Below are positions 1 through 64,000 of a stretch of DNA of 64,000 nt, one piece after another; positions within the stretch are counted from its first letter, which is position 1; the number at the start of each line of letters is the position of its first letter. The notes below the pieces were generated by a model, which saw only the letters and a program-made list of their open reading frames with translations, had not been told where the DNA came from and searched no databases. The stretch comes from Clostridia bacterium. Lineage in GTDB: Bacteria > Bacillota > Clostridia > UBA1381. The translations under genes were made by a program, and so were the position numbers. The stretch is taken from the NCBI GenBank assembly GCA_045580715.1, contig JAZNOH010000085.1, forward strand, positions 33,585 to 97,584, written 5' to 3'.

Positions 1-80
1 GTATTTTCTCCCCTCCCTACAGACATCTCATTTCCAAAGGGTGTCTAACAAAAAATAATGAAAGGAGTCTTGGATGTGAG

Positions 81-740
81 ATGGATAATGTAGAACAATT
101 GGCGCAGATAAATTGGTGGTATGTAATTGCCGCCATGCTTCTTCTTCTTGTTGTTGTGAAATTTATTTGGTCTTTGTTTGATTGGTTGTTTGTTGAGAAG
201 CTTGGTATTGAAACCAAGAGAATGAAACAAAGACGACAAGAAAGCGAACAGTTAAAAGCTACTACTGAATTAGCGAAAACAACTGCCGAAAATTTAGATA
301 AACTTCAAAAAAGGCAGACAGAAGATGAAGAAGAATTTAGAAATAATTTAAATAATTATATGGAAGAAAGTCGAAAAGACCGCAAGGCTTTACACGATGA
401 AATGACGGTCTATTCTAATAATAGAATTAACGACAGACAACAAAGCCTCGAAATTCAAAAGGAATTAAAAGACTCAATTGCGGTAAGAGATGTACAAATC
501 AACTCTTTGGTTATTGCTAATAAAGAAATGTTAGCTGAAAAGATTAATGAAAAATATAAATATTATATTTCGATTAATGGCATCCCAGAAGACGAATACG
601 ATGAATTTGTAAGTCTGCATAAAGCGTATAAGGGCGTTGGTGGAAATTCGCATGGAGATGCGAAATTCCAATATTGCATGGAGCATCTTCCTATAATTCC
701 TGTTAACACAAAATTAGTGGTCAAGCACAAAAAAGATTAA
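81..740 (+). CDS. membrane-anchored coiled-coil protein, function unknown
   Basis: 219-aa ORF. Hydrophobic helix WWYVIAAMLLLLVVVKFIW near the N-terminus, then a charged coiled-coil-like segment. AAAGGAG lies upstream. First gene of the + strand structural block. Confidence 0.6.
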   Translation: MDNVEQLAQINWWYVIAAMLLLLVVVKFIWSLFDWLFVEKLGIETKRMKQRRQESEQLKATTELAKTTAENLDKLQKRQTEDEEEFRNNLNNYMEESRKDRKALHDEMTVYSNNRINDRQQSLEIQKELKDSIAVRDVQINSLVIANKEMLAEKINEKYKYYISINGIPEDEYDEFVSLHKAYKGVGGNSHGDAKFQYCMEHLPIIPVNTKLVVKHKKD

Positions 741-765
741 GCAACATTTAAGGTGGTGATTTATT

Positions 766-2016
766 ATGAGCTTACAATCTATTACGAATTTAAATGTTGA
801 TTTTTATGATAAAAAATATATATTAATTAACGCAAAGCAACTTGACAAAAATTCAAGATTTATTTCAGTTACTTGTTACAATCACGGCGAACCCTATCCT
901 ATTAATTCTGGTGAACATTCGGCATATATTAGATATAAAAAATCGGATGACCATAGTGTTTTTAATTTTTGCGAGATAAATTACCAAGGTAAGATAACAG
1001 TCGAGCTAACAGAGCAAATGCTCGCATCTGATGGAATTTGTTATGCAGATTTAGTGATAGTAAACAAAGGAAGTGCAAGCGTAAATACCGATACTGGTGA
1101 AATTGTTGCGATAGACAACGCATCAATTTTGTCTACTATGACATTTTGCATTGATGTGTCTGAAACGGCTGTTGTGAATTCCGAGATTGAATCTTCATAT
1201 GAATTTAGTGGTCTTAACGAAGCTTTAGAGAAGGCTGAGGCAGAATACACAGAAGTCATCTTAACGGCAAAATCTTACGCTGTTGGTGGCACTGATATGA
1301 GGGAGAATGAAGATGTTGACAACGCCAAGTATTATTATGAACAATCTCTCGAAAATGCAAATAATGCCGCTGCAAGCGAATTAAATGCTGCCAATAGTGC
1401 GACTGCCGCCGCGACAAGTGAAGCCAATGCTTTAACAAGCGCAGACAAAGCCGCCATAAGTGACATCAACGCATCGGTTAATGCTTTATCCGCTTCTGCT
1501 AGTGCTTCAAGCGCAGAAACAAGTGAAATTGCTGCAAAGGGTTATGCAACTACTGCTCAAAATAGTATGAACTCTGCTGTTAATAGCGCAACATCGGCTT
1601 CTACAAGTGCTGCAAATGCGTATAATTATTATCTTCAAACAGAGGCGATAACCAATGGTTTAAACGGAGCATTTCATCCAAAAGGCACATGTTCATTTGG
1701 TGAATTAATGAGCGCAATAACGAGTGGTGAACTTGTTTTAGCCGCAGGCGATTTATATCATATAAGCGACAATTTTGTAACAGATGAGTCGTTTAGATGT
1801 GGCGCTGGCGTTGAGTATCCTGCTGGTACAAATGTTTATTATACATCGGATGGTTGGCTTGATTGTCTAGTGGGAACTACTGTTGCAGGTGTTAAAGGCA
1901 ATAATGAAACGAGTTATAGAAATGGCAATGTCAATTTGACTGCCGATAATGTGGGTGCTATACCAACTACAGATATAGCCACTGTTGATGAAGTAACAAA
2001 TTATTTAGGAATATAA
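766..2016 (+). CDS. BppU-like baseplate/tail fibre protein
   Basis: N-terminus LNVDFYDKKYILINAKQLDKNSRFISVTCYNHGEPYP resembles the BppU_N baseplate upper protein domain. Long Ala/Ser/Asn-rich coiled coil. RBS AAGGTGGTGA. C-terminus ATVDEVTNYLGI is shared with the 1197-aa fibre. Confidence 0.7.
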   Translation: MSLQSITNLNVDFYDKKYILINAKQLDKNSRFISVTCYNHGEPYPINSGEHSAYIRYKKSDDHSVFNFCEINYQGKITVELTEQMLASDGICYADLVIVNKGSASVNTDTGEIVAIDNASILSTMTFCIDVSETAVVNSEIESSYEFSGLNEALEKAEAEYTEVILTAKSYAVGGTDMRENEDVDNAKYYYEQSLENANNAAASELNAANSATAAATSEANALTSADKAAISDINASVNALSASASASSAETSEIAAKGYATTAQNSMNSAVNSATSASTSAANAYNYYLQTEAITNGLNGAFHPKGTCSFGELMSAITSGELVLAAGDLYHISDNFVTDESFRCGAGVEYPAGTNVYYTSDGWLDCLVGTTVAGVKGNNETSYRNGNVNLTADNVGAIPTTDIATVDEVTNYLGI

Positions 2017-2035
2017 AGAAAGAGGTGATTTAGAA

Positions 2036-2737
2036 ATGTATGTAATACTTGTGAATGATGATGACACATTGTATGGCTCAAAAAAAGAGCGTATTATGGA
2101 GAAATCGAAGTGTGTAGACAACTTAGTTTTTATCGTTGACCCTATTTATAGAAGCACATATGATATGACGAGTGCGACTGTAATGCTAGAGTATTTGCGA
2201 CCTATCAGCCGCAAGTACGAAACCGAGCTTCTTACTTTGTCTGATGAGAGATATAACGGCTTCCTGCAATATAAATTACCTTTCGATACCAATTTAACTT
2301 CGGAGCACGGCAGTTTGGAGTTGCAGTTGACCTTTGTATATACAGACCTCGATGCAAATGGTAATGGTATTCAGAGAGTCAGAAAGACCTCTCCTACTAT
2401 TATAGAAATTATCCCCATATCGGCTTGGTCGAACATAATCCCCGATTCGGCGCTTTCAAGCCTTGACCAGCGTCTAATAAAGCTGGACTCGGAAATTCGA
2501 GCGCTTGACGAAATGAATCGGATTGTTGCCGATAGCAAGGCTGATAATCTTAGATATAATAAAGACACAAACGAACTACAATTGTTGTCTGGCGAGAAAG
2601 AAATTGGCAACAAAGTAACATTAAAAACTGGCGACGCATCGTTGGATGATGGCGTTCCCGTTGTTGATTTTAATAGTGTTTCAAGCGGCGATTCTTCTGA
2701 TGAAGATGATGACGATGGCAATGTAGTTGAATTTTAA
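2036..2737 (+). CDS. tail-associated protein, function unknown (acidic C-terminus)
   Basis: 233-aa ORF with RBS AGAGGTGA. Tightly packed between tail genes. Ends SSDEDDDDGNVVEF. Confidence 0.6.
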   Translation: MYVILVNDDDTLYGSKKERIMEKSKCVDNLVFIVDPIYRSTYDMTSATVMLEYLRPISRKYETELLTLSDERYNGFLQYKLPFDTNLTSEHGSLELQLTFVYTDLDANGNGIQRVRKTSPTIIEIIPISAWSNIIPDSALSSLDQRLIKLDSEIRALDEMNRIVADSKADNLRYNKDTNELQLLSGEKEIGNKVTLKTGDASLDDGVPVVDFNSVSSGDSSDEDDDDGNVVEF

Positions 2738-2772
2738 AAAATAATTAAATTAATTGAAAGGAGGACAAACCT

Positions 2773-5700
2773 ATGAGTTTATCATTCGAAGACTCTCTGA
2801 AAAATAGTGTTACGAACAATATTGCAACTACGGAAAACGAAATTATTGAAGCGGTTGCCGTAATGAGCGTAGACAATACAAGTATAGATAGTCCTTCAAT
2901 TATGACGCTTGATGAAAGTTATGGAATAGCCGCATATTCTGGCGATGATGGTAGTTGGCAGCAGCATGCTGATTATGTATATTATTCAACCTTCTCTGAT
3001 GACAACATTTCTACCATTAGCGATACAAAAGATATTAATCTTGATGGAAAACAGTTTAACATAACTCAAGAAGAAAACTCTCAGTACATACCATTTGAAA
3101 TGTCGAGATACTATGACGGCTATGATTTGGTTAACGCTGTTATTTCTATTCATTATGAGACCAAGAGTGGACGACACGGTGCTTCCAAACCGATAAATGT
3201 AACCTTTAATAATGAAAAGATTAGATTTGGTTGGTTGGTTGATGCTGGTGCTACTCTTGATGCTGGAAAGCTTAAATTTGAAATTCATGCATACGGTACT
3301 GTAACGGGCAATGATGGAGTTTCTTTAAGTTATGTTTGGAAGAGTAAGAGCAATGATACTTTGAATGTACTTCAATCATTGTGCGATTGTGAAGAAGTGG
3401 TCAATAATATAGACGATACTTGGATACAGGAGTTGGTTACAGATGTTGCCGAAAAGGTTGCAGATGAGATTAAAAATGTTGCCGTTGGCGAACAAGTAAC
3501 GGCTGCTGAAAATGCTGCTGCTTCTGCTAAACAATCTGCTAACGATGCAAAACAATATGCAGAAAATGCGTCTACGGCTGCTACCGAAGAAGTTAATAAG
3601 GTTCTTGAAAATTACGCTACAACGAGTTATGTTGATGAAGCAGTTGCTGGTGTTGATGTTACGGAACAGTTGGCGAGTTATGTACGAACATCTGATTTGG
3701 AAACCAATTATTATACAAAGACTGATACTGAGCAAAGAATTTCAAGCGCCCTTGAAACTTACGCTACTACCCAATATGTAGACAACGCTATTGCAGATGC
3801 CGACATTTCTGGCAAGCTTGAAAATTATTATACAAAAGATGAGACTTATAACAAAACAGAAATAGATACTGCTCTTGCTAATGTAAGTGTTGATTTAACT
3901 GGTTATGCTACAGAAAAATATGTAGACGACAAGGCTGCCACCCTCTCTTCTTCTATTTCTACTAATACAGAGAATATTTCTTCTTTGGGCACGACGGTTA
4001 GCAACTTACAAAGCACTGTTAACTCTATAGACACCTCTCCTCGTCTTACTTATGATGTAGAATATAATGATGCAGAAAATCCTGATGTTGGAGAGAATGT
4101 TTTTGTTTTCTATGAAATTGAAAATGAAGGCGCGGAAAATGAAGTAAAAGAAGCTAAAAAGAAGTTCACTATTGTTGGTGGTTCAGGTGGAGGGGCTACA
4201 AGTAGTTCGTTGAAGATTGGCTATGTGACCACTTCTCCCCTTGTTGTTACAACAAACGACGAAGCAATTATTAAATATACTTTTTCTGGTACCGACTCTT
4301 CTGGTGATGCCGTGCCCGAAGGAACCGCGACTTGGAAAGTGGCTGGCAGAATTGTTGCAACAAACACCGCTCTTGCTGGTGAGAACTCTTTCGATGTTAC
4401 GGAATATCTTTCTGTTGGCACTCAAAAGGTTAACTTGTCTATTGTTGACGAAGCTGGTAGTTTGGTCACAAAAACTTGGACTGTGCAAAAAATTGATGTA
4501 AGACTTGAATCTACCTTTAATGACAAGTTGACTTATCCTATTGGAACCATATCTTTTGATTACACGCCTTATGGTGCTATTTCAAAGGTTGTTCATTTTG
4601 TTCTTGATGGTGTAGAAATTGGTACTGTTACCACCTCTTCTTCGGGTATCCCAATGGCATATGAAATTCCCACACAAGAACATGGTGCCCACTTGTTAGA
4701 GGTCTATATGACTGCTGAAATTAATGGTAATGCGATTGAGTCAAATCATATCGTGAAAGATATTATCTGGTATGATTCTGCGAGTGCCATTCCTGTAATT
4801 AGTACAGTATATCAGAATTTTACTGCAAGACAGTATGATGCCACTAATATTGAATATACCGTATATGACCCCACCACGGAAACTCCCACCGTGGAAATTG
4901 CCATAGATGGAAATGTTGTATCGACACCTACGCTTGATAAGGCTACGAATGTGTATTCATTTAAGACGGATGTTGTTGGTGAACATACTATCACCATTAC
5001 TTGCGGTGAGACTGTCAAGACCCTGATTGCCAATATTACAAAACTTGATATAAATATTACTCCCGTTACTGCTGGTTTAGTATTTGATTTTAATCCTTCT
5101 GGTAAATCAAATAATGATGCTGACAGAGTTTGGTCTAATGACACAGTTGCTATGACTGTATCTGATAACTTTGACTGGGTTAATGGTGGTTATCAGTATG
5201 ACGAAAATGGAGACCAGTATTTCTGTATTAAGGCTGGCACTTTTGCAACCATTGATTATCAATTGTTCGCAGACGACGCTAAGAAGAATGGTAAAGAAAT
5301 GAAGTTGGTGTTTAAGACAACCAATGTTGCAAAACCCGACGCCACATTCCTGTCTTGTATGGACAACACAACTGATTCTGACCATATTGGTATTCAGATG
5401 GATGTTCACGAAGCATTCATTTATGGTCAAGCTGGTAAGTTAGACCTCTCTTATTCTGAAGAAGATATTATTGAATTCGAGTTTAATATCTCTAAGAATA
5501 CAGAAGCAATTCCTATGGTAATGGGTTATGAGGATGGTGTTTCTACTCGTCCTATGGTCTACGACGACTCTTACAACTTTACACAGAATACACCTAAAGT
5601 TATATCTTTGGGTTCTGATTACTGTGATTTACATATATACAGGTTTAAGGTTTATAATACCTCTCTTACCGACAGAGGCATTTTGAATAACTTTATTGCC

Positions 5701-8700
5701 GATGCTCGTAATGCAGAGGAAATGGTTTCTCGTTATGACCGAAATCAGATTTATGACGAAAACCAGAATCTTGACCCCGATGTTCTCGCTGAGAAATGTC
5801 CTTGGTTGAGAGTGTATAAGATTTCTGCCCCCTACTTTACGAACAATAAGAGCGACAAAGTGCCGAATACTACCATTCAGCAGATTTATAAGAATGGCGA
5901 TGTTGTTTTGGACAACTGGACTTGTTACAATGCTCAGCATAGCGGACAAGGTACCTCCTCTAACAACTACGGTGCTGCTGGTAGAAATCTTGACTTTATT
6001 ATGAATAAGTCTGGCATTGACGGTGTAAACCCCTATTTCAAGTTGGGTGACGGAACCGAAGCAAGTGAGATTACTCTGACACGCACCTCTGTTCCCGTGG
6101 CTTATTTAAATGCAAAAGTCAATATTGCTTCGTCTAATAACTTGACAAATGCAATGTTGGCTAATAGATATAATGAGTTTAACCCCTACAACAGACCTTT
6201 TGTGCGTGACGAGGGCGTTGATACGAGCTTCATTAAAGATACTATGGAATTCCATAACTGTGTAATCTTTATTCAAGAAACTAATGAGGATTTGTCTACT
6301 CATAGAGAGTTTGCCGATAATGATTGGCATTTCTATGCAATCGGTAACATAGGCGACTCAAAGAAAACTGATAATACTCGTTTAACAGATATGAACGATA
6401 AGTATGAATGTTGTGTTGAAATTATGGATGTTGAGTTGCCACTGTCTGACTTTCCCATTGATACAATGTATAATGCAATGGGTTACAAGGAAGATGAGAC
6501 TACGCATGAAAAGAAATATATTTGGGTAAAGAATGAAAATCTAGGAATTCTTTATGAAAAGATTGACGGTGAGTATGTCTTAACTACAGATACCGAGGTT
6601 GATTTAACTAAAACTTATTATGTGGATATTCTTGAACACGATGATTTTAGCGAAGATTATACTTATGGTTGGCGTTATCTTTATGAAGGTGATGACGAAG
6701 AGGAAAATGCTGAAGTATTTGATTACTGTAAACAAAAGTGGATTGAACTTTATAGATTTATAACTACTTCTACCGATGAAGAGTTCAAGAATAGATTTGA
6801 TGAGTATTTTGTAAAAGACACTGCTCTCTACTATTACTTGTTTACCACAAGATATTGTATGGCGGATAACAGAGCCAAGAATTGTTTTATACATTATAGC
6901 AAGACTGGAGAAGTTGATGCTGAAGGTAATCCTATTCGCAAGTGGGATTTATCTTGGGGTTATGATATGGATACCAGCTTGGGTCTTAACAATTACGGTA
7001 AACAAGTCTATCGTTATGGTCTCGAAGATACCGATGTTGACGAAAAGGGCGAGGAAGTGTTTAGAGAATCTGATAGTACATTCTTCTGTCGTGTAAGAGA
7101 CCTCTTCCCTGCCGAACTCAAAGCAATGTACAACACTCTTGAGTCTAAGAATGCTTGGCATGCTGAAAGTTTTATCAACAAAGCAGATGAATGGCAGAGT
7201 CAATTCCCCGAAGAATTATGGCGAGTAGATATTGAGCGTAAGTACATTCGTACCTATAACGGCTCCTTTATTAATGGTAAAGGTGATGCTCAGTTCCTTG
7301 TAAATATGGCGAATGGTAAGATGAAATACCATCGTAGACAATGGGAGCGTAGCCAAGAAAAGTATATGGCTTCAAAATATCAATCTTCTATTGCTTCTTC
7401 TGACAACTCCGTATTTAGATGTAGTGTGCCCAATGGTGACTTGGTGGTTCAACCTAATTATAGATTAAAACTTACGCCTTATGCGTATATGTACTTGAAT
7501 GTTAAGTATGGCACACAAAATCCAATTCAATTAAGAGCAGAACCCAATATCGAATACGAAATCCCATTTGATGGCGAAAAAGCTGATATTGTAGATGTTT
7601 ACAGTTCTTCTCTTATTCAAGACTTTGGTGATTTGTCATCTTGTTATGTGGCGACTGCTGATACAAGTAAGGCAAGCAAGGTTAAGAGGTTGATTTTTGG
7701 TAATAGCACTGAAGGCTATGATAACCCCAACTTTACTACTTTGACAACTGGTGCAAACTATCTGTTAGAGGAATTAAATATCGAGAATGTTTCTGGATTA
7801 ACACAGTCTTTGAATTTAAGCGCATTGAATAATTTGCGTGAGTTATATGCTCATGGTTCTAACATTGGCGGTGTTACATTTGCCGATGGTGGCAAGATTG
7901 AAATTGCCGAATTGCCCGCAATTAACGCTCTTACCATGAAGAATTTGATGTATCTTGCAACACTTGACATTACGGACTTGAGTAAGCTAACTACGCTCAC
8001 AGTTGAGAATTGTGACACCGTTGACTTACTTACTATTTTAAATAATGCGCCCAACATTAATCGTGTAAGGATTGTTGGCATTGATTGGTCGCTTGAAGAT
8101 ACCGCTCTCTTAGAGAGATTATATGCAATGAAGGGTATTGATAGGAATGGTTATAATGCCGACCAGTCTGTATTAACTGGCAGGGTTCATGTGCCTGTTA
8201 TTAGACAGCAGCAATTGTATGATTATCAGAATGCATGGTCTGATTTGGAGATTGTGGCAGATACCATTATTGAACAGTTCGCAGTAACATTTATGAATGC
8301 TGATGGCTCTGTTTTGGAAGTTCAATATGTTGATAAGGGTGAGGATGCTGTTGACCCAACTACAAGGACAGATAACCCTCTCTCCCCCACTATTGCAAGT
8401 ACGGTTGAATATGATTTTACTTTTGCTGGTTGGGATTCTGCTTTGACGGATGTATTCAGTGAAAGAACTATCACGGCTATTTATACTGAGTCGCTTAGAA
8501 GTTATACAATTAAGTATGTTTCCAAGGGTATTACGATGCAAGAGACTACTGGTTTATATGGCGAAAATGTGCCTTATACTGGCGTAAGTCCTACTTATAC
8601 TGCGGAAGAAACTGGTTATGTCTACTATCTCTTTAATCGTTGGGATAAGTCTGGGTTTATCGACGGAGACAAGACTGTTAACGCAATATTCGATAAATTC

Positions 8701-9921
8701 ACATATACTGCAACCGCTTTTGACGGCAAAGAATTAGCAGACCTCTCCCCCGTTGAGATTTATGCCATGAATAAACTTGGGCTTGCCGAAAGTATCGTTA
8801 CAGATAAAGACCCATACACGATTGTTGTAGGTAACGATGTTGATTATGATGATATTGAATCCGAGTTGTTAATTTCTGAAAAGACATATTTCAATGGCTC
8901 TAATTATGTTGATACTGGTATTCAGTTATTTGATACGGATAAAGATTTTGTACTGGCTATGGACTATGAGTTTTTAGATGGCAATACTACAAATGGCGTT
9001 CTTGCACAGTGTTTCCAAGCAAATGGAACCAATGGCTTTAAACTTTGGTATAGCGGCGGTGTAAGGTTTACTTGGGGTACTTCATATGATGACATTGTTG
9101 ATATCAATAAGCGTGAGATTTTGGTTATTCGTCATGTGAAGGGTGATAACAACTTGTATATCTACAAATCTAATCTTGATGGCGATGAAGTTTTGTCTAC
9201 TGAATTGACAAGAACTAAGTCTACCGTTGGTACTGGCACCCTTGTATTTGGTTGTGCAAGAGCGGATGATGGAATCTACGAAAACTATGGCATTGGCAAC
9301 ATTAACTGGGCTAAGGTATGGTATGCAGACCTTGGGGAAGATGTTTGTAAAAACCTTGCTATGTGGACGCACGAATCTATTACATTGGAGGCTTGTGGAT
9401 TTAGGAAGTATTATTTGAGCGACAATACATCTAAGAGATGTTCATTTAGTTTACTCGCTTCTCACTTATTAGGTAGAACTAAGAGATGGAATGCGTCTAA
9501 TACTAACGCTGGTGGCTGGGCTAATTCCGAATTAAACAATGCTTTGAATACAAGATTGTATAATGCTATGCCCACTCAGATTAGAGAACTGCTTAAGAAA
9601 GTGATTGTTTATTCTTCGGTTGGTCAGATGTCTACCGAGTTAAGTTCCTCTGATTGTTATATTACAATCCCAGCGCTTATTGAAGTAGACCCAACTCAAA
9701 CATCGGAACCTTACAACAGTGAGGGTACTTCTATCTCTTATTTGAGCACAAATGATTCGAGAAAACGAGCATTTGATGGTGGAGATTACAATGCTTATTG
9801 GTTGCGTACACCTAATGTTTCTTATGCGAATTATATTTGGCGTATAGAAACCGATGGTCAAACACAAGGAATTACCAATGCCACGAGTAGCTTGGGTGTA
9901 CTTATTGAAATATCGTTTTAA
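2773..9921 (+). CDS. giant multidomain tail/receptor-binding protein (BppU-like N-term, coiled coil, Ig-like region, CotH-like domain, LRR, Listeria-Bacteroides repeats, LamG-like, DUF6273-like C-term)
   Basis: Uninterrupted 2382-aa ORF with RBS AAAGGAGGA. CotH-like motifs ADNRAKNCFIHY and RKWDLSWGYDMDTSLG (about 6865-6990). LRR-like LxxLxL run (about 7600-8100). Two FAVTF/YTIKY...GW repeats (about 8270-8700). C-terminal GGWANSELN...YWLRTP motif. Confidence 0.85.
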   Translation: MSLSFEDSLKNSVTNNIATTENEIIEAVAVMSVDNTSIDSPSIMTLDESYGIAAYSGDDGSWQQHADYVYYSTFSDDNISTISDTKDINLDGKQFNITQEENSQYIPFEMSRYYDGYDLVNAVISIHYETKSGRHGASKPINVTFNNEKIRFGWLVDAGATLDAGKLKFEIHAYGTVTGNDGVSLSYVWKSKSNDTLNVLQSLCDCEEVVNNIDDTWIQELVTDVAEKVADEIKNVAVGEQVTAAENAAASAKQSANDAKQYAENASTAATEEVNKVLENYATTSYVDEAVAGVDVTEQLASYVRTSDLETNYYTKTDTEQRISSALETYATTQYVDNAIADADISGKLENYYTKDETYNKTEIDTALANVSVDLTGYATEKYVDDKAATLSSSISTNTENISSLGTTVSNLQSTVNSIDTSPRLTYDVEYNDAENPDVGENVFVFYEIENEGAENEVKEAKKKFTIVGGSGGGATSSSLKIGYVTTSPLVVTTNDEAIIKYTFSGTDSSGDAVPEGTATWKVAGRIVATNTALAGENSFDVTEYLSVGTQKVNLSIVDEAGSLVTKTWTVQKIDVRLESTFNDKLTYPIGTISFDYTPYGAISKVVHFVLDGVEIGTVTTSSSGIPMAYEIPTQEHGAHLLEVYMTAEINGNAIESNHIVKDIIWYDSASAIPVISTVYQNFTARQYDATNIEYTVYDPTTETPTVEIAIDGNVVSTPTLDKATNVYSFKTDVVGEHTITITCGETVKTLIANITKLDINITPVTAGLVFDFNPSGKSNNDADRVWSNDTVAMTVSDNFDWVNGGYQYDENGDQYFCIKAGTFATIDYQLFADDAKKNGKEMKLVFKTTNVAKPDATFLSCMDNTTDSDHIGIQMDVHEAFIYGQAGKLDLSYSEEDIIEFEFNISKNTEAIPMVMGYEDGVSTRPMVYDDSYNFTQNTPKVISLGSDYCDLHIYRFKVYNTSLTDRGILNNFIADARNAEEMVSRYDRNQIYDENQNLDPDVLAEKCPWLRVYKISAPYFTNNKSDKVPNTTIQQIYKNGDVVLDNWTCYNAQHSGQGTSSNNYGAAGRNLDFIMNKSGIDGVNPYFKLGDGTEASEITLTRTSVPVAYLNAKVNIASSNNLTNAMLANRYNEFNPYNRPFVRDEGVDTSFIKDTMEFHNCVIFIQETNEDLSTHREFADNDWHFYAIGNIGDSKKTDNTRLTDMNDKYECCVEIMDVELPLSDFPIDTMYNAMGYKEDETTHEKKYIWVKNENLGILYEKIDGEYVLTTDTEVDLTKTYYVDILEHDDFSEDYTYGWRYLYEGDDEEENAEVFDYCKQKWIELYRFITTSTDEEFKNRFDEYFVKDTALYYYLFTTRYCMADNRAKNCFIHYSKTGEVDAEGNPIRKWDLSWGYDMDTSLGLNNYGKQVYRYGLEDTDVDEKGEEVFRESDSTFFCRVRDLFPAELKAMYNTLESKNAWHAESFINKADEWQSQFPEELWRVDIERKYIRTYNGSFINGKGDAQFLVNMANGKMKYHRRQWERSQEKYMASKYQSSIASSDNSVFRCSVPNGDLVVQPNYRLKLTPYAYMYLNVKYGTQNPIQLRAEPNIEYEIPFDGEKADIVDVYSSSLIQDFGDLSSCYVATADTSKASKVKRLIFGNSTEGYDNPNFTTLTTGANYLLEELNIENVSGLTQSLNLSALNNLRELYAHGSNIGGVTFADGGKIEIAELPAINALTMKNLMYLATLDITDLSKLTTLTVENCDTVDLLTILNNAPNINRVRIVGIDWSLEDTALLERLYAMKGIDRNGYNADQSVLTGRVHVPVIRQQQLYDYQNAWSDLEIVADTIIEQFAVTFMNADGSVLEVQYVDKGEDAVDPTTRTDNPLSPTIASTVEYDFTFAGWDSALTDVFSERTITAIYTESLRSYTIKYVSKGITMQETTGLYGENVPYTGVSPTYTAEETGYVYYLFNRWDKSGFIDGDKTVNAIFDKFTYTATAFDGKELADLSPVEIYAMNKLGLAESIVTDKDPYTIVVGNDVDYDDIESELLISEKTYFNGSNYVDTGIQLFDTDKDFVLAMDYEFLDGNTTNGVLAQCFQANGTNGFKLWYSGGVRFTWGTSYDDIVDINKREILVIRHVKGDNNLYIYKSNLDGDEVLSTELTRTKSTVGTGTLVFGCARADDGIYENYGIGNINWAKVWYADLGEDVCKNLAMWTHESITLEACGFRKYYLSDNTSKRCSFSLLASHLLGRTKRWNASNTNAGGWANSELNNALNTRLYNAMPTQIRELLKKVIVYSSVGQMSTELSSSDCYITIPALIEVDPTQTSEPYNSEGTSISYLSTNDSRKRAFDGGDYNAYWLRTPNVSYANYIWRIETDGQTQGITNATSSLGVLIEISF

Positions 9922-9926
9922 ATTAT

Positions 9927-9959
9927 AGAGGGCTTGGGGTATTCCCCCGCCCTCTTTTT
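9927..9959 (+). terminator. rho-independent terminator after giant tail gene
   Basis: AGAGGGC-TT-GGGG tatt CCCC-C-GCCCTCT followed by TTTTT. Confidence 0.8.
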
Positions 9960-9972
9960 GTGAGGTAAATAT

Positions 9973-10293
9973 ATGTATTATAAAGTAATTAAAAATAATA
10001 AGGTAATTGATGTGCTTGATAGTCTCACTTATTTGAAATGGCAACCAAAGCATAAAACGATGATTTTAAGTGATGAAAATGAAGCTCAGGCAATCCTTTC
10101 TTCTGATAAAAACACCATTTGGCATGAACGCACTCTTTATAAAATACCCATTGATGAGCCTAAATATGATACCGTGGATTTGGTTGAGATTGGTGAGTAT
10201 GAGTATAAACAGTTAAGAGTTCTCAATATGAAGACACCAGAGCAGATAGTTGATGAGTATAATTTGCTGTTGTTAGAAATGGGGGTTATATAA
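9973..10293 (+). CDS. hypothetical protein (XkdW-like position)
   Basis: 106-aa ORF with RBS GAGGTAAATATATG. Its stop overlaps the start of the XkdX-like ORF (TAATG). Confidence 0.6.
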   Translation: MYYKVIKNNKVIDVLDSLTYLKWQPKHKTMILSDENEAQAILSSDKNTIWHERTLYKIPIDEPKYDTVDLVEIGEYEYKQLRVLNMKTPEQIVDEYNLLLLEMGVI

Positions 10294-10424
10294 TGAATCA
10301 GTTTGTCGAATCTATGAAGCGTTTGTATAAAGATGGGAAAGTTAATAAAGAAAAGATAGTTGAATTATTTGTAAGTGGAAAAATTAGCGAAGAAGAAAAG
10401 TTGTATATCTTGGAAGTTAAGTAA
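10293..10424 (+). CDS. XkdX-like small phage protein (43 aa, below ORF-track cutoff)
   Basis: Own translation: MNQFVESMKRLYKDGKVNKEKIVELFVSGKISEEEKLYILEVK. This matches the XkdX family pattern (...Y..G....e.v..lV.kGkIt.eeY..It). Its ATG overlaps the upstream stop. Confidence 0.6.
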   Translation: MNQFVESMKRLYKDGKVNKEKIVELFVSGKISEEEKLYILEVK

Positions 10425-10487
10425 GCACTCTAATATCCTATTAGGGTTTTATATATAAAAAATTTTATTAAAAGGAGGAAAAGGAGT

Positions 10488-11330
10488 ATGGCTAATAAAG
10501 CAAAGCATGCCTTTGGTATGTTGGAAAACATTGATACCGCTCTGTCTAATGGCGCTATTGATAGTTATGATATTTTATTCGTCAAGGATACCAATGGCAA
10601 GCCTTATGTGGGCTGGATTGACAAAGATGGCAACAAAGTAATTTGCGACGACTCTGCTGAGTTTGCTGAACTTGAAACCGTAATTGCTACTAAGGTTGAT
10701 GCCGACGAAGTGGAGGCAAAATACGAAGAAATCAAGTATGAGATTGCCGATGTTCCTGTTGGCACTCTCGTTAATGTGAATGAGCGAGAAATTAGAATTA
10801 TGGCTCCTGCTGACACAGTTTGGACAAAACAGACTGTTGGCGAAGGCGGTGACGCTAACTGCTATTATGCAACCTTCAAAACTTATTGTCCTAGTGACAA
10901 TGTTGTTGGTTACATAGAGCATTTGGGCGACCAAGTTGATAGTGAAATTCTCACTGATTTAAAGACTGACAAGTATGGTCGCAAATATCAGCCTACTTGG
11001 TTGGCACTTGCGAAATACGATGAGTCTACTAACGCTTGGACTTATTACGGCGCTAATTCCAATGCCGATAAATTTATAGGCTGGAATTATCGAATTGACT
11101 GGTACGATGCCGACAACAAGATGATTGCATCTGACAGCATTAGAATTAATTTGTCTAACGAAGATTGTCACTCTTCTATTAAACCTTATTATGGGGTTTC
11201 GGAAACAGAAGAAGTTGACGCAAAAATTGACGAGGCTGTTGAAACCGCAAATGCGTATACAGATGCACAAATCGAGGCTAAACTGGCTGAGATTGCAGAA
11301 GCAGCCTCTTATGAGATTGTTGAATTCTAA
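10488..11330 (+). CDS. tail fibre-associated protein
   Basis: 280-aa ORF with RBS AAAGGAGGAAAAGGAG. MANKAKHAFG N-terminus resembles the other fibre N-termini. Ends EIVEF. Confidence 0.65.
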   Translation: MANKAKHAFGMLENIDTALSNGAIDSYDILFVKDTNGKPYVGWIDKDGNKVICDDSAEFAELETVIATKVDADEVEAKYEEIKYEIADVPVGTLVNVNEREIRIMAPADTVWTKQTVGEGGDANCYYATFKTYCPSDNVVGYIEHLGDQVDSEILTDLKTDKYGRKYQPTWLALAKYDESTNAWTYYGANSNADKFIGWNYRIDWYDADNKMIASDSIRINLSNEDCHSSIKPYYGVSETEEVDAKIDEAVETANAYTDAQIEAKLAEIAEAASYEIVEF

Positions 11331-11355
11331 AGTCCTATGATGGAGGTATGATGAT

Positions 11356-11826
11356 ATGGCGGATACAACTGCTACAAAAAGCATTCTGTCCTTGATTGCC
11401 ACCTCCTCTTCTAAAATAAAAGACTTGGTTATTAAAAATGGTCAATTGATTTTTATACAGGACTTAGGTCGCATTGCTTTTGACTTTAATAACAAAAGAG
11501 TTTTTTATAATCAAATTGTAGAATTAGAAACAGATATGGAGAGACAGGAATTAGTCTCTCCGTTAAGCGGATACTATTTTGTCATTGGTACGGGAGTGCT
11601 TTGGTATTATCGAGATGGATGGACACAGATTACGAGCGAGCCAGAGGAAGTAGTATTCATAGGTGTGGAACTTCCAACTCTAGGACAGGCGAATAAATTG
11701 TATGCTAACACCACAAGCGGCAACGAGAACATCTCCGTATGGGATGAGAATTTGGGCGCTTATGTGGTTGTTGCAGATAAGACACAAGAAGTGTCAGATA
11801 ACGACATTTTAAGTTTATTTAATTAA
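11356..11826 (+). CDS. tail fibre-associated protein, function unknown
   Basis: 156-aa ORF with RBS GGAGGT. Ends EVSDNDILSLFN, which resembles the ...EIxALFA tails of the two following fibres. Confidence 0.6.
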   Translation: MADTTATKSILSLIATSSSKIKDLVIKNGQLIFIQDLGRIAFDFNNKRVFYNQIVELETDMERQELVSPLSGYYFVIGTGVLWYYRDGWTQITSEPEEVVFIGVELPTLGQANKLYANTTSGNENISVWDENLGAYVVVADKTQEVSDNDILSLFN

Positions 11827-11934
11827 TTTTTAACTCTTAAAATGAGAGTTTTATTGAAATATTTTATGTTTAATATATGGATGTTGAATTAAATATTATT
11901 TTAAAAATACTTTATTTTAAAGGAGAAATTTATT

Positions 11935-13341
11935 ATGGCGAACACTAAAAAGTATGTTTCTTTAGACAAACTGAGTCTTTATGATGAGAAGATTAAGAAA
12001 GTGATTTCCGATGGCGATGACGCTGCGTTGGTTTCTGCTAAGTCCTATGCTGACGGTCTTGCTGTAAATTATGATGCTGCTGGCGCTGCTGCCACCGCTC
12101 TTTCTGATGCCAAGGCTTATGCCGATGGCAAGGACGCCGCTATTGCTGAGGCTAAGAAGGCTGGTACCGATGCCGCTGCCGCTGCTGCTGTTGCAGACGG
12201 TAAAGCTGTTGCGGCTCAGACCGATGTAGACAACCTTGAGGTTTATGTTGGTGTCATTCCCACAGGTGCTACCGCTACCGATATCGTTGGTTACATTCAG
12301 GAGAAGACCGCTGGTATTGCTACCGAGGGCGCAATGACTGAGCTTGGCAATCGCGTTGGCGCTGTTGAGGGCAAGGTCTCTACTATTGAGGGTGACTACC
12401 TTAAGGGTTCTGATAAGACCGAGCTTGAGGGTAAGATTTCTGCTGTTCAGACTGCGGTTGATACCGAAAAGTCTCGTGCAGAGGGCGTTGAGGCTGGTCT
12501 GAGAACTGATGTTGACGCAATCAAGGACGACTATCTCAAGGCTGCTGACAAGACCGAGCTTCAGGGCAACATTGATACTGTAAGCGCTGCTGTTGAGCGT
12601 CTTACTAACGGCGTTTCCGCTGATGAGGTTGATGGCGTTAACGACCTCATTCAGTATGTAAAAGACCACGGTACTGAAGTAACTGGCATGCAGGAAGACA
12701 TTTCCGAGAATGCTACCGCTATCGCTGGTGTTGCTGGTCGTATGGATACTGCCGAGGGCAAGATTTCCGCTCTTGAAGGCTCTGTCGCTACTAAGGCTGA
12801 GAAGACTTATGTTGATGAGGCTGTAGAGGCTCTTCAGGGTGAGGATACTTCTATCAAGGGTCGTCTTGATAATCTTGAGGCTGCCATTGGCGAGTCTGGT
12901 TCCGTAGCAGATGATATTGCGACTGCAAAACAGGAGGCAATTGACACCGCTGCTGGCGACGCTACAACTAAGGCGAATACTGCTGAATCTAACGCTAAGA
13001 GTTATGCCGATGGTCTTGATGAGGCAATGAACACTCGTGTAGAAGCGCTTGAAGCAATTGACCACGAGCACTCCAACAAGGCAGAGCTTGACCTTATTGC
13101 TTCTGGTGATAAGGCTAAGTGGGATGCTGCCGCTGCCAAGGCTCATGAGCATTCTAACCTTTCCGTTCTTGAGGCTATTACCGCCGCTAAGACTGCCGCT
13201 TGGGATGCTGCTGAGCAGGCTGCAAAGACCTACGCCGACGGTCTGAATTCCGCTATGGACACCAGAGTTAAAACTCTTGAAACTTGGCACAATAACTTTA
13301 CTGAAGTTTCTGAGGAAGAGATTAATGCGCTGTTTGCGTAA
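11935..13341 (+). CDS. Ala-rich coiled-coil tail fibre protein
   Basis: 468 aa with RBS AAAGGAGAAA. N-terminus MANTKKYVSLDKLSLYDEKIKK (shared adaptor motif). Repeated AKSYADG / KTYVDEAV fibre motifs. Ends EEEINALFA. Confidence 0.8.
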   Translation: MANTKKYVSLDKLSLYDEKIKKVISDGDDAALVSAKSYADGLAVNYDAAGAAATALSDAKAYADGKDAAIAEAKKAGTDAAAAAAVADGKAVAAQTDVDNLEVYVGVIPTGATATDIVGYIQEKTAGIATEGAMTELGNRVGAVEGKVSTIEGDYLKGSDKTELEGKISAVQTAVDTEKSRAEGVEAGLRTDVDAIKDDYLKAADKTELQGNIDTVSAAVERLTNGVSADEVDGVNDLIQYVKDHGTEVTGMQEDISENATAIAGVAGRMDTAEGKISALEGSVATKAEKTYVDEAVEALQGEDTSIKGRLDNLEAAIGESGSVADDIATAKQEAIDTAAGDATTKANTAESNAKSYADGLDEAMNTRVEALEAIDHEHSNKAELDLIASGDKAKWDAAAAKAHEHSNLSVLEAITAAKTAAWDAAEQAAKTYADGLNSAMDTRVKTLETWHNNFTEVSEEEINALFA

Positions 13342-13372
13342 GATTAAGATATTAATCTAATTAATAATATTT

Positions 13373-13400
13373 AGAGTAGGGGTTTATTCCCCTACTCTTT
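13373..13400 (+). terminator. hairpin terminator
   Basis: AGAGTAGGGG tttatt CCCCTACTCT followed by TT. 10-bp perfect stem with a short U tract. Confidence 0.65.
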
Positions 13401-13484
13401 AATGATATATAAATTTAAATATATAATTTATGAGGAATTTTCCTCTTATCTTTTTTAATTCTCTAAAAGAAAGGAGAAATCAAT

Positions 13485-15458
13485 ATGGCGATTAAAAAAT
13501 ATTTGTCATTAGACAGATTGACCGAATATGATGCCTTAATCAAAGAAGATTATGAGCAAAAAATTGCCAATGCTGTCAGTGGCAAAGCCAATTCTTCTCA
13601 TACCCACGACGATAGATATTATACTGAAACTGAAATAGACACCAAGCTCGCTGGTAAGTCTGATACTTCTCATACTCATAGCAACTATGTGCCTACTTCT
13701 CGTACAGTAAACGGCAAGGCTTTGACTGCTAATATAACTCTCTCTGCTTCTGATGTTGGTGCTTTGCCTGATACTACCACCATTCCTTCGATTGAAGGAC
13801 TTGCAACTGAAACTTATGTTGATGATGTTGCTTCTACTAAAGTAGATAAAGTTAGCGGAAAAGGCTTATCTACAAATGATTATACGACCACAGAAAAGAA
13901 CAAACTTTCAGGCATTGCTTCTGGTGCGGAAGTAAACCAAAATGCATTTTCTAATGTTATTGTTGGCTCAACTACTATTGCGGCAGATTCTAAGACTGAT
14001 AGTTTGACGATTGCCGCAGGAACAGGAATTTCTGTTTCTGGTGACGCAACCAATGATAAGGTTACTATCACAAACTCAGGTGTTCGTTCTATTGCAACTG
14101 GTTCTACCAATGGTACTATATCAGTCAATACTAATGGAACTTCTGCTGAAGTAGCCGTTAAAGGTCTTGGTTCTGCCGCATATACAGCATCTTCGGCTTA
14201 TGATGCTGCTGGTACCGCACAGACAAAAGCCGATGCAGCATTGGCTTCCGCTAAGTCCTATGCAGACAGTGCCGCTGCAACCGTTAAGAATGATTTGCTT
14301 AATGGTGCTGGAACTGCTTACGACACTCTCAAAGAGCTTGGTGATTTGATTGTGGATAATGCGGACGCAATTGAGGCACTTGAAACAATTGCTTCTGGAA
14401 AAGCTGACGCTTCTCACTCCCACGCTATCGCAGATGTATCTGGTCTGCAGACAGCACTCGACGGTAAAGCCGCTGCTTCTCACGGAACTCATGTAACCTA
14501 TTCTACTACGGCTCCTGTAATGGATGGTACTGCTTCTGTTGGTTCTGCCGCCACTGTCGCTCGTTCTGACCACAAACACCCCACTGATACGAGCAGGGCA
14601 TCTAAAACCGAATTTGACGCTCATACATCTGATACTACTGCACATATCACATCCACTGAGCGCACAAATTGGGGAGCGGCTTATACACACTCTCAAGCTG
14701 CCCACGCCCCTTCCAATGCAGAAAAGAACCAAAATGCATTTAGTAATATTACTGTAGGTTCTACAACAGTAGCCGCTGATACTACAACCGATACAGTTAC
14801 TTTCGTAGGAAGCAATGTAACAATCACTCCCGATGCAACAAATGATAAGATTACTTTTGCTGTTGCGAGTGGTTCGACAAGCACGGCGGGTATTGTAAAG
14901 CTTACAAATAGCACATCGAGCACATCTACAACGACTGCCGCTACGCCGAGCAGTGTTAAATCTGCATATGACTTAGCGAATACGGCAAATACTGCTGCGG
15001 CTAAGGCACAAGCAACTGCTGATGGCAAGGCAAATGCAACTCACACTCATAAAGTATCTGACATTTCTGACCTTACAGCCACTGCAACAGAGCTTAATTA
15101 CATGGATGGCGTTACATCTAATGTCCAAACTCAGTTAGATGGCAAAGCTGCATCTTCTCACTCTCATAGCGATGCCACCACTTCCACCGCTGGCTTTATG
15201 ACGGCTGCGATGGTTAGCAAGTTAAATGGCATTGCAACAGGTGCTAATAAAACTACCGTAGACTCTGCTTTGTCGAGCACTTCTACCAACCCCGTACAGA
15301 ACAAGGTTGTTAATGCGTCCATTACCGATTTAACTTCGGCAGTGTCGGCAAACACCTCTAGTATTTCCTCTCATTCTTCTGCTATTTCTGCACTTCAGAC
15401 AACAGTTGGGGAGATTCAGGAAATTACATCTGCGGAAATTCAGGCTCTCTTTGCCTAA
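13485..15458 (+). CDS. tail fibre protein with HxH repeats
   Basis: 657 aa with RBS AAAGGAGAAA. N-terminus MAIKKYLSLDRLTEYDALIK. Six HxH motifs (SHTH, SHSH, DHKH, THTH). Modules shared with the 873-aa and 1197-aa fibres. Ends SAEIQALFA. Confidence 0.85.
   Translation: MAIKKYLSLDRLTEYDALIKEDYEQKIANAVSGKANSSHTHDDRYYTETEIDTKLAGKSDTSHTHSNYVPTSRTVNGKALTANITLSASDVGALPDTTTIPSIEGLATETYVDDVASTKVDKVSGKGLSTNDYTTTEKNKLSGIASGAEVNQNAFSNVIVGSTTIAADSKTDSLTIAAGTGISVSGDATNDKVTITNSGVRSIATGSTNGTISVNTNGTSAEVAVKGLGSAAYTASSAYDAAGTAQTKADAALASAKSYADSAAATVKNDLLNGAGTAYDTLKELGDLIVDNADAIEALETIASGKADASHSHAIADVSGLQTALDGKAAASHGTHVTYSTTAPVMDGTASVGSAATVARSDHKHPTDTSRASKTEFDAHTSDTTAHITSTERTNWGAAYTHSQAAHAPSNAEKNQNAFSNITVGSTTVAADTTTDTVTFVGSNVTITPDATNDKITFAVASGSTSTAGIVKLTNSTSSTSTTTAATPSSVKSAYDLANTANTAAAKAQATADGKANATHTHKVSDISDLTATATELNYMDGVTSNVQTQLDGKAASSHSHSDATTSTAGFMTAAMVSKLNGIATGANKTTVDSALSSTSTNPVQNKVVNASITDLTSAVSANTSSISSHSSAISALQTTVGEIQEITSAEIQALFA
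14250..14600 (+). repeat. diverged paralogous fibre module (copy 1)
   Basis: Encodes AKSYADSAAATVKNDLLNGAGTAYDTLKELGDL...HGTHVTYSTTAPVMDGTASVG...ARSDHKHPTDTSRA. Nearly colinear with 20382-20732. Confidence 0.8.
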
Positions 15459-15495
15459 ATTTAATCTATTTAACTAATAAATATGTGCAAATAAT

Positions 15496-15527
15496 GAGGA
15501 CTCTTTGATAGAGTCCTCTTTCTTTTT
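15496..15527 (+). terminator. rho-independent terminator
   Basis: GAGGACTCT ttgat AGAGTCCTC followed by TTTCTTTTT. Confidence 0.8.
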
Positions 15528-15640
15528 GATTAACGAAAAATGCTAATTAATAATTATGTATAATGCGCAAATATATGATTTTTAATTATTAAATTTATAT
15601 AAAAATAAAAAATATAAATTTTGAAAGGAGAAATTTCATA

Positions 15641-18262
15641 ATGGCAGATAAAAAGGTATTTACAGATGAAAGTTTGGCTACTTTTGTTGATGAGATAAAG
15701 GCATATACAGACAATGCCGTTTCAGGCAAAGCTGACGAACACACCCACCCATACCTATCTTCTGGCACCAAGTACGCACTTTCAGACAGCGTTGGTGGAA
15801 ATGCGTTAATATCAAATAAAATGTCAGTTATAGGCAGAGTCTCTTCAAGTAATACCATTTTCCAAGCCGCTGCCGCTGCTGCGGTTAGAACTGAAGAAAT
15901 ATGGTTTGGTGGCTCAGATGGAGTTGCAGGTGGTATGCCAGCAGCTTATTGTATTACAGTTATTAAAAAAGGTGATAACCACAGAACCCTTTTAGATTGC
16001 TATCACTTAAATACTGGAAATCATTATATTAATGGTTGCATGGACACTAGGGATACAACTACATATCCATGGACGGGCTGGACTAAGCAGCCTACCGCAT
16101 CCGACCTCTCAACATTGAATGCTACAGTAGCAGGAAAAGCAAATGCTTCTCACACTCACGACGACAGGTATTACACAGAGACAGAAATTGATACCAAACT
16201 TTCAGAAATAAACGCATCTATTTCTGAAAAAGCCAATACTTCGCATACTCATACAGTTGCCAATATTTCTGACTTAACTGCAACTGCCACTGAATTAAAT
16301 TATGTTAGTGGCGTTGACAGCAATATTCAGACGCAGTTAGACGATAAACCCAACACCTCTGACCTTGGTTTTGTAAGAGTGGTATCTTGTTCTTCGAGTG
16401 ATGGAATTGCCTATACAGGAACGACCGATGGTATAACTGCTTTAACTGCGGGATTAACCATAGTCTTTATTCCCAATAAAACAAGCGCAAGCAAATCTCC
16501 TACACTAGATATTAACGGACTTGGTGCGAAGGGCATCAGAAGAAGATTGAGTCACCTTTCAACCACTGCACAATCGGGATACGCAAATACTTGGCTTTTT
16601 GCAAACAAGCCATTTTTGCTTATGTATGATGGAACTCAATGGATAGTTGACGGTTTAACAAAGCCGTCTGCAGTCGATTTATATGGAACGCCCGCTTTGG
16701 CAACCAAAGCGAATCAAGACGGTAATGGAAATGTTATTGTCGATACTTATGCTACAAAAACTGAATTAGAGGCTGTAAGTGATGCACTCGAAAACGAGAC
16801 TCTCCCAGATTATTGGGAAACCTATTTACCCGATAAAATAGCAGCTATTAAGGCTCTACAGGCAGCGGGAGGGAAAAATTGTTTTTCATTTATAGTTATG
16901 TCGGATATTCACTACTCATCAAATCTTGGCAAACGCTCTCCCGCCATAGCCAAAAGAATTATGGATGAATGCGACATTCGTTATGCTCTTGTGCTTGGAG
17001 ACTCGCAAGGTAGCGGTTCGCTTGCGTCCCTAGAGTTCACACAGGAGGAGTGGAATAACATTCACACTATGTTCAAACCTATTGCTGATAGGGCTTTATT
17101 CCAGTGTGGAAACCACGATGGTTCGTGGGGTGCCGCACTTTCCGATGGCACTACTTATCCGTACAATTTTACACCAGAGGAGCTTTATACGCTTGTGCAA
17201 AACAAAACATACGCCCATCATGATGTTGTGACTGATGAAAGTGGTACGGGCTATTATATTGACGATGTACCCCATAAAGTGCGCTATATCTTATTAAACA
17301 CAACTTGTAATGAGTATGTCGAGAATGCTGATGGTAGCGCTAAATATAATAACATGACTCATGCTCGATACACTCAGAGCCAGTACGATATGTTAATTGA
17401 GGCTCTGACAACCGTAAAATCTGGCTGGTCGGTTGTTGTAGCGTCTCATGTGCCTCCCAATGATGCATATGCCGATTATTTTGGTGGCGACACTACTGAG
17501 GGTGACGCTGTTATTATGCGCGGATTATTGAAGGCATATAAGAACAAGACTTCGTACACGGCGAGCTGGGATGGGACGGCTGGCGGTACAAGTTATACAA
17601 ACCTTTTTGACCCTTCTGGGGCGGGTTTTTATAACGACGGGACAAATATTTATTCGAACTGGATTCCTTATACTTCGGGCACTACCTATCATATAAAGGG
17701 GTGGGAAGATAACAATGCATCATGGGCTAACCCTTATAAAATGCATTTCTCCGACACTGCCGACGCTGCTTATAGTGGCGGTACAGGTCTGATGTATTGT
17801 TCCAATGCCAATGTAACGGCTAAAACTACAGCAGACTACGATAGTAGTGTTAGACTTATCAGACATGACACCGATTATTACACATACATTCAATTTTATT
17901 TTGCTTCTCAGACAAATGTTGACAACATAATTATTACGGCTAATGAACCCATCGCAGAAGGCGGCGCAGGTTACGATGCCGTTTCTGTTGATGTTGATTT
18001 CTCTGACGCAAATGGTGACCTTATAAGTTATTTTGCGGGGCATATGCATAAAGACTATCTTTATTCCAATACCGACTACGGCTTTGGCTTTAATATTATT
18101 ACCACTGCTTGTGATGCAGATTTGAATACTAGCGTCGCACATACTGAGGGTACAGTAACCGAACAATCTTTCGATGTTTTTACGGTGAATCGTAAAACGG
18201 GCACTATTTATGCCACTAAGATTGGTGCGGGCGAAGACCGCGAAATTGATATTAACGCTTAA
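15641..18262 (+). CDS. tail fibre protein fused to C-terminal calcineurin-like metallophosphoesterase domain
   Basis: 873 aa with RBS AAAGGAGAAA. Fibre N-terminus MADKKVFTDESLATFVDEIK plus HxH motifs and PTLDINGLGAKGI. All five MPE motifs occur in order: VMSDIHY, LVLGDS, GNHD, SHVPP, GHMHKD. Confidence 0.85.
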   Translation: MADKKVFTDESLATFVDEIKAYTDNAVSGKADEHTHPYLSSGTKYALSDSVGGNALISNKMSVIGRVSSSNTIFQAAAAAAVRTEEIWFGGSDGVAGGMPAAYCITVIKKGDNHRTLLDCYHLNTGNHYINGCMDTRDTTTYPWTGWTKQPTASDLSTLNATVAGKANASHTHDDRYYTETEIDTKLSEINASISEKANTSHTHTVANISDLTATATELNYVSGVDSNIQTQLDDKPNTSDLGFVRVVSCSSSDGIAYTGTTDGITALTAGLTIVFIPNKTSASKSPTLDINGLGAKGIRRRLSHLSTTAQSGYANTWLFANKPFLLMYDGTQWIVDGLTKPSAVDLYGTPALATKANQDGNGNVIVDTYATKTELEAVSDALENETLPDYWETYLPDKIAAIKALQAAGGKNCFSFIVMSDIHYSSNLGKRSPAIAKRIMDECDIRYALVLGDSQGSGSLASLEFTQEEWNNIHTMFKPIADRALFQCGNHDGSWGAALSDGTTYPYNFTPEELYTLVQNKTYAHHDVVTDESGTGYYIDDVPHKVRYILLNTTCNEYVENADGSAKYNNMTHARYTQSQYDMLIEALTTVKSGWSVVVASHVPPNDAYADYFGGDTTEGDAVIMRGLLKAYKNKTSYTASWDGTAGGTSYTNLFDPSGAGFYNDGTNIYSNWIPYTSGTTYHIKGWEDNNASWANPYKMHFSDTADAAYSGGTGLMYCSNANVTAKTTADYDSSVRLIRHDTDYYTYIQFYFASQTNVDNIIITANEPIAEGGAGYDAVSVDVDFSDANGDLISYFAGHMHKDYLYSNTDYGFGFNIITTACDADLNTSVAHTEGTVTEQSFDVFTVNRKTGTIYATKIGAGEDREIDINA

Positions 18263-18316
18263 TAACAAATAAAAGTATACAAGAAAAAATGTATAATAAA
18301 TCTTAATTTAGGTATG

Positions 18317-18353
18317 TAAGCTCGCCTTCTAATTAAAATTGAAAGCGAGCTTA
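18317..18353 (+). terminator. hairpin, probable terminator
   Basis: TAAGCTCGC ... GCGAGCTTA, a 9-bp stem around an AT-rich loop. The downstream U tract is weak. Confidence 0.5.
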
Positions 18354-18398
18354 TTATATAAATATTTTATTTTTAAAAGAAACAAGGAGGAATAAATT

Positions 18399-21300
18399 AT
18401 GGCAACTACAGATAATAGCGCAATACAACCATTAGATGTATATGACCCCATATGTAGTTCAGATAGTGTTTGGTATAAGGATAATGAGCTTTATTCGGTA
18501 TCCGATAAATTGGATGATATGGATGCGGTTATTGCGGCTAAAGCTGATTCCACACATACTCACACTGATTATGCATCCCAGTCTGATTTAGCTTTGCTGG
18601 AAGATGTTATTGGCACAAAGGCTAATGCTGTGCATACTCACTCCCAATATGCATCTTCTTCACATAGTCATGACGACTATGCAACCGTAATCGCACTTGA
18701 TACCCTTGAAAGCGAACTTGATAGCAAGGCAGATGCAAGTCATACTCATGCTGAGTATGCGCCCACCTCTCATACGCATAGTGAATACGCAGAAACTAAT
18801 CATGCTCACAGTAATTATGCTGAAACAACACATGCTCACGATAATTATGCGTCTGTTTCTCATACTCATACCGCATCTGAGGTCGGTGCGGCAGTTAGTG
18901 AACACAATCACGATGAAGATTATGCGGTAATTAACCATACACACACAGATTATGCCACCGTCACTTCTTTGAATGAACTTTCTGCAACTGTTTCTGGCAA
19001 AGCAAACGCTTCTCACTCCCACGACGATGTTTATTATACAGAGACCGAGATTGACACCAAACTTGCTGCCAAGGCGGATTCTACTCATAATCACGATGGC
19101 GTATATGATGTAAGCGGTGCGGCTGCAAGTGCTTTGACATCTGCCAATGCCTATACGGATTCTAAGATTGATGCTTTGGTTGGCGAGGGCGCTTCGGTTA
19201 CTCTTGATACTATTGGTGAGATTTCGTCTGCCATTGTAGACAACCAAGATGCAATTGATTTACTTAATGCTGCTATTGCAAACAAGGCTAATGCTACTGA
19301 TTTAAATTCCCACGCAAATGATACAGAGCTTCATATTACCACAACTGAAAGAAACAACTGGAACGCTAAGTCTGATTTCTCAGGCAGTTACAATGACTTG
19401 ACTAACAAGCCCAGTATTCCTTCCATTGATGGTTTGGCTAGTGAAGATTATGTAGATGAAAAGGTTGGTTCGGTTACAGTAGAGTCAATTGGCGCTTTGC
19501 CTAACACCACAGTAATTCCAACGGTTCCAACTAATGTCTCTGCTTTTACTAATGACGCAGGTTATCTCACGGAACATCAAAGTCTTGACGGATTAGCCAC
19601 TGAAACCTATGTAAATACACAGATTGATGCAATTGATATTCCTAGTGCCCTTTCTGATTTAACCACAGATTCTACCCATAGGCTTGTAACAGATACAGAA
19701 AAGGCTGTTTGGAATGCAAAGTCTGATTTTAGTGGTAATTACAATGATTTGACTAATAAACCCTCCATCCCCTCAATTACTGGTCTTGCCACTGAGACTT
19801 ATGTTGACGAGGCAGTAAGTTCCAAGGCTGATAGTGGTCACAATCATAATGATGTTTATTATACCGAAACAGAAGTAGACTCTCTTCTTTCTGCAAAATC
19901 TAATTCCTCTCATAACCACGATTCTTCTTATGATGCATTGGGCACCGCCGAAACAAAGGCAAATGCGGTTCAGGCTAATTTAGATGTGGTAAGCGAAGAC
20001 CTGACGGAGCATATCGACAATGCTGACATTCATTTCACTACCGCTGAAAGAACTAAATTAAGTGGTATTGCTGCCAATGCAAATAATTATACTCATCCTA
20101 ATTCTGGTGTTACCGCTGGGACATATAAGAGCGTAACAGTGAATGCGCAAGGACATATTACAGGTGGCGCCAATCCTACTACTCTTGCAGGTTATGGTAT
20201 TACCGATGCAGAAACGAAGGGCGCTGCAAATAGTGCTCTTACTTCTGCAAAAGCATATACCGATGAACTTATTGCCGACGAGGTGGCAAACAGAGATTCT
20301 GCCATCGCTACTGCAAAGAGTTCCGTTATTTCTACAGCTTCTTCTGATGCAACCACCAAGGCTAATAATGCTCTTGCTTCGGCAAAAACATACACAGACT
20401 CTGCTGTTGCCACTGTTAAGAATGATTTACTCAACGGTGCAGGAACTGCATATGATACTCTTAAAGAACTTGGCGACTTAATTGATGATAATACAGATGC
20501 TATTAGTGCTTTGGAGACCGTGGCAAGTGGCAAGGCTAACTCCGTACACACCCACGCTATCTCTGATATAACAAATCTCCAAACTACACTAAATGGCAAG
20601 GCTAATACAAGCCATGGTACTCATGTAACTTATTCGACAACCGCTCCCGTAATGGACGGAACTGCAAGTGTTGGTACCGCTTCTACCGTTGCTCGCTCCG
20701 ACCATAAGCATCCTACTGATACTTCGAGAGCGGCACAGACGGATTTAGATGCTCTTGAAACTGTTGTGGCGGGAAAGGCTAATTCAAGCCATACACACAC
20801 TATTGCAAATGTAACTAATTTACAAAGTGCATTAGATGCAAAACAATCTGCTATTACGGGTGGCGCAAGTACTATTACAAGTTCTAATTTAACTACTAAT
20901 AGAGCATTGATTTCTAATGGTTCAGGCAAGGTTGCTGTTTCGGCAGTCACCTCTACGGAATTAGGATATTTAGATGGTGTAACTTCTAATGTTCAAACGC
21001 AGTTAGATGGCAAGGCGGCTTCGAGCCATACTCATAATTATGCTGGCTCCTCTTCTGTTGGTGGTGCCGCTACAAGCGCAAACAAATTAAACACAAATGC
21101 TGGCGATGCAAATACTCCTGTTTACTTTGCAAATGGTGTACCAGTTGCTTGCACAGGTTTAGATTTGAATACTACTGGAAGTTCTGCGAGTTGCACTGGT
21201 AACTCGGCAACCGCCACCAAACTTGCTACTGCTCGTACTATTAATGGCACATCATTTGATGGAACTTCGGATATAAATCTAGCAAGAGCCTATAACTACT

Positions 21301-21992
21301 CTTTGGGTCAAGTTGGAAACAATGTTTCTTATTGTATGTTCGCAAGAACAAGTAGCAGTAACACGAGCGGTAATTGTGGTGCCACATTATTGGTGACTGA
21401 CTGTGGTAATTTTGGCGGTACATTGGCTGGTGCGTGGCTTGTTCAGTTGTCCAATAGAGGCAGCAAACCAACAATGAATGTAACAACTTTGTTGGCAAAC
21501 AATAATGGCACTGTTACTTTTGGCTATTATACTACTGAAGATTATTTTTATTTTGGAGTATATTGTGGCACTTATGCTTCAGATAGAACAATAACCGTAT
21601 TGCGCAATACCAGTGTAACCTTACAAGATTTCGGAGATACAACAACAGCGCCAAATGGTTGGACTGCTGTTACTCCAAGAGTCTTGTCTGTTGATGGGCA
21701 TACACATTCTTACGCTGGTTCTTCAAGTGTAGGTGGAGCTGCTACAAGTGCGAATAAATTGAATACTAATGCTGGTTCTGCAACTCAACCCGTATACTTT
21801 GCGAATGGCGTTCCCGTAAAAACGACATACACGCTTGGAGCTTCGGTGCCATCTGGAGCCAAATTCACAGACACGACTTATAGTGTTGCAACGACTTCCG
21901 CAAATGGTTTAATGGGCGCATCTGATAAGTCTAAATTGGATGGAATGGTATTGGCTACTGTTTCTGAAGTTGAAACATATCTTGGAATTTAA
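18399..21992 (+). CDS. long tail fibre protein with about 19 HxH motifs
   Basis: 1197 aa with RBS AAGGAGGAA. Dense run of (S/T/N)H(T/S/A/N)Hxx(Y)A repeats. Internal duplication HTH(N/S)YAGSSSVGGAATSANKLNTNAG...PVYFANGVPV. Ends ATVSEVETYLGI. Confidence 0.9.
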   Translation: MATTDNSAIQPLDVYDPICSSDSVWYKDNELYSVSDKLDDMDAVIAAKADSTHTHTDYASQSDLALLEDVIGTKANAVHTHSQYASSSHSHDDYATVIALDTLESELDSKADASHTHAEYAPTSHTHSEYAETNHAHSNYAETTHAHDNYASVSHTHTASEVGAAVSEHNHDEDYAVINHTHTDYATVTSLNELSATVSGKANASHSHDDVYYTETEIDTKLAAKADSTHNHDGVYDVSGAAASALTSANAYTDSKIDALVGEGASVTLDTIGEISSAIVDNQDAIDLLNAAIANKANATDLNSHANDTELHITTTERNNWNAKSDFSGSYNDLTNKPSIPSIDGLASEDYVDEKVGSVTVESIGALPNTTVIPTVPTNVSAFTNDAGYLTEHQSLDGLATETYVNTQIDAIDIPSALSDLTTDSTHRLVTDTEKAVWNAKSDFSGNYNDLTNKPSIPSITGLATETYVDEAVSSKADSGHNHNDVYYTETEVDSLLSAKSNSSHNHDSSYDALGTAETKANAVQANLDVVSEDLTEHIDNADIHFTTAERTKLSGIAANANNYTHPNSGVTAGTYKSVTVNAQGHITGGANPTTLAGYGITDAETKGAANSALTSAKAYTDELIADEVANRDSAIATAKSSVISTASSDATTKANNALASAKTYTDSAVATVKNDLLNGAGTAYDTLKELGDLIDDNTDAISALETVASGKANSVHTHAISDITNLQTTLNGKANTSHGTHVTYSTTAPVMDGTASVGTASTVARSDHKHPTDTSRAAQTDLDALETVVAGKANSSHTHTIANVTNLQSALDAKQSAITGGASTITSSNLTTNRALISNGSGKVAVSAVTSTELGYLDGVTSNVQTQLDGKAASSHTHNYAGSSSVGGAATSANKLNTNAGDANTPVYFANGVPVACTGLDLNTTGSSASCTGNSATATKLATARTINGTSFDGTSDINLARAYNYSLGQVGNNVSYCMFARTSSSNTSGNCGATLLVTDCGNFGGTLAGAWLVQLSNRGSKPTMNVTTLLANNNGTVTFGYYTTEDYFYFGVYCGTYASDRTITVLRNTSVTLQDFGDTTTAPNGWTAVTPRVLSVDGHTHSYAGSSSVGGAATSANKLNTNAGSATQPVYFANGVPVKTTYTLGASVPSGAKFTDTTYSVATTSANGLMGASDKSKLDGMVLATVSEVETYLGI
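18540..19100 (+). repeat. degenerate in-frame tandem repeat encoding the HxH array
   Basis: Twelve consecutive H-x-H units: THTHTDYA, VHTHSQYA, SHSHDDYA, SHTHAEYA, SHTHSEYA, NHAHSNYA, THAHDNYA, SHTHTASE, EHNHDEDYA, NHTHTDYA, SHSHDDVY, THNHDGVY. Confidence 0.85.
20382..20732 (+). repeat. diverged paralogous fibre module (copy 2)
   Basis: Encodes AKTYTDSAVATVKNDLLNGAGTAYDTLKELGDL...HGTHVTYSTTAPVMDGTASVG...ARSDHKHPTDTSRA. Counterpart of 14250-14600. Confidence 0.8.
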
Positions 21993-22010
21993 GAAAGGAA
22001 AGAATGAATT

Positions 22011-22262
22011 ATGGCAGAAGTAAAAAATAAAATTGTCACAGTCGAATCTTTGGCTGCTGTACATACACACAATCAAGATACATATATGACAAAATCTAAC
22101 CCCACTGGCGTTGGCACAATGACAATGACTGGTGATGGCAACTTTTCTGGTATTGTAGATGTTGGTTCTTTAAGATTGGGAGATGCAATGCTTGAATATG
22201 ATTCAACTGATGGCGTCTTGAAAATTGTATTTGGCACTACCGAAGACGATGTTACTGAGTAA
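22011..22262 (+). CDS. small fibre-like protein
   Basis: 83 aa with RBS AAAGGAAAGAATGAATTATG. N-terminus MAEVKNKIVTVESLAAVHTHNQD carries the adaptor-like motif and one HxH. Confidence 0.6.
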   Translation: MAEVKNKIVTVESLAAVHTHNQDTYMTKSNPTGVGTMTMTGDGNFSGIVDVGSLRLGDAMLEYDSTDGVLKIVFGTTEDDVTE

Positions 22263-22279
22263 GACTTGGAGGTGATATT

Positions 22280-23803
22280 ATGGCAGCACCAAGCGGAATT
22301 GTTTGGGGTTCGATTGTTGGTGGTTATGGACGAATAGGAATTTATGTCAAACTTACTAACACAAACACACAAACAACAAGACATACAGAAATTTGGTTTT
22401 GGAGTAAGTATTCGGTAGACGATTCTGCAAATACATTTTATTACAATGATAATGCAACAACCGCTACCACTTCTAAAGGAGCTGTAAATATCAATACAAC
22501 CGTGGCTTCGGGTAGTGGATGGTCTACTTCTAACCAAGTAAAATTAAAAGAATACGATTATACATTTACGAGAGGAACAAGTTCTTCTAAGCGTTATGTA
22601 GCTGCTAAACTCACAAATGTTGATAGAGTTGGCGGTACGATGTCGGTTAGCACAAGCTACACCATCCCCGCTTTAGCAAGTTATACCGTTAAATATAGCG
22701 CTAACGGTGGTAGTGGAGCACCTTCTTCTCAGACGAAATATTACGGCAAGACTTTAACTTTGTCGAGCACAAAACCTTCACGAACTGGGCATACATTTAA
22801 AGGCTGGGCTACATCTGCAAGTGGCAGCGTGGCTTATGCTTCGGGGGCAAGCTATACGGCAAATGCCTCTATAACATTGTATGCAGTTTGGCAAGCAAAT
22901 ACTTATACGGTTAAGTACAATGCTAATGGTGGCACAGGAGCACCGAGTTCTCAAACGAAGACTTATGGGGTTGCATTAACATTGTCTTCAACAAAGCCAA
23001 CAAGAGCCTCTGTTGATAGCGGCGATGGAGTTTTAACTACATACACATTTAAAGGTTGGGCTACTTCTGCTAACTCGTCTACAGTTGCATATGCTGCAGG
23101 AGCGAAATATACAGCCAATGCTTCTGTCACATTATACGCAGTATGGAGTACAAAGACCACAGTTACAGAATATGATGTTGTATACAATACAAATGGTGGT
23201 TCAAATGTTAGCCCTCAGGTTAAAACAAAGGGAGTGGCACTTACCTTAAGAAGCACTATTCCTACTAAAAATGGATATACATTTAAAGGTTGGGGGTTGT
23301 CTGAAGATGCTACAACAGTTGCATATGCTGCTGGAGCAAGTTATACAACCGATGCTGACATTATTTTATATGCTATTTGGACTCCTTGGACACACATAGT
23401 TCAGTTTAATGTAAATGGTGGCACTGGCACCGTTCCATCAAGCTTTACTAAAACAACAGATGTAGATGTGACGATTCCAGAAGGAAATATTTCAAAGGCG
23501 AATTGTGTATTTAAGTGTTGGTCTACAAAAGCAAGTGGTTCTGGTGGTACTAACTATTATATTGGCGACGCATACGAAGCTACAAAAAATGGTGGCACAG
23601 TAACTTTATATGCCATTTGGAAAGAAAGAAAGGTACTGATATATAAAGCTGACAAGAGTTGTGAAGCCGTCGAATTTATTGAGAGCGATGAAATACTTGG
23701 GTTTGAAAATACAGGTATGATATATGCACCAGAATTTATAGAAGATGGTAGTTTGATTTTAGGCGAAACAAGCTTCCACTTCGGAGAATTAGTTGAAAGA
23801 TAA
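22280..23803 (+). CDS. tail protein with about five Listeria-Bacteroides (InlB B-type) repeats
   Basis: 507 aa with RBS GGAGGTGA. Repeats of YTVKY.ANGG.GAPSSQTK.YG..LTLSSTKP.R.G.TFKGWATSA....AYA.GA.YTANAS.TLYAVW. Confidence 0.8.
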   Translation: MAAPSGIVWGSIVGGYGRIGIYVKLTNTNTQTTRHTEIWFWSKYSVDDSANTFYYNDNATTATTSKGAVNINTTVASGSGWSTSNQVKLKEYDYTFTRGTSSSKRYVAAKLTNVDRVGGTMSVSTSYTIPALASYTVKYSANGGSGAPSSQTKYYGKTLTLSSTKPSRTGHTFKGWATSASGSVAYASGASYTANASITLYAVWQANTYTVKYNANGGTGAPSSQTKTYGVALTLSSTKPTRASVDSGDGVLTTYTFKGWATSANSSTVAYAAGAKYTANASVTLYAVWSTKTTVTEYDVVYNTNGGSNVSPQVKTKGVALTLRSTIPTKNGYTFKGWGLSEDATTVAYAAGASYTTDADIILYAIWTPWTHIVQFNVNGGTGTVPSSFTKTTDVDVTIPEGNISKANCVFKCWSTKASGSGGTNYYIGDAYEATKNGGTVTLYAIWKERKVLIYKADKSCEAVEFIESDEILGFENTGMIYAPEFIEDGSLILGETSFHFGELVER

Positions 23804-23815
23804 GGAGAATATATT

Positions 23816-24433
23816 ATGGCAAAGTTAAAAGATACAGTTGTTGATGGAAATATAGAATTAACAGGCGATGTTACACTTCAAAATACAATGGCGATTAATG
23901 GAATAGCCACTGATGGAACTGAGCGTCAAAATTACCAAGCGTGTAATCATAATAATAACTGCATTGTTGGCTACGGAAATTATACGGCTGATAATGGCAA
24001 TACCCATATCTATGGCGTTGCTGTTAAGTCTATTACAAAAGACAATGATGTTACAGTAGACGGCATTCAGATTGCTCATACAGATGTTTCTACTGTAACG
24101 AGCCTTTCTAGTGGATGGAATTATTATGGCAGTTCTAGTGCCAACCTTCCAACGGTAAGACGCTATGGCAAGGTTGTAAGTTTAACTGGTGCTTTGACTA
24201 ATACGGCAGCAGTTACGATAAATACTTCTCATGTTAAAGTGTTCACCATTCCTTCTGGATATAGACCCTCACAGGATGTACTCGTTATGTGTCAGGGTTC
24301 TGGCGCTAACGAATTTGTTTTGCAAGTTAAAGCCAATGGCGAAGTGTACTTTGGTAGATATGGTACATCCTCTTTTGCATCGGTTTCCTCTGGTTCTTGG
24401 TTCCCATTCCATGCTTGTTGGGTTATGGAATAA
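23816..24433 (+). CDS. tail fibre tip-like protein, function unknown
   Basis: 205 aa with RBS AAGGAGAA. Last gene of the + strand structural block, followed by a strong terminator. Confidence 0.65.
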   Translation: MAKLKDTVVDGNIELTGDVTLQNTMAINGIATDGTERQNYQACNHNNNCIVGYGNYTADNGNTHIYGVAVKSITKDNDVTVDGIQIAHTDVSTVTSLSSGWNYYGSSSANLPTVRRYGKVVSLTGALTNTAAVTINTSHVKVFTIPSGYRPSQDVLVMCQGSGANEFVLQVKANGEVYFGRYGTSSFASVSSGSWFPFHACWVME

Positions 24434-24472
24434 TAAATACATAACAGATAATATTATATGAAATAAAATTTA

Positions 24473-24504
24473 AGGACAGTCCTTTATGGGCTGTCCTTTT
24501 TTTT
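24473..24504. terminator. bidirectional rho-independent terminator between convergent structural and HTH genes
   Basis: AGGACAGTCC tttat GGGCTGTCCT (10 bp) followed by T7 on the + strand. An A/T-rich tract lies on the other side, and the stop of the minus-strand HTH gene abuts it. Confidence 0.85.
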
Positions 24505-24688
24505 ACGATTTTAATTTGTCGTTATAAACCAAAGGCGTTGGTAGAACTTCTATCACTTCCTCTACTCTACATCCGAGATGCTGACATATGTTGTCTACTG
24601 TTTCTAAAGAAACATATTCACCCTTGGTCATTTTGGCAAGAGTTGATGTACTAAAGCCAACCGCTTCTCTAAGCTGGGTTTTTGTCAT
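24503..24688 (-). CDS. XRE/HTH_26-like transcriptional regulator (probable switch protein); true start probably upstream at a non-ATG codon near 24733
   Basis: MTKTQLREAVGFSTSTLAKMTKGEYVSLETVDNICQHLGCRVEEVIEV is a typical short Cro/CI-type HTH. The in-frame upstream codons encode ISYKPLFKLLLDRD behind a GGGAGG RBS (see finding). Confidence 0.8.
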   Translation of the reverse strand: MTKTQLREAVGFSTSTLAKMTKGEYVSLETVDNICQHLGCRVEEVIEVLPTPLVYNDKLKS

Positions 24689-24786
24689 ATCTCTATCTAA
24701 TAATAATTTAAATAATGGCTTGTAACTAATAATATAAATTACCTCCCTTCGCCCCTCTCAACCCTCTTTCCTACCACAATATTTGT

Positions 24787-24839
24787 ATTATATCATATAG
24801 TTTAGTTTGTTTGATATGTAGTTTAATATGATATATAAT
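24787..24839. promoter_or_regulatory. back-to-back divergent promoters with inverted repeat (candidate switch region)
   Basis: Minus strand: TGATATAAT extended -10 (24787-24795). Plus strand: TTGATA-17 nt-TATAAT (24811-24839). The 9-bp inverted repeat ATATCATAT (24790-24798) / ATATGATAT (24826-24834) overlaps both -10 regions. Confidence 0.45.
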
Positions 24840-24860
24840 ATATTTAGAAACATAAATATT

Positions 24861-24974
24861 TTATTTGTTAGAAAGAACATTGTTTTTCTTTTTAATCTTA
24901 AATGATTTAAGTTTTGCATTGTTCTTTTCTGCGATTAAAATACCCAATGTTTCGAAAAATTTTTCAATATTCAT
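24861..24974 (-). CDS. possible 37-aa Lys-rich small protein
   Basis: Own translation: MNIEKFFETLGILIAEKNNAKLKSFKIKKKNNVLSNK, preceded by AGAGGTG 6 nt upstream. Lies between the integrase and HTH genes. Short and AT-rich, so uncertain. Confidence 0.3.
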   Translation of the reverse strand: MNIEKFFETLGILIAEKNNAKLKSFKIKKKNNVLSNK

Positions 24975-25058
24975 AGCAACACCTCTATTTGTTTGTTATA
25001 CTATATTCATTATATTGTATAACCTTATGTGTTACTATGAGAAAAAATTGGTAAAGGG

Positions 25059-26492
25059 ATGATGCGTATGACTACTTTTGACAGAGAGAAGAAGGTCAGA
25101 AGAGCGTTTGACACTAGTAAGGTATTAAGAACGGCTGCCTATATTCGGGTGTCGAGCGACGAGCAGGTTAAGCATGGCTTCTCGATTGAGGCGCAGAAAG
25201 AGGGTTTGCAGAAATACGCCGAAGAACGAGGTTATAGGATTGTAGAATGGTACATTGATGAAGGTAAGTCTGCTCGTGGTAAAACTACGAAAAGGAAAGA
25301 ATATTTAAGACTTATCGAAGATGCTAAAAGAGGCAAATTTGAAATGATTATATTCAAATGTTTGGACAGATGGTTTAGGAATATAAGTGAGTATTACAAG
25401 GCTCAATCTGTTTTGGATGAAAAGGGTATTAACTGGGAATGTAGCGAAGAAGACTTTGATACAACCACTCGTGATGGTCGTTGGAAACTTCATATTTACC
25501 TCATGCTTGCACAAGATGAAGCGGACAAAACAAGTGAGCGTATCAATTATGTATTCGCACATAAAATTCAAAACAGAGAAGCTATATCTGGTTCCCAACC
25601 ATATGGCTTCAAAGTAAAAGAGATAGACGGTTTTAAAAGGGTTGTTAAAGACGAAAGTGTGTCTTGTATTGTTGATGATGTTTTTGATAACTTTGAACTT
25701 TTCAATTCTAAGAGAGCAACACTTTATTTCATACAAGACAAATACGATATTAAAGTGGAATACAAGTTAATAGGTCATATATTAACTAATCCTTATTATT
25801 ATGGTCATTATCGTGGTGTAGATGATTATATATGGGGTGGTTCTTATATTACAAAAGAACGCTACGACAAAATTCAGAAAATGTTAAAGAAAAATGTCAA
25901 AGCTCGTAAAAATAAAAAGAACCAAGATTATATTTTTAGCGGATTATTAGTATGCAGTATTTGTGGTTGCAAACTTTCGGCTCATTGTACCGACCTTCCT
26001 TTAGCAGATGGTAGCAAAAAAACTTATTTATTTTACAGATGCAGCAGGGCTGCTATGGCTAACAAATGTACTTCAAGGGGAACATTTAGTGAGATTAAGT
26101 TAGAGCAAAAACTAATACAGTCAATAGAAGAAGAAATTGAGGATTATATTTGCGAATATGAATTGGATGTCAAAAAAGAAAAGAAACCCAAAGTTGATAT
26201 TAAAAGTGTCAAAGAAGAGATACAACGGTTAAATGTTTCTTGGAGGAAGGGTCGTATGGAAGAATCGGAATATGATTATGAGTTTGAAAGATTGCAAAAG
26301 AAATTAGAAAAGGCACAAGAGGAGATTCCAGAAAAACACGATTTAACTCCTTTGTATGATTTCTTAAATAGTGGCTGGAAAGATATTTATGACACCTTAA
26401 CTTCTGTTGAGAAGAGGGCTTTGTGGCGCTCGGTAATTGACATAATAGAAGTTGATGTGTTGAATAAGGAATTTAAGATTAAGTTTATATAA
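25059..26492 (+). CDS. large serine recombinase (integrase)
   Basis: AAYIRVSSDEQVKHGFSIEAQ catalytic-serine motif. Resolvase domain, recombinase domain, Zn-ribbon CSICGCKL...YRCSRAAMANKC and a C-terminal coiled coil. The ATG at 25068 has the better spacing from AAAGGG. Confidence 0.9.
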   Translation: MMRMTTFDREKKVRRAFDTSKVLRTAAYIRVSSDEQVKHGFSIEAQKEGLQKYAEERGYRIVEWYIDEGKSARGKTTKRKEYLRLIEDAKRGKFEMIIFKCLDRWFRNISEYYKAQSVLDEKGINWECSEEDFDTTTRDGRWKLHIYLMLAQDEADKTSERINYVFAHKIQNREAISGSQPYGFKVKEIDGFKRVVKDESVSCIVDDVFDNFELFNSKRATLYFIQDKYDIKVEYKLIGHILTNPYYYGHYRGVDDYIWGGSYITKERYDKIQKMLKKNVKARKNKKNQDYIFSGLLVCSICGCKLSAHCTDLPLADGSKKTYLFYRCSRAAMANKCTSRGTFSEIKLEQKLIQSIEEEIEDYICEYELDVKKEKKPKVDIKSVKEEIQRLNVSWRKGRMEESEYDYEFERLQKKLEKAQEEIPEKHDLTPLYDFLNSGWKDIYDTLTSVEKRALWRSVIDIIEVDVLNKEFKIKFI

Positions 26493-26513
26493 AACCCATT
26501 TTCGAATGGGTTT
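26492..26513 (+). terminator. hairpin terminator after integrase
   Basis: AAACCCATT ttcg AATGGGTTT (9-bp stem, 4-nt loop). Confidence 0.6.
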
Positions 26514-26526
26514 AAAACTTACTCTT

Positions 26527-26576
26527 ACTTTGCTAAACTTACCCACACCAGTTGGAGTAGGTGCGAAAAGCAAAAT
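26527..26576. other. candidate attP core (imperfect palindrome)
   Basis: TTTGCTaaaCTTACCCACACC-agtt-GGAGTAGGTGCGaaAAGCAAA. The arms match at about 14 of 21 positions around a central AGTT. The island is locally GC-richer and sits directly after the integrase terminator. Confidence 0.35.
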
Positions 26577-26636
26577 AAAATAACTAAAGAAAATAGCCTT
26601 AAATACTGATATAATAGGCTTTAAGGAGTGATTGTA

Positions 26637-26864
26637 ATGAAGGGTGATAGAGAATTATTTAATCTTGCAAAGAATTATGTAATGGTCTTTGATTTATATG
26701 AAAGAGCCAGAATAAACAATGAAGAGTTTGCAGAAGAAATGGATAAGATAAGAAACGAAGTTTTAAAAAAGGGATATAGCATTGATAAATTTGTAGAATA
26801 TCAAAGTCTATACCGTGAATTATCTATTAAAGACTATTACGAGTTTATCAAAACTTTGGATTAA
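26637..26864 (+). CDS. hypothetical protein
   Basis: ORF with AAGGAG 8 nt upstream of the ATG at 26637 (the ORF track starts at a GTG at 26628). TGATATAAT extended -10 at 26607-26615. Confidence 0.6.
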   Translation: MKGDRELFNLAKNYVMVFDLYERARINNEEFAEEMDKIRNEVLKKGYSIDKFVEYQSLYRELSIKDYYEFIKTLD

Positions 26865-26888
26865 ATCTTAAATAGGAGTGAATGCACC

Positions 26889-27242
26889 ATGAAAGACACA
26901 AACAGACCTATCCATTATATTCGTAAAAACAGAGAAGACGAAGCTGTGATTTATTTAAAGGATAACGACCAAAAAGCAGCACAAAAATTATTTTGTTATA
27001 TGTATGCCACTGACCATAATATTAATGTATTAGGTGAAACAATGGATATTGAAGAAGTGAAAAATTGTAATGTAATGCTGATTGCATCTGCTTCTATGCT
27101 GACAAGAGACGAAAAAGAATATCGTAAAATTGAAAAGGGATTAAAGAAAAAAGGAATTAGAATTGAAGTTGCTACAAGTGGAGATAATGCCGACAGATAT
27201 GTTGATATGATGTTAAAGTTATCTCGTAAAGGACGCATATAA
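26889..27242 (+). CDS. hypothetical protein with degenerate resolvase-like N-terminal-domain pattern (no catalytic Ser)
   Basis: 117 aa with RBS AGGAGTGAATGCACCATG. AVIYLKDND...NVMLIASASMLTRDEKEYRKIEKGLKKKGIRIEV parallels the resolvase pattern xxxYxRVSxxxQ...vlvxxlDRlxRxxxxxxxixxxlxxxGvxl. Confidence 0.55.
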   Translation: MKDTNRPIHYIRKNREDEAVIYLKDNDQKAAQKLFCYMYATDHNINVLGETMDIEEVKNCNVMLIASASMLTRDEKEYRKIEKGLKKKGIRIEVATSGDNADRYVDMMLKLSRKGRI

Positions 27243-27247
27243 AAAGT

Positions 27248-27276
27248 ATTGAAAATGTATCATTGTGATGGTATAA
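27248..27276 (+). promoter_or_regulatory. orphan consensus SigA-type promoter
   Basis: TTGAAA-17 nt-TATAAT with TGG immediately upstream of the -10 (extended -10). No ORF follows before the terminator. Confidence 0.6.
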
Positions 27277-27282
27277 TCTTTT

Positions 27283-27349
27283 AAGCACTCACAACACTAT
27301 GTATACGCAAAAGACCCTTGTAGAAAATAATCTACAAGGGTCTTTTTTT
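27283..27349 (+). ncRNA. candidate small RNA of about 65 nt (promoter-to-terminator unit)
   Basis: The predicted TSS at about 27283 gives about 27 nt of unstructured leader (AAGCACUCACAACACUAUGUAUACGCA), then a 14-bp perfect terminator hairpin and a U tract. There is no RBS or credible ORF. Confidence 0.45.
27311..27349. terminator. strong rho-independent terminator (also faces the convergent minus-strand genes)
   Basis: AAGACCCTTGTAGA aaataa TCTACAAGGGTCTT followed by TTTTT. On the other strand it is followed by UUUUG. Confidence 0.85.
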
Positions 27350-27418
27350 ACGACACTGGATGTACGAGCAGCAATGATGTCGATATCTAATATTTATTAT
27401 ATTCAGTAGCATTGAATT

Positions 27419-27808
27419 TTATTCATTAACTGATTCCCAATCGCTAAATCTAAATTCGGGGTGTGTTATATATTCTTTTGCTATTGCTTTAAAATCTTTG
27501 GACTTGTTGTTGTATGTAGGCTTTAGATTGTGTAATTTGTCCATCTTTTCATATCCCATAGGAAATGGTTGCCTGAAAAATCTACCGTCCCAATCTCCCC
27601 AGTTCTTACTACTGTTAATGTAGGTATTGCAAAAATCTGCAAGAATTAGATATTCATCGTTATCGGTCTCTTTTGCAATTTCTTCGCATAAGGACTTTGC
27701 TTTTAATGCTCTGTCCTCTGCATTGCGACCAATCCATCCGTGACCCCAATTACCTCTAATATCTTCTAAAAGTAACTGAACTAATAGAATTTTTTCTCTT
27801 GTATTCAT
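27419..27808 (-). CDS. hypothetical protein
   Basis: 129-aa ORF with RBS AAGGAGAAAAACATATAAATG. Last gene of the minus-strand block. Confidence 0.65.
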   Translation of the reverse strand: MNTREKILLVQLLLEDIRGNWGHGWIGRNAEDRALKAKSLCEEIAKETDNDEYLILADFCNTYINSSKNWGDWDGRFFRQPFPMGYEKMDKLHNLKPTYNNKSKDFKAIAKEYITHPEFRFSDWESVNE

Positions 27809-27841
27809 TTATATGTTTTTCTCCTTAAAATAAATATCTTT

Positions 27842-28039
27842 TTATGGCGCAATTCCCATATCCCATTCCCAATAGTCTTCCCCATCAGGTGTTTCATAGG
27901 TTTTTACCCAATCTTTATATTCTTCTTCTCCGAGCAGGGCACGAACCATTTGGTCAATTACCCACATTTTATGATGTGCTCCGTCAATCTGACCATATGA
28001 CCATGCATAGCTTAACGCATTTTTAATTCTTTCTTCCAT
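27842..28039 (-). CDS. conserved small phage protein (YGQIDGAHHKMWVIDQMVRAL motif)
   Basis: 65-aa ORF. I recognise the motif as recurring in unrelated phages, with unknown function. Confidence 0.6.
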   Translation of the reverse strand: MEERIKNALSYAWSYGQIDGAHHKMWVIDQMVRALLGEEEYKDWVKTYETPDGEDYWEWDMGIAP

Positions 28040-28055
28040 ATTGTTCCTTTTAAAA

Positions 28056-28358
28056 TTATCTTTTTAATTGCTTACATTTCTCATAATCGCCAAGTGGCAC
28101 TAATGATGCGGTAAGTACTTGAAATGAGTTTGCTGCTTTAGCGCAAGACTCTCCAAGACCTTTCATTACCTTGCTTAGTTTGCTTAGACTGTATTGTGCC
28201 AACATACTATGAAGAAAACCGTAATTTAAATAAAGTGTTTTGTATGTCAGCAATTTTCTTTTTACATATTGGTCAAGATATTTCTGCCCATCTTTTTTAA
28301 GATGATTCTCGGCTATAATTTTATATCTATATTCTCGTTCTTTGTTTGATAATTGCAT
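28056..28358 (-). CDS. hypothetical protein
   Basis: 100-aa ORF with RBS TGAGGTAAGTTAATG. Confidence 0.6.
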   Translation of the reverse strand: MQLSNKEREYRYKIIAENHLKKDGQKYLDQYVKRKLLTYKTLYLNYGFLHSMLAQYSLSKLSKVMKGLGESCAKAANSFQVLTASLVPLGDYEKCKQLKR

Positions 28359-28388
28359 TAACTTACCTCATAAAATTTAAGTTTTAAG

Positions 28389-28673
28389 TTATCTAATCTC
28401 CACTATTCCAAAATGTAAATCATTATTAATAAATACTTTACAACCCTCATACAAAGCCTTTACATCGGTTCCTTCAAATGCCTTTATAGCATATACAGGG
28501 TCAAAAAATGTTTTTAAATGTAGTTCGGCTACAATTGCTTGGAATGTATTTATGTGCATAAATAAATATGGCTCTTCACCATTTAGCATTGTGTATTCAC
28601 AAATTTCTTCGCTTAATTTATTGAAGTTTATTTCTACGCCTCTTACATTTGCAATGGGAAACTTTCTACTCAT
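28389..28673 (-). CDS. hypothetical protein
   Basis: 94-aa ORF preceded by the conserved junction TTTTAAGAGGTAAATATG. Confidence 0.65.
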   Translation of the reverse strand: MSRKFPIANVRGVEINFNKLSEEICEYTMLNGEEPYLFMHINTFQAIVAELHLKTFFDPVYAIKAFEGTDVKALYEGCKVFINNDLHFGIVEIR

Positions 28674-28776
28674 ATTTACCTCTTAAAATCTCAGTTTTAT
28701 TTATATTTTTAATGTTTATTATTATTGACTAAAACGCTATGTTTGTCTGTTGTTTTAAACATTATCTTTTATAACA

Positions 28777-29313
28777 TTAATTGTTGTGCGATAATGCAAG
28801 ATATAAAACCTCTCTGGACATTTCTGCGATTGACTTATTATATCCAGCATTATTAATCATATAGTCAACCTCGTCCCATATGCCATCGAACATTCCAACA
28901 TCGGACAAGTTCCTTCTGTAACTCTCTTCTATGTCATCGCCGCGCTGAAGAATCTTAATGAGTCTATCTCTGCGAGGAACATTTATATAGAAAGATATTG
29001 TATTAATATCTTTAATTTTAGAAACTTGTCTTAAACCGTGAGGTGTAAGAACTGCAACTTTATCATCGGTGCAATCTTTCTTAGCAACACCATAGTACCA
29101 ATCTCTATAGACTGCTTGTTCTGCAAAGAAATCTTGTTCACTTAATCTACGAAATTGCGATTTACTAATAAAATGATAATCAACACCATCAACTTCGCCC
29201 TCTCGTGGAGGTCTGGTCGTATATGATACTATTTTGTTGTATCCACAATTATCTACAAGATACTTTTCAATGCTGGATTTGCCGCTGGCGCTCTCGCCTA
29301 CTAATACAATCAT
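28777..29313 (-). CDS. gmk: guanylate kinase
   Basis: P-loop GESASGKSS and YTTRPPREGEVDGVDYHFIS signature. 4-nt overlap with the upstream ThyX-like gene. Confidence 0.8.
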   Translation of the reverse strand: MIVLVGESASGKSSIEKYLVDNCGYNKIVSYTTRPPREGEVDGVDYHFISKSQFRRLSEQDFFAEQAVYRDWYYGVAKKDCTDDKVAVLTPHGLRQVSKIKDINTISFYINVPRRDRLIKILQRGDDIEESYRRNLSDVGMFDGIWDEVDYMINNAGYNKSIAEMSREVLYLALSHNN

Positions 29314-29933
29314 CTGCTCTCCTCCAATACAATTTCCTTAAAATATGGAAGACTCTTAATCCAGTCACAAAGCGTGTGCCATTCTGAGAGCTTGTGGTTT
29401 CGCCTTGCGTTATAGATATTAATAAGATTTTCATAGTTAAGAGTGCAAGTACGCATTTGATTATAGGACGAAGGAAGAAGCTGAATTATATTGTGCCAAT
29501 GCTCCTTATCCTTAGTCTCGTTATATTTAATGCGCTCATCCTCCATAAAGGCGATAAGCGAGTCGAGCTGTGCTAATGCAGCATTGCTCATTCTGTCACA
29601 AGAGAAGTCATCTCTGTTAAATTCTTTTGAGTGTATCTTGTGCATTGTTGAACAAGAGTTGGCAACAGTACCCACCTTGTAAGTGTCGTACTCTTTCCAC
29701 CAATATAACGGCGCCGTAATATCAACCGAAACAAAAATCTGACGAAGATATTTACGATGGTCGCTGCCCGCTTTCGCAAGCCTCTTCGCCAATCCCAAAT
29801 CATTTTCACCTAAAACATAGTTGCCATTTTTGTCATAATAACTATCACTTTTTGCCCAAGAATTTAGAGGGTTTCTGGCTCCCCTCATAGCATTCTCAAG
29901 ATTCATTACACTTGTTCTTTCAAGTTTAATCAT
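29310..29933 (-). CDS. ThyX-fold (flavin-dependent thymidylate synthase-like) protein with non-canonical active-site motif
   Basis: GSDHRKYLRQIFVSVDITAPLYWW.. and LLPSSYNQMRTCTLNYENLINIYNARR...SEW follow the ThyX pattern. The position of the RHRxxS motif reads TYKVGT. Confidence 0.65.
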   Translation of the reverse strand: MIKLERTSVMNLENAMRGARNPLNSWAKSDSYYDKNGNYVLGENDLGLAKRLAKAGSDHRKYLRQIFVSVDITAPLYWWKEYDTYKVGTVANSCSTMHKIHSKEFNRDDFSCDRMSNAALAQLDSLIAFMEDERIKYNETKDKEHWHNIIQLLPSSYNQMRTCTLNYENLINIYNARRNHKLSEWHTLCDWIKSLPYFKEIVLEESR

Positions 29934-29947
29934 TAATATACAGCTCC

Positions 29948-30427
29948 TTAAATTACTTCTTTTAAATATTTGCTATCGGTATTTTGTAAATAGCTTTCAA
30001 TTAATCGGCTCTCATTCTTGGTTTTACTAAAAGCTATAACATTAATTGTTTTATTTCCTTTTCTAGTGTATCCATCATTGGCTATGTGCTTAATTTTATG
30101 TTCGGTAAGGTAGTGGCATAACTTCTTAATATCTTCTACATCTGAAGATGTGAGCACCATTGTCCACTTTGCATCCTTACGAAACTTATTGTTAATAAGA
30201 AATGCAATATAGTTGCCAACTCCTGATGAAACCGCAACTATAACAATAGCCAATATCGTATTGTCTTCAATTACTTGGTCAATTACCAAATAGAATATCA
30301 ACTGAGAAATAACAACTAATATAGAAGATAATATCTTTTGTTCTTTATAGGTGGCAATGCTCTTGGCGGTTAGCACAATATTATCAAAAATCTTAATTAC
30401 TGCTAAAAATATATATCCAATCATCAA
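29948..30427 (-). CDS. UPF0316/DUF2179-like integral membrane protein
   Basis: 159 aa. Three N-terminal TM helices plus a C-terminal soluble domain. Colinear by eye with Bacillus YebE-type UPF0316 proteins. Confidence 0.55.
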   Translation of the reverse strand: MMIGYIFLAVIKIFDNIVLTAKSIATYKEQKILSSILVVISQLIFYLVIDQVIEDNTILAIVIVAVSSGVGNYIAFLINNKFRKDAKWTMVLTSSDVEDIKKLCHYLTEHKIKHIANDGYTRKGNKTINVIAFSKTKNESRLIESYLQNTDSKYLKEVI

Positions 30428-30627
30428 TAATCCGAACCTTCAACAATATCAAACTTTTCTAAGAGGCAGTCTTGGCATAATTCTTTGCCGCTATAATGAT
30501 ATAGCTTTTCTTCGCTACCACATTCATCGCAATAAAATCGTACAACATTTACATAGGGGCAATAGTAGCCCAAACAATGCAAGCCAATACTGGTGCATCC
30601 AACACATTCATCTTCTATTCTTTTCAT
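30424..30627 (-). CDS. Cys-rich small protein (zinc-ribbon-like)
   Basis: 67 aa with CVGC...C..YYC...YCDECG...CQDC. 4-nt overlaps on both sides. Confidence 0.6.
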   Translation of the reverse strand: MKRIEDECVGCTSIGLHCLGYYCPYVNVVRFYCDECGSEEKLYHYSGKELCQDCLLEKFDIVEGSDY

Positions 30628-31115
30628 TTGTAATCTTCGTCCTCAAAATCAATATATGTACTATAAAAATTATCAGTAAGTATTACTTCGTAATCTTCAT
30701 CGCCTTCATATCGAAATACAACAAGAAATAGATTGCCACTTTCGGTTTGATAAACAAACTTGTCTTTATTCTTTCTAAAATACTTAATAGCTGACCGAAT
30801 ACGCTCTCTTATCTTGTCATTATTACATACATCAACTGCACCATTTTCCTTAGAAGTGTGGAAGAAATGCGTGGGGAATTCAACATTGTCCACCGTTAAT
30901 GTAATGGTGTTTTCGTTTCCCTCAAGCATGTTGCCATAGCCACAGCAAGGGCAATCTAAATACATGCAACCAAGAGCGCCCATTCTTAAATCCGATTCTT
31001 CATATTCTAGTTCAGACCTACATTCCTCACAGATGTGCTTTCTCGGATACGGCTCAATCCCCTCGATATCTTCTTCAATGCCCACATTCTTATAATTATT
31101 TTTCAATACTTTCAT
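30624..31115 (-). CDS. hypothetical protein with zinc-ribbon motifs
   Basis: 163 aa with CEEC...CPCCG. Confidence 0.6.
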   Translation of the reverse strand: MKVLKNNYKNVGIEEDIEGIEPYPRKHICEECRSELEYEESDLRMGALGCMYLDCPCCGYGNMLEGNENTITLTVDNVEFPTHFFHTSKENGAVDVCNNDKIRERIRSAIKYFRKNKDKFVYQTESGNLFLVVFRYEGDEDYEVILTDNFYSTYIDFEDEDYK

Positions 31116-31402
31116 TCCTTTTCTCCTTTTCTATCTTTTTCCCAAGCAATCATTGCATTGTTGCCGAATACAACTTCATTTGTTAAGACCTTTTTCTTAT
31201 TTTCGAAATTATCCCAAATAATCTCTGGTCTCGACATTCTTATTTTCATCGGTCTTTTATCTCTTGCAATTTGATTTACTGTCTGCATGAAACTCGCTTC
31301 TATCATTGCTCTTGGCGCTTCTATTGTTTGTTTGTTAACTAATTTGTCTTCAATATAGATTTCAAATGTAACTCCATATGTTTCAAACATATCTCTAAGC
31401 AT
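31112..31402 (-). CDS. hypothetical protein
   Basis: 96-aa ORF with RBS GAGGTCATTAAAATG. Confidence 0.6.
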   Translation of the reverse strand: MLRDMFETYGVTFEIYIEDKLVNKQTIEAPRAMIEASFMQTVNQIARDKRPMKIRMSRPEIIWDNFENKKKVLTNEVVFGNNAMIAWEKDRKGEKE

Positions 31403-31429
31403 TTTAATGACCTCGCATTGTTTATATAT

Positions 31430-31621
31430 TTATCTCTTATTCTTTTCGTTTTCTCTTTCTTTAACTCTTGTTAAAAAACATCCCCAAGAACAAGTGTATC
31501 CGCCAGCGGCAATATATTTTGTATCGTCGTTGGGCTTAAATTCTTTTTTGCAAACAGGACAAGTAAGCAACCCCTTGGAACCGATAAGTTCTGATATGGA
31601 ATAATTCATAGTTTGTACCAT
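31430..31621 (-). CDS. small Cys-containing protein
   Basis: 63-aa ORF (CPVC...CSWGC). The RBS is weak and the start is uncertain (31621 or 31609). Confidence 0.5.
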   Translation of the reverse strand: MVQTMNYSISELIGSKGLLTCPVCKKEFKPNDDTKYIAAGGYTCSWGCFLTRVKERENEKNKR

Positions 31622-31748
31622 TATTATTTTATTTGCGTAGTTTTCCCTTGTTATCGTACAAGGTGGGAATTCGCAACCGCCCGTCGTAGACGCTTGTTTC
31701 GTAACATTTGCAGAGTTGTTGGCAACAAGAAAATATCAACCGTCTCTT

Positions 31749-31837
31749 TGGCGCAGAAAGAGGGATTCGAACCCCCGTGGGTGTTAGCCCTAACGGTTTT
31801 CAAGACCGCCTCGTTGTGACCGCTTCGATATTTCTGC
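31749..31837 (-). tRNA. tRNA-Ser (anticodon UGA), class II, CCA encoded
   Basis: Hand-folded. Acceptor GCAGAAA/TTTCTGC, anticodon loop CTTGAAA, long variable arm, T arm GGGGGTTCGAATCCCTC, 3-prime GCCA. Confidence 0.9.
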
Positions 31838-31842
31838 ATATT

Positions 31843-31928
31843 TGGTGTCGGTAGTGGGACTTGAACCCACACGATATCACTCGCCAGATTTTGAGTCTGG
31901 TGCGTCTGCCTATTCCGCCATACCGACA
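31843..31928 (-). tRNA. tRNA-Leu (anticodon CAA), class II, CCA encoded
   Basis: Acceptor TGTCGGT/ACCGACA, anticodon stem CCAGA/TCTGG with loop CTCAAAA, T arm GTGGGTTCAAGTCCCAC. Confidence 0.9.
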
Positions 31929-31932
31929 TAAT

Positions 31933-32007
31933 TGGTGACTCCAGCGAGAATCGAACTCGCGTTTTCGCCGTGAAAGGGCGATGTCTTAGCCGCTTGACTA
32001 TGGAGCC
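31933..32007 (-). tRNA. tRNA-Glu (anticodon UUC), CCA encoded
   Basis: Acceptor GGCTCCA/TGGAGTC, anticodon loop CTTTCAC, T arm CGAGTTCGATTCTCG. Confidence 0.9.
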
Positions 32008-32009
32008 AT

Positions 32010-32106
32010 TGGCGGAAGGTTTCGGACTTGAACCGAAACGCCGAATAAACTTCGACTACTCAGAGATTAGCAATCTCTTGCCTTACCAAATTAGGCTTAA
32101 CCTTCC
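32010..32106 (-). tRNA. tRNA-Ser (anticodon GCU), class II, CCA encoded
   Basis: Acceptor GGAAGGT/ACCTTCC, anticodon stem AGAGA/TCTCT with loop TTGCTAA, long variable arm, T arm TTCGGTTCAAGTCCGAA. Confidence 0.85.
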
Positions 32107-32699
32107 ACATATATAAGTACTCCAACAACCGCTATTGATAAGTAGCGATACGGTATTTTACCCTACTCCGCAGTAGCACACATCCATCTTTAGCATCGCG
32201 TACTATGAGCTACTCATTTAAGGGGTGAGCCAAATCCCACTAAAGAATCTACAACCCGACCTTTTATATGCCGTATATCGGTCAACGGCTATCTTTGTTG
32301 TTGGCTTTAAACGAAATCGCCTTTCGACGAAATCTCAACTCTTCCTACACTTGGATAGGCGAGCAATGATAGTTTTCTTTCGACTTTCGCCTATCGTAGA
32401 ATTGGTTCACTATCAACCTGTTTGTGCCTCTCCCTAACCCCTTCACTCCCTACGCCGAACAAAGGTCTTCATCGGAGTCAACATCATCTCAAGTATGGTG
32501 CTATGAACTGGTCTACCAGTTGTGCAAGATTTGACTACTATTCTGACATATAGACCACGCTTTACACTTATCTATGTCCGTTTTTGTTGTTTGCATAACC
32601 GTCAAGGACGGCATTGTGCTTACCAATGTCTTGGCACATTCGAATAGTAATCTTAACTTCCTTGATTGAGCGCAAGGGAACGCCTATGTCCTTTCGGAC
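32107..32699 (-). ncRNA. 593-nt ORF-free structured region inside the tRNA operon; candidate large ornate ncRNA (ROOL/GOLLD-like class)
   Basis: Flanked directly by tRNAs on the same strand. GC is visibly above the local background and there is no T-loop. Many local hairpins are present, including the GNRA-capped GUCC-GAAA-GGAC, CCAA-GACA-UUGG and UCGUC-GAAA-GGCGA, plus a 9-bp stem at 32354-32362/32387-32395. Confidence 0.6.
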
Positions 32700-32775
32700 T
32701 GGTCGGAATGACAGGATTTGAACCTGCGACATCTACATCCCAAATGTAGCGCTCTACCAACTGAGCCACATCCCG
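32700..32775 (-). tRNA. tRNA-Pro (anticodon UGG), CCA encoded
   Basis: Acceptor CGGGATG/CATTCCG, D arm GCTCAGTTGGTAGAGC, anticodon loop TTTGGGA, T arm CAGGTTCAAATCCTG. Confidence 0.9.
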
Positions 32776-32778
32776 ATT

Positions 32779-32853
32779 TGGCAGCGGTTGCTGGATTCGA
32801 ACCAGCGACTGCAGGAGTCAAAGTCCTGTGCCTTACCGCTTGGCGAAACCGCT
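32779..32853 (-). tRNA. tRNA-Gln (anticodon UUG), CCA encoded
   Basis: Acceptor AGCGGTT/AACCGCT, anticodon stem CAGGA/TCCTG with loop CTTTGAC, T arm CTGGTTCGAATCCAG. Confidence 0.9.
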
Positions 32854-32965
32854 ATACAATACCGCCTATAACGGTTTGCTCTATAAAGAACAAGGTTGAT
32901 TTTCACTCGCTTATTATATATAACTTTATTAGTTAAATAATGTTTATTTCCCTTTGACTGTACAT

Positions 32966-32994
32966 ATTATATCACAATAATAATTATTTGTCAA
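32966..32994 (-). promoter_or_regulatory. consensus SigA-type promoter P1 (drives tRNA/ncRNA operon)
   Basis: Minus strand reads TTGACA-17 nt-TATAAT with TGTGA directly upstream of the -10 (-16 TRTG motif). An A/T-tract UP-like element lies at 32995-33030. Confidence 0.8.
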
Positions 32995-33032
32995 TAGGTT
33001 TTTGAAATTTTTTAAAAATTTTTTATTTTATA

Positions 33033-33068
33033 TTTCGTCGTAAAAAGTATATAGAATTTTCAACGAAA
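33033..33068 (-). terminator. possible terminator hairpin after dut
   Basis: Minus strand UUUCGUUG...CGACGAAA, an 8-bp stem with a 20-nt loop followed by a U/A-rich tract. Confidence 0.3.
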
Positions 33069-33108
33069 CCTTGTTCTAACCACTTAAAATTAGAATTTTA
33101 TAATGTCA

Positions 33109-33594
33109 TCAGGCTTCTATCTTTAGCTGTTCATATTCGTCTTTCTTATTAGTACTTCCAAAACCGCCAACCCTAACATTATCAGTGTTGCCATTGTCTG
33201 CAACCAAGAAGTTAAAGAACGCGCCTTGAGCAATTCTATCGCCCCTCTTAATTGTCTGCGTTTCGTTACTAATATTCTTTAAGAAGACGCCAATGTTGCC
33301 ATCATTACCCTCATTAGAATAGTAGTCTGCATCAATCCAACCAGAAGTGTTTGCAAGCATAAACTTACCACCCATAGAGCTTCTAACATTAATAATCAAG
33401 CATTCATTACTCTTCATATAGGCTTTTATATCAGTCCACACTTTTGCGATGGCATTTGGCTCGATTGTGTAATTATCATTTGCATAAAAGTCATATGCCA
33501 TCGCCCTACTTGAACCTCTGGTTGGCAGAGTTATATCACCCACCGTTTTTCTCTTTTCGTCAATTACAACCTCAAATCCTCTAATTTTATTCAT
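33109..33594 (-). CDS. dut: dUTP diphosphatase (trimeric dUTPase)
   Basis: Motifs PTRGSSRAMAYDF, VRSSMG, GWIDADY, RGDRIAQ, VGGFGST. Confidence 0.85.
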   Translation of the reverse strand: MNKIRGFEVVIDEKRKTVGDITLPTRGSSRAMAYDFYANDNYTIEPNAIAKVWTDIKAYMKSNECLIINVRSSMGGKFMLANTSGWIDADYYSNEGNDGNIGVFLKNISNETQTIKRGDRIAQGAFFNFLVADNGNTDNVRVGGFGSTNKKDEYEQLKIEA

Positions 33595-33595
33595 T

Positions 33596-34162
33596 TTATT
33601 TCCTCGCTATTTTTATTAATTGATTTATACTTATTGACCCTATTGAATTACCTAAAACAATACATAAAAATTTTAGCAAATGGTCTAAATTAAAATTTAA
33701 AAATAAATATGGAAAATCTGCTATGCAATGTTCGTAACCAGACAAGATAAATGTCATAATACAAAATACTGTTATTATTGGTTTTTTACAATAAACCGCA
33801 ACAAACATTAAAACACCACACATTAATCCATATAAAAACAATCCAAAGTATCCATTGGAAAATTTTATGTCTGATACTTCTATTATTCTTTCATAGAATC
33901 CACTTTTCGAAATAGAACAAAAGATTGGAATCATTACACCGATTAAATTGCCAAGTAAAATTATTAATAAATTTTTAATTTCTTTTATCTTAAAGAATCC
34001 AATTTTGCCAGTGTATAGTTTTAAATCACATTCAATAATCACTAATAATGCTATTGAAAATAACATGGAACTTATATATGTATTTTGAACTTGAATCTGT
34101 AATGCAACGCCCAATCCAACTAAAATACCGCTTAATATAGATTGCTTAATAATCATTCCCAT
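33596..34162 (-). CDS. compact formate/nitrite transporter (FNT) family channel-like protein
   Basis: 188 aa and polytopic. FNT hallmarks occur in order: CDLKLYTGK (cf. GAELFTGN), LLGNLIG, LMCGVLMFVAVY, ILSGYEHCIADF (cf. GFEHSIANM), IVLGNSIGS. It overlaps the nrdG stop by 10 nt. Confidence 0.6.
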   Translation of the reverse strand: MGMIIKQSILSGILVGLGVALQIQVQNTYISSMLFSIALLVIIECDLKLYTGKIGFFKIKEIKNLLIILLGNLIGVMIPIFCSISKSGFYERIIEVSDIKFSNGYFGLFLYGLMCGVLMFVAVYCKKPIITVFCIMTFILSGYEHCIADFPYLFLNFNLDHLLKFLCIVLGNSIGSISINQLIKIARK

Positions 34163-34683
34163 AACACTATTTTTCCTTGTTCGAGGGAAGCTTTTACATT
34201 TATCACTCTTTGATTGCTGCTGCCTCTAAATTTCAATGTTAAATTTTTAAGTTCGTCTATGTACTTACCATCAACAAGAATGTCACACAATTCTACAATT
34301 GCCTGTCTATAAACGCTACTTAAATTTAAATTGTCGGTAACGATTGTTGGGAATATCTGCTCTAATGTGTATCCTGTATAAAGCCATATATCTTTTGTAG
34401 GAAACCTTTCTTTAATTTCTCTAATCAACAAATATATAGTTTCCACATTTTCGTCTTCAAGTGGGTGTCCACCAGAAAAGGTAATACCTTGAATGTAGGG
34501 CTTATCTAACGCTTCAAACAACTCCGCTTTGGCAATTTCGTCGAATGGCTTTCCCGAACACAAACTCCATGTTTCTGGATTATGGCACCCCTTGCAATGC
34601 AAGGAGCACCCGCTAACCCAAAGAACCACTCTTATGCCTTCACCATTGGCAATTGATGTCTTTTCTATCTTATGATAATTCAT
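34153..34683 (-). CDS. nrdG: anaerobic ribonucleotide reductase activating protein (radical SAM)
   Basis: CSLHCKGCHN (CX3CX2C) cluster motif. Immediately downstream of nrdD. Confidence 0.9.
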   Translation of the reverse strand: MNYHKIEKTSIANGEGIRVVLWVSGCSLHCKGCHNPETWSLCSGKPFDEIAKAELFEALDKPYIQGITFSGGHPLEDENVETIYLLIREIKERFPTKDIWLYTGYTLEQIFPTIVTDNLNLSSVYRQAIVELCDILVDGKYIDELKNLTLKFRGSSNQRVINVKASLEQGKIVLWE

Positions 34684-36855
34684 TTAATCACCAGCTCCTA
34701 AATGAACATAGCGATTCTTAATTTCTTCTGTGCGCCCCTTATTCCAGAAATTCTCTCCAAGATATCCACAGGTTCTTCTTACTACATTCATCTTGCTCTT
34801 GTCTCTGTTTCCACAATTAGGACAATACCAGTCGAGATTGTCATCAATCATAATCTCTCCGTCATATCCGCATACATGGCAGTAATCAGACTTGGTATTG
34901 ATTTCTGCATACTGAATATTGTCGTAGATATACTGAATTAAAGATAGTACAGCGGGGATATTATTTGTAAGATTAACAGCCTCAACATAAGATATACAGC
35001 CACCACTACTAATTGGATGGAACTGAGATTCAAACTTTAACTTATCGAATGCATTAATGTGTTCTTCAACAAACACATGATAACTATTCGTTAAGAAGTT
35101 TCTATTAGATTCGCCGTCAACTGTGCCCCACCGTCTTACTGTTGCCTGTGCAAACTTCTCTGTAAGACTTTCTGAAGGAGTGCCATAAAGTGCGAAACCA
35201 AGTCCAGTACGCTTCTTCCAATCTAAAACTTTCTTCTTCATATAGGAAACAATTTCAAGAGCTAACTTTTCACCTTCGGGTGTTGTATGTGATACACCAA
35301 GCAAAGCCTTAACACATTCGTACACGCCGATATAGCCAAGTGTAATGGTAGAATAGCCCTCTTGAAGTAAAGGATAAATTGGGGCGTGTTTAGGCAATCT
35401 TGCAATAGCACCGTGCTGCCAATGAATAGGAGATGCATCTGATGTAACATTCTTTAACTTCTCATATCGAAGAAGAAGACTTTCATAACAAAGTTCAAGT
35501 CTTTCATCGAATATCTTCCAAAAGTCCTCAATGCTTCCTTGAGCAGACATACCACAGTCGGCAAGGTTAATAGAGGTAAGACCCATATTAAATCTACCAT
35601 ACCACTTGTATTTGCCTTCTTCATTATTAATATCACCCTTATAAGGCGAGAGCCAAGCTCTACAACCCATACAACCAAATACATTGCCTTCGTAATTCTG
35701 ACGCATATGTTTTGCAGAAATAAAGTCGGGCATCATTCTCTTAGAAACACACTCTGCCGCAAGTTCTGTGATATACCAATACTCACTATCTTCGTGTATG
35801 TTATTCTCGTCAAGAACATAGAGAAGTTTAGGGAATGCAGGTGTAACCCATACGCCAACTTCATTCTTCATACCTTTAATACGCTGACGAATAAATTCTT
35901 CGATAATCATAGCGGTTTCCTTCTCATATTCGGAGTTTTCACCGATATACATAAATACGGAAAGGAAGGGTGACTGTCCGTTGCTGGTCTGGAGTGTATT
36001 TATCTGATATTGGAATGTCTGTACACCATCACGAACCTCTTTGGCAAGACGCTTTGCAACCACCGATTCAATTGCGTCAGCAGTTATAAGATTTTCATCC
36101 CAAAGTTCATGAGCTTCTTCCTCTACTTCTTTTCTGATTATCTCTTCGCTAATTCTTACAAAAGGTGCAAGATGCGAAAGAGTGATAGTTTGACCACCAA
36201 ACTGAGCTGACGCAACCTGTGCAATAATCTGTGTAGCAATGGTACAAGCAGTTCGGAAACTATGAGGTTTTTCAATCATCTTTCCATTGATGACCGTACC
36301 ATTCTGAAGCATATCTTCAAGATTAACAAGACAACAATTGAAACTGTGATTTAGATAATGCCCAAGGTCGTGAATATGAATAATGCCATCTTGGTGAGCC
36401 TGAGCAATATGAGGAGGCAGCATCATTCTAAGAGAAATATCCTTAGAAACTTCTTCGGCTACCAAGTCTCTACAAGTAGAAATCAAAGCTTCATTTTTAT
36501 TTGAGTTCTCAGATAAAGACGCTTTATTAGTGCCGTCAATAATGCCTAGCACTTTGTTGTCAATGGTGTTGTGCTGCCTCTGATATTCTCTTACTGCTCG
36601 ATAATCTTCGTATGCCTTGGCAGTAAGTCTTTGCTTTTTGGAAATAAGCTTATTGTACACCAGCGCTTCGATATCAGATATTGATACTTGCTCAACATCC
36701 CTCAATTCCATTTCGATTTCGTTGGCGATATCATTTGCGATTTTCTCTTTTTCGATGCCGCTACCGTGCTTCATAGCCTTGAGAATTGCTATGCTAATTT
36801 TATCTTTGTTAAACGACACAATATGACCGTCTCTTTTTACAACTGTATTAGCCAT
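34684..36855 (-). CDS. nrdD: anaerobic ribonucleoside-triphosphate reductase (class III)
   Basis: N-terminal ATP-cone (VVKRDGHIVSFNKDKI), C-terminal Zn motif CHVCG...CPNCG and glycyl-radical motif RRTCGYLG. Confidence 0.92.
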   Translation of the reverse strand: MANTVVKRDGHIVSFNKDKISIAILKAMKHGSGIEKEKIANDIANEIEMELRDVEQVSISDIEALVYNKLISKKQRLTAKAYEDYRAVREYQRQHNTIDNKVLGIIDGTNKASLSENSNKNEALISTCRDLVAEEVSKDISLRMMLPPHIAQAHQDGIIHIHDLGHYLNHSFNCCLVNLEDMLQNGTVINGKMIEKPHSFRTACTIATQIIAQVASAQFGGQTITLSHLAPFVRISEEIIRKEVEEEAHELWDENLITADAIESVVAKRLAKEVRDGVQTFQYQINTLQTSNGQSPFLSVFMYIGENSEYEKETAMIIEEFIRQRIKGMKNEVGVWVTPAFPKLLYVLDENNIHEDSEYWYITELAAECVSKRMMPDFISAKHMRQNYEGNVFGCMGCRAWLSPYKGDINNEEGKYKWYGRFNMGLTSINLADCGMSAQGSIEDFWKIFDERLELCYESLLLRYEKLKNVTSDASPIHWQHGAIARLPKHAPIYPLLQEGYSTITLGYIGVYECVKALLGVSHTTPEGEKLALEIVSYMKKKVLDWKKRTGLGFALYGTPSESLTEKFAQATVRRWGTVDGESNRNFLTNSYHVFVEEHINAFDKLKFESQFHPISSGGCISYVEAVNLTNNIPAVLSLIQYIYDNIQYAEINTKSDYCHVCGYDGEIMIDDNLDWYCPNCGNRDKSKMNVVRRTCGYLGENFWNKGRTEEIKNRYVHLGAGD

Positions 36856-36880
36856 ATCTATATCCTTTCTTTATATATAT

Positions 36881-38848
36881 TTATGAGTTTAACATTCTAA
36901 TCAATTCTTCTTCGTCTATGATAGGAATGTTTAACTCTTTTGCCTTCTTGTTCTTACCGCTTGTAGATGTAATATCATTATTTACAAGATAAGAAGTCTT
37001 CGCTGAAACTGAACCACTTACCTTGCCACCAGCAGCCTCTATCCTTTCTTTTGCTTCGTCTCTATTGGCAAAATGATTAAGAGAGCCAGTAATAACAAAG
37101 GTCAATCCAAATAGATTGTTGGAAGTTACGACTTCTTCGATTGTCTCAAACTCCAACTCTTTTGCGAGTTCTCTTATTTCACCGATATGATTGCGAATAA
37201 ATTCATTAATTTTTTCTGCTGTTTGGGAACCGATTCCATCAAGTTCCTCCCAGTCAAAATCGGAAGACCTTATAACGAAACTATGAAAATCTTCAAAGCG
37301 TGAAGCAATTGTTTTTGCGGTACTGCGTCCTACATCTGGAATACTTAATGCATAAATAAACCTGTCAAGCGTGGTGTTTCTACTATTTTCAATAGCATCA
37401 AGCAACTTATTAACGGACTTCTCACCAAAACCCTCTATATTCATCATTTCATAATAGTGGGGTTTGAGATTATAAATATCTTTAAAAGAAGAAAGCCAAC
37501 CAAGTTCAATGAACTTTTCTATTGTTGCTTCGCTCATTCCTTCTATATCCATTGCATTTTTAGAAACAAAATGAGTTAACCTACCAAGCAGCTTACCCTT
37601 GCAATTGTCATTGGTACACATAAGAACTTTCGAATCGTTGTCTTGCTTAATCTCCGTATCACCGCCACAAATGGGGCAAGTAGACGGAATAAAGATATGG
37701 TCGCGCTCTTTGCCCAATGCCGTTCTCTCATCGGCTGAAACATTTCTTTTTACTTGAGGAATAATCTGGTTTGCCTTATAGACTTCGATAATATCACCCT
37801 TATGCAAATCCAAACTTGTTAGAATAGAAATGTTATGAACAGATGCTCTCTCAACAGTTGAGCCGTCTATGTCTACTGGTTTGAATACGGCAGTAGGAGT
37901 AATCTGCCCAGACTTGCCTATTGTCCAATCTATATCAATCAACTCAGTTTCATACACATCGTCTTTAGCCTTATAAGCGATGCCATTCTTAAAGTGGTGG
38001 CTTGTAGCACCAAGAGACTTGCCGTATTCTATGTCGTTAAACTTAAATACGATGCCATCACAAGGCAGTCCATCTTCTTCTGCATAGTCAAATACATAAT
38101 CAATTGTATTCTGCAGCTTCTTGGGGTCTAAATTAACAGCAGACCAAAACGGCACGACATCAAAGCCTAAACCTTTTGCCCCATTTAAATTATCTTTGAG
38201 GCTATTGCCGCCGCCCTCAATAACATCCCAAGCTATAAATCTCAACTTTCTCTTTGTTACCAAAGATGTGTCAAGAACGGCAAGTGTACCAGCGGCTAAA
38301 TTACGGCTATTTTTAAACTCACCATTCTTATTGATTTCGGCAAAATCTTCATCAGTAATAATTGCTTCGCCATCCACAATATAAGTTCCTTCCTTATTAA
38401 TCTTTAAAGGAACATTCTTAAACTGTTTAACATGCTCGGTAATGTCGGAACCTATATAGCCATTGCCTCTAGTTTCCGCACTTGCAAGAATGCCGTCTTT
38501 GTAGGTCAGAGAACAAGTTAAGCCGTCAAGCTTAATGCTTGCTATCAGCTCCTTATTATTGGCAAACTTAACAAGCTCTTCAACAGTATGACACTTCTCA
38601 AGACTAAGCATGGGATGAGAGTGTGCTATTTCATTAAGCTCGGTCAATACCTTTGCACCTACATTATGAGTAGGGGAATTCGCCAATACAAAACCAGTTT
38701 CTTCTTCTAACTGTCTTAAATCTTCAAGTCTTGCATCGAATTGTTCATCTGACATAATGGGTGTACCAGTGTTGTAATAAGCATTGGCGGCTTCATTAAG
38801 AATTGAAACCATACCCTTCATCATATCTAATTCAATCTGATTTATCAT
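36881..38848 (-). CDS. ligA: NAD-dependent DNA ligase
   Basis: Adenylation motif IKLDGLT, Zn finger CPICGG...C.N..CKG, HhH repeats and a C-terminal BRCT-like segment (FVITGSL). Confidence 0.9.
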   Translation of the reverse strand: MINQIELDMMKGMVSILNEAANAYYNTGTPIMSDEQFDARLEDLRQLEEETGFVLANSPTHNVGAKVLTELNEIAHSHPMLSLEKCHTVEELVKFANNKELIASIKLDGLTCSLTYKDGILASAETRGNGYIGSDITEHVKQFKNVPLKINKEGTYIVDGEAIITDEDFAEINKNGEFKNSRNLAAGTLAVLDTSLVTKRKLRFIAWDVIEGGGNSLKDNLNGAKGLGFDVVPFWSAVNLDPKKLQNTIDYVFDYAEEDGLPCDGIVFKFNDIEYGKSLGATSHHFKNGIAYKAKDDVYETELIDIDWTIGKSGQITPTAVFKPVDIDGSTVERASVHNISILTSLDLHKGDIIEVYKANQIIPQVKRNVSADERTALGKERDHIFIPSTCPICGGDTEIKQDNDSKVLMCTNDNCKGKLLGRLTHFVSKNAMDIEGMSEATIEKFIELGWLSSFKDIYNLKPHYYEMMNIEGFGEKSVNKLLDAIENSRNTTLDRFIYALSIPDVGRSTAKTIASRFEDFHSFVIRSSDFDWEELDGIGSQTAEKINEFIRNHIGEIRELAKELEFETIEEVVTSNNLFGLTFVITGSLNHFANRDEAKERIEAAGGKVSGSVSAKTSYLVNNDITSTSGKNKKAKELNIPIIDEEELIRMLNS

Positions 38849-38856
38849 CTTTCACC

Positions 38857-39054
38857 TCAAAACATAACTAAATTTTCTCGGATTAAATAGTCGTCGCACT
38901 TAGAGAAATTTACATTGGTCTGCTTGGTGCAATATTCAATGTCCTTTTCGGTGCAATAGTCATCTTCGGGAATGTAAAACTGACAGGTGCGGCACTTAAT
39001 CTTGCACTTGCCCCCCTTCTTGTTCGACTTCTTCTGAGTCTTCTTATCGCTCAT
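38857..39054 (-). CDS. small Cys-rich protein
   Basis: 65-aa ORF (CKIKCRTCQFY...C..C). First gene downstream of promoter P2. Confidence 0.55.
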   Translation of the reverse strand: MSDKKTQKKSNKKGGKCKIKCRTCQFYIPEDDYCTEKDIEYCTKQTNVNFSKCDDYLIRENLVMF

Positions 39055-39094
39055 TTTTCTTTTGCCTTTCTTAATATTTTTATAACTTTATTTG

Positions 39095-39125
39095 TTAGGG
39101 CTTCTAAAATTTTTAGAAACCCTAA
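39095..39125. promoter_or_regulatory. 31-nt near-perfect palindrome in the leader downstream of promoter P2
   Basis: TTAGGGCTTCTAAAA-t-TTTTAGAAACCCTAA (14 of 15 arm positions pair). It starts about 8 nt after the predicted TSS. Confidence 0.55.
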
Positions 39126-39139
39126 ATTGTTACGGTAAT

Positions 39140-39168
39140 ATTATACACAATCAAAATTGATTTGTCAA
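39140..39168 (-). promoter_or_regulatory. consensus SigA-type promoter P2
   Basis: Minus strand TTGACA-17 nt-TATAAT. The same flanking A/T-tract element as P1. It overlaps the 3-prime end of the helicase gene. Confidence 0.8.
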
Positions 39169-39174
39169 TAGGTT

Positions 39175-41430
39175 TTATAAATTTTTTAAAAGTTTTTGCA
39201 TAAATGTATGGCGAGTCAAATTTGCTTTCTTCTTAACAGCCTGATTTACACTCTGCAAACTTCCCAAATGATATAACTTTTCTTTCATTCGTGTAAGTCC
39301 AACATACAGAAGATTGGAATTTAACATAAAGATGTGACTCTGCGGAGAACATAAAATTACCGTTTTAAAGCCTCCACCCTGCGATTTATGAATTGAGATG
39401 GCATACCCCAGCTTAACCATATTCATATCGTTTCTATAATACTTAACACGAACACCATTGAAATCGGCAATTACATATGTATTGCAAATCTCTTTTATAA
39501 TGGCGGTTTCTCCATTGGCTACAAATGCAGTCTCTGGTTCGTCGTCTAAGCCAAAATACATATCGTCAACGCCTTTTTCGTCCCTTGCTAACTCTGCGTT
39601 GTAATTGTTAACCGTCTGAAGTATTAAATCACCTTCATAATAAGTAGTATCTCCTACCTTCATATTAACTTCGCTACCATAATTGGGGTTGGCAACTCTC
39701 TGAATCATATTATTTAAAGCCACAGAACCACAATCGCCAACATTCTTTGCCGTTAATACTTGGATATCTTCAATGCTGCTACCATTGTCCAACAACTTTT
39801 TATACAAAGCCACCACATTTCTTGGAATTAATTCGGAAGCCAAATCAATAAACATATAGTCTTGATTGTCGCCAAATACAGTTGCCTTAGACTTCATATC
39901 ATTTGTTAAGTACGACTGACAACATCTCGTATCGGTTGCCACCCTCATCAGACCTCCGCTTGAATATCTAAAAATCTTATTCAAAGTAACAGTGGGGATT
40001 ATGTTTGCTTCCATAAAGTCGTGAAGCAAATTGCCACATGATACAGACGGCAACTGTGCATTATCGCCAATCATAAGCAACTTTGTACACTTGAAATCAA
40101 TTGCGTCAAGCAGCTTTTTGAATAGCCAAATATCAACCATACTAAACTCATCAACAATCACAATATCACAAAATAACTTGTGTTCTTCGTTGTATGTCCA
40201 AGTGTTAGGCGGAATATAACCAAGCCCCCTGTGGATGGTAGAAGCATCTTCTTTGGTGTTCTCGTGTAAAACCTTCGCTGCTCTTCCTGTGGGTGAAAAT
40301 AGTCTAAAGGATTTATTATTATTCTTCAACATATTAATAATTCCTTTGGTTGAATAGGTTTTACCAGAACCAGCAAAACCATTTAGAATGGCAATGTTGT
40401 TTTTGCACACTACATCAAGAATTTTTATCTGTTCGTCCGACAGTTCGAATTCGCCAACTCGCCTATACTTTTCAACATCATAATCCCATACATTGTTTGC
40501 ATTATGAACATTGGCAAGAATTGTATCTGCAATGTACTTTTCAGTTTCGTATGTTTTACGAAGGGCAACCGTCATATCTTCTTTATTGTAATAAATGTTG
40601 TCATCTTTGATAACATTTACAAAGTGGTCGGCACAGGCAGCCACCGTTCTAAGGCACTGCTGTCTAAGGTCAGCCAAGTTCATATTGGTATGTCCTTCGT
40701 TCTCGTTCTCTTCCAACAGATATAAAATACAGGACAGACAACGGTCTGGCGAAGTTTTAACATCATAACCAAAGTCGATTATATTTTCTTTTTGTAACTG
40801 AAGAATAATACTATCTGCGGTCTTGAAACCAATGCCAGAAATTCTAGTTAATGTGGTATAGGGTTCGCTCTTTAACTTCTCTTTAAGTTTGTCAATGGAA
40901 GAATATTTATCATAAATTTTCTTAATCATATTCATTGACAAAACATTTTTAAATTCGATTACCAAATCCATCAAAGCAAAGTTGGTAATTATTTTATCCT
41001 TAATAATCGCAAATGTCTTTTCGCCTATACCTTTAAGTTTAGAAAGGTCTATATCGTCTAGGTCGTTATCTTTAACCTTCTGAATAATATTGGGGTAATG
41101 CTCTACTAAAACACTTGCTTGATTATATGTGAGGATTTCAGAGAGAAAGGCGTATGTGCCTGCAGTAGTGGTTGGTACATCACGCTTGATGTTAATAACC
41201 TTATAACTTATTCCGTACTTATTAGTTTGTTCTTCGGCTGTAATTTCGTATTCGACTCCCAATGTCAGGTCACTCAGCTCTCCTAAAATACTGACATTGC
41301 CATATTTATTTTGTTTAATATCGGGATAGTCTTTTTCGTTAACTTCGACAGCGTATATTTTATAATCTGGCGTGTCATAAGTACATCTAATGATTACCCC
41401 TTTAAATTTAAATTGTTTCACTTCACTCAT
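39175..41430 (-). CDS. RecD-like (SF1) ATP-dependent DNA helicase
   Basis: Walker A GFAGSGKT, Walker B VIVDEFSMVD, HhH motifs GIGEKT / GIGFKT, C-terminal ISIHKSQGGGF. Confidence 0.85.
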   Translation of the reverse strand: MSEVKQFKFKGVIIRCTYDTPDYKIYAVEVNEKDYPDIKQNKYGNVSILGELSDLTLGVEYEITAEEQTNKYGISYKVINIKRDVPTTTAGTYAFLSEILTYNQASVLVEHYPNIIQKVKDNDLDDIDLSKLKGIGEKTFAIIKDKIITNFALMDLVIEFKNVLSMNMIKKIYDKYSSIDKLKEKLKSEPYTTLTRISGIGFKTADSIILQLQKENIIDFGYDVKTSPDRCLSCILYLLEENENEGHTNMNLADLRQQCLRTVAACADHFVNVIKDDNIYYNKEDMTVALRKTYETEKYIADTILANVHNANNVWDYDVEKYRRVGEFELSDEQIKILDVVCKNNIAILNGFAGSGKTYSTKGIINMLKNNNKSFRLFSPTGRAAKVLHENTKEDASTIHRGLGYIPPNTWTYNEEHKLFCDIVIVDEFSMVDIWLFKKLLDAIDFKCTKLLMIGDNAQLPSVSCGNLLHDFMEANIIPTVTLNKIFRYSSGGLMRVATDTRCCQSYLTNDMKSKATVFGDNQDYMFIDLASELIPRNVVALYKKLLDNGSSIEDIQVLTAKNVGDCGSVALNNMIQRVANPNYGSEVNMKVGDTTYYEGDLILQTVNNYNAELARDEKGVDDMYFGLDDEPETAFVANGETAIIKEICNTYVIADFNGVRVKYYRNDMNMVKLGYAISIHKSQGGGFKTVILCSPQSHIFMLNSNLLYVGLTRMKEKLYHLGSLQSVNQAVKKKANLTRHTFMQKLLKNL

Positions 41431-44400
41431 TTTATAACCTCATATTCAGCCATTACAACTCTCATTTCCGTAGAATCTACCCACTTGTCTCCATCTTTAA
41501 TTTTCTTATATTCATATGTGGTCACAGGCATATTGATTATTGAGAACAGCCCAAATGGGTTTCTCTTAAATACTTCAGACCTATTCACCCTTGTATCTAT
41601 TTTTTCGCCATCACTTATTCTATAGAGAGTGCAATATGGGCGAGTTGCACTTTTACTATCGTCAAAACTTGTGACAATATAATAATGTTCAGATATATCC
41701 TTATTAGTATAATTGGCGTATCCAAGAAACTCAACTTCAGAAGAAATCTGCTCTATTATACCAAGAGGCTCATTGTTTATTTGACTACAAAGTTCCTTAA
41801 TCAATCCCTCATTATCAATATCACGATACTGACTTGGCGTTTCTTTGCCAGAATATTTTGTCATAAGATATTCTGTAACTCCCAACTCTTCCATCTTTTT
41901 CTTTGCAATGATTTTTGCATTAGCGAACTTATCATAAATCTCATTCATATTCAAAAGATATTTGTTGTTGCCAAAATCAGAGAAGAAATTAAGTCGAATA
42001 AGAATATCGAGCTGTCTTGAATTTAATGTTGTTTTCTCTTTTATATCCTTTAACAAATCTATAAAAGAACCATATTTATTCTTTGACAGTTCCAATAATT
42101 CATTTGCGATTTGAGCATTACAAAACTTGATGCTGCTAATACCCTTATAGATAGCTCCGTTCTCTTTGTCCATAGTATAAAAACTACCAGACTTGCCAAA
42201 CTTAATTGGCTTGAGTTCGATATTATGTTTTTTAGCATATTGCAATATTTCTAAGCACTTATCTGAATCGCCTTCGTAAATATTTAAAGCCGTTGTAACT
42301 GTTTCTAATTTGTAATAACATCTTAGCCAGCCGACAACATATCCAAGAAAACTATAAGGCGTAGCATGGTTCAGAGAGAAAAGATACGAACTTGCATCAA
42401 TAATAACTTGGATAAAGTTTTCAATAAGTTTATTTGACTCTTCTTCACCAACACCATACTTTTCTTTCATGGTCTTATTAAAACCTTCTTTAATCTTGGG
42501 TATAAACTTATCAGTGCCAGTTTTCTTTGCAAAACCCCTTCGTACAATATCGGCTTCGCCCATTGTATAGCCACAAAAACTATGTAAAAACTCAATGATT
42601 TGCTCCTGATACACCAAATATCCAAGTGTTGGAGCAAGGAATTTATTCAATGCTTCATGTCCGTTATCACGATATTCACCTCTCGACAACTCATCACGAT
42701 AACTTGCGCCAGCAGGTCTAATGGCGCCGTTTGCCATTGACATCAAATCTATATATGAGAAGTTTTCGTTCTCCTTTTTGATTTTGGCAATTGTTTCATC
42801 GCTAAGCAACTGCTTAATATAGTCACCAGCATATGACGACTCAAACTGGAATATCATCGTACAATCGTCTCTAATTTCATCCCAAACCCTTTTATCGTCA
42901 AATGAAATATTGTCGGGTGTAATTCTTGGAATGCCAGCTAAATCACAGGTTTCATTAATCAAACCAACGCAATCAAGACCAAGAACATCCAACTTAACAA
43001 ATTGTAGACCGTCCAATTCTTTCATATTAATTTGAGAAATCATATTCTCATTTGTTTTGGTACTGCATAAGCCGAACCACTCATCTATCGGGAATGGCGA
43101 TACAACAAGACCCGCTGGGTGGTTGCCAACAGAAACAATTGTACCTTTTACAATATCTACATATTTAAATAGCTCTGGATACTTCTTAATATAAAAATCA
43201 TCAATGCAATCTTTTTTGTCTTCGTCTTGATATACTGCGTCGCTAATGGTCTGTGTTTCATCGACACTTAAACCCAATGCTCTACCGACATCTTTGATAG
43301 CACCCTTTAAAGCAATGGTATTAAAGGTGATAATGTCGCAACAATACAATCCTTCTTTATTAAACAAGTATTCTCTTACCTTGTATCTATCTTTCTTGCT
43401 CCAGTCTGTATCAACATCGGCAAGTGAAACCCTCTCCTTATTCATAAATCGCTCGAAATTAAGACCGTATTTAATAGAATCCACTTCTGTAATTCCAAGC
43501 AAATATGCGATTATGCTTCCACTAACCGAACCTCTGGAATAGCCATAACTTACACCTTGTCTTTTTAATTCAGATTTATAGTCTTCTTCAAGTAACAGAA
43601 AGTCAATTGCACCATTGTACTTATAAGTCTCTAATTCATACTGAATTTTCTTTTTATATTCATTAAAGTTATCGTACTTGGCAATGCCCCTATTTTTAAT
43701 GCCTTGTACAATCTTTTCTTTTAAAGCTTTTTCTGAATCGTTGTATAACTTAGGATATTTCTTTGAATAGTCTAATTTGAATTCCTCAATAGAACTTGCC
43801 ATTACATTTGTATTTTCAATGGCTTGTAAGCACACCTCTTCAGACAATGCATTTTGCTTTCTATATGCTTCAACCAATTCGTCATATGTCTTAAAGGTTA
43901 AATCCCAAGACTCCTCATCGGAAAAGAATACATTTTTAGCCTTTTGCAGAATGCTTCTACCCTCTATATGAGTATCATTTAAGCAATGTGTATCAGTTCC
44001 TGCAATAAGTGGTATTCCCGTTTTTTGATGAATTGCATAAAGAATCTTATTATATATGGCTTGGTCTGTACAATTATGATGCTGCACTTCAAGGTAGCAT
44101 CTGTGTTTATTCTTAATTAAGAATTTCAAAAACTCAGTTTTAAGATTGTTGTCGGCTTTATTGATAACTCCGCCAAGACAAGCCGTAGTGACAATAATAT
44201 TATCTGATGTAGTATATAACTCATCAAAACCAATTCGAGGTGCGTAATAGTAATGATAATCATTTCTATTAAAGGAAGCAGAGATTAATTTATTTAACTC
44301 TTTTACACCGTCATAATTCTTGGCGATTAATACACAGTGATAATTATCTCTATGTTTGTTTTCGATATCTTTGTCTGTTGTTAAATAAACCTCGGCGGCG

Positions 44401-44756
44401 TGGATGTATTTCATTCCTGCGGCTTCAATTGCTTCTTTCTTATGAACCCACTCAAAAATATTGCCGTGTTCCGCAAAGGCAAGAGCGGTCATACCAAGAG
44501 ACTTTGCACATTCTACATATTCTTTGTATTTTGTAACGGAGTCAATATTTGTGACTCCGTTAGATAAATCTGAATGTAAATGATATACTGTATAATTTTG
44601 ACCATTATTTTTAATGATACTTTGATTTTCTTTATCGCCAATTAATTCTTTTAACTCTTTTTCTGCTTCTATAAAATTATCATAGTGAAATACAATACTA
44701 TTATCTTCTTTTCTCTTTATAACATAATGGTCATAGTATCTATCTATAAAATACAT
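41427..44756 (-). CDS. dnaE: DNA polymerase III alpha subunit (DnaE-type)
   Basis: PHP domain HLHSDLSNG...AFAEHGN. Palm region RGSVSGSIIAYLLGITEVD...SLADVDTDW. 1109 aa. Confidence 0.88.
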   Translation of the reverse strand: MYFIDRYYDHYVIKRKEDNSIVFHYDNFIEAEKELKELIGDKENQSIIKNNGQNYTVYHLHSDLSNGVTNIDSVTKYKEYVECAKSLGMTALAFAEHGNIFEWVHKKEAIEAAGMKYIHAAEVYLTTDKDIENKHRDNYHCVLIAKNYDGVKELNKLISASFNRNDYHYYYAPRIGFDELYTTSDNIIVTTACLGGVINKADNNLKTEFLKFLIKNKHRCYLEVQHHNCTDQAIYNKILYAIHQKTGIPLIAGTDTHCLNDTHIEGRSILQKAKNVFFSDEESWDLTFKTYDELVEAYRKQNALSEEVCLQAIENTNVMASSIEEFKLDYSKKYPKLYNDSEKALKEKIVQGIKNRGIAKYDNFNEYKKKIQYELETYKYNGAIDFLLLEEDYKSELKRQGVSYGYSRGSVSGSIIAYLLGITEVDSIKYGLNFERFMNKERVSLADVDTDWSKKDRYKVREYLFNKEGLYCCDIITFNTIALKGAIKDVGRALGLSVDETQTISDAVYQDEDKKDCIDDFYIKKYPELFKYVDIVKGTIVSVGNHPAGLVVSPFPIDEWFGLCSTKTNENMISQINMKELDGLQFVKLDVLGLDCVGLINETCDLAGIPRITPDNISFDDKRVWDEIRDDCTMIFQFESSYAGDYIKQLLSDETIAKIKKENENFSYIDLMSMANGAIRPAGASYRDELSRGEYRDNGHEALNKFLAPTLGYLVYQEQIIEFLHSFCGYTMGEADIVRRGFAKKTGTDKFIPKIKEGFNKTMKEKYGVGEEESNKLIENFIQVIIDASSYLFSLNHATPYSFLGYVVGWLRCYYKLETVTTALNIYEGDSDKCLEILQYAKKHNIELKPIKFGKSGSFYTMDKENGAIYKGISSIKFCNAQIANELLELSKNKYGSFIDLLKDIKEKTTLNSRQLDILIRLNFFSDFGNNKYLLNMNEIYDKFANAKIIAKKKMEELGVTEYLMTKYSGKETPSQYRDIDNEGLIKELCSQINNEPLGIIEQISSEVEFLGYANYTNKDISEHYYIVTSFDDSKSATRPYCTLYRISDGEKIDTRVNRSEVFKRNPFGLFSIINMPVTTYEYKKIKDGDKWVDSTEMRVVMAEYEVIK

Positions 44757-44777
44757 TCATTATTCTCCCTTATAACC

Positions 44778-45539
44778 TTATTTGTTATTAATTATATTTT
44801 CAATTCTTTCTTTTGACATTTCACAATATTCTTTGCTAATATCTATACCAATAAATTTTCTATTATTTAATACAGCCATCCTACCAGTTGTGCCGCTACC
44901 AACAAACGGGTCAAACACTAAATCTCCCTCGTTACTCCAACTAACAATATGGTCATTAGCAATTTGTTCGGGAAACACTGCTGGATGAGATGTTTTATTT
45001 TGAGCAATTGCAATATCCCAAATATTATCTTTATATCTTTCATTGTTTAATATAAAAGATTTTTTAGTTCTCCCATTTTCACCACCCATATTTTTGCAAG
45101 TTGAATCATACTTTTTACCACCCATTTTACATTGCTGCATTATTGGGTTAAATGTCTTGGGGGTTCCCTTTGAAAAAATAAACATATATTCAAAAACATC
45201 AAAATATCTTTTTGTTTTTACTTTGGGCATTGGATTAGTCTTTCGCCAAATCATAGTGTCGTGTAAATTAAAGCCAATTTCTTTAAAATACAATGCCTGT
45301 TTAAATGATGTTCCAGATTCCGAACCCCTTTCGGTTTTATCACCGACTACCCAGACAACCACGCCACCGTCTTTTGTTATACGATATAACTCTCTTGCTA
45401 TGCCTTCAAAATCAAAACAATATCCATTATATTTTCTTAAATTATCATATGGTGGACTTGTTACCGTCAAATCTATGCAATTATCTGGAATTTTTTCTCT
45501 CATAACATCAAGACAATTGCCGTTTATAATCTTGTACAT
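44778..45539 (-). CDS. DNA methyltransferase (N4/N6 beta-class, SPPY motif)
   Basis: Motif IV LTVTSPPYDNLRKY is N-terminal and motif I FDPFVGSGTTG is C-terminal. No adjacent endonuclease. Confidence 0.85.
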   Translation of the reverse strand: MYKIINGNCLDVMREKIPDNCIDLTVTSPPYDNLRKYNGYCFDFEGIARELYRITKDGGVVVWVVGDKTERGSESGTSFKQALYFKEIGFNLHDTMIWRKTNPMPKVKTKRYFDVFEYMFIFSKGTPKTFNPIMQQCKMGGKKYDSTCKNMGGENGRTKKSFILNNERYKDNIWDIAIAQNKTSHPAVFPEQIANDHIVSWSNEGDLVFDPFVGSGTTGRMAVLNNRKFIGIDISKEYCEMSKERIENIINNK

Positions 45540-45561
45540 ATGTATATTACCTTTCTATCAA

Positions 45562-46365
45562 TTAACCGACATTAGCGGACTTAATCTCTTCTAACACACT
45601 ATTTAATCTATCAATGCTAAATTTGCACTGCTCTTCTGATAACTCACTGCCAATATAATTTAAACCTAACTTGATGCAGGCAACACCAGTAGTTCCAGTT
45701 CCATTAAAACTATCATAAATAATAGCATTCGGTTTCGCATATATATTTAATAGTTGCTCACAAAGCTCAGAAGAATATGTAGCTTTATTTAGTTTGTTTG
45801 TGCCATCATTGTTTTTTGCTTCAACAAAATTAAAAATATTTTCATAGAACTTCTGTCCAGTTCTCTCATTTTGGCTTTTAACCTTTTTATTTGCAACAAA
45901 TGTTTTGTATTCATCTTTTCTACAGAATACAAAGACAAATTCGCAAATTCTTGTAAGCTTATTATGACTAACATTATTAGGCAAAGCCGACTTCTTTTTC
46001 CATATAATTGTATCAGCGATTGTAAAATTGGTCTTGTTAATTACTTCAGCAATTGTTAAATACATCTGCTCAGGGTTTTCATTGCCATAAGACATATTGT
46101 ATAGAATACAACCGTTTTCTTTTAAAATAGAATCATAGTGGTTAAAAATATCTATCGTCCAATCAGTATATTCATCCGTGTTTCTTTGTTCGAGATAAAT
46201 ATCATATCTTCTTTCGTGATTATCCATTCCTCTTTCAAGATTTCCACTATTTCTGCCAGTGTTATACGGAGGCGAAGTAAGTACGATATCCACTTTTCCT
46301 CCAACCCTGTTAATTTTCTTCATTGTCTGTAAACAATCTTCGTTGTAAATCTTAAACATATACAC
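45562..46365 (-). CDS. DNA methyltransferase (N4/N6 beta-class, SPPY motif)
   Basis: IVLTSPPYNTGRN and IYDSFNGTGTTG. First gene downstream of promoter P3. Confidence 0.85.
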   Translation of the reverse strand: MYMFKIYNEDCLQTMKKINRVGGKVDIVLTSPPYNTGRNSGNLERGMDNHERRYDIYLEQRNTDEYTDWTIDIFNHYDSILKENGCILYNMSYGNENPEQMYLTIAEVINKTNFTIADTIIWKKKSALPNNVSHNKLTRICEFVFVFCRKDEYKTFVANKKVKSQNERTGQKFYENIFNFVEAKNNDGTNKLNKATYSSELCEQLLNIYAKPNAIIYDSFNGTGTTGVACIKLGLNYIGSELSEEQCKFSIDRLNSVLEEIKSANVG

Positions 46366-46429
46366 CTCGACTTATTTTTTATAAATTTATTTATTATAAT
46401 TATAAAAGACACTAATCTCTTACGCTGAT

Positions 46430-46458
46430 ATTATATCACAATAATAAAGACTTGTCAA
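46430..46458 (-). promoter_or_regulatory. consensus SigA-type promoter P3
   Basis: Minus strand TTGACA-17 nt-TATAAT with TGTGA at -16. Same family as P1, P2 and P4. Confidence 0.8.
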
Positions 46459-46487
46459 GTACTTTTAAGAAAATTCTTTAAACTTTT

Positions 46488-46751
46488 TTATTGTGTCGGC
46501 AATGGGAACATAATTATCGGCGCTCCCTCGCCAAAATAAGGGAGTGCTCTAATGGTGTTATATTCAATCCATTCCACCGCTTCCTCATCAGTCCAATCAT
46601 ATTTATCCACAAGCCAATCTACCATTTTGTCATAGTCATAAATGGCTCTGCCGTCTTCGCTTACACCAATAAGAGCATCATCATAACTCTCATTAACAAG
46701 ATACTTTACATCTTCGTAACCATATTCCAATAATCTTTCTTCTGCATTCAT
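46488..46751 (-). CDS. hypothetical protein
   Basis: The ORF is open to a TTG at 46823 (ORF track), but that start overlaps the upstream gene by 23 nt. The ATG at 46751 (MNAEERLLEYGYEDV...) is preferred. Neither has a strong RBS. Confidence 0.55.
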   Translation of the reverse strand: MNAEERLLEYGYEDVKYLVNESYDDALIGVSEDGRAIYDYDKMVDWLVDKYDWTDEEAVEWIEYNTIRALPYFGEGAPIIMFPLPTQ

Positions 46752-46800
46752 AATCACATTTAGGGTGAGAATATAATCCCACCCATCCCCTTGTCTTATT

Positions 46801-46983
46801 TTATTCTTCAGTCTCGCTCTCAATTACACACTTATCGCACTTGTCACTTGTAATAGTTGCACCACACTTAGGACAAGTTGTTTCGCCATTTAATATCAAA
46901 TCATCGTGCATTCCTATGTATTCCATAAGTCGCTTATGATATTCCTCAAACATTTCCAAGGTTACATATTTCTTTTCGTCCAT
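46801..46983 (-). CDS. small zinc-ribbon protein
   Basis: 60 aa with CPKCG...CDKC. Confidence 0.55.
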   Translation of the reverse strand: MDEKKYVTLEMFEEYHKRLMEYIGMHDDLILNGETTCPKCGATITSDKCDKCVIESETEE

Positions 46984-47018
46984 GTGTTCCAGCCTTTTAA
47001 AACCTTTATTTTATATGC

Positions 47019-47540
47019 TTATTTTTCGCTATACTTGTCTCCAATGTCATACATAGAACAGATAAAATCCATATATTCTTCATTATCAATCGCCTCTTTG
47101 TCAAAGAAGTCTTCGACATCTTTGCCATCTGCAATAACTATATAGAGATTACCAACATTACTAATATAACTTTTCTGAGAATCGTTTTCTTGGTCGCTTT
47201 CGCCAGTCCAATGAACATAATAATCATAATGTTCCACGATTGGTTCTTGACCATCTTTAACATAATCTTGGAACAATTCAAATTGTATGCTTGTAATATC
47301 ATCCCAAGAAGTGAGTCTGTCGAAAATTGGCTTTCTATCAAATTTACTATGCAATTTGTTGGCATCTTTATGAATTTCAATTGCAAATGTATATGCAACA
47401 TCCATTTTATCAATGGCGTTGCAAGCAATTCTTTGAATGCTGGTACGAATATCTTCTACCAAAAAATCCCCGATATACTTTCCATCAATTGTAATACACT
47501 CACAATTTTCAAGCACAAGCGTTATTTCTTTTAACTTCAT
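47019..47540 (-). CDS. hypothetical protein
   Basis: 173-aa ORF preceded by the junction variant TTTTAAGTTGAGGTAAAATTATG. Confidence 0.65.
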   Translation of the reverse strand: MKLKEITLVLENCECITIDGKYIGDFLVEDIRTSIQRIACNAIDKMDVAYTFAIEIHKDANKLHSKFDRKPIFDRLTSWDDITSIQFELFQDYVKDGQEPIVEHYDYYVHWTGESDQENDSQKSYISNVGNLYIVIADGKDVEDFFDKEAIDNEEYMDFICSMYDIGDKYSEK

Positions 47541-47576
47541 AATTTTACCTCAACTTAAAATCTTTGTTTTAATCGT

Positions 47577-47819
47577 TTAATCTTTAAAAGCAATATCGTT
47601 ATTAAACTTAAATCCAATATTTTCAACCATTCCCTTTTCGGATAGAATGATTGCCGCAACTCTTTCAGCACCGCTCCAGTCTCTTAACAGAGCCTCGGCT
47701 AAACGAAAATCAGAATACCAAACAGCCGCTTCTTCTTCTCTTGTTATTGATTCTCCATTGTCTACTTTGCTTACGGTATTTTCAAAATCGTCCAATACAT
47801 TTCTAATATTATTAAACAT
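47577..47819 (-). CDS. hypothetical protein
   Basis: 80-aa ORF with RBS AAAGAGGTGGAATTATG. Confidence 0.6.
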   Translation of the reverse strand: MFNNIRNVLDDFENTVSKVDNGESITREEEAAVWYSDFRLAEALLRDWSGAERVAAIILSEKGMVENIGFKFNNDIAFKD

Positions 47820-47849
47820 AATTCCACCTCTTTATTTAAAATCTTCGTG

Positions 47850-48212
47850 TTATTTTGTCCACTCTTTACATTCAATCATATGTTCATTCAGCCAATTGGC
47901 TACTAAGTGTCTATGGCAAAAGTCGCTTGGCTTCTCATAGCAAATAAGAGCGACATCTTTACCTTGTGACAAAACATATAATTCGGTAATTACTGCGTGA
48001 GGACTTAACTTGCTTAACACCTGTTCATTAAAGCACTTAATATAATAATCATTATCGTGATTTCTTTTCCATTCCATAAAGAAATTATACTTAGGTGCCA
48101 ACTTCTTATATTGCGCCCCCTTATACCAATCAGGAACTTTGCCACAAATTGAAATTGGCATAACATCGGGTGGCAACGATTTAAGTTTTGCAAAATAACT
48201 TGTGTATATCAT
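47850..48212 (-). CDS. DUF488-like protein
   Basis: MIYTSYFAKL...VALICYEKPSDFCHRHLVANWL matches the DUF488 pattern as I recall it. Confidence 0.5.
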   Translation of the reverse strand: MIYTSYFAKLKSLPPDVMPISICGKVPDWYKGAQYKKLAPKYNFFMEWKRNHDNDYYIKCFNEQVLSKLSPHAVITELYVLSQGKDVALICYEKPSDFCHRHLVANWLNEHMIECKEWTK

Positions 48213-48222
48213 AACCTACACC

Positions 48223-48444
48223 TCATTTTGCTTCCCATTTGCCAATTAAAATATGAAAATGTAACCACCATATATCAATTACGCCCTCACTGTTGGGATA
48301 TCTATAAATCCAAGGCATCCACAATATCGTTGGGAGAAATGAAAAATCATAACTTTCTTTATCTACATAGAATTTAATTTTAGGCTTAATTCTATATTCT
48401 TTTCTATGACCTTTGCATCTCTTTAAATCCTTAAATAATTTCAT
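48223..48444 (-). CDS. hypothetical protein
   Basis: 73-aa ORF behind the exact junction cassette TTTTAAGAGGTAAGATATG. Confidence 0.6.
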   Translation of the reverse strand: MKLFKDLKRCKGHRKEYRIKPKIKFYVDKESYDFSFLPTILWMPWIYRYPNSEGVIDIWWLHFHILIGKWEAK

Positions 48445-48471
48445 ATCTTACCTCTTAAAATCCCTGTTTTA

Positions 48472-48726
48472 TTAGTCCAATAATTCTACATCAATACAAA
48501 ATGTTTCTTTAAGATTTTTAATTTGTTCTGGTGTAGGTTTAGTAAATGCCATAGTATCATCAATGTTTATAGTAATTCCACCACATAGCCTTACACGAGC
48601 TATGGTTTTAGGAATTCTAATAAACATTGCGCTATCTGCTGCTATTATTGTGTTAGTTGCCGTCAATGATTCAAGCACATTCGCATTATGTACATTGTTC
48701 CACTCTGATGTTTCATTAAGTTTCAT
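48472..48726 (-). CDS. hypothetical protein
   Basis: 84-aa ORF behind the junction cassette. Confidence 0.6.
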   Translation of the reverse strand: MKLNETSEWNNVHNANVLESLTATNTIIAADSAMFIRIPKTIARVRLCGGITINIDDTMAFTKPTPEQIKNLKETFCIDVELLD

Positions 48727-48753
48727 CTATCCTTACCTCTTAAAATGTTAATT

Positions 48754-48993
48754 TTATAGCTGCCTTACAAAATCAGAAAGCATATCTATTACATAAGATT
48801 TATCATTGAACATTTGTCCGTTATCATACTGAAACCATTTCCATTCTTTGTGACGGCTTTCATTGTTGTGATTGTTAACAACGGTAATGACTCCACCAAT
48901 TTTCATGCTGTTTGGAACACAAGAAAGAAAATCTTCGTTGTATACAGATATGTCTTCGTCCTGCATAATTAAAACTTTTTCATGTTTTCTCAT
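48754..48993 (-). CDS. hypothetical protein
   Basis: Start moved to the ATG at 48993 (MRKHEKV...) because the cassette TTTTTAAGAGGCAATATG precedes it. The ORF-track start at 49047 would overlap the upstream gene. Confidence 0.6.
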   Translation of the reverse strand: MRKHEKVLIMQDEDISVYNEDFLSCVPNSMKIGGVITVVNNHNNESRHKEWKWFQYDNGQMFNDKSYVIDMLSDFVRQL

Positions 48994-49015
48994 ATTGCCT
49001 CTTAAAAACGATATT

Positions 49016-49483
49016 TTATTGTTCAATAAAAAATAAATTTTTATCACCTACATCAATATGTTTAATATCAACAAACTTATCGAAAAATTTATCATCTTTC
49101 CAATTCTCACATAAAGTTTCTTCTATAATATCTTCTATTAAAAAGAATACTCTTGGTGTCGGTCTAAAAGAAGGAAATTTCTTACTTCTACATTTGTTGA
49201 CTCTTCCACGAAGAACAGGTAAGCCGTGCATCCTTCTCTTGTTATTTGACCAATGTAGCGGATTTGTATAAAATTCTTTTTTCTTGATTTCGTACTCTTC
49301 TTTTTCTTGGTGAAGAATTTCCTCAATTTCTTTATCTCTTGGAGTTGGCTCTGCATTAAGAACTTGCTTGAACTCTTCTCTAATTGCTTCATTTACTTTT
49401 TTTTCAAATGTTGGTGCGATTTTGTCAAAAGCAGATAAATCGCCTTCGCCAAGATATTTCAACATATAATCTGTTGATTTCAT
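49016..49483 (-). CDS. hypothetical protein
   Basis: 155-aa ORF behind the junction cassette. Confidence 0.65.
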   Translation of the reverse strand: MKSTDYMLKYLGEGDLSAFDKIAPTFEKKVNEAIREEFKQVLNAEPTPRDKEIEEILHQEKEEYEIKKKEFYTNPLHWSNNKRRMHGLPVLRGRVNKCRSKKFPSFRPTPRVFFLIEDIIEETLCENWKDDKFFDKFVDIKHIDVGDKNLFFIEQ

Positions 49484-49507
49484 ATTTTTACCTCTTAAAA
49501 GAATCTT

Positions 49508-49738
49508 TTATAAATAAAATGTTTGTTGATACCACTCGCCCGTATTATGAGATGACCCATCAATGAATATCATTTCGACATCATATTCATCGCTGCCCAG
49601 AGATTTAACAATGGCAATAGGATTGTACAAACCTTCTTCTCTTAATTTAGAATAAATTTTTGATAGTACTGTCCTTGTTATCTCACCTAATTCCTCATAA
49701 GATAAATCATCATTAATCATACTAATAATTTCATTCAT
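49508..49738 (-). CDS. hypothetical protein
   Basis: 76-aa ORF behind the junction cassette. Confidence 0.6.
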   Translation of the reverse strand: MNEIISMINDDLSYEELGEITRTVLSKIYSKLREEGLYNPIAIVKSLGSDEYDVEMIFIDGSSHNTGEWYQQTFYL

Positions 49739-49764
49739 ATTTATTACCTCTTAAAATGAATCTT

Positions 49765-49995
49765 TTAATGTTCGTATAAAAAACTCTCAAACTCTTTAAG
49801 GCTGCATATATCATAGCTGCCCATACATTCGTGACCTCTTACTGGTTCTACAAAAATGCATTCTCTATAATACTCAGAATCCTTCTTGCCAAACTCTTCA
49901 TACCAAATATTGAACGGTTCATACATCCACGCTTCATGAAGCCAAAGATAGGCTTCGTACAGATTGTTAATTTCTTTACCTTCAACAATAATCAT
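49765..49995 (-). CDS. hypothetical protein
   Basis: 76-aa ORF behind the junction cassette. Confidence 0.6.
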   Translation of the reverse strand: MIIVEGKEINNLYEAYLWLHEAWMYEPFNIWYEEFGKKDSEYYRECIFVEPVRGHECMGSYDICSLKEFESFLYEH

Positions 49996-50011
49996 AAATT
50001 ACCTCTTAAAA

Positions 50012-50179
50012 CTAATCTTTTAATTGTTTGATACTTGAGATTCGCTCTGCCATATAAATAAATTGTTTATCTGTTTCAGATTTAACAGCATAAAAAATGT
50101 CTGCCAAATCTTCAAAAGAATATGCTTGTGCAAACCATTCTTGGATACAACCTTTCATATCTTCTGTTGAAATATTCAT
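50012..50179 (-). CDS. hypothetical 55-aa protein (below ORF-track cutoff)
   Basis: Own translation: MNISTEDMKGCIQEWFAQAYSFEDLADIFYAVKSETDKQFIYMAERISSIKQLKD. The exact junction cassette TTTTAAGAGGTAGATTATG lies upstream. It fills an otherwise empty 219-nt gap. Confidence 0.6.
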   Translation of the reverse strand: MNISTEDMKGCIQEWFAQAYSFEDLADIFYAVKSETDKQFIYMAERISSIKQLKD

Positions 50180-50214
50180 AATCTACCTCTTAAAATTAAA
50201 CTTTTAATTGTTCA

Positions 50215-50742
50215 TTAATATTGCAATCTTCTATTAATCTCTTCATTAATTAAATATTTTAAATCAACGCCATCATAATAAGGAGTTGTATTCATAACAT
50301 TGCCAACCAATCTTTCTCTAATTCTGTTCTTCATATCTTCTTTATAACCATTCACAGAATAATCAACTAATTCATTGGCAATCTGTTCAATCTTTTCTTT
50401 ATAATCATCTGTAGCAATAATTTCTTCTACTTTTTTAGCTAATTCTTCTTTTATTCTTGCGTTGAATTGATTCTTAATAAGTTCTCCAATTGGCACATCT
50501 TTATCTCTGTAGTTGCCCCAACTATCTTTTTCTCGCTGCTTAATTACCATTTTAGAAACTTGCTCTTTCTTCTCCCAATCATAATAAGAAGTCGTTGTGA
50601 ACAAATCGCTACTTATATAATTCATCAACTCAACCATATTTTGCTCATCTAACTGAGCAATATATTGGTCTACAATTTTCTGACCTAATACCTGTGAGAT
50701 ATCAATATTGATACCCATTACATCCATCTTTCCATTTTCCAT
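50215..50742 (-). CDS. hypothetical protein
   Basis: 175-aa ORF with RBS AGAGGTAATAATTATG. Confidence 0.65.
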   Translation of the reverse strand: MENGKMDVMGINIDISQVLGQKIVDQYIAQLDEQNMVELMNYISSDLFTTTSYYDWEKKEQVSKMVIKQREKDSWGNYRDKDVPIGELIKNQFNARIKEELAKKVEEIIATDDYKEKIEQIANELVDYSVNGYKEDMKNRIRERLVGNVMNTTPYYDGVDLKYLINEEINRRLQY

Positions 50743-50763
50743 AATTATTACCTCTAAAAAAAT

Positions 50764-50970
50764 TTAATCTACCAGCGATTTTTCAATAATCTTTGTCTGC
50801 AAATTTTCAATCTTCTTAATGACCTCGCACCAAAACCTCACCTTTGGGTTGCATGTTTCACAACAATTGTGCAGGTCACAATACCCCTTTTTAGTGCCAT
50901 AGACACTATATCCTTGGTGTCGGCTATCGTATAACATTTGCTTTGTTACCTTTAATTCCTTATGCTTCAT
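50764..50970 (-). CDS. small Cys-rich protein
   Basis: 68 aa behind the junction cassette. CDLHNCCETCNPKVRFWC. Confidence 0.6.
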   Translation of the reverse strand: MKHKELKVTKQMLYDSRHQGYSVYGTKKGYCDLHNCCETCNPKVRFWCEVIKKIENLQTKIIEKSLVD

Positions 50971-50994
50971 AATCTACCTCTTAAAATTCAGCTT

Positions 50995-51279
50995 TTATTT
51001 TCTTGTACAGTTCTCAACATCGCACCAAGACCTTCGCCAATCTTTTACTGCATCATCAAAGCACTGTAAAACCATTTCCATTGTTGTACCACAAAATACT
51101 TGTTCATGTTCTCCATCTTCTGTGAACTTGCAAAATATGGCTTGATTGTAGTCTTTTCTTCTGCGGTCATTATGGTCGCTATCCACTGTCATTCGTTGAA
51201 TGAATAGTTCTCGTAACTCATTAATAGCTTTTCTGCCTTCGGCAATTTCTCGCTGATTGTGTTTACAATTACATCCCAT
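50995..51279 (-). CDS. hypothetical protein
   Basis: Start moved to the ATG at 51279 (MGCNCKHNQ...), preceded by GAGGTG. The ORF-track start would overlap the nuclease gene by 38 nt. Confidence 0.6.
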   Translation of the reverse strand: MGCNCKHNQREIAEGRKAINELRELFIQRMTVDSDHNDRRRKDYNQAIFCKFTEDGEHEQVFCGTTMEMVLQCFDDAVKDWRRSWCDVENCTRK

Positions 51280-51289
51280 ATGTTGCACC

Positions 51290-52480
51290 TCAGATATTAT
51301 CGAGCCACGACAAATCCAGTTCGTCACTCTTATTATTTATAACATTACTACTTTTAGAAACCGTCTCGCTTCCAAGTAATCCGCCAAACATATCGGTTCC
51401 ATTCTGAGCAGCCTCAAGTCTCTTACAATACTCATCATAAGGCTTGTGAAGGTTTCTGCTGTATCCACAAAGATTTGCAAAGTAATAACTTTGTGCCTTT
51501 ACCGATTCGTCAGTGTCATAGAAACAAGCATCGCTCTGAGTCTCAGCATAATCTGCCTCTCTCAACTCAATATCCTTAATAACGGTAATAACATGCTCAG
51601 TCCACTTATTAATCAACTCTTCTGTTAAATCAACATAAACATAGCAATCGGAAATAACATACTTGGATTTTACTTCTTCAGGAAGACAATCAATGCTATT
51701 GGTATCAAGCATTTCCTTCAAATATTCATCTGGCTCATATTTATATGCCTTCAACCAAGTTTTCGCATTTGACTGTAAGCTTTCACCAATCTTACAACGC
51801 TCAACTTCTCTTGTTTTAATTTCACCATTTTTCTGCTGGTACTGAATAGATACATACTTGAGGAAGTTCCAACAAATCTTAATCTTATCCTTTGGTACAC
51901 CTTGTTGCATTAGACTCAAAGCATACAATACCAACTGACCGCTCTCGTTTTCTGCCTTGGCACCTTTATAAATACTTGAAGTTTTAAAATCCACAATATT
52001 GATACAAACCTCATCATCTTTGAAAGTAAGGTCAATGTATCCTTGAAATAAATTCTCGCCAACTTTAACTTTAACAAACTGTTCAATGACTGGCTTATTT
52101 TTTAAGACGGTATGGTTATTAAAGAAGTGAACAAGGTTCTCATAATACTTATCCTTAATCTTGCCATTTCTTTCTTCATCAGCTCTATCGAATTTAAGGT
52201 CTGCAATCTCTGCTGCTACTATCCAACCATCTTCAAATTCATCTATCATTTTCTCATAAGGAATCTCATTTGTGTAAAATTTCTCTAAGATGTTATGAGC
52301 AAGACCACCTGTGGTTGTATAGATTGAATCTGCTCTATCTTCTTTTGCTTTCTTTATGTATTTCAAATAATACTCATAAGGACTGGTATGAAAACAATTA
52401 ATTTTCGACCACGACCAGATTCGGTCAACGCCCTCTTTCTTCATAAGAGCTTGTAACTGCTCACTTGTTAATCTCGCCAT
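51290..52480 (-). CDS. PD-(D/E)XK (RecB/Cas4-like) exonuclease
   Basis: GYIDLTF...INIVDFKTSS...QLVLYA nuclease motifs. One N-terminal Cys plus three C-terminal Cys residues suggest a Cas4/AddB-type Fe-S cluster. Ends DELDLSWLDNI. Confidence 0.75.
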   Translation of the reverse strand: MARLTSEQLQALMKKEGVDRIWSWSKINCFHTSPYEYYLKYIKKAKEDRADSIYTTTGGLAHNILEKFYTNEIPYEKMIDEFEDGWIVAAEIADLKFDRADEERNGKIKDKYYENLVHFFNNHTVLKNKPVIEQFVKVKVGENLFQGYIDLTFKDDEVCINIVDFKTSSIYKGAKAENESGQLVLYALSLMQQGVPKDKIKICWNFLKYVSIQYQQKNGEIKTREVERCKIGESLQSNAKTWLKAYKYEPDEYLKEMLDTNSIDCLPEEVKSKYVISDCYVYVDLTEELINKWTEHVITVIKDIELREADYAETQSDACFYDTDESVKAQSYYFANLCGYSRNLHKPYDEYCKRLEAAQNGTDMFGGLLGSETVSKSSNVINNKSDELDLSWLDNI

Positions 52481-52696
52481 TTAATCACCTCGTATTTCCA
52501 TTGAACACTTATCGCTGGCATAAAGATTAACAACTAATTCACCGTCACCATCGTGTTCAAATTCACCATATAAATAATCTTCATCTGCGTGGCTTATAGT
52601 GCCCCAGAGAACATTGTCGCACTTAAGGGGTCTGCCTTTAACTTGCTCTGTCGTAAGGTTATCTATGTTTTTCACTTTGAATATACCGTTAGCCAT
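52481..52696 (-). CDS. hypothetical protein
   Basis: 71-aa ORF abutting the nuclease start. Confidence 0.6.
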   Translation of the reverse strand: MANGIFKVKNIDNLTTEQVKGRPLKCDNVLWGTISHADEDYLYGEFEHDGDGELVVNLYASDKCSMEIRGD

Positions 52697-52704
52697 TCTA
52701 CACC

Positions 52705-53142
52705 TTATCCTTCGTATTTCGTAAATAGTTCACCCATAGTAATGCCATTATACTTTGCCAAATCAACTGCTAAAGCACAAACATTTCTAGGCTGAGATGC
52801 ACCAATTACATCGCACATATAATCAGTTAGACTACTTGTGCAAATTTCAAAGTCATCGTCTTCATCTTCGTCATCCCAAGGCTCACCAGCCCAGCCCAAC
52901 ATTTCGTGACCATTGATATAAACTTTCGTATCAGGAACGCCAAGATTACTTCCCTCTGCACTTCTCCACCAAGCGTCTTCGCCAGCCAACTCTTCAAATG
53001 TTTCATCTGTCATATCGCACATAATATCAAACACTTCATTTGATACTTCCCAAACTTCATATTCGCTGCCTTTGTATGTGCGCTTTCCGTTAATTTCCTT
53101 ATTAAAAAACTGTTCCAAATTATTTCCTAAAATTTCTTTCAT
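52705..53142 (-). CDS. hypothetical acidic protein
   Basis: Start set at the ATG at 53142 (MKEILGNN...) behind TTTTAAGAGGTGATAATATG. Contains a DDEDEDDD tract. Confidence 0.6.
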   Translation of the reverse strand: MKEILGNNLEQFFNKEINGKRTYKGSEYEVWEVSNEVFDIMCDMTDETFEELAGEDAWWRSAEGSNLGVPDTKVYINGHEMLGWAGEPWDDEDEDDDFEICTSSLTDYMCDVIGASQPRNVCALAVDLAKYNGITMGELFTKYEG

Positions 53143-53167
53143 ATTATCACCTCTTAAAACTGCAATT

Positions 53168-53377
53168 TTAACATTCAATACCAATAGAACTAATGTCTAT
53201 TTCTCCTGAGAAATGAATACCAAGTACTTCTTTCTGAATATATCTATTCCACAAATAACAAGTAACAAGTTCTTCTGTTACTTCGCATATAAAACCAATT
53301 GGTTTGCCATTAACAATAATAGGAACTTTTACTGCGCTTTGACCATATGAACCATCATTCTTGAAATATACTTCCAT
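53168..53377 (-). CDS. hypothetical protein
   Basis: 69-aa ORF behind the junction variant TTTTAAGTAGGTGAAAATATG. Confidence 0.6.
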   Translation of the reverse strand: MEVYFKNDGSYGQSAVKVPIIVNGKPIGFICEVTEELVTCYLWNRYIQKEVLGIHFSGEIDISSIGIEC

Positions 53378-53406
53378 ATTTTCACCTACTTAAAATCGTA
53401 ATTTTA

Positions 53407-54261
53407 TTATTCAAATTTTGTGTCTTCATCAACAATTGAATTGTCATTGATTTCAAATAACATCTTATCAGTAACTTTCATTCTAATATCTGAACGCTTT
53501 ACACCATCGCTCCACCAAGGAGAAGATAATCCAATATCAAAGTTTTCAGTTGAAACATATTCACCGTCATAAAACCATTCGCAACCTTTGTACTTGAACT
53601 TTGTATTTGGCTTTAGTGAATTAACATATGCTTTTTTGCCAATATAATTCGGTGCAATATCGTACTCAGGATGTTTTACAATAAAGTCATTATAAATATT
53701 TGGTGCAGCTTTCTTTAAATCTTGAAGCACTTCTGGTACAACTTTCTTCTGATAATCTTCGATAACACCACCCATCATTGCGTGTGGTTTATAAGAAAAA
53801 ATTGCATAAAGTAAAGCATCTGTAACTTCATTGAGAGGAATAAAAACATCACCAGAACAGAAACCTACTTCACTAATAAGATATCCGTCTACATCTCGTT
53901 TCCATTTTTCATCTGTTTCTCTTCTTTTGCGAACAAGAGTGAACTTTAAATTCATATAAAGATTATCGCCAATAACAGCAACTAGTTTCTTAGGATAATT
54001 TAACTTATTATAAACTTCATCGCTCTGATATTTATTTTTAAAGTCATAATACTTCATAGCCCTACTTGTATAACCTTTAATAATATTATTTCTACCAAAC
54101 TTACAAGTAGGTGCAAGAAAACTACGACATCTCAAACACTTGCCTTCTTTATAAAAAGTGCATTGTTCATACATATCACAATAAATTTCATCTGCTTCCA
54201 ATGGTGCTTCTCTACCACCAAAGATTCCTTTTCCACCATATAAATTTACATTTATCTTCAT
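53407..54261 (-). CDS. hypothetical protein
   Basis: 284-aa ORF behind the exact junction cassette. Confidence 0.7.
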   Translation of the reverse strand: MKINVNLYGGKGIFGGREAPLEADEIYCDMYEQCTFYKEGKCLRCRSFLAPTCKFGRNNIIKGYTSRAMKYYDFKNKYQSDEVYNKLNYPKKLVAVIGDNLYMNLKFTLVRKRRETDEKWKRDVDGYLISEVGFCSGDVFIPLNEVTDALLYAIFSYKPHAMMGGVIEDYQKKVVPEVLQDLKKAAPNIYNDFIVKHPEYDIAPNYIGKKAYVNSLKPNTKFKYKGCEWFYDGEYVSTENFDIGLSSPWWSDGVKRSDIRMKVTDKMLFEINDNSIVDEDTKFE

Positions 54262-54285
54262 AGTCTACCTCTTAAAATCACCATT

Positions 54286-54498
54286 TTATTTATCGTCTAA
54301 ATAGAAGAATTCTGTGTGAGAGCCGACATCAAACACCTTAAGACCCTCTTTATCACGCCAACTTCTTGTGTAATAGATTTTAAAGTTTCTATCATTACAG
54401 AACTTATGTATTTCTTTCATAGCATCCTCTTCGGTTGCTGGCTCAGCAACAATCCTTCTGTTGCCGTATGAATTTTCAAAATACAATATCATGCTCAA
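54286..54498 (-). CDS. hypothetical protein
   Basis: 70-aa ORF with a 4-nt overlap with the upstream gene. Confidence 0.6.
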   Translation of the reverse strand: MSMILYFENSYGNRRIVAEPATEEDAMKEIHKFCNDRNFKIYYTRSWRDKEGLKVFDVGSHTEFFYLDDK

Positions 54499-54722
54499 CC
54501 CTCAACCAAAACATACTTGCCATATATAGACTTTGTGCCATTTGAATCGACAAAGGGAATGTCTATAGTCTGTATCTTTATACCTCTATTTCTAAGCCTA
54601 AAAATAATATCGCTCAAACGAGTAGCCTTGTACAAATCAATGGCTTCTAAGCTCGTAATACAACCGTATGTATGCAGGTGCTCTAAGACCTTTTCTGTTT
54701 TATTCTTTTTCTTTTCACTCAT
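54495..54722 (-). CDS. winged-helix/HTH_39-like DNA-binding protein
   Basis: VLEHLHTYGCITSLEAIDLYKATRLSDIIFRLRNRGIKIQT...YGKYVL pattern. Confidence 0.45.
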   Translation of the reverse strand: MSEKKKNKTEKVLEHLHTYGCITSLEAIDLYKATRLSDIIFRLRNRGIKIQTIDIPFVDSNGTKSIYGKYVLVEG

Positions 54723-54726
54723 TTTT

Positions 54727-55806
54727 CTATCCTTCTTTTTTCAAACTTTCTTGATATTTGCGCTGTTCATTTCTATCGTAAACAATTCTGTTGTCAAACA
54801 AGAATTGATAATCTTTGTTACGCGCATCCATAGGCGCATCTTTGTGCTGCAAAATTCCCATAAAATCTTTTATATAAGATACTTTTCTAATGTTTTTAAA
54901 CTTATCACAGATAAATCTTACTTCGTTCACATCAACATCGTTATCTAATGCAATAACAACTTCCACATTAAGACCGATAAGAATTCGCACTTGCTCGTCT
55001 GATATGCTTTTACCTGAAAGAGCGACCACGGTACTATCGCCAAGACTATCTCTTTTTAAAACTGATTTCTCACTTTCTGCAACCACTACATATCCCGCTT
55101 TTTGAATGGCGTCATAGTTCTCATATAATCCATACAAGTTAAGATGTTTAGGATAAGTAGGAGTTATAAAGTATTTCTTGATATTAAACTCTTCATAGTT
55201 TTCGATTGTTGTTCTCTGATTGAAACCAAGTAATTCGCCAGTTGCCCAGTAACGAAGGGGCACCACAATTCTCCTATGTTTATATGAATATGAGAGCTTG
55301 AATTTTTTTCTCGTTCTTTCTGTGATACCCTCTTTTACCCAATCAATGTGAAGCATCGGAATGTAATCATCTAAAAGTTTGTCATCTAAAATATGAATAT
55401 CATCTACATTAACTACGCTTCTATTGCACCTTAATACTTTTTTAAAGACATTGAGAGGGTCGAACTTCTTTTGCGGCTTCCCTTCTCTTTTCTTAAATTC
55501 AAAAGGCAGACCAAGAATTTTATGTATATATTTAACCGCTTCAACAAACGACAGTTTCTTAATGGTTTCCACCAGAGTTATCAAATCTTGACCATCCTCG
55601 TAATCAATACCCCTTGAAAAACTACGATAGTTTAGGTGTTCATTATTGCGGATACAAACACCCATTGGGTTGTCACCATCTGGTTGGGTTGCGCTAACAT
55701 ACCCCTTTTGGTCATTGCGCTTAATTTCATGACAACCAAGTTGTTCGAGTATATATTCTATTTTGTTTTCGTTATAGATATATTCTTTTAATTCGTTAAT
55801 TGTCAT
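54727..55806 (-). CDS. DNA primase (Toprim domain)
   Basis: Toprim motifs VVVAESEKSVL and VIALDNDVD. Located directly downstream of the DnaB-like helicase. Confidence 0.7.
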   Translation of the reverse strand: MTINELKEYIYNENKIEYILEQLGCHEIKRNDQKGYVSATQPDGDNPMGVCIRNNEHLNYRSFSRGIDYEDGQDLITLVETIKKLSFVEAVKYIHKILGLPFEFKKREGKPQKKFDPLNVFKKVLRCNRSVVNVDDIHILDDKLLDDYIPMLHIDWVKEGITERTRKKFKLSYSYKHRRIVVPLRYWATGELLGFNQRTTIENYEEFNIKKYFITPTYPKHLNLYGLYENYDAIQKAGYVVVAESEKSVLKRDSLGDSTVVALSGKSISDEQVRILIGLNVEVVIALDNDVDVNEVRFICDKFKNIRKVSYIKDFMGILQHKDAPMDARNKDYQFLFDNRIVYDRNEQRKYQESLKKEG

Positions 55807-55837
55807 AATGTTTACCTTATAATTTTATTTATTTATA

Positions 55838-57322
55838 TTAGTAATCCATAATTACATTGCAATATCCCAAGTCTTTATAGTGATTGATGGAAAAATCTGC
55901 TTCGCTAACAATTTGTATATCACTTTGACCATGCCTATTCTTACTTATAAACCCAATCATATAATGTTTGTCTTTATTCAGTTTAAACTCAAGTCTACTA
56001 TTGCTATTCTTAATAGGATTGTAACAGTATAACTCGTCTTTGCCGCCTTCGAACTCGGTTTGCAAGGGTCTTCTAAAGAAGATGTTCAAGCTAAAAATAT
56101 CCAAGATGCCCTTGGAAATACCAATGTCGGCATTTGTAAGGTACTTACTCTTATTCTTTACGAGCTGATATGTAATTACCATACAAGTGTTAGTGTGCTT
56201 AATACAGTCATAAAAATCAACACAATCGGTCATTAAAGACTTCCAAGACTCTTTATCGCGGGAATCGTAACTTTCTTTAAGTGTATCTAAACATATAACA
56301 TCACAACCCATTTTCGTATACTTCTTAATAAGTTTAATAACCGTTCTTGCAGTATATTGTTCAAGTGGGATAATAGTAATATTGTGGTTTTCTTTTTGAT
56401 TTTCAAACCACTCGGCAGCCTTGTATAGAACTTCCTTGGTTTCCTTATCAAAATTGCCATCTCTAAGAACTCTCTTTGGAATTGGGTGCTTTAATATGTT
56501 TGAACAATACCAAACGATTGCTTCTTTTTTAAATTTGTTCTCATCTTCCTCATTGATGATAAACAATGCTTTTAGGTTGTATTTTATCATTGAAGGAAAG
56601 ATATAGTTGATGCTCAAGGTCGATTTACCTACACCCGAAGCCGCTCCAAATCCAATAATGTTACCGCCTAACATACCGCCAGTTTCTCTATTGAGAATGT
56701 CACAGTTGGCAAACGGAATACCTACATTCTTACCAGCATCTAATTCATCAATCAGATTTTTCATATCGGCAAAGCCGTTGTAAGATTTAATATTGTTATC
56801 AATGTTTGCAAAAATATCGTTTAAATAAACTGTATACTCATCATACAATTCTTCTGCCGACATATCGCATATCTCACTGAGCCTTGCTTTATCACAAGGA
56901 AATCCGTATTTGACCAGTCTAGCGACAACATTCCATTTTCTTAGGTCTCTGACATAACTATCAAAGTTCTCTTCTTTGATATAAGCGCCAGCATTCTCAA
57001 TGGTTTGATAACCGCCATATTCGTTATAGTATTTATCTGCTAACTTGGAATGTTTCTCCAAATACAAACCGATATCAACTTCAGAAAGTGTTGCCATTTT
57101 CTCATTGATAATCATATCGTATGCAATAGCAAAATATACTCGCCAACAGTTATTATGTATATCGTTAAGTTCCAAATTCGTTTCTCTAAGCAAATCTGGA
57201 TTTTTATATATCATCGAAACAATGGAAGCCTCTGCTCCTAATTTATATTCAAGGATTTGCCTTGCAGCCTCTGCTTGCTTCTGTTCGAATGGAGTTAGTT
57301 TATTAGTGTTCTTTTCTGCCAT
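55838..57322 (-). CDS. dnaB: replicative DNA helicase (DnaB-like)
   Basis: Walker A GAASGVGKST, Walker B-like ALFIINEED, RecA-like C-terminal domain, 494 aa. Confidence 0.8.
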   Translation of the reverse strand: MAEKNTNKLTPFEQKQAEAARQILEYKLGAEASIVSMIYKNPDLLRETNLELNDIHNNCWRVYFAIAYDMIINEKMATLSEVDIGLYLEKHSKLADKYYNEYGGYQTIENAGAYIKEENFDSYVRDLRKWNVVARLVKYGFPCDKARLSEICDMSAEELYDEYTVYLNDIFANIDNNIKSYNGFADMKNLIDELDAGKNVGIPFANCDILNRETGGMLGGNIIGFGAASGVGKSTLSINYIFPSMIKYNLKALFIINEEDENKFKKEAIVWYCSNILKHPIPKRVLRDGNFDKETKEVLYKAAEWFENQKENHNITIIPLEQYTARTVIKLIKKYTKMGCDVICLDTLKESYDSRDKESWKSLMTDCVDFYDCIKHTNTCMVITYQLVKNKSKYLTNADIGISKGILDIFSLNIFFRRPLQTEFEGGKDELYCYNPIKNSNSRLEFKLNKDKHYMIGFISKNRHGQSDIQIVSEADFSINHYKDLGYCNVIMDY

Positions 57323-57335
57323 CGTCTATCCCCAC

Positions 57336-57791
57336 TTACCATAGGTTAGAAAATTTATTTTCTTTCTTTTCTTTTGGTTTAAATTCTGCACCAATATGAG
57401 TAGGCACTTCTACCGCCGTGTTTCTCGCTTCTTCTTTTGCCTTTTGTGCGTTTTTCATCTTTATATACACAGTGTTAATGTTCTTTTCTACAATCTTCAA
57501 AACATAATTAAACTTGTGCATTTCATCTGCAAATCTATTAGTTCTTAATGCTTTGGATATCTCTGGTGAACAGAATTTGAATGTATTTAATATTGTTTCG
57601 TAAGAATAATTTGCGGTGCTTGTTATGTTGTTATTCTCTATAAACTTATTAGTCAATAAACCTTTGAGCCTGAGAACCATTGTACTTGATAAGGCTTGGT
57701 TTTCATCATAACCCATTATGTTAGATTTCACATAATAGTACAGGTCTTCCCACGCCGCCTTTTCTTCTTTAGTCATCTTTTTCTTCGCCAT
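57336..57791 (-). CDS. hypothetical protein (possible helicase loader/initiator by position only)
   Basis: 151-aa ORF immediately upstream of dnaB. No motif recognised. Confidence 0.55.
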   Translation of the reverse strand: MAKKKMTKEEKAAWEDLYYYVKSNIMGYDENQALSSTMVLRLKGLLTNKFIENNNITSTANYSYETILNTFKFCSPEISKALRTNRFADEMHKFNYVLKIVEKNINTVYIKMKNAQKAKEEARNTAVEVPTHIGAEFKPKEKKENKFSNLW

Positions 57792-57881
57792 ATTCTCACC
57801 TCAATTTCATTTTTATAAATTATACCTTTATACCCCTAAGACAAAATATCAAAGGGGTATAATTAGGTATAACTTTATTAA

Positions 57882-58994
57882 TTACTTACAAGCTGCAAGT
57901 ACTTTCTTTGCCACATCCAAGTCGTTAATTTCATTAGGATTATTAAATCCGTTTTTCTTGCAAATTTCAAGTACTGGCTTAATAACATCAACATTTGCTC
58001 TATTCTCAACAAAGAAATTTACAATCTCTGCTTTGATTTCATTGAGTTCCCTTTCAACACGAGCAGCCTTTTCTGCTTCGGCAATACGCCTGAGATTTTC
58101 GGCATCTTCCTTGTCGTTCTCTTTCTTACGGTCTTCTACAGAGGTGCCGTTCTTATTAATCTCAGCCTTAATTGCATCGGTAATTGCCGTAATAAATTCA
58201 TCTGCATCGAGATTGATTTCAGGAACGATGTTGGAGAATCTTGACCCAGAATCTACTACAAACGAATCGTCGCGGAACTTAATCTTTCTCGTTTCATCCT
58301 TAATGGTAGTCTTAATCTCTTCCTTCTTGGTGACAATATTCTTCTTACCCGTCTTCTCTTTTTGCAACTCTCTATCAAAATAAGCAAGGCAAAGGAAGTG
58401 CAAGTTCTTTTTCAAAGCATTAAAATAGTTTTGCTGCTGGTCAGAAGTAAGAACCTGATATGTTTCATCATTATAGATATTCTTTACTTCCTTAGTCTTT
58501 ACATGACCAATCCACCAAACTTTAACACCGACACTTTCAAGTCTATCAATTTGTTCAAACATTAAATCTATTACCTTCTGTCCAGAACCAAATCCACCCC
58601 AGCTTTGATTAAGCGTTTTAGCCCTCTTATCAGGATTATCTTTATTCCAAAGTCGGATTGCCTCGTCGATAGCCATTAAAATATACTGGTCGTATGTATC
58701 TACAAAAACAACTCTAAGGTCTGCGTAATCCGCAGTCTTATTGTCTACAATATCATCAACAAATTCTACCCAATCATCCCAAGTAGGAAGATTTTCTGCA
58801 ACGATTCCCTCGATTGCGTCAGCTCCTCGCTCTCTGAAAAGCTCGGCAAAGATATATCCGTCTTCGCCTACGAGTTTTTCAGCAACCTGATAAAGTAAGG
58901 TAGTTTTACCGATTTTAGGTTCACCCAACATCATAAGCGAATAATTAAAAGGGTCTACTTTTACTTGATTCTTTTTTCCAAACTTTCTTGCCAT
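57882..58994 (-). CDS. AAA_24/Sak4-like ATPase
   Basis: P-loop LGEPKIGKTTLL, Walker B VFVDTYD. Typical phage recombination and replication ATPase context. Confidence 0.7.
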   Translation of the reverse strand: MARKFGKKNQVKVDPFNYSLMMLGEPKIGKTTLLYQVAEKLVGEDGYIFAELFRERGADAIEGIVAENLPTWDDWVEFVDDIVDNKTADYADLRVVFVDTYDQYILMAIDEAIRLWNKDNPDKRAKTLNQSWGGFGSGQKVIDLMFEQIDRLESVGVKVWWIGHVKTKEVKNIYNDETYQVLTSDQQQNYFNALKKNLHFLCLAYFDRELQKEKTGKKNIVTKKEEIKTTIKDETRKIKFRDDSFVVDSGSRFSNIVPEINLDADEFITAITDAIKAEINKNGTSVEDRKKENDKEDAENLRRIAEAEKAARVERELNEIKAEIVNFFVENRANVDVIKPVLEICKKNGFNNPNEINDLDVAKKVLAACK

Positions 58995-59088
58995 TCTATC
59001 ATTCTCCCATTCTATCTTATTATTACCGCTAAGAGAGGAATAATTAAATCCCTCTCTTATATATAACCTTATATCTTATGTATTAGCA

Positions 59089-60282
59089 TCAAAGGTTGTT
59101 AAGCCAGCTCATGCTGTCGTCGTCATCGGAATCATCGTCCACATCAAAAGGAGGCTTGCTGTCCTTTGTATTAGACTTCTTATTGTCATACAGATAATCA
59201 AGTACAAGGTCTTCCTCTGTGTATCTTTCCTCAAATCTCTGAATGACGGGCACCTTATCGTCGCCTACGAGCTTAATCTGAGGCTTCTTCAGCACCATTC
59301 TACGCTCACGATTACCATTAGCGGTACACTTGGCACAAGCCTCCTCTTCAGTATAGACACCCGCTATAACTAAATCTTTAATGTCGTCAGGAAGGTCATC
59401 GAGAGTTACCGTTACAACGGCACCGCCTTCAATAAACTCACCTTCAAAGGTAATCTGAGTAATTCCCTTCTTAACCTTAAAGAGCTTATCCATAATCTTC
59501 TTGCAAGCAGCCTCATTAGAGAAGTCCATTGCAAACTCAAACCGCTTATCGTAGGGATACTGACCGCCCTTTTCTTCGCCCTTTGCGTTTACAAGTTTAA
59601 CACCGTTATATTCCTTAAGGAAATCAAGCACCTTTGCATCGACATACATAACGCCCTTGTCCTTGTCAATGTTCTTAAGGCTTGCAGAATCCTTATCAAT
59701 AAGAATAGTCTGAGTAAAGGTTGCCTTATAGTTAGCAGAGTCATCTACCTTAGAAAGCACGATGCTGGTAATATTTTTACGAACCTGAACATTATCATTA
59801 TAAGTAGAGTACTTAAGATTGCCCTTTACATTCACTACCATATCTTCGGTGAGATGCTCCTTGATATAAGCGATAGCATCATAAGCACTGAGGAATCGCT
59901 TATAAAAAGTTTTGCCCTCAGAAGTTTTCTCTAAGCCCACAGTTACAAATGAAAGACTGCCAATCTCTTCGAGCACATCGTCATTGTTTCTATCTTCCCA
60001 ATCGACGATTATCTGCTTTTCGAAATCATCAGAACCATCTTCCTTCTTGCCATGAGCATAAATCTTGTTCTCATTTTCTTCACTGTAGCCCCCCATAAGC
60101 TCAGAGTATACCGTACCGTACTTCTCTCCACAATCCACACCAAGATTCAAGCTGTTGTAAACCCAATTGCTGCGTTCACTACGCTCGTCGATTTTGTAAG
60201 TATAGTCTCCAATTACAGGACGACCAATGAGCATAAAATTCGACACCCAATCATTTTTTTGAATTACTTTCTTTGCACTCAT
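59089..60282 (-). CDS. putative ssDNA-binding protein (assignment by context and acidic C-terminal tail)
   Basis: 397-aa ORF between the HNH and AAA_24 genes. C-terminus DVDDDSDDDDSMSWLNNL resembles SSB-type acidic interaction tails. No canonical OB motif was verified. Confidence 0.35.
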   Translation of the reverse strand: MSAKKVIQKNDWVSNFMLIGRPVIGDYTYKIDERSERSNWVYNSLNLGVDCGEKYGTVYSELMGGYSEENENKIYAHGKKEDGSDDFEKQIIVDWEDRNNDDVLEEIGSLSFVTVGLEKTSEGKTFYKRFLSAYDAIAYIKEHLTEDMVVNVKGNLKYSTYNDNVQVRKNITSIVLSKVDDSANYKATFTQTILIDKDSASLKNIDKDKGVMYVDAKVLDFLKEYNGVKLVNAKGEEKGGQYPYDKRFEFAMDFSNEAACKKIMDKLFKVKKGITQITFEGEFIEGGAVVTVTLDDLPDDIKDLVIAGVYTEEEACAKCTANGNRERRMVLKKPQIKLVGDDKVPVIQRFEERYTEEDLVLDYLYDNKKSNTKDSKPPFDVDDDSDDDDSMSWLNNL

Positions 60283-60304
60283 ACATTTTTCTCCTTTTAT
60301 TATA

Positions 60305-61054
60305 TTAATTTATTTTATAATCCTTAGAATTATCATAACTCCATTCGCCAAAATATTTATCTTCGGCTTCTTTCCTTGCTTTTACAGCATCTTCGAATTT
60401 GTCAAACAGCCCCAAATGAATTTGTTTCTTATCAATAGCAATATAAGCAGCCCATTTGTCGGTTGCTTTATGCCGACCAACGCCGACAACTCCCGATGTG
60501 TTATTTTTCTGTTTGGCTTTATTCATTTGGTTTTGACTTCTTGTAGCAATTCTTAGATTAGATTTTCGATTATCAAATCTTGATAATTCACCGTTCTTGT
60601 GGTCTATATCATACCGCACATCATTCAAATTCATAACAATTCTATGAAGCGATACAATTTTAGATGATTCTGGAATATACGCTTTTATATATCCTTCGTC
60701 ACTAATAAACCAACAATAATCTTTAATCAAATCATAATCTTCTAAGTCAAAATAGAACTCTTCGCCTTTAGATGTATAACCTACTCCGTATTCTCCAGAC
60801 AAATCGTATGTATTATATCTTTTGTTTTTAGATTTATGATTACATTCTTGTGCATAACATCCACAAGACCTTGTACCATTTTCTTTGGTAAGATTACATC
60901 CGATAACGGTAACTTCATTCCCGCAATCACATTTGCATAACCATTTACTCTTTTGTTTACCACTTGGAAAGATATGATTTTCAACTCTTTTAATAACGGT
61001 TAATCGACCAAATCTTTGACCAGTCAATTCTAATGAGTTGTTTACTCTACCCAA
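60305..61054 (-). CDS. HNH endonuclease with AP2 DNA-binding domain (free-standing homing-endonuclease type)
   Basis: HNH_3-like DIDHKNGELSRFDNRKSNLRIATRSQNQMN and AP2-like SGVVGVGRHKATDKWAAYI...HLGLFDKFEDAVKARKEAE. Confidence 0.8.
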   Translation of the reverse strand: MGRVNNSLELTGQRFGRLTVIKRVENHIFPSGKQKSKWLCKCDCGNEVTVIGCNLTKENGTRSCGCYAQECNHKSKNKRYNTYDLSGEYGVGYTSKGEEFYFDLEDYDLIKDYCWFISDEGYIKAYIPESSKIVSLHRIVMNLNDVRYDIDHKNGELSRFDNRKSNLRIATRSQNQMNKAKQKNNTSGVVGVGRHKATDKWAAYIAIDKKQIHLGLFDKFEDAVKARKEAEDKYFGEWSYDNSKDYKIN

Positions 61055-61134
61055 TCAAATTACACCACCATCCATCTATAAAATCTATAACATTATTAGT
61101 TACAAATAATTGCAACACAAACAGCTACGATGTT

Positions 61135-61163
61135 ATTATACTACAATAATTTCAAATTGTCAA
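61135..61163 (-). promoter_or_regulatory. consensus SigA-type promoter P4
   Basis: Minus strand TTGACA-17 nt-TATAAT. Shares the ATTATTGT spacer end and the A/T-tract upstream element with P1-P3. Confidence 0.8.
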
Positions 61164-61191
61164 TAGTATTTTCAAAATTTTTTCAAAAAAT

Positions 61192-61617
61192 TTAATTCAA
61201 GTGGAATTCCACCACATACTCTACCGCTTCTTTAATGCTCTCACACATTCTATCACAGAAGCATTCTAACCACGGATGAAGTTTTTTATTGTCCCTGTTA
61301 ATTCCCACAATAGGAATCTTCATATCATAGGCAATCGCAAGTTCTGCACAGGTTCCCAGACTTGATGGGTCATTAAAATTGACGATTACTAAATCAGAAT
61401 GCCTTAACCCATTCAAATCAAACTGCATTACTTCTCTCTGAGTTTTGTATCGCACTTCTTCAAAGTCAAAGTAATTAACGGGGTTAAAGAATACAGGCTT
61501 CTTTTCGCAATCATAATTAAAGTTAATTGCATCTATTACCTGCTGCCGCCATTTAGACCGCTCTTCGTAAGATAATGCGCCCATACCTCCACTAAGGTAT
61601 ATACGAACCTTCTCCAT
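61192..61617 (-). CDS. nucleoside 2-deoxyribosyltransferase-like protein
   Basis: RIYLSGGM... and DLVIVNF...GTCAELAIAYDMKIPIVGI pattern. The ATG at 61617 lies 8 nt after GGAAGGAG (the ORF track starts at a GTG at 61635). Confidence 0.55.
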   Translation of the reverse strand: MEKVRIYLSGGMGALSYEERSKWRQQVIDAINFNYDCEKKPVFFNPVNYFDFEEVRYKTQREVMQFDLNGLRHSDLVIVNFNDPSSLGTCAELAIAYDMKIPIVGINRDNKKLHPWLECFCDRMCESIKEAVEYVVEFHLN

Positions 61618-61649
61618 ATGTTCATCTCCTTCCACTTAAAATTGCCATT

Positions 61650-62489
61650 TTATAACTGCATTTTTGCAGCTTGAACACAGTTCTTCATTAACATACTGAC
61701 AGTCATTGCGCCAACCCCTCTAGGTACGGGTGTAATAGCAGATACAATGTCTTTTACATCCTCAAAGTCAACATCGCCACACAGAGTACCATCTTCCTGA
61801 CGATGAATGCCGACATCAATAACAACCGTATTCGGACTAATGTATTCTCTGTTAAAGAATTTCGGCTTGCCGATTGCACAAACAAGGATATCTGCTTCTC
61901 TGCAAATCTGCTTTAATCCTCTTGTTTTTGAATGGCATATCGTGACCGTACCATTATGACGAAGCAACTCTATTGCGGTAGGTTTACCAACGATATTACT
62001 TCTTCCTACAACAACGCAATTCTGCCCTTCAATTTTGATATTGTTTGCTTTTAGCAATTCAATAATGCCCTTTGCCGTACAAGGCACAAATGTTTCTTTG
62101 CCAATTGTTAACTTTCCAACATTTGATTCGTGGAAACCATCAACATCCTTTTCTGGAGCAATCGCTTGAAGTACTTTGTGTTCGTCAATATGACTTGGCA
62201 GGGGTAGCTGTACCAAAATGCCATTAATATTCTTATCTTTATTCAGCCTTTCGATAGTTTGAATTAATCTATCTTCTGACACCTCGCCAAATAGAAATGT
62301 AGTCGTTGTAATACCTACATATTTGCAAGCATTCTCTTTGTTCCTAACATATGTAGACGAAGCGGCATTGTTGCCAACTTGTATTACGGCAAGACGCACA
62401 CTTTGACCATTCACAGCCATCTCTTTGACCGTTTCTTTTACTTCATCTTTTACTTTGTCTGCAAGTTCTTTCCCATTTAATAGTTTCAT
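61650..62489 (-). CDS. folD: bifunctional methylenetetrahydrofolate dehydrogenase/cyclohydrolase
   Basis: VIQVGNNAASSTYVRNK, GILVQLPLP, DVDGFH, VVVGRSNIVGKP, TPVPRGVGAMT. The ATG at 62489 lies behind AAGGAAG. Confidence 0.88.
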   Translation of the reverse strand: MKLLNGKELADKVKDEVKETVKEMAVNGQSVRLAVIQVGNNAASSTYVRNKENACKYVGITTTTFLFGEVSEDRLIQTIERLNKDKNINGILVQLPLPSHIDEHKVLQAIAPEKDVDGFHESNVGKLTIGKETFVPCTAKGIIELLKANNIKIEGQNCVVVGRSNIVGKPTAIELLRHNGTVTICHSKTRGLKQICREADILVCAIGKPKFFNREYISPNTVVIDVGIHRQEDGTLCGDVDFEDVKDIVSAITPVPRGVGAMTVSMLMKNCVQAAKMQL

Positions 62490-62499
62490 TTTTTCTTCC

Positions 62500-62808
62500 T
62501 TACATATAATTATATCCAAGACTTTCGTGCTGTCTTGCCAAGTCAATCAGGTAAGACGGAGGATTTCTGCCAGAGCCATAATAATATCTCTTAATTTGAT
62601 TTTCTCTCGCTATCAACTTGGTCACAAGTTTACCACTCAAGAGATTATACACAATAATAATCCCGTTGTTTGTTATACAATGACGCTCCGCTCCGTGCGG
62701 ATGACCTTTATCAACAATAAATTCGTCAACCATATAACCGTACTTAAAGTGTTCATCAATGAACTTTTCTCGTTCACTTCTTTGACTCTGATAATGCTTG
62801 CTTACCAT
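62500..62808 (-). CDS. hypothetical protein
   Basis: ATG at 62808 (MVSKHYQ...) behind AGAGGAAAAG. It overlaps the end of the YopX-like gene by 35 nt. The start is uncertain. Confidence 0.5.
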   Translation of the reverse strand: MVSKHYQSQRSEREKFIDEHFKYGYMVDEFIVDKGHPHGAERHCITNNGIIIVYNLLSGKLVTKLIARENQIKRYYYGSGRNPPSYLIDLARQHESLGYNYM

Positions 62809-63196
62809 CTTTCTTTTCCTCTTTGTAACCGTCAAACACATTACCGACAACTTCGATGTATTCACACACCTCTGTACCAAGAGTGTAGAATTCATCACTA
62901 TCTACGCACAAGATAACATAACTTGAAAGCTCGTGAGCGTATGCGACAATGCCAATAACCGCTCTATCCTTATCGACTTGTGCCTTAATATAATCATATT
63001 CATAGACTAACACATCATTCTTATCATACAAATCAATATCTATGTGATATACATATCTGTCACCAGATAATACATGGGAAAGTTTAGTCCAGCCCAAAAC
63101 AGATTGATTGATGATATATAGTTCGCCATCTGGTGTTAGATAAACCTTGTTTTTTATCCAGCGTTTTTCTTTTGTGTCATAAACACGGTATGTCAT
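62774..63196 (-). CDS. YopX-like protein
   Basis: MTYRVYDTKEKRWI... N-terminus and the C-terminal EVVGNVFD motif are typical of the YopX family. Confidence 0.5.
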   Translation of the reverse strand: MTYRVYDTKEKRWIKNKVYLTPDGELYIINQSVLGWTKLSHVLSGDRYVYHIDIDLYDKNDVLVYEYDYIKAQVDKDRAVIGIVAYAHELSSYVILCVDSDEFYTLGTEVCEYIEVVGNVFDGYKEEKKDGKQALSESKK

Positions 63197-63205
63197 AATG
63201 CCTCC

Positions 63206-64000
63206 TTATATTTCTATTAATTTAATTGCTTTATCAATTTCATCAACAACATAATCAATATCTTCATATGTAATATCGTCTGATAAGCTAATGCGAATCG
63301 TTCTTATTGCCTGTTCGTTACTAAGACCGATTTCTTTAAGCACATGACTTGGCTCTATGGAATGACTATTACAAGCTGAACTAGTTGATATTTGAATACC
63401 ATCCATATCCAAAATATACAAAAGAGCTTCGCCTGTTATATTCTGAGGGAAAGTTACATTAATGTTATTAGGCAAACGATAATAGCTATCGCCATTTAAT
63501 TCGCAATCAAATTTTTGTTCAAGAAGGTCAATAAAATAATTTCTCTTCTTACACACTTCTTCAATTGCACTTTGACTAACATTACAATAATCAACAGCCT
63601 TGCTCAGTCCAATGATGCCAAATGTATTTTCTGTACCACCACGAAGATGACTCTCTTGGCTACCGTAAACAAGCGGCTGAATGTTTATGCACTCTTTTTT
63701 GTATAAAAAGCCAACGCCTTTAAGTACTGGCGATATTTTATGCCCACTCGCGCTCATTAAATCAATATCCAACTCTTTTACATTAATGGGGATATGTCCA
63801 AATGCCTGAGTTGCATCAACATGTAGAACTCCACCATATTCATGAACTAAATGAGCAATCTCTTTTATCGGTTGAACAGTTCCTATTTCATTATTAGCCA
63901 TATGTATACTTACCAAAATCGGTTCATTCCCACTGTTAGCCAACGCCCTCTCCAAAGACCGACAATCAACAAATCCAAACTCATCTACTTTGCAATATCG
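63206..64000 (-). CDS. cysteine desulfurase (class V aminotransferase, NifS/IscS-like), 5-prime end beyond window
   Basis: PLP-lysine motif SASGHKI..LKGVGFLY, RGGTEN, catalytic-Cys loop SSACNS. The frame stays open to the window edge (RYCKVDEFGFVDCRSLERAL...). Confidence 0.85.
   Translation of the reverse strand, partial: RYCKVDEFGFVDCRSLERALANSGNEPILVSIHMANNEIGTVQPIKEIAHLVHEYGGVLHVDATQAFGHIPINVKELDIDLMSASGHKISPVLKGVGFLYKKECINIQPLVYGSQESHLRGGTENTFGIIGLSKAVDYCNVSQSAIEEVCKKRNYFIDLLEQKFDCELNGDSYYRLPNNINVTFPQNITGEALLYILDMDGIQISTSSACNSHSIEPSHVLKEIGLSNEQAIRTIRISLSDDITYEDIDYVVDEIDKAIKLIEI

Follow-up and report, generated by a model that had tools for sequence, protein, structure and literature searches.

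A probable giant modular tail fibre with a CotH-like kinase-fold core from a large phage of gut Clostridia

The 2,382-aa protein encoded at positions 2773-9921 of the window (the 64,000-nucleotide stretch of the clostridial contig JAZNOH010000085.1 that was analysed) is likely to serve a large phage of gut Clostridia as a giant modular tail fibre or adhesin, built around a CotH-like core and arranged as set out below. Its sequence places it as a member, lacking a diversity-generating retroelement (DGR), of the family that holds the variable fibre of Hankyphage and gp353 of Bacillus phage G. An initial annotation, made from the sequence alone, had read it as a tail protein of mosaic build that combines a CotH-like kinase-fold domain with leucine-rich repeats (LRRs), a lectin-like module and DUF6273 at its end, and this reading is supported.

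Integrity of the gene

The gene is a single uninterrupted open reading frame (ORF) on the forward strand, as had been claimed, and long homologues of its product number 2,246. The peptides quoted in the initial annotation (HSGQGTSSNNYGAAGRNLDF, ADNRAKNCFIHY, RKWDLSWGYDMDTSLG and GGWANSELN...YWLRTP) are all present in it. The assembly is a fragmented MAG (251 contigs), which is the sole point in favour of the ORF being an assembly or annotation artefact that fuses several genes. However, intact homologues of 2,260-2,490 aa are encoded in about 70 of 80 related IMG/VR phage loci, and this many independent loci thus keep the frame open over its full length, as do 33 genome loci; the gene is also collinear with the 2,245-aa gene of Hankyphage, from an isolate genome. 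Because the frame is intact in related loci and collinear with the Hankyphage gene, the artefact reading, whose probability we consider negligible, is refuted, and the ORF is real. Neither outcome that had been named as contrary to the initial annotation was found: the ORF is conserved intact, and CotH, LRR and ConA signals were obtained at profile or fold level.

Domain architecture

Two AF2 models of parts of the protein were obtained (pLDDT 81 and 89.6). The modules follow one another in this order:

2773..9921, + strand: whole gene (P0001), probable giant tail-fibre-type adhesin, 2,382 aa; open frame with full-length homologues
2773..3462, + strand: N-terminal region (aa 1-230), presumed virion anchor
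3463..4062, + strand: Ala-rich coiled-coil stalk (aa 231-430) with three YATxxYVD units
4063..5067, + strand: Ig/PKD-like beta domains (aa 431-765); family profile against collagenase PKD domains, E 6e-4
5077..5655, + strand: ConA/LamG-like lectin jelly roll 1 (aa 769-961); AF2 pLDDT about 90, Foldseek
5785..7407, + strand: CotH-like atypical kinase-fold domain (aa 1005-1545); Pfam, hhalign, Foldseek BFVD
7408..7632, + strand: small beta-sandwich linker (aa 1546-1620), all-beta in both AF2 models
7654..8205, + strand: leucine-rich repeat domain (aa 1628-1811); Pfam LRR_EndoS, 4ezg profile, Foldseek InlB
8245..8703, + strand: two beta-rich repeats (aa 1825-1977), two all-beta units in AF2
8812..9399, + strand: ConA/LamG-like jelly roll 2, CBM40-like (aa 2014-2209); Foldseek
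9448..9918, + strand: DUF6273 C-terminal domain; Pfam PF19789 match at aa 2237-2376 (nt 9481-9900)

The N-terminal region is presumed from its position to be the virion anchor, and no Pfam or PHROG match was found in it. The earlier description of this end as BppU-like was not borne out: there was no match to Pfam BppU_N (PF10651), and BLASTP against the true BppU_N neighbour (766-2016) gave E 0.23. The stalk contains the repeated ATxxYVD units that had been pointed out, and weakly matched Alanine_zipper and the coiled coil of reovirus sigma-1; adjacent fibre genes again contain a related unit, 'ATETYVDE' (family D3). The Ig/PKD-like region is covered by phrog_14959 and phrog_24896 and aligns with Hankyphage residues 408-700.

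Jelly roll 1, directly upstream of the CotH-like domain, does not appear in the initial annotation. Using Foldseek, it was matched to the lectin-like jelly rolls of clostridial neurotoxin Hc-N and NTNH (E about 1e-8) and to many phage 'ConA-like lectin/glucanase' proteins, and it is collinear with phage G gp353 (E 5e-6) and with the Hankyphage protein.

Among the distal modules, the LRR block was confirmed at fold level. Pfam LRR models are all subthreshold here (LRR_EndoS E 0.0017), while the Listeria LRR protein 4ezg was matched with E 0.002 (profile) and InlB with E 1.6e-5 (Foldseek); the AF2 model shows a regular short-strand repeat, and the region aligns with the Hankyphage LRR. The two beta-rich repeats that follow, initially read as Listeria-Bacteroides repeats, resemble Flg_new/InlB-B repeats at motif level only. 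The Flg_new profile (PF09479) gave no match to them at E<=10, either with the segment or in a six-frame search of the contig, the same search that detected four true repeats in ORF 22280-23803; BLASTP against these true repeats gave E 0.02-0.1, in register.

Jelly roll 2 is closest to CBM40 in Foldseek (R. gnavus IT-sialidase CBM40, TM 0.63, rmsd about 4.3 A), with other matches to the CBM40 of NanJ and NanA, legume lectins and agrin LamG. The proposed LamG/ConA-like segment is confirmed by fold only; Pfam Laminin_G_3 is weak and occurs in 2 of 21 relatives. Its ligand cannot be inferred, because identity to CBM40 is only 12-15%. The C-terminal domain, previously described as DUF6273-like, passes the Pfam threshold of 23.5 bits with 42.8-46 bits, over positions 22-164 of the 172-position profile, and is present in 20 of 21 relatives; other family members have BspA LRR_5 in its place.

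Remote kinship of the core to CotH

The CotH assignment of aa 1005-1545, at a position that agrees with the initial annotation, holds, and the relationship is remote. The domain carries a variable insert at aa ~1216-1340. Pfam CotH (PF08757) gave no match on the full 2,382-aa protein and 16.6 bits on the cut-out region (aa 1259-1484, profile positions 84-290; threshold 23.8), and the family consensus was likewise under the threshold at 17.0 bits. Close homologues pass it: P0106, P0115 and P0120, which are 73-75% identical in the region, reach 24.8-26.5 bits, and several further homologues carry precomputed PF08757 matches. Comparison by hhalign with 25 cellular CotH proteins, the first of which is the crystallised B. 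cereus CotH (5JD9/5JDA), gave E 3e-5 globally, 2.3e-3 locally and 3.9e-4 for the C-lobe alone; the N-lobe alone was not significant (E 0.028).

A Foldseek search of BFVD with the AF2 core model (pLDDT 81) returned 'Spore coat protein H kinase fold, TRANSFERASE' (E 1e-33), 'CotH kinase protein' (E 4e-13), 'Internalin-like' and gp353, with matches to annotated phage proteins spanning 650-820 aligned columns. Against the PDB, the best 50 matches listed for the core model were all ConA-like jelly rolls (neurotoxin Hc-N, NTNH). CotH 5JD9 was not found by HMMER against the PDB with the single sequence, the full-length family profile or the core profile. A home-made cellular CotH HMM run against the phage ORFs, and a phage HMM run against ORFs of CotH loci, failed to separate true targets from decoy ORFs; the sensitivity of profile-to-sequence comparison is therefore too low at such a distance.

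Common to this domain and Bacillus CotH (PF08757; PDB 5JD9/5JDA; B. subtilis) are a D-x4-N loop and a downstream D-x-D. The two are 13-14% identical, the phage domain has a ~125-residue insert, and the residue at D+4 is Lys here but His in B. cereus CotH. Bacillus CotH is a free coat protein of 360 aa, whereas the domain described here lies within a virion-type protein of 2,382 aa.

Predicted active-site residues

Three motifs were located within the domain:

5947..5961, + strand: N-lobe motif Q1059-G-T-S-S1063; Q, G, T and S1063 conserved in 222/222
6865..6882, + strand: catalytic-loop motif D1365-N-R-A-K1369-N1370, from hhalign; D, K and N conserved in 222/222
6964..6972, + strand: metal-binding-type motif D1398-M-D1400 (Y-D-x-D), from a gapless motif match; both Asp in 222/222

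The predicted catalytic residues of the CotH-type domain are intact. The N-lobe motif, which may be the equivalent of an 'RGNSS'-type motif of CotH, is common to Hankyphage, phage G gp353 and NatCom_3357. In the catalytic loop, D1365 and N1370 are paired by hhalign with D223-x4-N228 of B. cereus CotH. B. cereus D223 corresponds to the essential D228 of B. subtilis CotH and D246 to the essential D251, and the 23-residue spacing to the next Asp agrees with D228/D251 (PMC7821199). When YDMDTSLG is set against CotH WDYDATWG without gaps, D1398 falls opposite B. cereus D246 and D1400 opposite D248; the assignment of D1398 is based on this gapless match because hhalign offsets the motif by two residues.

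D1365, K1369, N1370, D1398 and D1400 are invariant in all 222 relatives, down to 33% identity, and equivalent residues are present in Hankyphage, in gp353 of phage G and in NatCom_3357. Comparison of the catalytic residues with Bacillus CotH, which had been suggested along with the initial annotation, thus found the equivalents of D228 and D251 in 222/222. Many non-catalytic positions are equally invariant across the 222 sequences, so invariance alone is no proof of catalysis. The invariant catalytic residues would favour an enzyme or a nucleotide/metal binder.

Named relatives and the wider family

The DGR target or 'tail fibre' of Hankyphage (Bacteroides phage p00, BK010646; 2,245 aa) is of similar size and is also encoded after the tail genes. 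The two proteins are collinear over about 1,300 residues, from the Ig-like domains to the LRR (aa 536-1807 here), with BLASTP HSPs at aa 536-1099 (E 1e-31) and 1330-1807 (E 5e-25) and a family HMM E of 1e-29. They share the QGTSS, D-x3-K-N and Y-D-x-D motifs and the ConA-like, CotH-like, beta-sandwich and LRR modules; the protein described here exceeds ~2,000 aa and can be aligned to Hankyphage-type fibres over the ConA-like/CotH-like/LRR core. The C-termini differ. The Hankyphage protein ends in a C-type lectin with the DGR variable repeat (VR), with the template repeat (TR) and reverse transcriptase (RT) downstream, whereas the last modules of the protein here are beta repeats, a second ConA-like lectin and DUF6273, and there is no DGR. 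The hosts (Bacteroides versus probably Clostridia) and the genome sizes (43 kb versus at least 101 kb, with relatives of 130-190 kb) also differ. The Hankyphage variable protein has been classified as category f1 (Wu et al. 2018, PMC5758913), as PC_00012 (Roux et al., bioRxiv 10.1101/2020.04.01.020958) and as domain group 3 (Macadangdang et al., bioRxiv 10.1101/2024.11.15.621889); in the mass-spectrometry table of its virions (PMC12135933, S6), the protein labels are too ambiguous to show detection or absence of the DGR target.

Homology to the Hankyphage DGR target might suggest that the copy here is itself such a target, and one relative has a weak match to Lcl_C (DUF1566, C-type-lectin-like) in the DUF6273 region. 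However, no RT domain was found in neighbouring ORFs, no TR was found within 24 kb or elsewhere in the assembly, the only RT of the MAG lies on another contig in a 568-aa ORF, and a VR/TR pair within 10 kb was found in 0 of 73 related loci. With no RT, TR or VR for the gene in the window or assembly and none in the 73 loci, DGR target status was rejected as extremely improbable.

Bacillus phage G gp353 (2,055 aa; JN638751) shares the core, a ConA-like module followed by a CotH-like one, and retains the catalytic motifs (Foldseek E 7e-29, 823 columns; BLASTP E 5e-6 in the ConA domain, E 4e-11 in the C-lobe; family HMM E 9.5e-28). It is only 22-24% identical, its N- and C-terminal modules differ, and it belongs to a 498-kb jumbo myovirus with a Bacillus-type host. 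The gp353 gene lies directly 3' of a metallophosphoesterase gene, whereas here a phosphoesterase-bearing fibre gene lies 5.7 kb downstream. No similarity was detectable between this Metallophos fibre of the window and phage G gp352, phmmer with either phosphoesterase across 80 related loci found nothing, and a motif scan found a metallophosphoesterase signature in only 3 of the 80. A kinase-phosphoesterase pairing is therefore not reproduced in the clade within +/-10 kb.

A third relative, the 1,673-aa protein of NatCom_3357 (Ca. Heliusvirales, PV036416), is annotated as a hypothetical protein. Its CotH-like domain (family HMM E 2e-79) is followed by LRR and Flg_new-like repeats, and its gene lies between tail (Dit) and lysis genes; it is shorter, has a BspA-type LRR_5 end and comes from a 47.6-kb phage.

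At 50% identity, the domain family falls into 1,040 clusters, and it occurs at more than 547 IMG/VR loci. Conservation across relatives is highest in the core and lowest towards the ends, the N-terminus and coiled coil being the least conserved of all. CotH domains in giant phage proteins are already in print (PMC5758913; PMC8008677; bioRxiv 10.1101/2020.04.01.020958; bioRxiv 10.1101/2024.11.15.621889). Given the clusters and loci above, the Hankyphage fibre, gp353 and these published mentions, there is no support for regarding a CotH module as unusual on a phage tail, and the gene adds to a very large, already noted family and is not a new kind of thing.

Genomic setting

Upstream of the gene are encoded a tape measure protein of 3,408 aa, a protein of 1,803 aa whose match to a tail/host-specificity PHROG is weak, a holin, an endolysin and the following neighbour:

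766..2016, + strand: BppU_N protein, 416 aa; Pfam BppU_N 34.3 bits against a cut-off of 23.1, tail-fibre PHROG matches

This 416-aa protein is a candidate baseplate adaptor, and may interact with the giant protein. Downstream fibre genes carry PTR and Phage_fiber_2 repeats, and the phage has at least five further fibre genes; ORFs for co-encoded fibres lie at 11935-21992. The gene would thus sit in a multi-fibre island 3' of the genes for the tape measure, a Tal-like protein and lysis; a place after the lysis cassette is an atypical spot for a structural gene. Relatives are located on contigs of about 130-190 kb, and isolate genomes with relatives are those of Ruminococcus (among them strains AM36-2AA and YE282), Clostridium transplantifaecale (Marseille-P8228) and Wujia. 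A near-identity DNA search of GenBank phage records with this DNA gave no match. The carrier is probably a large temperate phage of gut Clostridia, siphovirus-like in type.

Possible roles of the fibre and its core

We propose that the variable N-terminus and coiled coil attach the protein to the baseplate, probably as a trimer, followed by the conserved core of ConA-like lectin and CotH-like kinase fold. Contact with the cell surface would fall to the distal part, made up of the LRR, the beta repeats, the second ConA-like lectin and DUF6273. These distal modules appear to be swapped between relatives, the tip being DUF6273, a BspA-type LRR or, in Hankyphage, a DGR-diversified C-type lectin.

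The second ConA-like domain, nearest in fold to the CBM40 sialic-acid-binding modules of gut sialidases, could also suggest that the main task of the protein is adhesion to mucus or host glycans, which would hold the phage in gut mucus, and not receptor binding on the bacterium, an idea raised by Benler et al. for the Hankyphage protein (PMC6199706); the bacterium could then be bound by the at least five other fibres. We consider this unlikely. The identity to CBM40 is only 12-15%, the Hankyphage homologue is the DGR-diversified protein treated in the literature as the host-range fibre (PMC12135933), and the exchange of C-terminal modules among relatives fits the tracking of bacterial receptors.

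For the CotH-like core, we lean slightly towards a working phosphotransferase or nucleotide/metal-binding enzyme over a dead scaffold. Its activity would most likely be exerted while fibres assemble inside the infected cell, where ATP is plentiful, in analogy to the part that CotH plays in spore-coat assembly. ATP is scarce outside cells, which counts against kinase action at the cell surface.

A catalytically dead fold, retained as a stiff scaffold or for adhesin-type ligand binding of the kind suggested for fungal CotH invasins, is a substantial possibility, though short of probable. CotH proteins of Mucorales have established binding roles. The cotH genes of Mucor have been described (PMC9973265). 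The core described here lies among binding modules (two ConA-like domains, LRR and DUF6273) and is part of an extracellular fibre with no obvious ATP supply; its sequence similarity to active CotH is marginal, and many of its non-catalytic residues are just as invariant as the catalytic ones. However, pseudokinases usually lose at least one catalytic residue of such a set, and here D1365, K1369, N1370, D1398 and D1400 are kept in 222/222 and in Hankyphage, gp353 and NatCom_3357, which argues for the enzyme or nucleotide/metal binder. More tentatively, and with odds well below even, the ConA plus CotH core may be an active virion-borne phosphotransferase. It would either phosphorylate fibre or baseplate proteins within the infected cell, and in this way drive assembly of the multi-fibre apparatus much as CotH drives that of the spore coat, or act on phosphate-containing cell-wall polymers at the host surface.

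Significance

The single gene adds little, as the architecture has been present in DGR and gut-virome surveys since 2017. The copy here has the conserved core without a DGR, together with a DUF6273 tip, in a phage with at least five other fibres. Since the core occurs without a DGR, its function is separable from hypervariation, and the gene provides a second, non-diversified context in which to view it. The family contains more than 1,000 clusters of giant fibres with an invariant kinase-like site, including those of the globally common Hankyphage and the cultivable phage G. Were the core an active virion-borne phosphotransferase, it would be the first kinase-superfamily enzyme known to belong to the structure of a phage tail, and thousands of gut phages, Hankyphage among them, would carry it.

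Genomic context of the giant gene

The giant protein is encoded by a single open frame of 2,382 codons (window 2773–9921, + strand), and given its length in DNA of 37–39% G+C the frame is not a product of chance. All the peptides quoted in the initial annotation were found in it, and its Ala-rich segment contains three YATxxYVD units. A full-length frame (2,260–2,490 aa) is likewise open at ~70 of the 80 related loci in IMG/VR and on numerous genome contigs, ruling out an assembly artefact. The window comes from a contig of 101.5 kb that belongs to a fragmented MAG, and the gene order, including the upstream region (positions 13600–33590 of the same contig, numbered separately), is as follows.

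Gene order around the giant gene
Upstream region 218–1252: tyrosine integrase, immediately before the tape measure gene
Upstream region 1386–11612: tape measure protein, 3,408 aa
Downstream of the tape measure gene: two small ORFs
Next: 1,803-aa Tal-like ORF, weak PHROG match (tail/host-specificity)
Between the Tal-like ORF and the fibre island: holin and endolysin
Window, preceding the BppU_N protein: 219-aa ORF
Window 766–2016: genuine BppU_N protein
Between the BppU_N protein and the giant gene: 233-aa ORF
Window 2773–9921 (+): giant gene
Downstream of the giant gene: at least five more fibre genes, with PTR and Phage_fiber_2 repeats
Window 25059–26492: large serine integrase, after the fibre island
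After the serine integrase, other strand: replication module

The length of the tape measure protein implies an exceptionally long tail. The holin and endolysin genes separate the Tal-like gene from the fibre island, so the lysis cassette precedes the giant gene and every accessory fibre gene. From this gene order, the giant gene belongs to a fibre island, and the phage is large, has a long tail and is probably temperate. Contigs bearing relatives are 130–190 kb in length. Two integrases are present on this one phage contig, tyrosine-type before the tape measure gene and large serine-type past the fibre island. An 873-aa fibre-type protein encoded 5.7 kb downstream of the giant gene (window 15641–18262, +) contains, at aa 416–620, a metallophosphoesterase domain of the calcineurin-like type (Pfam Metallophos, E 1e-4). 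It has no detectable relationship to phage G gp352, and of 80 related loci just 3 have a comparable signature within ±10 kb of the giant gene. A pairing of the giant gene with a phosphoesterase gene is therefore not a feature of this clade over that distance.

The isolate genomes containing relatives belong to Ruminococcus spp., Clostridium transplantifaecale and Wujia, all Clostridia. A faecal MAG labelled 'Clostridia bacterium' contains the closest relative (93% identity), and the phage therefore most likely infects a gut bacterium of the Clostridia. The gene is also present on 130–160 kb contigs in MAG bins labelled Prevotella, Odoribacter, Paludibacteraceae, Elusimicrobiales, Gastranaerophilales, Bacilli and Clostridia, a spread that looks like mis-binned phage contigs rather than a true host range.

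Domain architecture

Structures were predicted for aa 760–1620 (the core; pLDDT 81.2, pTM 0.81) and aa 1561–2382 (the C-terminal part; pLDDT 89.6), each from an alignment with 20 non-redundant homologues obtained by translation of IMG/VR loci. The domain order was obtained by combining both models with profile searches; DUF6273 (aa 2237–2376) was the sole Pfam pass on the giant protein.

Domains of the giant protein
aa 1–230: N-terminal region, no family assigned
aa 231–430: coiled coil
aa 431–765: PKD/Ig-like domains (profile match to collagenase PKD, E 6e-4)
aa 769–961: ConA-like jelly roll 1
aa 1005–1545: CotH-like domain (residues ~1216–1340 are a poorly conserved insert)
aa 1546–1620: beta-sandwich (structure models)
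aa 1628–1811: LRR (matches to InlB and 4ezg)
aa 1825–1977: two beta-rich repeats (structure model)
aa 2014–2209: ConA-like jelly roll 2 (nearest, CBM40 sialic-acid-binding modules, TM 0.63)
aa 2226–2381: DUF6273

The architecture described in the initial annotation largely holds, with jelly roll 1 as an overlooked addition. Two of its elements do not: a BppU-like N-terminus of the giant protein found no support, and the proposed Listeria-Bacteroides repeats could not be demonstrated as such. The Flg_new profile recovers four bona fide repeats (33.8–67.1 bits) in a 507-aa ORF at window 22280–23803 (+), one of the fibre genes downstream of the giant gene, but misses aa 1825–1977, and direct comparison of the two sets of repeats gave only E 0.02–0.1. 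Other contigs of the MAG hold further Flg_new proteins. The DUF6273 region of one relative gives a weak Lcl_C (DUF1566) match (E 0.036), and a structural neighbour of the core in BFVD is labelled 'DUF1566 domain-containing protein'.

Assignment of the CotH-like domain

The excised region and the family consensus scored 16.6 and 17.0 bits with Pfam CotH, below the cut-off of 23.8. Three homologues, 73–75% identical across this region, exceed it (24.8–26.5 bits), and several more have precomputed PF08757 matches. The phage family was compared by hhalign with an alignment of 25 CotH domains of cellular origin, taken from genomes of Bacillota, whose first sequence is in essence the crystallised B. 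cereus CotH of 5JD9/5JDA. The comparison gave E 3e-5 in global mode, 2.3e-3 in local mode and 3.9e-4 for the C-lobe by itself; there was no significant match for the N-lobe by itself. Profile-to-sequence searches did not link CotH and the phage family in either direction, HMMER against the PDB gave no CotH (5JD9) match, and ConA-like folds fill all the matches listed by Foldseek for the core model against the PDB. In BFVD the core model aligned with phage proteins over 650–820 columns, including 'Spore coat protein H kinase fold, TRANSFERASE' (E 1e-33), Bacillus phage G gp353 (E 7e-29), 'CotH kinase protein' (E 4e-13), 'Spore coat protein', and 'Internalin-like protein' and 'Spore coat protein-like protein' of the uncultured phages cr52_1 and cr124_1. 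The CotH call has been made independently for the same protein class (bioRxiv 10.1101/2024.11.15.621889; bioRxiv 10.1101/2020.04.01.020958; PMC5758913; PMC8008677), with PDB 5JDA named by one of these papers. The sequence relationship to CotH is remote, and we conclude that the central domain is a predicted, divergent CotH-type kinase fold, as the initial annotation had proposed.

Putative active site

Activity of B. subtilis CotH requires D228 and D251 (PMC7821199), equivalent to D223 (in FDGFVHN) and D246 (in WDYD) of B. cereus CotH, with the same spacing of 23. D1365-N-R-A-K-N1370 of the giant protein was aligned by hhalign opposite B. cereus D223-x4-N228, and YD1398-M-D1400-TSLG forms a gapless match with WD246-Y-D248-ATWG; this match was used to assign D1398 and D1400, because hhalign shifts the short motif by two residues. 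The kinase-like core has invariant catalytic-type residues: D1365 and D1398, the equivalents of D228 and D251, are kept in 222 of 222 relatives, down to 33% identity, as are K1369, N1370, D1400, Q1059-G-T, S1063, K1115, K1197 and E1216. The same motifs are retained in gp353, the Hankyphage protein and a protein of the Ca. Heliusvirales gut phage NatCom_3357.

Distribution and relatives

Searching with the core region gave 1,040 sequence representatives when clustered at 50% identity, 278 of them at E<=1e-30, and almost all of the 1,040 are parts of proteins 2,000–3,000 aa long. The core region also found 2,246 long proteins in a 90%-identity collection and >547 IMG/VR loci. A CotH module on a phage tail is thus not the rarity initially supposed. 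The core of ConA-like and CotH-like domains is the best conserved part of this conserved fibre-island ORF (55–59% identity in a broad set), and the ends are variable: 24–29% at the N-terminus and 31–42% in the distal modules. The tip is swapped among family members (DUF6273, BspA-type LRR_5 or a DGR-diversified C-type lectin), and DUF6273 may be related, as a form that is not diversified, to the C-type-lectin-like tips targeted by DGRs.

GenBank phage records contain distant members only (NatCom_3357, Hankyphages and phage G). The 2,245-aa Hankyphage protein carries a DGR variable repeat at its C-terminus and is collinear with the giant protein over aa 536–1807 (E 1e-31 and 5e-25). In contrast, no RT, TR or VR was found for the giant gene in the window and assembly, or at 73 related loci. 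On this collinearity and absence, the giant gene is placed in the family of Hankyphage-type fibres as a member without a DGR. A 1,673-aa protein of NatCom_3357 (PV036416.1, 3295–8316), unannotated in GenBank ('hypothetical protein'), has the same layout (CotH-like, LRR, Flg_new-like, LRR_5), and its gene lies between Dit and the lysis genes.

Possible function of the core

A fibre, probably a trimer, would be anchored to the baseplate by its N-terminus and coiled coil, with the neighbouring BppU_N protein as a possible link, and the distal modules would bind host surface glycans or proteins. The core is somewhat more probably an enzyme than not: the residue conservation favours a working active site, or at minimum a nucleotide/metal site. 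Invariance is not proof of activity, since many other positions are invariant too, and a scaffold is a less probable but substantial alternative.

Extracellular ATP is scarce, so the simplest interpretation is that phosphotransfer, if any, would occur inside the infected cell, at fibre assembly. Such phosphotransfer might be likened to events in the spore coat, where the assembly of CotB and CotG depends on CotH (PMC7821199). More speculatively, the core might instead act at the surface, on wall polymers that contain phosphate. The giant gene belongs to a known, widespread and uncharacterised kind of protein.

Follow-up and report, generated by a model that had tools for sequence, protein, structure and literature searches.

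Our results show that the 1197-aa tail fibre encoded at 18399-21992 (+ strand; P0001) is an average member of a very large metagenomic family, and that its N-terminal array of HxH modules (18540-19100, + strand) is an unsolved and uncatalogued version of a known phage HxH principle, with thousands of metagenomic relatives. The window, the stretch of 64,000 nucleotides that we analysed, is a portion of a large phage of roughly 100 kb; the contig carrying the 1197-aa fibre is 101.5 kb long. Judging from sequence, HxH arrays of this kind are probably the shaft-building repeat of homotrimeric fibres in gut Firmicutes phages, with axial metal clamps.

The ORF translation contains 48 histidines and has 19 HxH motifs, with one HGTH variant in addition. 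The number of HxH agrees with the first-pass annotation, which had counted about 19 motifs, and is far above the number found in 2000 shuffled versions of the protein (mean 1.9 HxH, maximum 7). The array region is of low complexity, and the motifs might thus be ascribed to chance or to a by-product of a His/Thr-rich composition. The probability of this explanation is negligible, however, because no shuffle exceeded 7 HxH, 2658 relatives share the pattern and the His columns are invariant.

Twelve of the motifs belong to the N-terminal array, which spans residues 48-234 and has its HxH within residues 53-232, at successive spacings of 26, 10, 26, 10, 10, 10, 10, 14, 11, 26 and 24 residues. The array had been described as twelve consecutive units of one form. 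The twelve motifs are there, but only 8 of the 12 fit HxHxxYA exactly, a ninth does so with a shift of one residue, and modules of 10, 11, 14, 24 and 26 residues are mixed. The array is therefore a chain of quantised modules, each opening at an HxH, and not a series of twelve uniform decapeptides. We found no tandem DNA repeat in the array with Tandem Repeats Finder, which rules out recent DNA slippage as the origin of the repeat and indicates that the units are old, have diverged in DNA and are maintained by selection at the protein level. The sole echo at the DNA level comes from the anchor G-K-A-x-x-S-H-x-H, whose coding sequence forms a 39-nt family with 9 copies in four genes at 62–87% identity.

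The same grammar is found across the family, where the distances from one HxH to the next are quantised at 10, 11, 22, 24 and 26 residues. The consensus of the 10-residue module is HTHseYA..s, that of the 11-residue module HNHD.dYA.is, and that of the 26-residue module HtHs.YAT.tdLd.LedeVdGKANas, while the 22-residue module (HnHtIsNVdGLQsALDGKAaSs) is the Pfam family PTR. Upstream of the first His, position -5 is K or Y in 80% of cases and position -4 is A in 77%. Tyr-Ala is conserved three residues past the HxH, acidic residues occur at +3/+4, and the long modules have hydrophobic residues at a spacing of 3–4. The remaining type, the 24-residue module (HtHDDRYYTEtEvDTlLaGKSDts), is the commonest unique module and corresponds to what had been singled out as a conserved junction recurring in three different fibres. 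Its recurrence is real, with four copies in three fibres of the window (at residue 45 of the 657-aa fibre, residue 177 of the 873-aa fibre, and residues 212 and 487 of the 1197-aa fibre, where it reads DDVYY or NDVYY instead of DDRYY). Yet it is one of the five standard module types rather than a special joint.

Beyond the array, the 1197-aa fibre carries two more modules of the 24-residue type at 19824-19922 (+ strand; HxH at residues 481 and 505), which hold its second copy of the supposed junction. PTR-type modules follow at 20532-20798 (+ strand), in a region resembling gp4 of mycobacteriophage Bxb1, with HxH at residues 717, 769 and 798 and the HGTH at 739. A duplicated segment of ~40 aa lies at 21012-21707 (+ strand); its copies start with HTH (residues 877 and 1101) and stand on either side of a distal domain of ~180 aa. 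The protein is a mosaic, as residues 466-904 share 40% identity with residues 24-508 of the 657-aa fibre.

HxH motifs also occur in the neighbouring genes, all on the + strand. The 657-aa tail fibre (13485-15458), with matches to Pfam PTR and Phage_fiber_2, contains six and the 83-aa protein (22011-22262) contains one, immediately after a short fibre-like N-terminus, in both cases as annotated earlier. For the 873-aa tail fibre (15641-18262), the three motifs previously reported are of the fibre type, but the total is four; the additional one (GHMH, residue 801) is a motif of the calcineurin-like metallophosphoesterase domain of this protein. A fibre-like protein of 468 aa (11935-13341) has two HxH, both HEH.

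The dense array is not peculiar to this phage. A word-indexed search with the array (residues 40-250) found 440 proteins, all metagenomic. An exhaustive phmmer search against 1.84 billion cluster representatives at 50% identity returned 2658 matches at E<=1e-3, 754 at E<=1e-10 and 83 at E<=1e-30. The 255 relatives that we fetched have a median of 17 HxH; 101 of these carry at least 19, and in 70 relatives 12 or more HxH follow one another at close spacing. The highest count, 75 HxH, was found in P0004, a protein of 2075 aa with an N-terminal BppU_N domain. In P0253, ten decapeptide-spaced HxH in series (HTHTEYAPTI, HEHSQYAQAN and so on) are followed by a T4 Gp10_C domain. Related fibres are present in MAGs of faecal Clostridia and Bacilli, for example Wujia sp. 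For comparison, earlier papers found six or seven HxH in a fibre worth noting (PMC11705849, PMC8174754, PMC12609058).

Sequence and profile searches of the PDB with the N-terminal array gave no solved relative, a PDB search for the decapeptide module in solved structures found none, and no Pfam model matched the array at threshold. When the array was compared by tblastn with 50,697 phage records, no cultured phage matched either, a result to which the low-complexity filter of BLAST may contribute. The Pfam model PTR (PF12789, gathering cut-off 27 bits) recognises the 1197-aa fibre at 51.5 bits, with its best stretch at residues 705-743, and the 657-aa fibre at 41.5 bits, but scores the N-terminal array alone at 15.9 bits, below the cut-off. 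The model covers just the 22-residue helix-containing module (HxHxIxxVxxLQxALxGKAxxS), and not the 10-, 11- and 26-residue modules of the array. None of the papers in the library that we searched mentions PF12789 or the name 'phage tail repeat like'.

The histidines of the family are strictly paired. The 255 relatives contain 4459 cases of H-x-H, no other His-His gap (0–6) is seen more than 259 times, and 76% of all histidines are in HxH pairs. In an alignment of 63 sequences (A1), the pairs show complete or at least 90% conservation, most adjacent residues vary, and the invariant columns are mostly these histidines. The pairs are also kept or lost as a whole. After the GKA anchor, both histidines were present in 1894 cases and neither in 765, while only the first was present in 173 and only the second in 4; every sampled first-only case was the fixed HGTH variant. 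After the YA anchor, the corresponding numbers were 528, 362, 1 and 1. Hence, the two histidines of each module are retained or lost jointly, and half-sites are essentially absent among these sequences. This is what would be predicted if each pair served as a bidentate ligand in a coordination site of fixed geometry.

An alternative explanation might be a metal-free ladder, in which the histidines of a trimeric shaft pack against or form hydrogen bonds with each other and the conserved Tyr, perhaps as a pH switch. The Tyr-Ala that follows the HxH could indeed form a hydrogen-bond network with the acidic residues at +3/+4, and the AlphaFold2 (AF2) monomer models are uninformative on the histidines. 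Nevertheless, we consider a metal-free ladder rather unlikely, because strict i/i+2 pairing with all-or-none loss is the signature of known His6 sites. Moreover, all of the solved trimeric fibres and spikes with axial HxH that are cited in PMC6116203 hold metal.

Several other segments of the 1197-aa fibre point to a multi-chain assembly. Residues 297-330 match the Listeria-type Gp15 (6r5w; E=0.0011), an entry with three chains. Residues ~778-909, including SSHTHSIANVTGLQDALD, match the collar fibre gp4 of mycobacteriophage Bxb1 (9d93; E=6.5e-5), an entry with nine gp4 chains, and the aligned part includes gp4's own HxH-helix unit; this likeness covers the PTR-type modules only, and not the N-terminal array. 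The A1 family profile also finds Dec of phage L (6e3c; E=2.4e-5), where it aligns with the C-terminal part; the profile positions concerned correspond to segments of the duplicated ~40-aa kind. In relatives, the array is joined to BppU_N, Gp10_C and Phage_head_fibr (phi29 head-fibre) domains. BppU_N, Gp10_C and the phi29 head-fibre domain are families of homotrimers. By sequence, then, the 1197-aa fibre is related to solved multi-chain fibre proteins, and its relatives are fused to known trimer domains.

A different architecture is known from the chain-like fibres of the podophages GP4 and A1002, which contain repeat-bearing ropes (PMC13730344). The array might accordingly be a single-chain rope with docked dimers of a partner protein as beads, and small ORFs (83, 106 and 156 aa) are indeed found nearby. 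Size alone does not speak against a rope, since the A1002 rope measures ~300 Å for 11 dimers (PMC13730344). However, short amphipathic helices occur along the chain, some of its modules are related to those of multi-chain fibres, and in relatives BppU_N and Gp10_C domains are fused to the array. In addition, sequence searches with the 83-aa and 156-aa neighbours found no matching PDB chain or family, which is a weak negative for a bead gene of the GP4, A1002 or VP1 type. A single-chain rope is therefore very improbable. Matches to Ralstonia phages had appeared to be a link to the GP4 rope, but a new search with the PTR region gave no Ralstonia records, and these matches probably concern another part of the fibre.

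For residues 40-250, modelled from the alignment of 63 sequences, AF2 gave a mean pLDDT of 57.8 and a pTM of 0.17; for residues 690-1197 the mean pLDDT was 50.2. Helices were predicted at 61-75, 97-110, 188-202 and 215-226, flanking the HxH, with block pLDDT values of ~70–79 in a model of low overall confidence. These helices coincide with the long modules, and the HxH turns and the decapeptide zone (114-171) appear as low-confidence coil. Both monomer models are too poor for a fold search or for His geometry.

Axial His6-metal sites are the best reading of these data, because the His pairs are all-or-none and near-invariant and other segments of the protein match multi-chain fibres. A shaft of three chains clamped by metal had been suggested in the first-pass annotation. 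The strict and near-invariant pairs, the fibre relatives and the spacing known from T4 gp37 favour this suggestion as far as sequences can, although not as something peculiar to this phage. In such a shaft, each module would consist of (K/Y)A-x-x-S-H-x-H followed by a spacer, which may be either short (7–8 residues, 'xxYAxxx') or a two-heptad amphipathic helix that closes in G-K-A. Where the three chains meet, three HxH at one level would form an octahedral His6 site with one axial metal ion, for which iron is the precedent. The helical spacers may form short three-helix bundles between the sites. Stacked sites could bring the three chains into register as they fold and lend stiffness to a very thin shaft, the length of which would be tuned by the gain or loss of whole modules. 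For the 1197-aa fibre, this predicts 12 sites for the N-terminal array, out of a total of up to 19–20 for the entire protein. We infer the trimer geometry at the array, the occupancy of the sites and the identity of the metal by analogy with solved fibres.

In the tip of T4 gp37 and in several membrane-piercing spike tips, HxH motifs from three chains coordinate iron octahedrally on the trimer axis, with one ion at each level in gp37. The gp37 needle is six-stranded because its chain folds back. Like the array, the gp37 needle (PDB 2XGF; PF03335) and the tips of Bas63 and of gp23 of Burkholderia phage E094 have a repeated small-residue-H-(S/T)-H in a trimeric fibre. T4 gp37 contains 8 HxH, seven of which are in the needle (residues 883-998) at spacings of 32, 14, 37, 14, 9 and 9 residues, and its seven di-histidine motifs coordinate Fe (PMC12609058). 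Because spacings of 9 occur in the needle, sites spaced 9–10 residues apart on one chain have a precedent. The local density of HxH is also alike, with 7 in 118 aa in the needle and 12 in 187 aa in the array. The array had been called very dense; this applies to the number of sites, which is 12–19 in the 1197-aa fibre and can reach 75 per chain among its relatives, against seven in the gp37 needle, but not to their spacing or local density.

A point against the proposed clamps is that the likeness of the array to gp37 rests on the motif, not on homology. The PF03335 profile, which describes a 14-residue GxHxH repeat, gave no match to residues 40-250 even at E<=10, whereas it scored the T4 gp37 needle, used as a control, at 44.3 bits over 6 stretches. 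An hhalign comparison of the array with the needle gave no meaningful match (probability 0.1%). The two also differ in layout. The needle is a C-terminal, folded-back tip, while the array is N-terminal with ~960 residues after it and, unlike the needle, alternates with short helices. The position of the array (48-234 of 1197, after which the chain continues) argues against a fold-back of the gp37 type and suggests a different fold.

Other fibres show that metal sites of this kind can be part of a shaft. The shafts of the R1 and R2 pyocins (PDB 6CL5, 6CL6) are likewise thin and trimeric, with a buried His6-Fe built from HxH. The authors of the R-pyocin study propose that this octahedral site serves as a reference point for folding and balances stiffness (PMC6116203). 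There is only one site in the 93-Å pyocin shaft, however, rather than a stack, and we detected no sequence similarity to the array. The nearest analogue of the helix-HxH-helix modules is Gp45 of Staphylococcus phage phi11, a siphophage of a Gram-positive host with BppU-like triple-helix bundles and a His6-Fe 'lock'. Its stem binds Fe3+ through His42 and His50 of three chains, between two helix bundles (PMC4901313). In contrast to the array, it uses H-x7-H instead of HxH and has a single site, and no sequence similarity to the array was found.

Possibly, the His pairs face outward and bind free metal or a host ligand, as in a 'Ferrojan horse' or by contact with a cell-wall polymer. Papers on marine phages have proposed that iron in tail fibres is a ligand for host receptors (PMC11705849), and His pairs on beta-strands can chelate metals at a surface. 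Yet the array is N-terminal and thus proximal to the baseplate, not at the distal tip, and its modules recur interchangeably in fibres whose distal domains differ, in keeping with a structural role rather than with receptor specificity. We regard outward-facing pairs as improbable.

If the axial sites are occupied, the 1197-aa fibre would carry ~19 metal ions per trimer, and relatives several times more, as compared to seven in T4 gp37. The module grammar would be a simple, length-tunable route to rigid trimeric rods. Should the sites prove empty, a new reason would have to be sought for why the histidines are so strictly paired. As gut metagenomes are rich in members of the family (2658 clusters at 50% identity), solving one structure would annotate thousands of fibres, and could also provide a modular scaffold for the engineering of fibres and the design of proteins. 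A bolder version, which we put forward tentatively as somewhat short of an even chance, is that the decapeptide and helix-HxH modules build an unseen fibre fold, in which 12 to more than 25 close His6-metal centres form an unbroken column along the axis of a three-chain shaft. In that case, a relative such as P0004 might have as many as 75 sites per fibre, and the fibres of gut phages might be the most metal-dense protein rods known. They could then act as a transition-metal sink in the gut, or as an infection element that responds to redox or pH.

The genes around the fibres provide further context. Upstream, a baseplate upper protein with a BppU_N domain (766-2016, + strand) and a tail protein of 2382 aa are encoded, of which the former is in line with a siphophage-type baseplate carrying trimeric fibres. 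Downstream of the fibres are a protein with four Listeria-Bacteroides repeats, a receptor-binding-type protein and a serine integrase. Genes for DNA polymerase, NrdD, ligase, helicases and primase are located on the minus strand.

Of the 255 fetched relatives of the N-terminal HxH array, P0004 (2075 aa, JGI metagenome) is the family's most extreme member: its BppU_N domain is followed by 75 of these His-x-His pairs, with closely spaced sites in runs of up to 27. In examples sampled from the 173 module positions after the GKA anchor where only the first His of the pair is present, the sole regular departure from the HxH rule was an HGTH (H-x-x-H) variant. This conserved variant occurs in the 1197-aa tail fibre at 20600-20720 (residues ~735-775). 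It is followed there by VTYSTTAPVMDGTASVGTASTVARSDHKHP, and the variant together with VTYSTTAPVMDGTASVGTASTVARSDHKHP is near-identical among relatives.

The same fibre contains a duplicated segment of ~40 aa (HTHxYAGSSSVGGAATSANKLNTNAG..PVYFANGVPV), the two copies of which, at 21027-21146 (residues 877-916) and 21699-21818 (residues 1101-1140), bracket a distal domain of ~180 aa. When the profile of a 63-sequence alignment of relatives of the N-terminal array was searched against the PDB, positions corresponding to such segments matched Dec of phage L (6e3c) in its C-terminal part. A further match of this search was a solved protein named FtbO (9j1l), which carries SHTH and NHTH immediately upstream of an ATxTxxGxMSxxDKxKLD motif that is also found at the end of the 1197-aa fibre.

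The 873-aa tail fibre (15641-18262, + strand) has a calcineurin-like metallophosphoesterase domain (residues ~416-620 and 801), which matches Pfam PF00149 (23.2 bits, cut-off 21.5) and phrog_7158 (6e-31). Its fourth HxH, GHMH at residue 801, is an enzyme motif and not a fibre module. The 873-aa fibre may be a virion-borne phosphodiesterase that targets a cell-wall polymer.

Unlike the fibres, the 2382-aa tail protein (2773-9921, + strand), with DUF6273 at its C-terminus and a match to phrog_14959 (E=4.5e-74), contains no HxH motifs. The fibre genes immediately precede the gene for a protein of 507 aa (22280-23803, + strand) that contains four Listeria-Bacteroides repeat domains (PF09479, E=1.5e-46) and is likely an additional host-adhesion protein.

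A large serine recombinase (integrase; 25059-26492, + strand) is present alongside a phage-encoded DNA polymerase, NrdD, NAD-dependent ligase and helicases (34684-44756, - strand), which suggests that the window belongs to a large phage that is temperate and has a gut Firmicute as its host.

Follow-up and report, generated by a model that had tools for sequence, protein, structure and literature searches.

A predicted small-RNA gene at the end of an integrase-accessory operon

The 64-kb stretch of phage DNA analyzed here (the window) carries, between two convergent operons, a unit composed of an extended −10 promoter, a conserved unstructured stretch of about 25 nt, and a strong bidirectional terminator. 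In our reading, to which we assign a probability of about 0.6, the unit is a phage gene for a small RNA, belongs to a general kind already known, and acts through its conserved 5' region; transcription of the unit, the two ends of the RNA, and its possible mode of action are inferred from the signals and their conservation. An initial annotation of this DNA had proposed a noncoding promoter-to-terminator unit of ~65 nt where the lysogeny module borders the convergent early genes and had suggested a prophage regulator whose 5' part would pair with targets. The location is confirmed, and comparison of 10 lineages lends support to the proposed structure. The relevant features, in window coordinates and from left to right, are the following.

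After the tail-fiber genes, − strand: XRE-type HTH gene
25059-26492, + strand: large serine integrase, followed by the 75/78-aa and 117-aa genes
26492-26518: the integrase's own terminator
26519-26576: GC-richer dyad region of ~55 bp with covarying arms (e.g., GTCCT..TACCCA..TGGGTA..AGGAC in lineage L033)
26607-26615, + strand: promoter P2, conserved extended −10 TGaTATAAT (alignment of the 13 lineages with this intergenic region)
26889-27242, + strand: 117-aa resolvase-N-like gene, stop codon at 27240-27242, whose 3' end carries the unit
27249-27254, + strand: −35 hexamer TTGAAA of promoter P_A, with TTGA invariant in 8 aligned short-form relatives
27269-27277, + strand: extended −10 TGgTATAAT of promoter P_A, seen as TGnTAyAAT in 10/10 distinct lineages with a spacer of 17 to 18 nt
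27284-27349, + strand: predicted small RNA of ~64 to 66 nt, from the geometry of promoter and terminator
27284-27308, + strand: CA-rich, unstructured 5' region (AGCACUCACAACACUAUGUAUACGC) conserved in 10 lineages, the candidate functional part
27309-27349, both strands: bidirectional intrinsic terminator serving the small RNA as well as the 78/117-aa operon (+ strand) and the early operon (− strand)
27350-27418, no strand assigned: element B, a conserved noncoding block of ~70 nt beyond the terminator (TGGATGTACGAGCAGCAnTGATGy..TCTAATATTAgTATAT..TTTAnAnTTTATnC)
27419-27808, − strand: 129-aa gene, the last of the convergent early operon, 84% identical in the relative G118:C33

Phage genome and operon context

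Contig C85, from which the window is taken, measures 101.5 kb and far exceeds in length all others of its bin (251 contigs, 1.8 Mb). The contig is phage DNA: + strand tail-fiber genes end at 24433, and all genes from 27419 to 64000 lie on the − strand, including a guanylate kinase gene, a ThyX-like gene, and six tRNAs. The relative G118:C33 (JBGVIT010000033.1, from a Clostridia metagenome-assembled genome) is 154.7 kb long with overlapping ends, indicating a full phage genome of ~155 kb, of which C85 alone represents about two thirds. The part missing from C85 is found on contigs C232, C89, and C245 of the same bin, so the phage is split over at least 4 contigs; its presence in this bin is no proof of its host.

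Homologues of the 117-aa protein number 89, with identities from 97% down to 48%, and the contigs that carry them reach 161 kb; the order of integrase, 75-aa gene, and 117-aa gene is kept in every one of them. Promoter P2 precedes the 75/78-aa and 117-aa genes. Within 26607-26639, an AAGGAG ribosome-binding site is followed by an ATG at 26637, and the listed 78-aa reading frame (GTG at 26628) most likely starts there instead, giving 75 aa as in the relatives. Since transcripts from P2 would meet no terminator before 27309, the small-RNA sequence would also form the 3' untranslated region (UTR) of the P2 operon. A shared 3' end together with an own promoter thus points to the layout of 3'-UTR small RNAs that have promoters of their own. 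Upstream of P2, the dyad at 26519-26576 is the best candidate for the attP site of the serine integrase. The unit itself was considered as attP and rejected: some lineages of the same integrase type do not have it, and the dyad at 26519-26576 is the better one.

On the other side of the terminator, relatives carry unrelated genes (47 to 252 aa) in the position of the 129-aa gene. The order of the 129-aa gene and a 65-aa gene is swapped between the window (27419-28039) and G118:C33 (locus L016, 8348-8977), and the end of the early operon beside element B is a hotspot of cassette exchange.

Promoter, predicted RNA, and terminator

Promoter P_A (TTGAAA-17-TGgTATAAT) matches the consensus at 11 of 12 positions and has the TG of an extended −10 promoter of the sigma-70/sigma-A type. 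The sigma-A-type consensus is the right yardstick because the genes here carry AGGAG ribosome-binding sites. Three sites with at least 11/12 matches plus TG occur in the window, compared to 0.185 (standard deviation, 0.41) expected from 200 first-order Markov simulations; the chance frequency of sites of this grade is thus 16 times below the observed one. On the early strand of C85, all five perfect TTGACA-17-TATAAT sites lie between genes, point in the right direction, and have conserved counterparts in the complete relative G118:C33, whose early region holds >20 further perfect sites. Consensus sigma-A promoters thus plainly appear, from their placement and conservation, to serve as working promoters in this phage group. 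The initial annotation had the promoter sequence right but placed it one base low, at 27248-27276 instead of 27249-27277, and its term "orphan" is only partly apt, as the −35 hexamer begins 6 nt past the stop codon of the 117-aa gene.

Between 17.8 and 43 kb of G118:C33 (loci L017 to L019), >20 perfect promoters form a dense array, each leading into a CA-rich leader (acacaacac...) and a small gene. Such an array resembles the early region of large virulent phages, yet an integrase is present.

The position of the −10 box puts the predicted start at 27283-27285. The following 25 to 27 nt, counted from ~27284, have a folding energy of only −1.1 kcal/mol on their own and are thus unstructured, whereas the 69 nt from 27284 to 27352 fold at −25.2 kcal/mol (z = −7.8 versus shuffles). 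Positions +1 to +24 are both conserved and unstructured, that is, an accessible single strand of the kind expected of a base-pairing small RNA. No ribosome-binding site is found here, as the initial annotation stated; its claim that there is no open reading frame either must be qualified by a 36-aa frame (27299-27409), which opens at +16 without a Shine-Dalgarno sequence and passes through the terminator.

The terminator hairpin consists of arms at 27309-27324 and 27331-27346, a loop of AAATAA, and T's that run to 27349. Its stem has 16 pairs, namely a 12-bp core containing G/C pairs and 4 A-U pairs, so the 14 bp counted initially were roughly right and the hairpin with its U tract stands. Four A's upstream and seven T's downstream, between convergent genes, give it the features of a bidirectional terminator. 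A pattern scanner omitted the hairpin because its outer A-U pairs take part of the T run. Hairpin and U tract are found in 16/16 lineages, with folding energies of −14.6 to −26.3 kcal/mol. The stems vary widely in sequence among lineages through compensatory substitutions, yet every one of them pairs.

A search of Rfam 15 at permissive E values found no family at the gathering threshold in the window region; the best match, rnk_leader (25.3 versus 50 bits), was driven by the terminator. Nor did four relatives give a family at threshold, their weaker hits likewise being due to the terminator. It is credible, on these comparisons, that the unit represents a new phage small-RNA family of a known kind that has no Rfam match.

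How would such a unit work? The extended −10 promoter, of the host sigma-A type and just past the 117-aa gene, would start transcription at ~27284, and the strong bidirectional terminator would halt it at ~27347-27349. The product would be an RNA of ~65 nt, with ~24 nt of unstructured, CA-rich, conserved sequence followed by the terminator hairpin. The conserved 5' region would be the working part, which could either base-pair with some phage or host mRNA or bind a factor that recognizes the CA-rich leaders of early mRNAs.

Conservation of the unit among related phages

Relatives were taken from the DNA of a graded set of 117-aa homologues and from further loci found by pattern scans. Among those sampled, the unit lies directly after the homologous gene in 10 distinct lineages: the window, L026, L028, L029, L030, L031, L032, the L040/L048 group, L051, and L053. 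In the alignment of 8 short forms, the invariant columns are TTGA of the −35 hexamer, the TG.TA.AAT box, and CA.T.ACAAC at +3 to +12, while the spacer varies; in the two long forms (L051 and L053), which lie outside this alignment, the same boxes are kept, as read by eye. The conserved start of the transcript, its first ~12 to 24 bases, reads GCAyTyACAAC...ATGTATATAC. From the −35 hexamer to the end of this conserved seed, the block is 65 to 90% identical to the window, compared to 60 to 79% when only the third codon positions of the neighboring gene are considered. L048 combines 90% identity of this block with only 54% identity of the neighboring protein. This pattern is as expected for a working promoter, an RNA 5' end constrained in sequence, and a terminator constrained only in shape, although recent exchange of the block, rather than selection, could lie behind part of the conservation.

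Only lineages at a greater distance have lost the promoter; it is kept in close relatives, where its absence beside a retained terminator had been named in the initial annotation as one outcome that would speak against the proposal. The terminator occurs without promoter or 5' region in L034, in the L036 group, and in a distant module of G480:C6. Since several lineages of the same integrase type (L034, the L036 group, G118:C33, and G480:C6) do without promoter and 5' region, the unit is dispensable.

Searches farther afield returned little. A blastn search of the 1.6-kb region against a public phage collection in distant mode, single-protein scans of viral contigs, and a scan of viral contigs for the exact terminator stem pattern gave no match. 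Among 164 family genomes, the seed pattern matched once, as did its reversed control, but the pattern was so strict that it missed even the window. Scans of 239 genomes of the order and of a class-wide sample of 399 scored genomes revealed no integrated prophage and yielded only the free phage contig G118:C33 and the distant module in G480:C6.

Element B and the variable slot

Element B is present as a single copy and occurs in 16/16 lineages that keep the junction, including those without P_A. Its neighbors change on both sides, and nearly all lineages have a different gene to the right of it; it marks a mosaic boundary. A coding role was considered and rejected, since stop codons shift and indels of 1 to 2 nt, not multiples of three, break the frames. 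No conserved fold was found on either strand, no similar site in the host bin, and no target common to C85 and G118:C33. Element B has no likeness to dif, and a Bacillus subtilis-type dif site was not found in the bin. On its − strand, NGNATA-17-TATA(C/A)T is followed by a conserved 30 nt running into the terminator. Three identities are possible for element B: another small RNA, convergent to the first; a 3' UTR that has been conserved; or a boundary of recombination.

The position between the 117-aa gene and the terminator is itself variable. Two lineages (L051 and L053) keep the promoter and 5' block but have a second, covarying hairpin inserted, followed by UUUUGG, which gives predicted RNAs of ~120 nt (z = −5.7 and −6.2). 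The arms of this hairpin are CGGCAACA/UGUUGUCG versus CGGCAA/UUGCCG. This extra hairpin (UUUCGGCA...), whose 3' arms show compensatory changes, separates the 5' block from the main terminator; it is located at ~2885-3010 in L051 and L053 and at 9060-9123 on the − strand in L016, and it may be a tandem weak terminator. In G118:C33, the extra hairpin and the terminator are present, and the promoter and 5' block are absent. The lysogeny module of this phage is distant (35% identity of its 117-aa homologue), in contrast to the convergent 129-aa gene with 84% identity. In L033, the position holds a short, unrelated insert whose promoter is weak. In L042, with an integrase type of 543 aa, the 117-aa-like gene has its stop codon overlapped by a perfect TTGACC-17-TATAAT (region 5207-5385). 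From this promoter, a structured RNA of ~145 nt (z = −4.5), unrelated to that of the window, is predicted to run to the same terminator, next to element B. These variants, together with the loss of the unit elsewhere, indicate that the position behaves as a slot for small transcription units.

What might such a slot be for? The 5' block (CACAACAC) resembles, in the same sense, the CA-rich leaders that follow the early promoters of this phage, so a decoy role is conceivable. A doubtful extension of this idea is that the slot is an exchangeable locus for small RNAs, be it the short form, the long form, or the structured L042 RNA, and that the window RNA, maybe together with an RNA from element B, would mimic early leaders and titrate a factor for their translation or stability.

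Target searches

The 5' region was scanned for targets with RNAduplex and compared to shuffled-seed controls. No target scored above shuffled seeds in C85, C89, C232, and C245 (~144 kb of assembled phage), in the relatives' own 5-kb loci, or in the 1,848 translation start regions of the host bin, which may not be the true host. The best duplexes, at −20 to −22 kcal/mol, are within the range of the shuffled seeds, and pairing to the ribosome-binding sites of the 78-aa and 117-aa genes extends over only 5 bp without covariation. A long perfect antisense target is ruled out within the ~144 kb of assembled phage, and pairing through a short seed is compatible with the scans.

Alternative explanations

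Does the unit have to act through its RNA? The promoter might fire to give an RNA that is functionless or whose transcription alone matters. The unit might be a relic, an early-type promoter and CA-rich leader cassette whose gene was lost, or its promoter and terminator, directed against the early operon, might shield the lysogeny genes from early-operon read-through. The 5' region (CACAACAC, then AUG) is indeed like the CA-rich leaders after early promoters, several lineages dispense with the unit, and the target scans are negative. Left unexplained are the invariance of +3 to +12 where the flanking protein has fallen to 54 to 70% identity and the fact that long forms, despite their additional hairpin, retain this 5' block, and we consider this explanation unlikely. 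It is rather improbable that the conserved block is a DNA site, an operator or accessory site for the integrase, the resolvase-like proteins, or the HTH regulator, with the promoter likeness being secondary. A dyad in the spacer (TATCAT-N4-ATGrTA), perfect in L051 and L053, overlaps the −10 box and could be an operator, and the unit lies ~700 nt from the best attP candidate. However, L030 and L031 have lost the dyad while hexamers and transcribed block stay; the window holds no second copy of it; the block from +1 to +24 has no dyad except GTATATAC; and lineages with the same integrase type do without the block.

Other explanations fare worse. A tiny peptide from the AUG at 27299 (M-Y-I/T...) draws on the retention of AUG-UAU-AUA in most lineages, but there is no Shine-Dalgarno sequence, whereas the neighboring genes have AGGAG, and the frame has 7 codons in L028 and L029, 15 to 36 or more in other lineages, where its sequence is unrelated; translation of the window's copy would have to pass through the terminator. 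The peptide is very unlikely. Scarcely probable is an antitoxin RNA of a type I toxin-antitoxin pair of the par/fst or txpA/RatA kind, with a bidirectional terminator in common with a convergent toxin mRNA: convergent transcripts would meet at one terminator beside an integrase module, but the defining feature already fails, since no conserved small hydrophobic reading frame lies opposite the unit. Moreover, every lineage has its own last − strand gene (47 to 252 aa), element B frames are broken by 1- to 2-nt indels, and transcript overlap is limited to the terminator. That the promoter likeness is a chance product of AT-rich DNA beside an ordinary terminator deserves next to no credence. The region has 33% G+C, and weak 9/12 promoter-like matches are no more frequent than in shuffles, but a site of the quality of P_A is expected 0.19 times per window, and its hexamers, TG, and spacing are retained in 10 lineages, a conservation that already contradicts chance.

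Two known identities were also tried and rejected. A short transcript from a late promoter with Q-type antitermination, as for lambda 6S and StxS, does not fit, with no same-strand genes downstream and all genes from 27419 to 64000 on the opposite strand. Arbitrium aimX does not fit either: the upstream genes encode 75/78 and 117 aa with no matching Pfam domain, and no gene of AimR size is present.

Significance and comparison with known systems

Phage regulatory RNAs are documented almost only for Gram-negative bacteria, and the unit would be a conserved, clearly bounded candidate in a family of uncultivated ~155-kb phages of gut Clostridia. It provides a concrete candidate of ~65 nt and a defined slot, the 3' end of an integrase-accessory operon, in which related phages carry different predicted small RNAs. 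The general view of such RNAs is unchanged unless the idea of leader mimicry holds; if it does, immunity or timing in this large temperate Clostridia phage would include a layer of control by RNA.

The 3'-UTR-derived type I small RNAs MicL and DapZ of enterobacteria are chromosomal and Hfq dependent, with known targets. As in these RNAs, the promoter lies at the extreme end of the upstream reading frame, the intrinsic terminator is common with the upstream mRNA, and a short conserved single-stranded stretch precedes the terminator hairpin. The window unit differs in being phage borne and from Clostridia, in its negative target scans, and in having no sequence similarity (Rfam negative). In lysogens of P4 and of P1/P7, lytic genes are controlled by small phage RNAs, CI RNA and c4 RNA, respectively. 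Both arise by processing of longer leaders and show extended complementarity to sites of their own phage, whereas no extended complementary site for the window RNA is present in the ~144 kb of assembled phage. Loci of the par/fst and txpA/RatA types are common beside the integrases of Firmicute prophages, and here too predicted convergent small transcripts meet at a bidirectional terminator. Unlike these loci, the window has no toxin reading frame, and complementarity ends at the terminator.

In the arbitrium system of the phi3T and SPbeta group, aimX follows aimR and aimP and is AimR dependent, and AimX was later shown to act as a peptide (PMC8612738, PMC10769878). The window unit and aimX have in common a predicted short transcript in a Firmicute temperate phage beside lysis-lysogeny genes, the promoter of aimX being regulated; they differ in that the window unit follows 75/78-aa and 117-aa resolvase-like genes. 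Trans-acting small RNAs of prophages and phages include DicF, IpeX, AsxR/AgvB, StxS, and a lambda small RNA that is reported to act on the host replication machinery (PMC12197685; bioRxiv 10.1101/2024.10.31.621285). The RNAs of this group are thought to base-pair, all described cases being in Gram-negative hosts, and the review itself holds no occurrence of "Gram-positive," "Bacillus," or "Clostridi" (PMC12197685). StxS differs from the window unit in having a late promoter with downstream genes on the same strand. Like the RNAs of this group, the window unit is a small promoter-to-terminator unit in a temperate phage, and such units often lie at module boundaries.

Follow-up and report, generated by a model that had tools for sequence, protein, structure and literature searches.

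The drum, ROOL and GOLLD RNAs are among the best-conserved RNAs of bacteria and phages, and for years they have gone without an assigned function. In GOLLD RNAs, the 3ʹ half is conserved and the 5ʹ half is variable. The tRNA cluster of phage T4 also holds extra RNA genes that are not tRNAs, whose products are co-processed with the tRNAs and whose function is not known. Mosaic inheritance of this T4 region is driven by the homing endonuclease SegB (PMC2330249). ROOL and GOLLD RNAs both assemble into homo-oligomeric cages (PMC12286853). Drum RNAs (RF02958) carry a Rho-independent terminator at their 3ʹ end, have a reported association with a protein encoded nearby, and are described as likely sophisticated stand-alone RNAs (Weinberg et al. 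2017, PMC5737381).

We analysed a 64,000-nt stretch of DNA from a Clostridia bacterium (contig JAZNOH010000085.1; hereafter 'the window') in which a phage tRNA operon is interrupted by a large spacer. An earlier reading of this DNA, made from the sequence alone, had proposed that the spacer encodes a large structured RNA of the ROOL or GOLLD class, with a new class of large RNA as the fallback. ARAGORN places the gap between tRNA-Pro(UGG) and tRNA-Ser(GCU) at exactly 32107-32699 (593 nt, minus strand), in full agreement with the bounds and the flanking minus-strand tRNAs given by the sequence-only reading. Other loci used for comparison are designated by L numbers. The operon is arranged as follows.

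32966..32994, minus strand: sigma-70-type promoter of the tRNA/ncRNA operon (TTGACA-17-TGnTATAAT)
32779-32853, minus strand: tRNA-Gln(UUG) (ARAGORN)
32700-32775, minus strand: tRNA-Pro(UGG), CCA encoded (ARAGORN)
32010-32106, minus strand: tRNA-Ser(GCU) (ARAGORN, Rfam)
31933-32007, minus strand: tRNA-Glu (ARAGORN, Rfam)
31843-31927, minus strand: tRNA-Leu(CAA) (ARAGORN, Rfam)
31749-31837, minus strand: tRNA-Ser(UGA) (ARAGORN, Rfam)

The promoter, read from 32994 to 32966, matches the consensus at 12 of 12 positions and includes the TG extension, which places the spacer within the tRNA transcription unit as had been supposed, and both promoter and leader are kept in L045, L006 and L041. The two upstream tRNAs, tRNA-Gln(UUG) and tRNA-Pro(UGG), score 66.4 and 70.3 bits with the Rfam tRNA model. 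As had also been read from the letters, the GC content of the spacer (0.432) exceeds that of the coding flanks (0.29-0.39); the value for the entire window is 0.367 and that for the promoter stretch is 0.195. The spacer is non-coding in that no ORF longer than 70 aa exists on either strand; the longest ORFs on the minus strand extend into the tRNAs, and the spacer ORFs (≤70 aa) are broken by indels that distinguish the window from L045. Neither ARAGORN nor an Rfam scan at E ≤ 10 finds a tRNA, tmRNA or T-loop-type match inside 32107-32699. The minimum free energy (MFE) of the 593 nt has a z-score of -2.36, with 1 of 100 shuffled sequences folding equally well. The phage encodes NrdD and NrdG, and one homolog resides in a fecal Clostridia metagenome-assembled genome, in accord with the earlier suggestion of a phage of anaerobes. 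Gene neighbours in the window are NrdG, guanylate kinase, dUTPase and an FNT channel.

The context resembles that of ROOL RNAs in several respects. The length of 593 nt is close to the ~580 nt of ROOL, the phage setting and same-strand tRNA adjacency are shared with both ROOL and GOLLD, and a ROOL RNA shares its kind of tRNA array with drum (L048); such a length and a tRNA-flanked position in a phage-like region are, however, not specific to the family. When the 593 nt were compared with all 4227 families of Rfam 15 using cmscan at E ≤ 10, the output consisted of drum and two noise matches only. ROOL (RF03087), whose model encodes six multistem junctions and nested consensus helices and has a gathering score of 99.1 bits, gave no match at that threshold, nor when the 593 nt by themselves were scanned at E ≤ 10, and the GOLLD covariance model was equally silent at E ≤ 10. 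The same tool recovered a ROOL RNA in the L048 phage tRNA array (9002-9570) at 315.2 bits. The proposed ROOL or GOLLD identity is thereby ruled out. The other families that the sequence-only reading had listed for this comparison (HEARO, tmRNA, RNase P and group I intron) also have no match within 32107-32699 even at E ≤ 10, and the same holds for tRNA. Unlike ROOL and GOLLD, the spacer is devoid of a global architecture of long-range multistem junctions, and its conserved unit spans merely ~135-200 nt.

We consider it probable that the spacer is instead a mosaic of independently folding ncRNA modules, transcribed with the tRNA operon, exchanged as cassettes and processed from the tRNA precursor. 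In the order of transcription, its parts are as follows.

32688-32699, minus strand: hairpin GUCC-GAAA-GGAC directly 3ʹ of the tRNA-Pro CCA, also present in L006, L041 and L045
32652..32684, minus strand: 5ʹ motif with hairpin CCCUUG/CAAGGA (stem 32673-32678 with 32659-32664), from comparison of four sequences
32534..32652, minus strand: module 2, a 119-nt multi-helix junction with a 10-bp closing stem, from MFE prediction
32478..32533, minus strand: linker with hairpin ACUGG-UAGA-CCAGU (32507-32520), 98% identical in L045
32365-32477, minus strand: drum-like RNA (RF02958), from alignment to the full-length model
32313..32364, minus strand: linker with two hairpins, separating drum from the 3ʹ domain, fold z-score -2.21
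32112..32312, minus strand: 3ʹ domain, four helices (P1-P4) round a junction plus an H-type pseudoknot, from comparative analysis (model R1)

Two of these modules, the diverged drum and the 3ʹ domain, have comparative support. Homologous regions, which the sequence-only reading had suggested collecting from related phage and metagenome contigs, do exist and exhibit both conservation and covariation, bearing out its view of a non-coding, structured RNA region. Nine distinct homologous elements were found, all of them in tRNA arrays and on the tRNA strand, and the 3ʹ domain is the sole block common to all nine. A covariance model of this domain, R1, whose seed alignment includes the window copy, scores that copy (32112-32312) at 152.7 bits and seven other loci at 137-157 bits; a partial copy in L039, outside the seed, scores 65.9 bits. 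The domain sits upstream of varied tRNAs (Ser, Glu, Lys and Gln), and in L037 it is the last element before an ORF.

The distribution of the element is patchy. Across 44 loci, R1 revealed no hidden copies except that L050 has a distant relative consisting of the pseudoknot only. When IMG/VR was scanned with four 3ʹ-domain patterns, only three distinct variants came up, whereas scans of single metagenomes and genomes added four real homologs along with six chance matches. A blastn search of INPHARED (GenBank phages) produced matches to the tRNAs alone and none to the spacer. Synteny through the flanking dUTPase led to 23 IMG/VR loci, with the element in one distinct locus only; the search on this route returned 1,622 homologs, five of which were looked up (giving L053-L062), and R1 detects no 3ʹ domain in L053-L057. 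Look-up of two downstream window proteins found no exact record.

The 3ʹ domain is composed of the following parts.

32297-32304 with 32122-32129, minus strand: P1, 8 bp, CCAACAAC with GUUGUUGG, from covariation
32270-32289, minus strand: P2, GCCGU-UGACCGAUAU-ACGGC, two compensatory pairs
32260-32269, minus strand: A-rich strand of the pseudoknot, AUAUAAAAGG
32255..32289, minus strand: H-type pseudoknot core, ACCGA (32278-32282) with UCGGG (32255-32259), two compensatory pairs
32178..32252, minus strand: 75-nt expansion segment between the pseudoknot and P3, holding hairpin AUGAG-UAG-CUCAU (32205-32217)
32163-32176, minus strand: P3, CUACU-GCGG-AGUAG, two compensatory pairs
within 32122..32176, minus strand: J3/4, GGUAAAAUACCGUAU
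32130-32147, minus strand: P4, CGCUA-CUUAUCAA-UAGCG, running directly into the P1 3ʹ strand, with a single change from U-A to U-G

Across the 29 base pairs of the domain, 93.1% are paired versus 27-44% in slid controls and 7 of the 29 pairs are compensatory, values that no shuffle out of 500 attains. The family is small, at nine distinct sequences with close relationships among several, and the covariation counts are suggestive. This covariation is located in P1, P2, the pseudoknot and P3. The pseudoknot occurs as CCCGA/UCGGG, CCUGA/UCAGG and ACCGA/UCGGU, and the distant L050 copy carries CCAA/UUGG as a further compensatory variant; an alternative register (GACC/GGUC) was dropped in favour of this one (CCGA/UCGG), which covaries. 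Within its ~135 nt, the domain has ~80 invariant positions and an invariant 14-mer. Its invariant blocks are AAAG upstream of P1, AUAAAAGGUC, UGCGGA and ACCGUAUCGCUACU, the last of which is unchanged in 8 of 8 sequences. Such high identity could partly stem from recent horizontal exchange rather than purifying selection. In RNAalifold predictions, UGCGG alternatively pairs with CCGUA, at positions that are all invariant, and this pairing may represent a tertiary contact. P4, being contiguous with P1, would be expected to stack on it. The domain, like module 2, folds significantly in isolation, and it ends 15 nt before G1 of tRNA-Ser (8-9 nt in L030 and L041).

No Rfam family matches the 3ʹ domain at E ≤ 10, and this domain of ~135-200 nt is previously uncatalogued as judged against Rfam. 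Expansion hairpins of 0-100 nt are accommodated at just one site, which lies between P3 and the pseudoknot. L045, L006, L030 and L034 lack the 75-nt segment that occupies this site in the window, and L037 and L040 have inserts unrelated to it in its place. Its counterpart in L041, a locus that is otherwise distant, is 96.7% identical. The pseudoknot resembles H-type pseudoknots with an A-rich third loop, of the kind found in preQ1-I riboswitches. A 5-bp P2, a 10-nt loop, the strand AUAUAAAAGG and tail-to-loop pairing give the same topology. However, no Rfam model for preQ1 or any other riboswitch matches the spacer (E ≤ 10), the pseudoknot here forms part of a larger junction, and it lies outside a 5ʹ untranslated region, with L037 as a possible exception.

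The module at 32365-32477 aligns with the full 112-position drum model. Its score of 30.8 bits (E = 7e-4) falls short of the gathering score, 43, and we regard it as a diverged member of the drum family. Its homologs in L040 and L045 score 42.5 and 29.3 bits. Three phage contigs (L048, L050 and L052) have canonical drums, with 68.8-70.8 bits, flanked by tRNAs on the same strand, so that the tRNA-array location is a further likeness. All of the conserved drum blocks (CGAUGAA, GGAG, AACCA, GAUAGG and CGAAAGAAAAC) are found in the window. The 3ʹ half is kept, with P2 (enclosing AACCA...GAUAGG), the P2a hairpin and CGAAAGAAAAC all present. The eight pairs of P2 and P2a are 97.9% paired versus 25-44% in slid controls, and four compensatory pairs separate canonical drums from the window, L045 and L040. 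The 5ʹ half of the family has a 4-bp P1 that encloses CGAUGAA and a long P1a hairpin, then GGAG. Both sequence blocks occur in the module, where the place of P1a is taken by a hairpin (ACCUUU.../...AAGGGGU) with low posterior probabilities (0.3-0.5). This hairpin aligns poorly and differs from the family in sequence and length, P1 has a mismatch, and five pairs are flagged as non-canonical; L040 fits better. The G-rich tract noticed in the sequence-only reading was located at 32427-32450 and corresponds to the 3ʹ strands of drum P1a and P1. A 9-bp stem from the same reading (32387-32395 with 32354-32362) is present in the window, but it is not conserved, being lost in L040 and in L045 (two uncompensated mismatches), and it competes with the conserved P2a hairpin; we therefore dropped it as a conserved feature.

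About 35 nt downstream of the drum module, the second hairpin of the following linker (UCGUC-GAAA-GGCGA plus UUUCGUUU, 32317-32330) was picked out in a terminator scan as similar to a weak intrinsic terminator, and it may correspond to the terminator of the drum family. L006 has a related hairpin with a U-rich tail. If efficient, this hairpin would split drum from the 3ʹ domain; because the downstream tRNAs must be made, transcription must proceed past it. The window module also differs from other drums in lying within a longer spacer alongside further modules, and in its neighbours. RNA ligase and cREC genes flank the L048 and L050 tRNA arrays that carry canonical drums, whereas the window has no homolog of either and no KxDGxN motif, and a link between the spacer and RNA repair was dropped on these grounds.

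The remaining parts are less widely shared. All hairpins listed in the sequence-only reading are present, and its GNRA description applies except to CCAA-GACA-UUGG, whose loop is GNNA. The hairpin that follows tRNA-Pro has an invariant stem and always a GNRA loop (GAAA in L006, GUAA in L041 and GCAA in L045). The 5ʹ motif, common to just four sequences (the window, L045, L040 and L034), has a conserved loop CGC(U/C)(C/U)AAU and a GUUAA tail; in this set of four, one pair varies among C-G, G-C and U-A, and 91.7% of cells are paired versus 17-50% in slid controls. Module 2 contains the hairpins CCAA-GACA-UUGG (CCAAGACAUUGG, 32623-32634, minus strand) and CCGUC-CUU-GACGG. Its MFE is -32.5 kcal/mol (z -3.04; 1 of 200 shuffles equal), and its homolog, at 97% identity, was found in L045 only. 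Module 2 and the linkers recur in only one relative, of 97% identity, and their structures are thus thermodynamic predictions; the linker at 32478..32533 has no significant fold in isolation (z +0.1).

Comparison with L045, the nearest relative, shows how these parts vary. Shared blocks are 97-100% identical, yet L045 carries ~250 and ~280 nt of extra sequence between modules, with one insertion starting at linker 32313..32364. In the 3ʹ domain, identity to L045 is 86% over the 5ʹ half and 100% over the 3ʹ half. Near-identical phages differ by insertion and deletion of whole modules and by recombination inside the 3ʹ domain.

These observations bear on whether the spacer could be one multi-domain RNA of ~600 nt, an analogue of GOLLD and ROOL in which the 3ʹ domain forms the core, the drum-like and 5ʹ modules form an exchangeable periphery, and RNA-only multimers might assemble. 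The spacer lies between two tRNA processing sites, and its primary processed product would span all modules. Comparable lengths recur in other loci (513 nt in L006, 600 nt in L041, an element of ~590 nt within a tRNA-to-tRNA interval of ~800 nt in L034, and ~1050 nt in L045), the L048 array combines ROOL, drum and tRNAs, and the two classes invoked as analogues do form homo-oligomeric cages. The pattern of a conserved 3ʹ part and a variable 5ʹ part, by analogy with GOLLD, could still mean one large RNA. Nevertheless, neither predicted nor consensus folds contain a conserved long-range helix that joins modules. In these folds each module is self-closing; the closing helices of drum and the 3ʹ domain are conserved, and that of module 2 comes from MFE prediction alone. 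In L037 and L039, just ~90-130 nt of other, unrelated spacer accompany the 3ʹ domain, the sibling L045 tolerates its two insertions between modules, 5ʹ content is unalignable between most elements, and the ROOL and GOLLD models find nothing. We regard a single large RNA as unlikely. Given the missing uniting helix, the copies in small spacers and the L045 insertions, the new element is a domain of ~135-200 nt within a drum-bearing mosaic; the earlier fallback was only half right.

The spacer might alternatively act only in cis, as an accessory of the operon that serves processing, 3ʹ-end protection or attenuation (through RNase entry or blocking, or a leaky terminator) without function in trans. 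A GNRA hairpin always abuts the tRNA-Pro 3ʹ end, a terminator-like hairpin is present, and the 3ʹ domain usually stops 8-15 nt before a tRNA. The domain nevertheless far exceeds known processing signals in complexity, with its pseudoknot, four helices, ~80 invariant positions and 14-mer in ~135 nt; moreover, it precedes different tRNAs and, in L037, an ORF, and drum is itself described as a probable stand-alone RNA. A purely cis-acting role thus seems to us improbable. Least credible of all is that the region consists of debris or selfish DNA, whether remnants of degraded tRNAs, scars left by recombination or a MITE-like insertion whose 8-bp terminal inverted repeat (CCAACAAC/GUUGUUGG) works at the level of DNA. 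Patchy distribution, varied array positions and mosaic alleles do suggest mobility, the terminal inverted repeats exist, and a truncated tRNA-like remnant adjoins the element in L034. But neither debris nor a DNA-level repeat predicts compensatory changes in internal helices and a pseudoknot, the element invariably shares the strand of the tRNAs, there is no sign of a target-site duplication, the AAAG that precedes P1 does not vary, and the spacer has no similarity to the tRNA model (cmscan, E ≤ 10). Degraded-tRNA debris and a conserved small protein were among the outcomes that the sequence-only reading had named as contrary to its proposal, and the small-protein variant fares no better, since the ORFs of ≤70 aa extend into the tRNAs and are interrupted by indels between the window and L045.

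Returning to the mosaic of modules, the parts are most likely stable RNAs that tRNA-processing enzymes free from the tRNA precursor. The operon promoter would drive the modules together with six tRNAs, RNase P would cut at the 5ʹ end of tRNA-Ser, and tRNA-Pro 3ʹ processing would occur just upstream of the GNRA hairpin, the two events together releasing the spacer. Our best guess is that the modules, as stable RNAs that would act in trans, then bind a protein or the tRNA-handling machinery. The T4 cluster is similar in holding extra non-tRNA RNA genes among phage tRNAs, but it differs in having single small RNAs rather than a spacer of five to six modules, and its hosts are unrelated; no sequence relationship is expected.

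A diverged drum and a new domain in one tRNA unit, together with canonical drum and ROOL RNAs in similar arrays, point to phage tRNA arrays as places where orphan RNAs commonly reside and are exchanged. It is conceivable, although we hold it as doubtful, that the 3ʹ domain represents a new class of phage structured RNA that plays an elaborate biochemical part (it might bind a ligand or a protein, act as a catalyst or form RNA-only assemblies), and that tRNA arrays are cassette sites where endonucleases drive the swapping of drum, ROOL, RAGATH-type RNAs and the 3ʹ domain. If so, several unexplained RNA classes would share a tRNA-linked or anti-host-defence biology. The domain is compact (~135 nt), has a single expansion site and a pseudoknot that is defined, and is well suited to structure probing and cryo-EM, and the natural presence/absence variants among near-identical phages (window versus L045) are suited to functional comparison. 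For annotation, a large structured gap beside phage tRNAs is not necessarily a ROOL RNA. Modules would be swapped between phages as cassettes via recombination in the tRNA array, probably with help from the homing endonuclease genes that several arrays carry; such ORFs are present in L006 (8685-9224), L050 (11902-12390) and L048.

The spacer between tRNA-Pro and tRNA-Ser(GCU) is a mosaic of structured RNA modules within a phage tRNA operon, combining a new domain with what we treat as a divergent representative of drum, a known orphan family. The operon comprises six minus-strand tRNA genes predicted by ARAGORN and Rfam (Gln, Pro, Ser(GCU), Glu, Leu and Ser(UGA)), of which the following adjoin or precede the spacer.

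tRNA genes around the spacer (ARAGORN, Rfam)
32779-32853, minus strand, tRNA-Gln
32700-32775, minus strand, tRNA-Pro, CCA encoded
32010-32106, minus strand, tRNA-Ser(GCU)

The calls on either side give a spacer of exactly 593 nt (32107-32699), as the sequence-only reading had stated. Also borne out were its sigma-70 promoter at 32994..32966 (12/12 match plus a TG extension), the raised GC content of the spacer (43.2% vs 36.7% for the window), and the lack of both a credible ORF (none >70 aa) and a tRNA or tmRNA signal (ARAGORN; Rfam at E<=10). The spacer folds somewhat beyond its shuffles (z -2.36), and every hairpin that had been listed occurs in the sequence, but the GACA loop, counted among the GNRA loops, is not one. 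Likewise, the 9-bp stem 32387-32395/32354-32362 exists but was rejected as a conserved feature, because relatives do not keep it and a conserved hairpin competes with it. The spacer is a structured non-coding region that evolution has maintained; the proposed identity as a ROOL or GOLLD RNA did not survive.

Indeed, the spacer is neither of these RNAs. A cmscan search of the window at gathering thresholds, covering all 4227 families of Rfam 15, returned tRNAs only, and neither ROOL nor GOLLD matched even when the 593 nt were scanned alone at E<=10. By comparison, ROOL scores 315.2 bits (gathering 99.1) in our positive control, the 181-kb IMG/VR phage contig L048, where it shares one same-strand tRNA array with a canonical drum RNA. 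The single meaningful match in the spacer is likewise to drum (RF02958; 30.8 bits, E 7e-4, 32365-32477).

Features of phage contig L048
1653-3200, RNA ligase (PF09414) and cyclic-phosphate-processing cREC (PF20274), preceding the tRNA array
3980-4091, canonical drum RNA, 70.8 bits
9002-9570, ROOL RNA, 315 bits

We treat module 32365-32477 as drum-like, a diverged family member that would work as drum does and scores below the curated threshold. Its counterpart in L040 spans the whole drum model and, at 42.5 bits, falls half a bit short of the gathering score, and the copies in the window and in the sibling phage L045 (30.8 and 29.3 bits) are direct homologs of it, 78% identical. The conserved drum blocks are kept in all three copies, as shown by alignment to three canonical drums taken from phage tRNA arrays; across P2 and P2a, 97.9% of cells pair and four pairs are compensatory (GCGUG/CACGC to GAUAG/CUAUC; in P2a, U-A to C-G). 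The 5' hairpin P1a is present and divergent. A G-rich tract singled out earlier is present as well: it supplies the 3' strand of both P1a and P1 and hence belongs to the drum module. No function has been assigned to drum RNA itself (PMC5737381). A link to RNA repair was considered, since ligase and cREC genes flank canonical-drum arrays (L050, another phage contig, arranges ligase, cREC and drum as L048 does), yet it was rejected because a search of the window for RNA ligase and cREC genes found none.

Protein-anchored and pattern-anchored searches of related phage and metagenome contigs yielded nine distinct homologous elements (the window, L045, L006/L007/L031-33, L030, L034, L037, L039, L040 and L041), a small family of partly closely related members in which recent horizontal exchange inflates conservation. 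L046 was counted with L045, being the same near-identical phage on a contig cut before the element. Distant members were probably missed because the collection scans needed exact patterns. All nine elements lie inside tRNA arrays on the same strand as the tRNAs, and one comes from a fecal Clostridia MAG, on a contig of 155 kb. All-against-all comparison showed that the final 135-210 nt alone are common to every element, with scattered common motifs upstream. These include a GUCC-GNRA-GGAC hairpin adjoining tRNA-Pro (window, L006, L041 and L045; loops GAAA, GUAA or GCAA), a hairpin with loop CGCCUAAU in which one pair varies among C-G, G-C and U-A (window, L045, L040 and L034), and the motif GGGGAUGUUCCCC...CUUGGGUUGCC, present in L006, L034 and L041 and absent from the window. 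The drum-like module occurs only in the window, L045 and L040.

The shared 3' portion is a new pseudoknotted domain (32112-32312, minus strand), 'new' being relative to Rfam 15, none of whose families covers it (E<=10); it may already be described among the 10,006 short structured RNAs catalogued for viruses (PMC10690425). Eight aligned copies share ~80 invariant positions, including AAAG, AUAAAAGGUC, UGCGGA and ACCGUAUCGCUACU, and have one site that takes inserts of 0-100 nt of unrelated sequence.

Proposed helices of the 3' domain
P1: CCAACAAC with GUUGUUGG
P2: GCCGU with ACGGC, loop UGACCGAUAU
Pseudoknot: loop (A/C)C(C/U)GA with UC(G/A)G(G/U), 3' of the A-rich strand AUAUAAAAGG
P3: CUACU-GCGG-AGUAG
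P4: CGCUA with UAGCG, contiguous with the P1 3' strand

The proposed pairs are present in 93.1% of cells (slid controls, 27-44%), and 7 of the 29 have changed in a compensatory way: one in P1 and two each in P2, the pseudoknot and P3. None of 500 shuffles matched the observed values, a control that is not a probability, and RNAalifold independently recovered P1, P2 and P4. The alignment yielded a covariance model that scores 137-157 bits on its eight seeds and 65.9 bits on L039, a truncated copy outside the seed. Scanning ~530 kb of related loci with it revealed no further copies except a 28.5-bit match in the L050 tRNA array, which keeps P2, the A-rich strand and the pseudoknot, with a new compensatory pair CCAA/UUGG.

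The spacer is composite. Predicted or consensus folds show every module closing on itself (z -3.04 for module 2, 32534-32652; z -2.44 for the 3' domain) and contain no conserved long-range helix joining modules. The main rival, a single multi-domain RNA of ~600 nt, would combine a conserved 3' core with a variable periphery, the architecture described for GOLLD. We disfavour it because 3' domains stand alone in L037 and L039, ~90-130 nt past a tRNA and without the other window modules, and because the sibling phage L045 carries large insertions between modules.

L045 has a dUTPase identical to that of the window and common blocks that are 97-100% identical, but it differs by an extra ~250-nt module after the GNRA hairpin (also in L040), a ~280-nt insertion between drum linker and 3' domain, the absence of the 75-nt expansion segment, and another allele of the 3'-domain 5' half. 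For that half, the window is 96% identical to L039, 94.5% to L006, 93% to L037 and only 86% to L045; its 3' half is 100% identical to L045, and its 75-nt insert matches the counterpart in the otherwise distant L041 at 97% identity. These patterns require recombination at and within module boundaries. Homing endonuclease ORFs occur in several arrays, L048 having two of the HNH type.

Free-standing HNH-type homing endonuclease ORFs between or beside tRNA genes
L006 8685-9224, in the array
L050 11902-12390, in the array
L041 ~5200-5630

All three ORFs belong to arrays that contain either the 3' domain or, as in L050, its distant relative. The SegB endonuclease of T4, located in the tRNA cluster of that phage, causes the region to be inherited preferentially (PMC2330249).

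Within this composite arrangement, the spacer RNAs would be freed by tRNA maturation enzymes: no nucleotide separates the GNRA hairpin from the CCA encoded by tRNA-Pro, and 8-15 nt lie between the 3' domain and the tRNA that follows it. Once freed, they may be stable and act in trans. The locus extends the orphan ncRNAs housed in phage tRNA arrays.

The neighbouring genes (NrdD, NrdG, NAD-dependent DNA ligase, dUTPase, guanylate kinase and a formate/nitrite-transporter-family protein) fit a large phage of an anaerobe. The transporter-family membrane protein (PF01226, E 1.5e-17; 33596-34162, minus strand) is encoded between NrdG (34153-34683) and dUTPase (33109-33594), immediately downstream of the genes for the anaerobic ribonucleotide reductase, and may be an auxiliary function supplying the class III enzyme, because that class uses formate as reductant. 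The window nrdD (34684-36855) is intact at 723 aa; in L045 (664-3911; also in L046) a 266-aa ORF without a Pfam match separates the gene into parts of 304 and 422 aa and looks like an intron or homing-endonuclease insertion. In a related phage (L056/L057, 3012-5978), the reductase at this position belongs to another class (PF02867) and contains an HNH-domain intein. This nucleotide-metabolism block matches the tRNA array in its mosaicism.

Between promoter and first tRNA, a leader of ~50 nt (UGAAAAUCAACCUUGUUC...AGCAAACCGUUAUAGGCGGU) with hairpin potential is conserved (window 32854-32912, minus strand; L006 7882-7932; L045 6250-6305; L041 5168-5215). In L041, ~440 nt, including an ORF end, separate it from tRNA-Gln downstream. 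The position of the window's normal tRNA-Pro is occupied in L045 by a tRNA-Pro-like gene (6389-6462; Rfam 37.1 bits, missed by ARAGORN) with a weakened T-arm. L045 (6470-6700) and L040 (~810-1010) share a further non-coding module, CCUUGG-UGUCUGCAGUAAA-CCAAGG ... CGCAAGUGAGGAUAUGCG ..., absent from the window and matching no Rfam family, with a covarying stem (CCUCAGC/GCUGAGG in L040). Other RNAs in related loci are RAGATH-27 inside the L002 tRNA array (9787-9872, 88 bits), RAGATH-18 in L011 (220-286, 66 bits) and, in L002-L005 (8945-9016), a predicted suppressor tRNA with anticodon UUA reading the UAA stop codon. Rfam tRNA matches spanning 117-123 nt in L050 (12402-12524), L048 (4523-4639) and L034 (5478-5595) suggest intron-containing tRNA genes.
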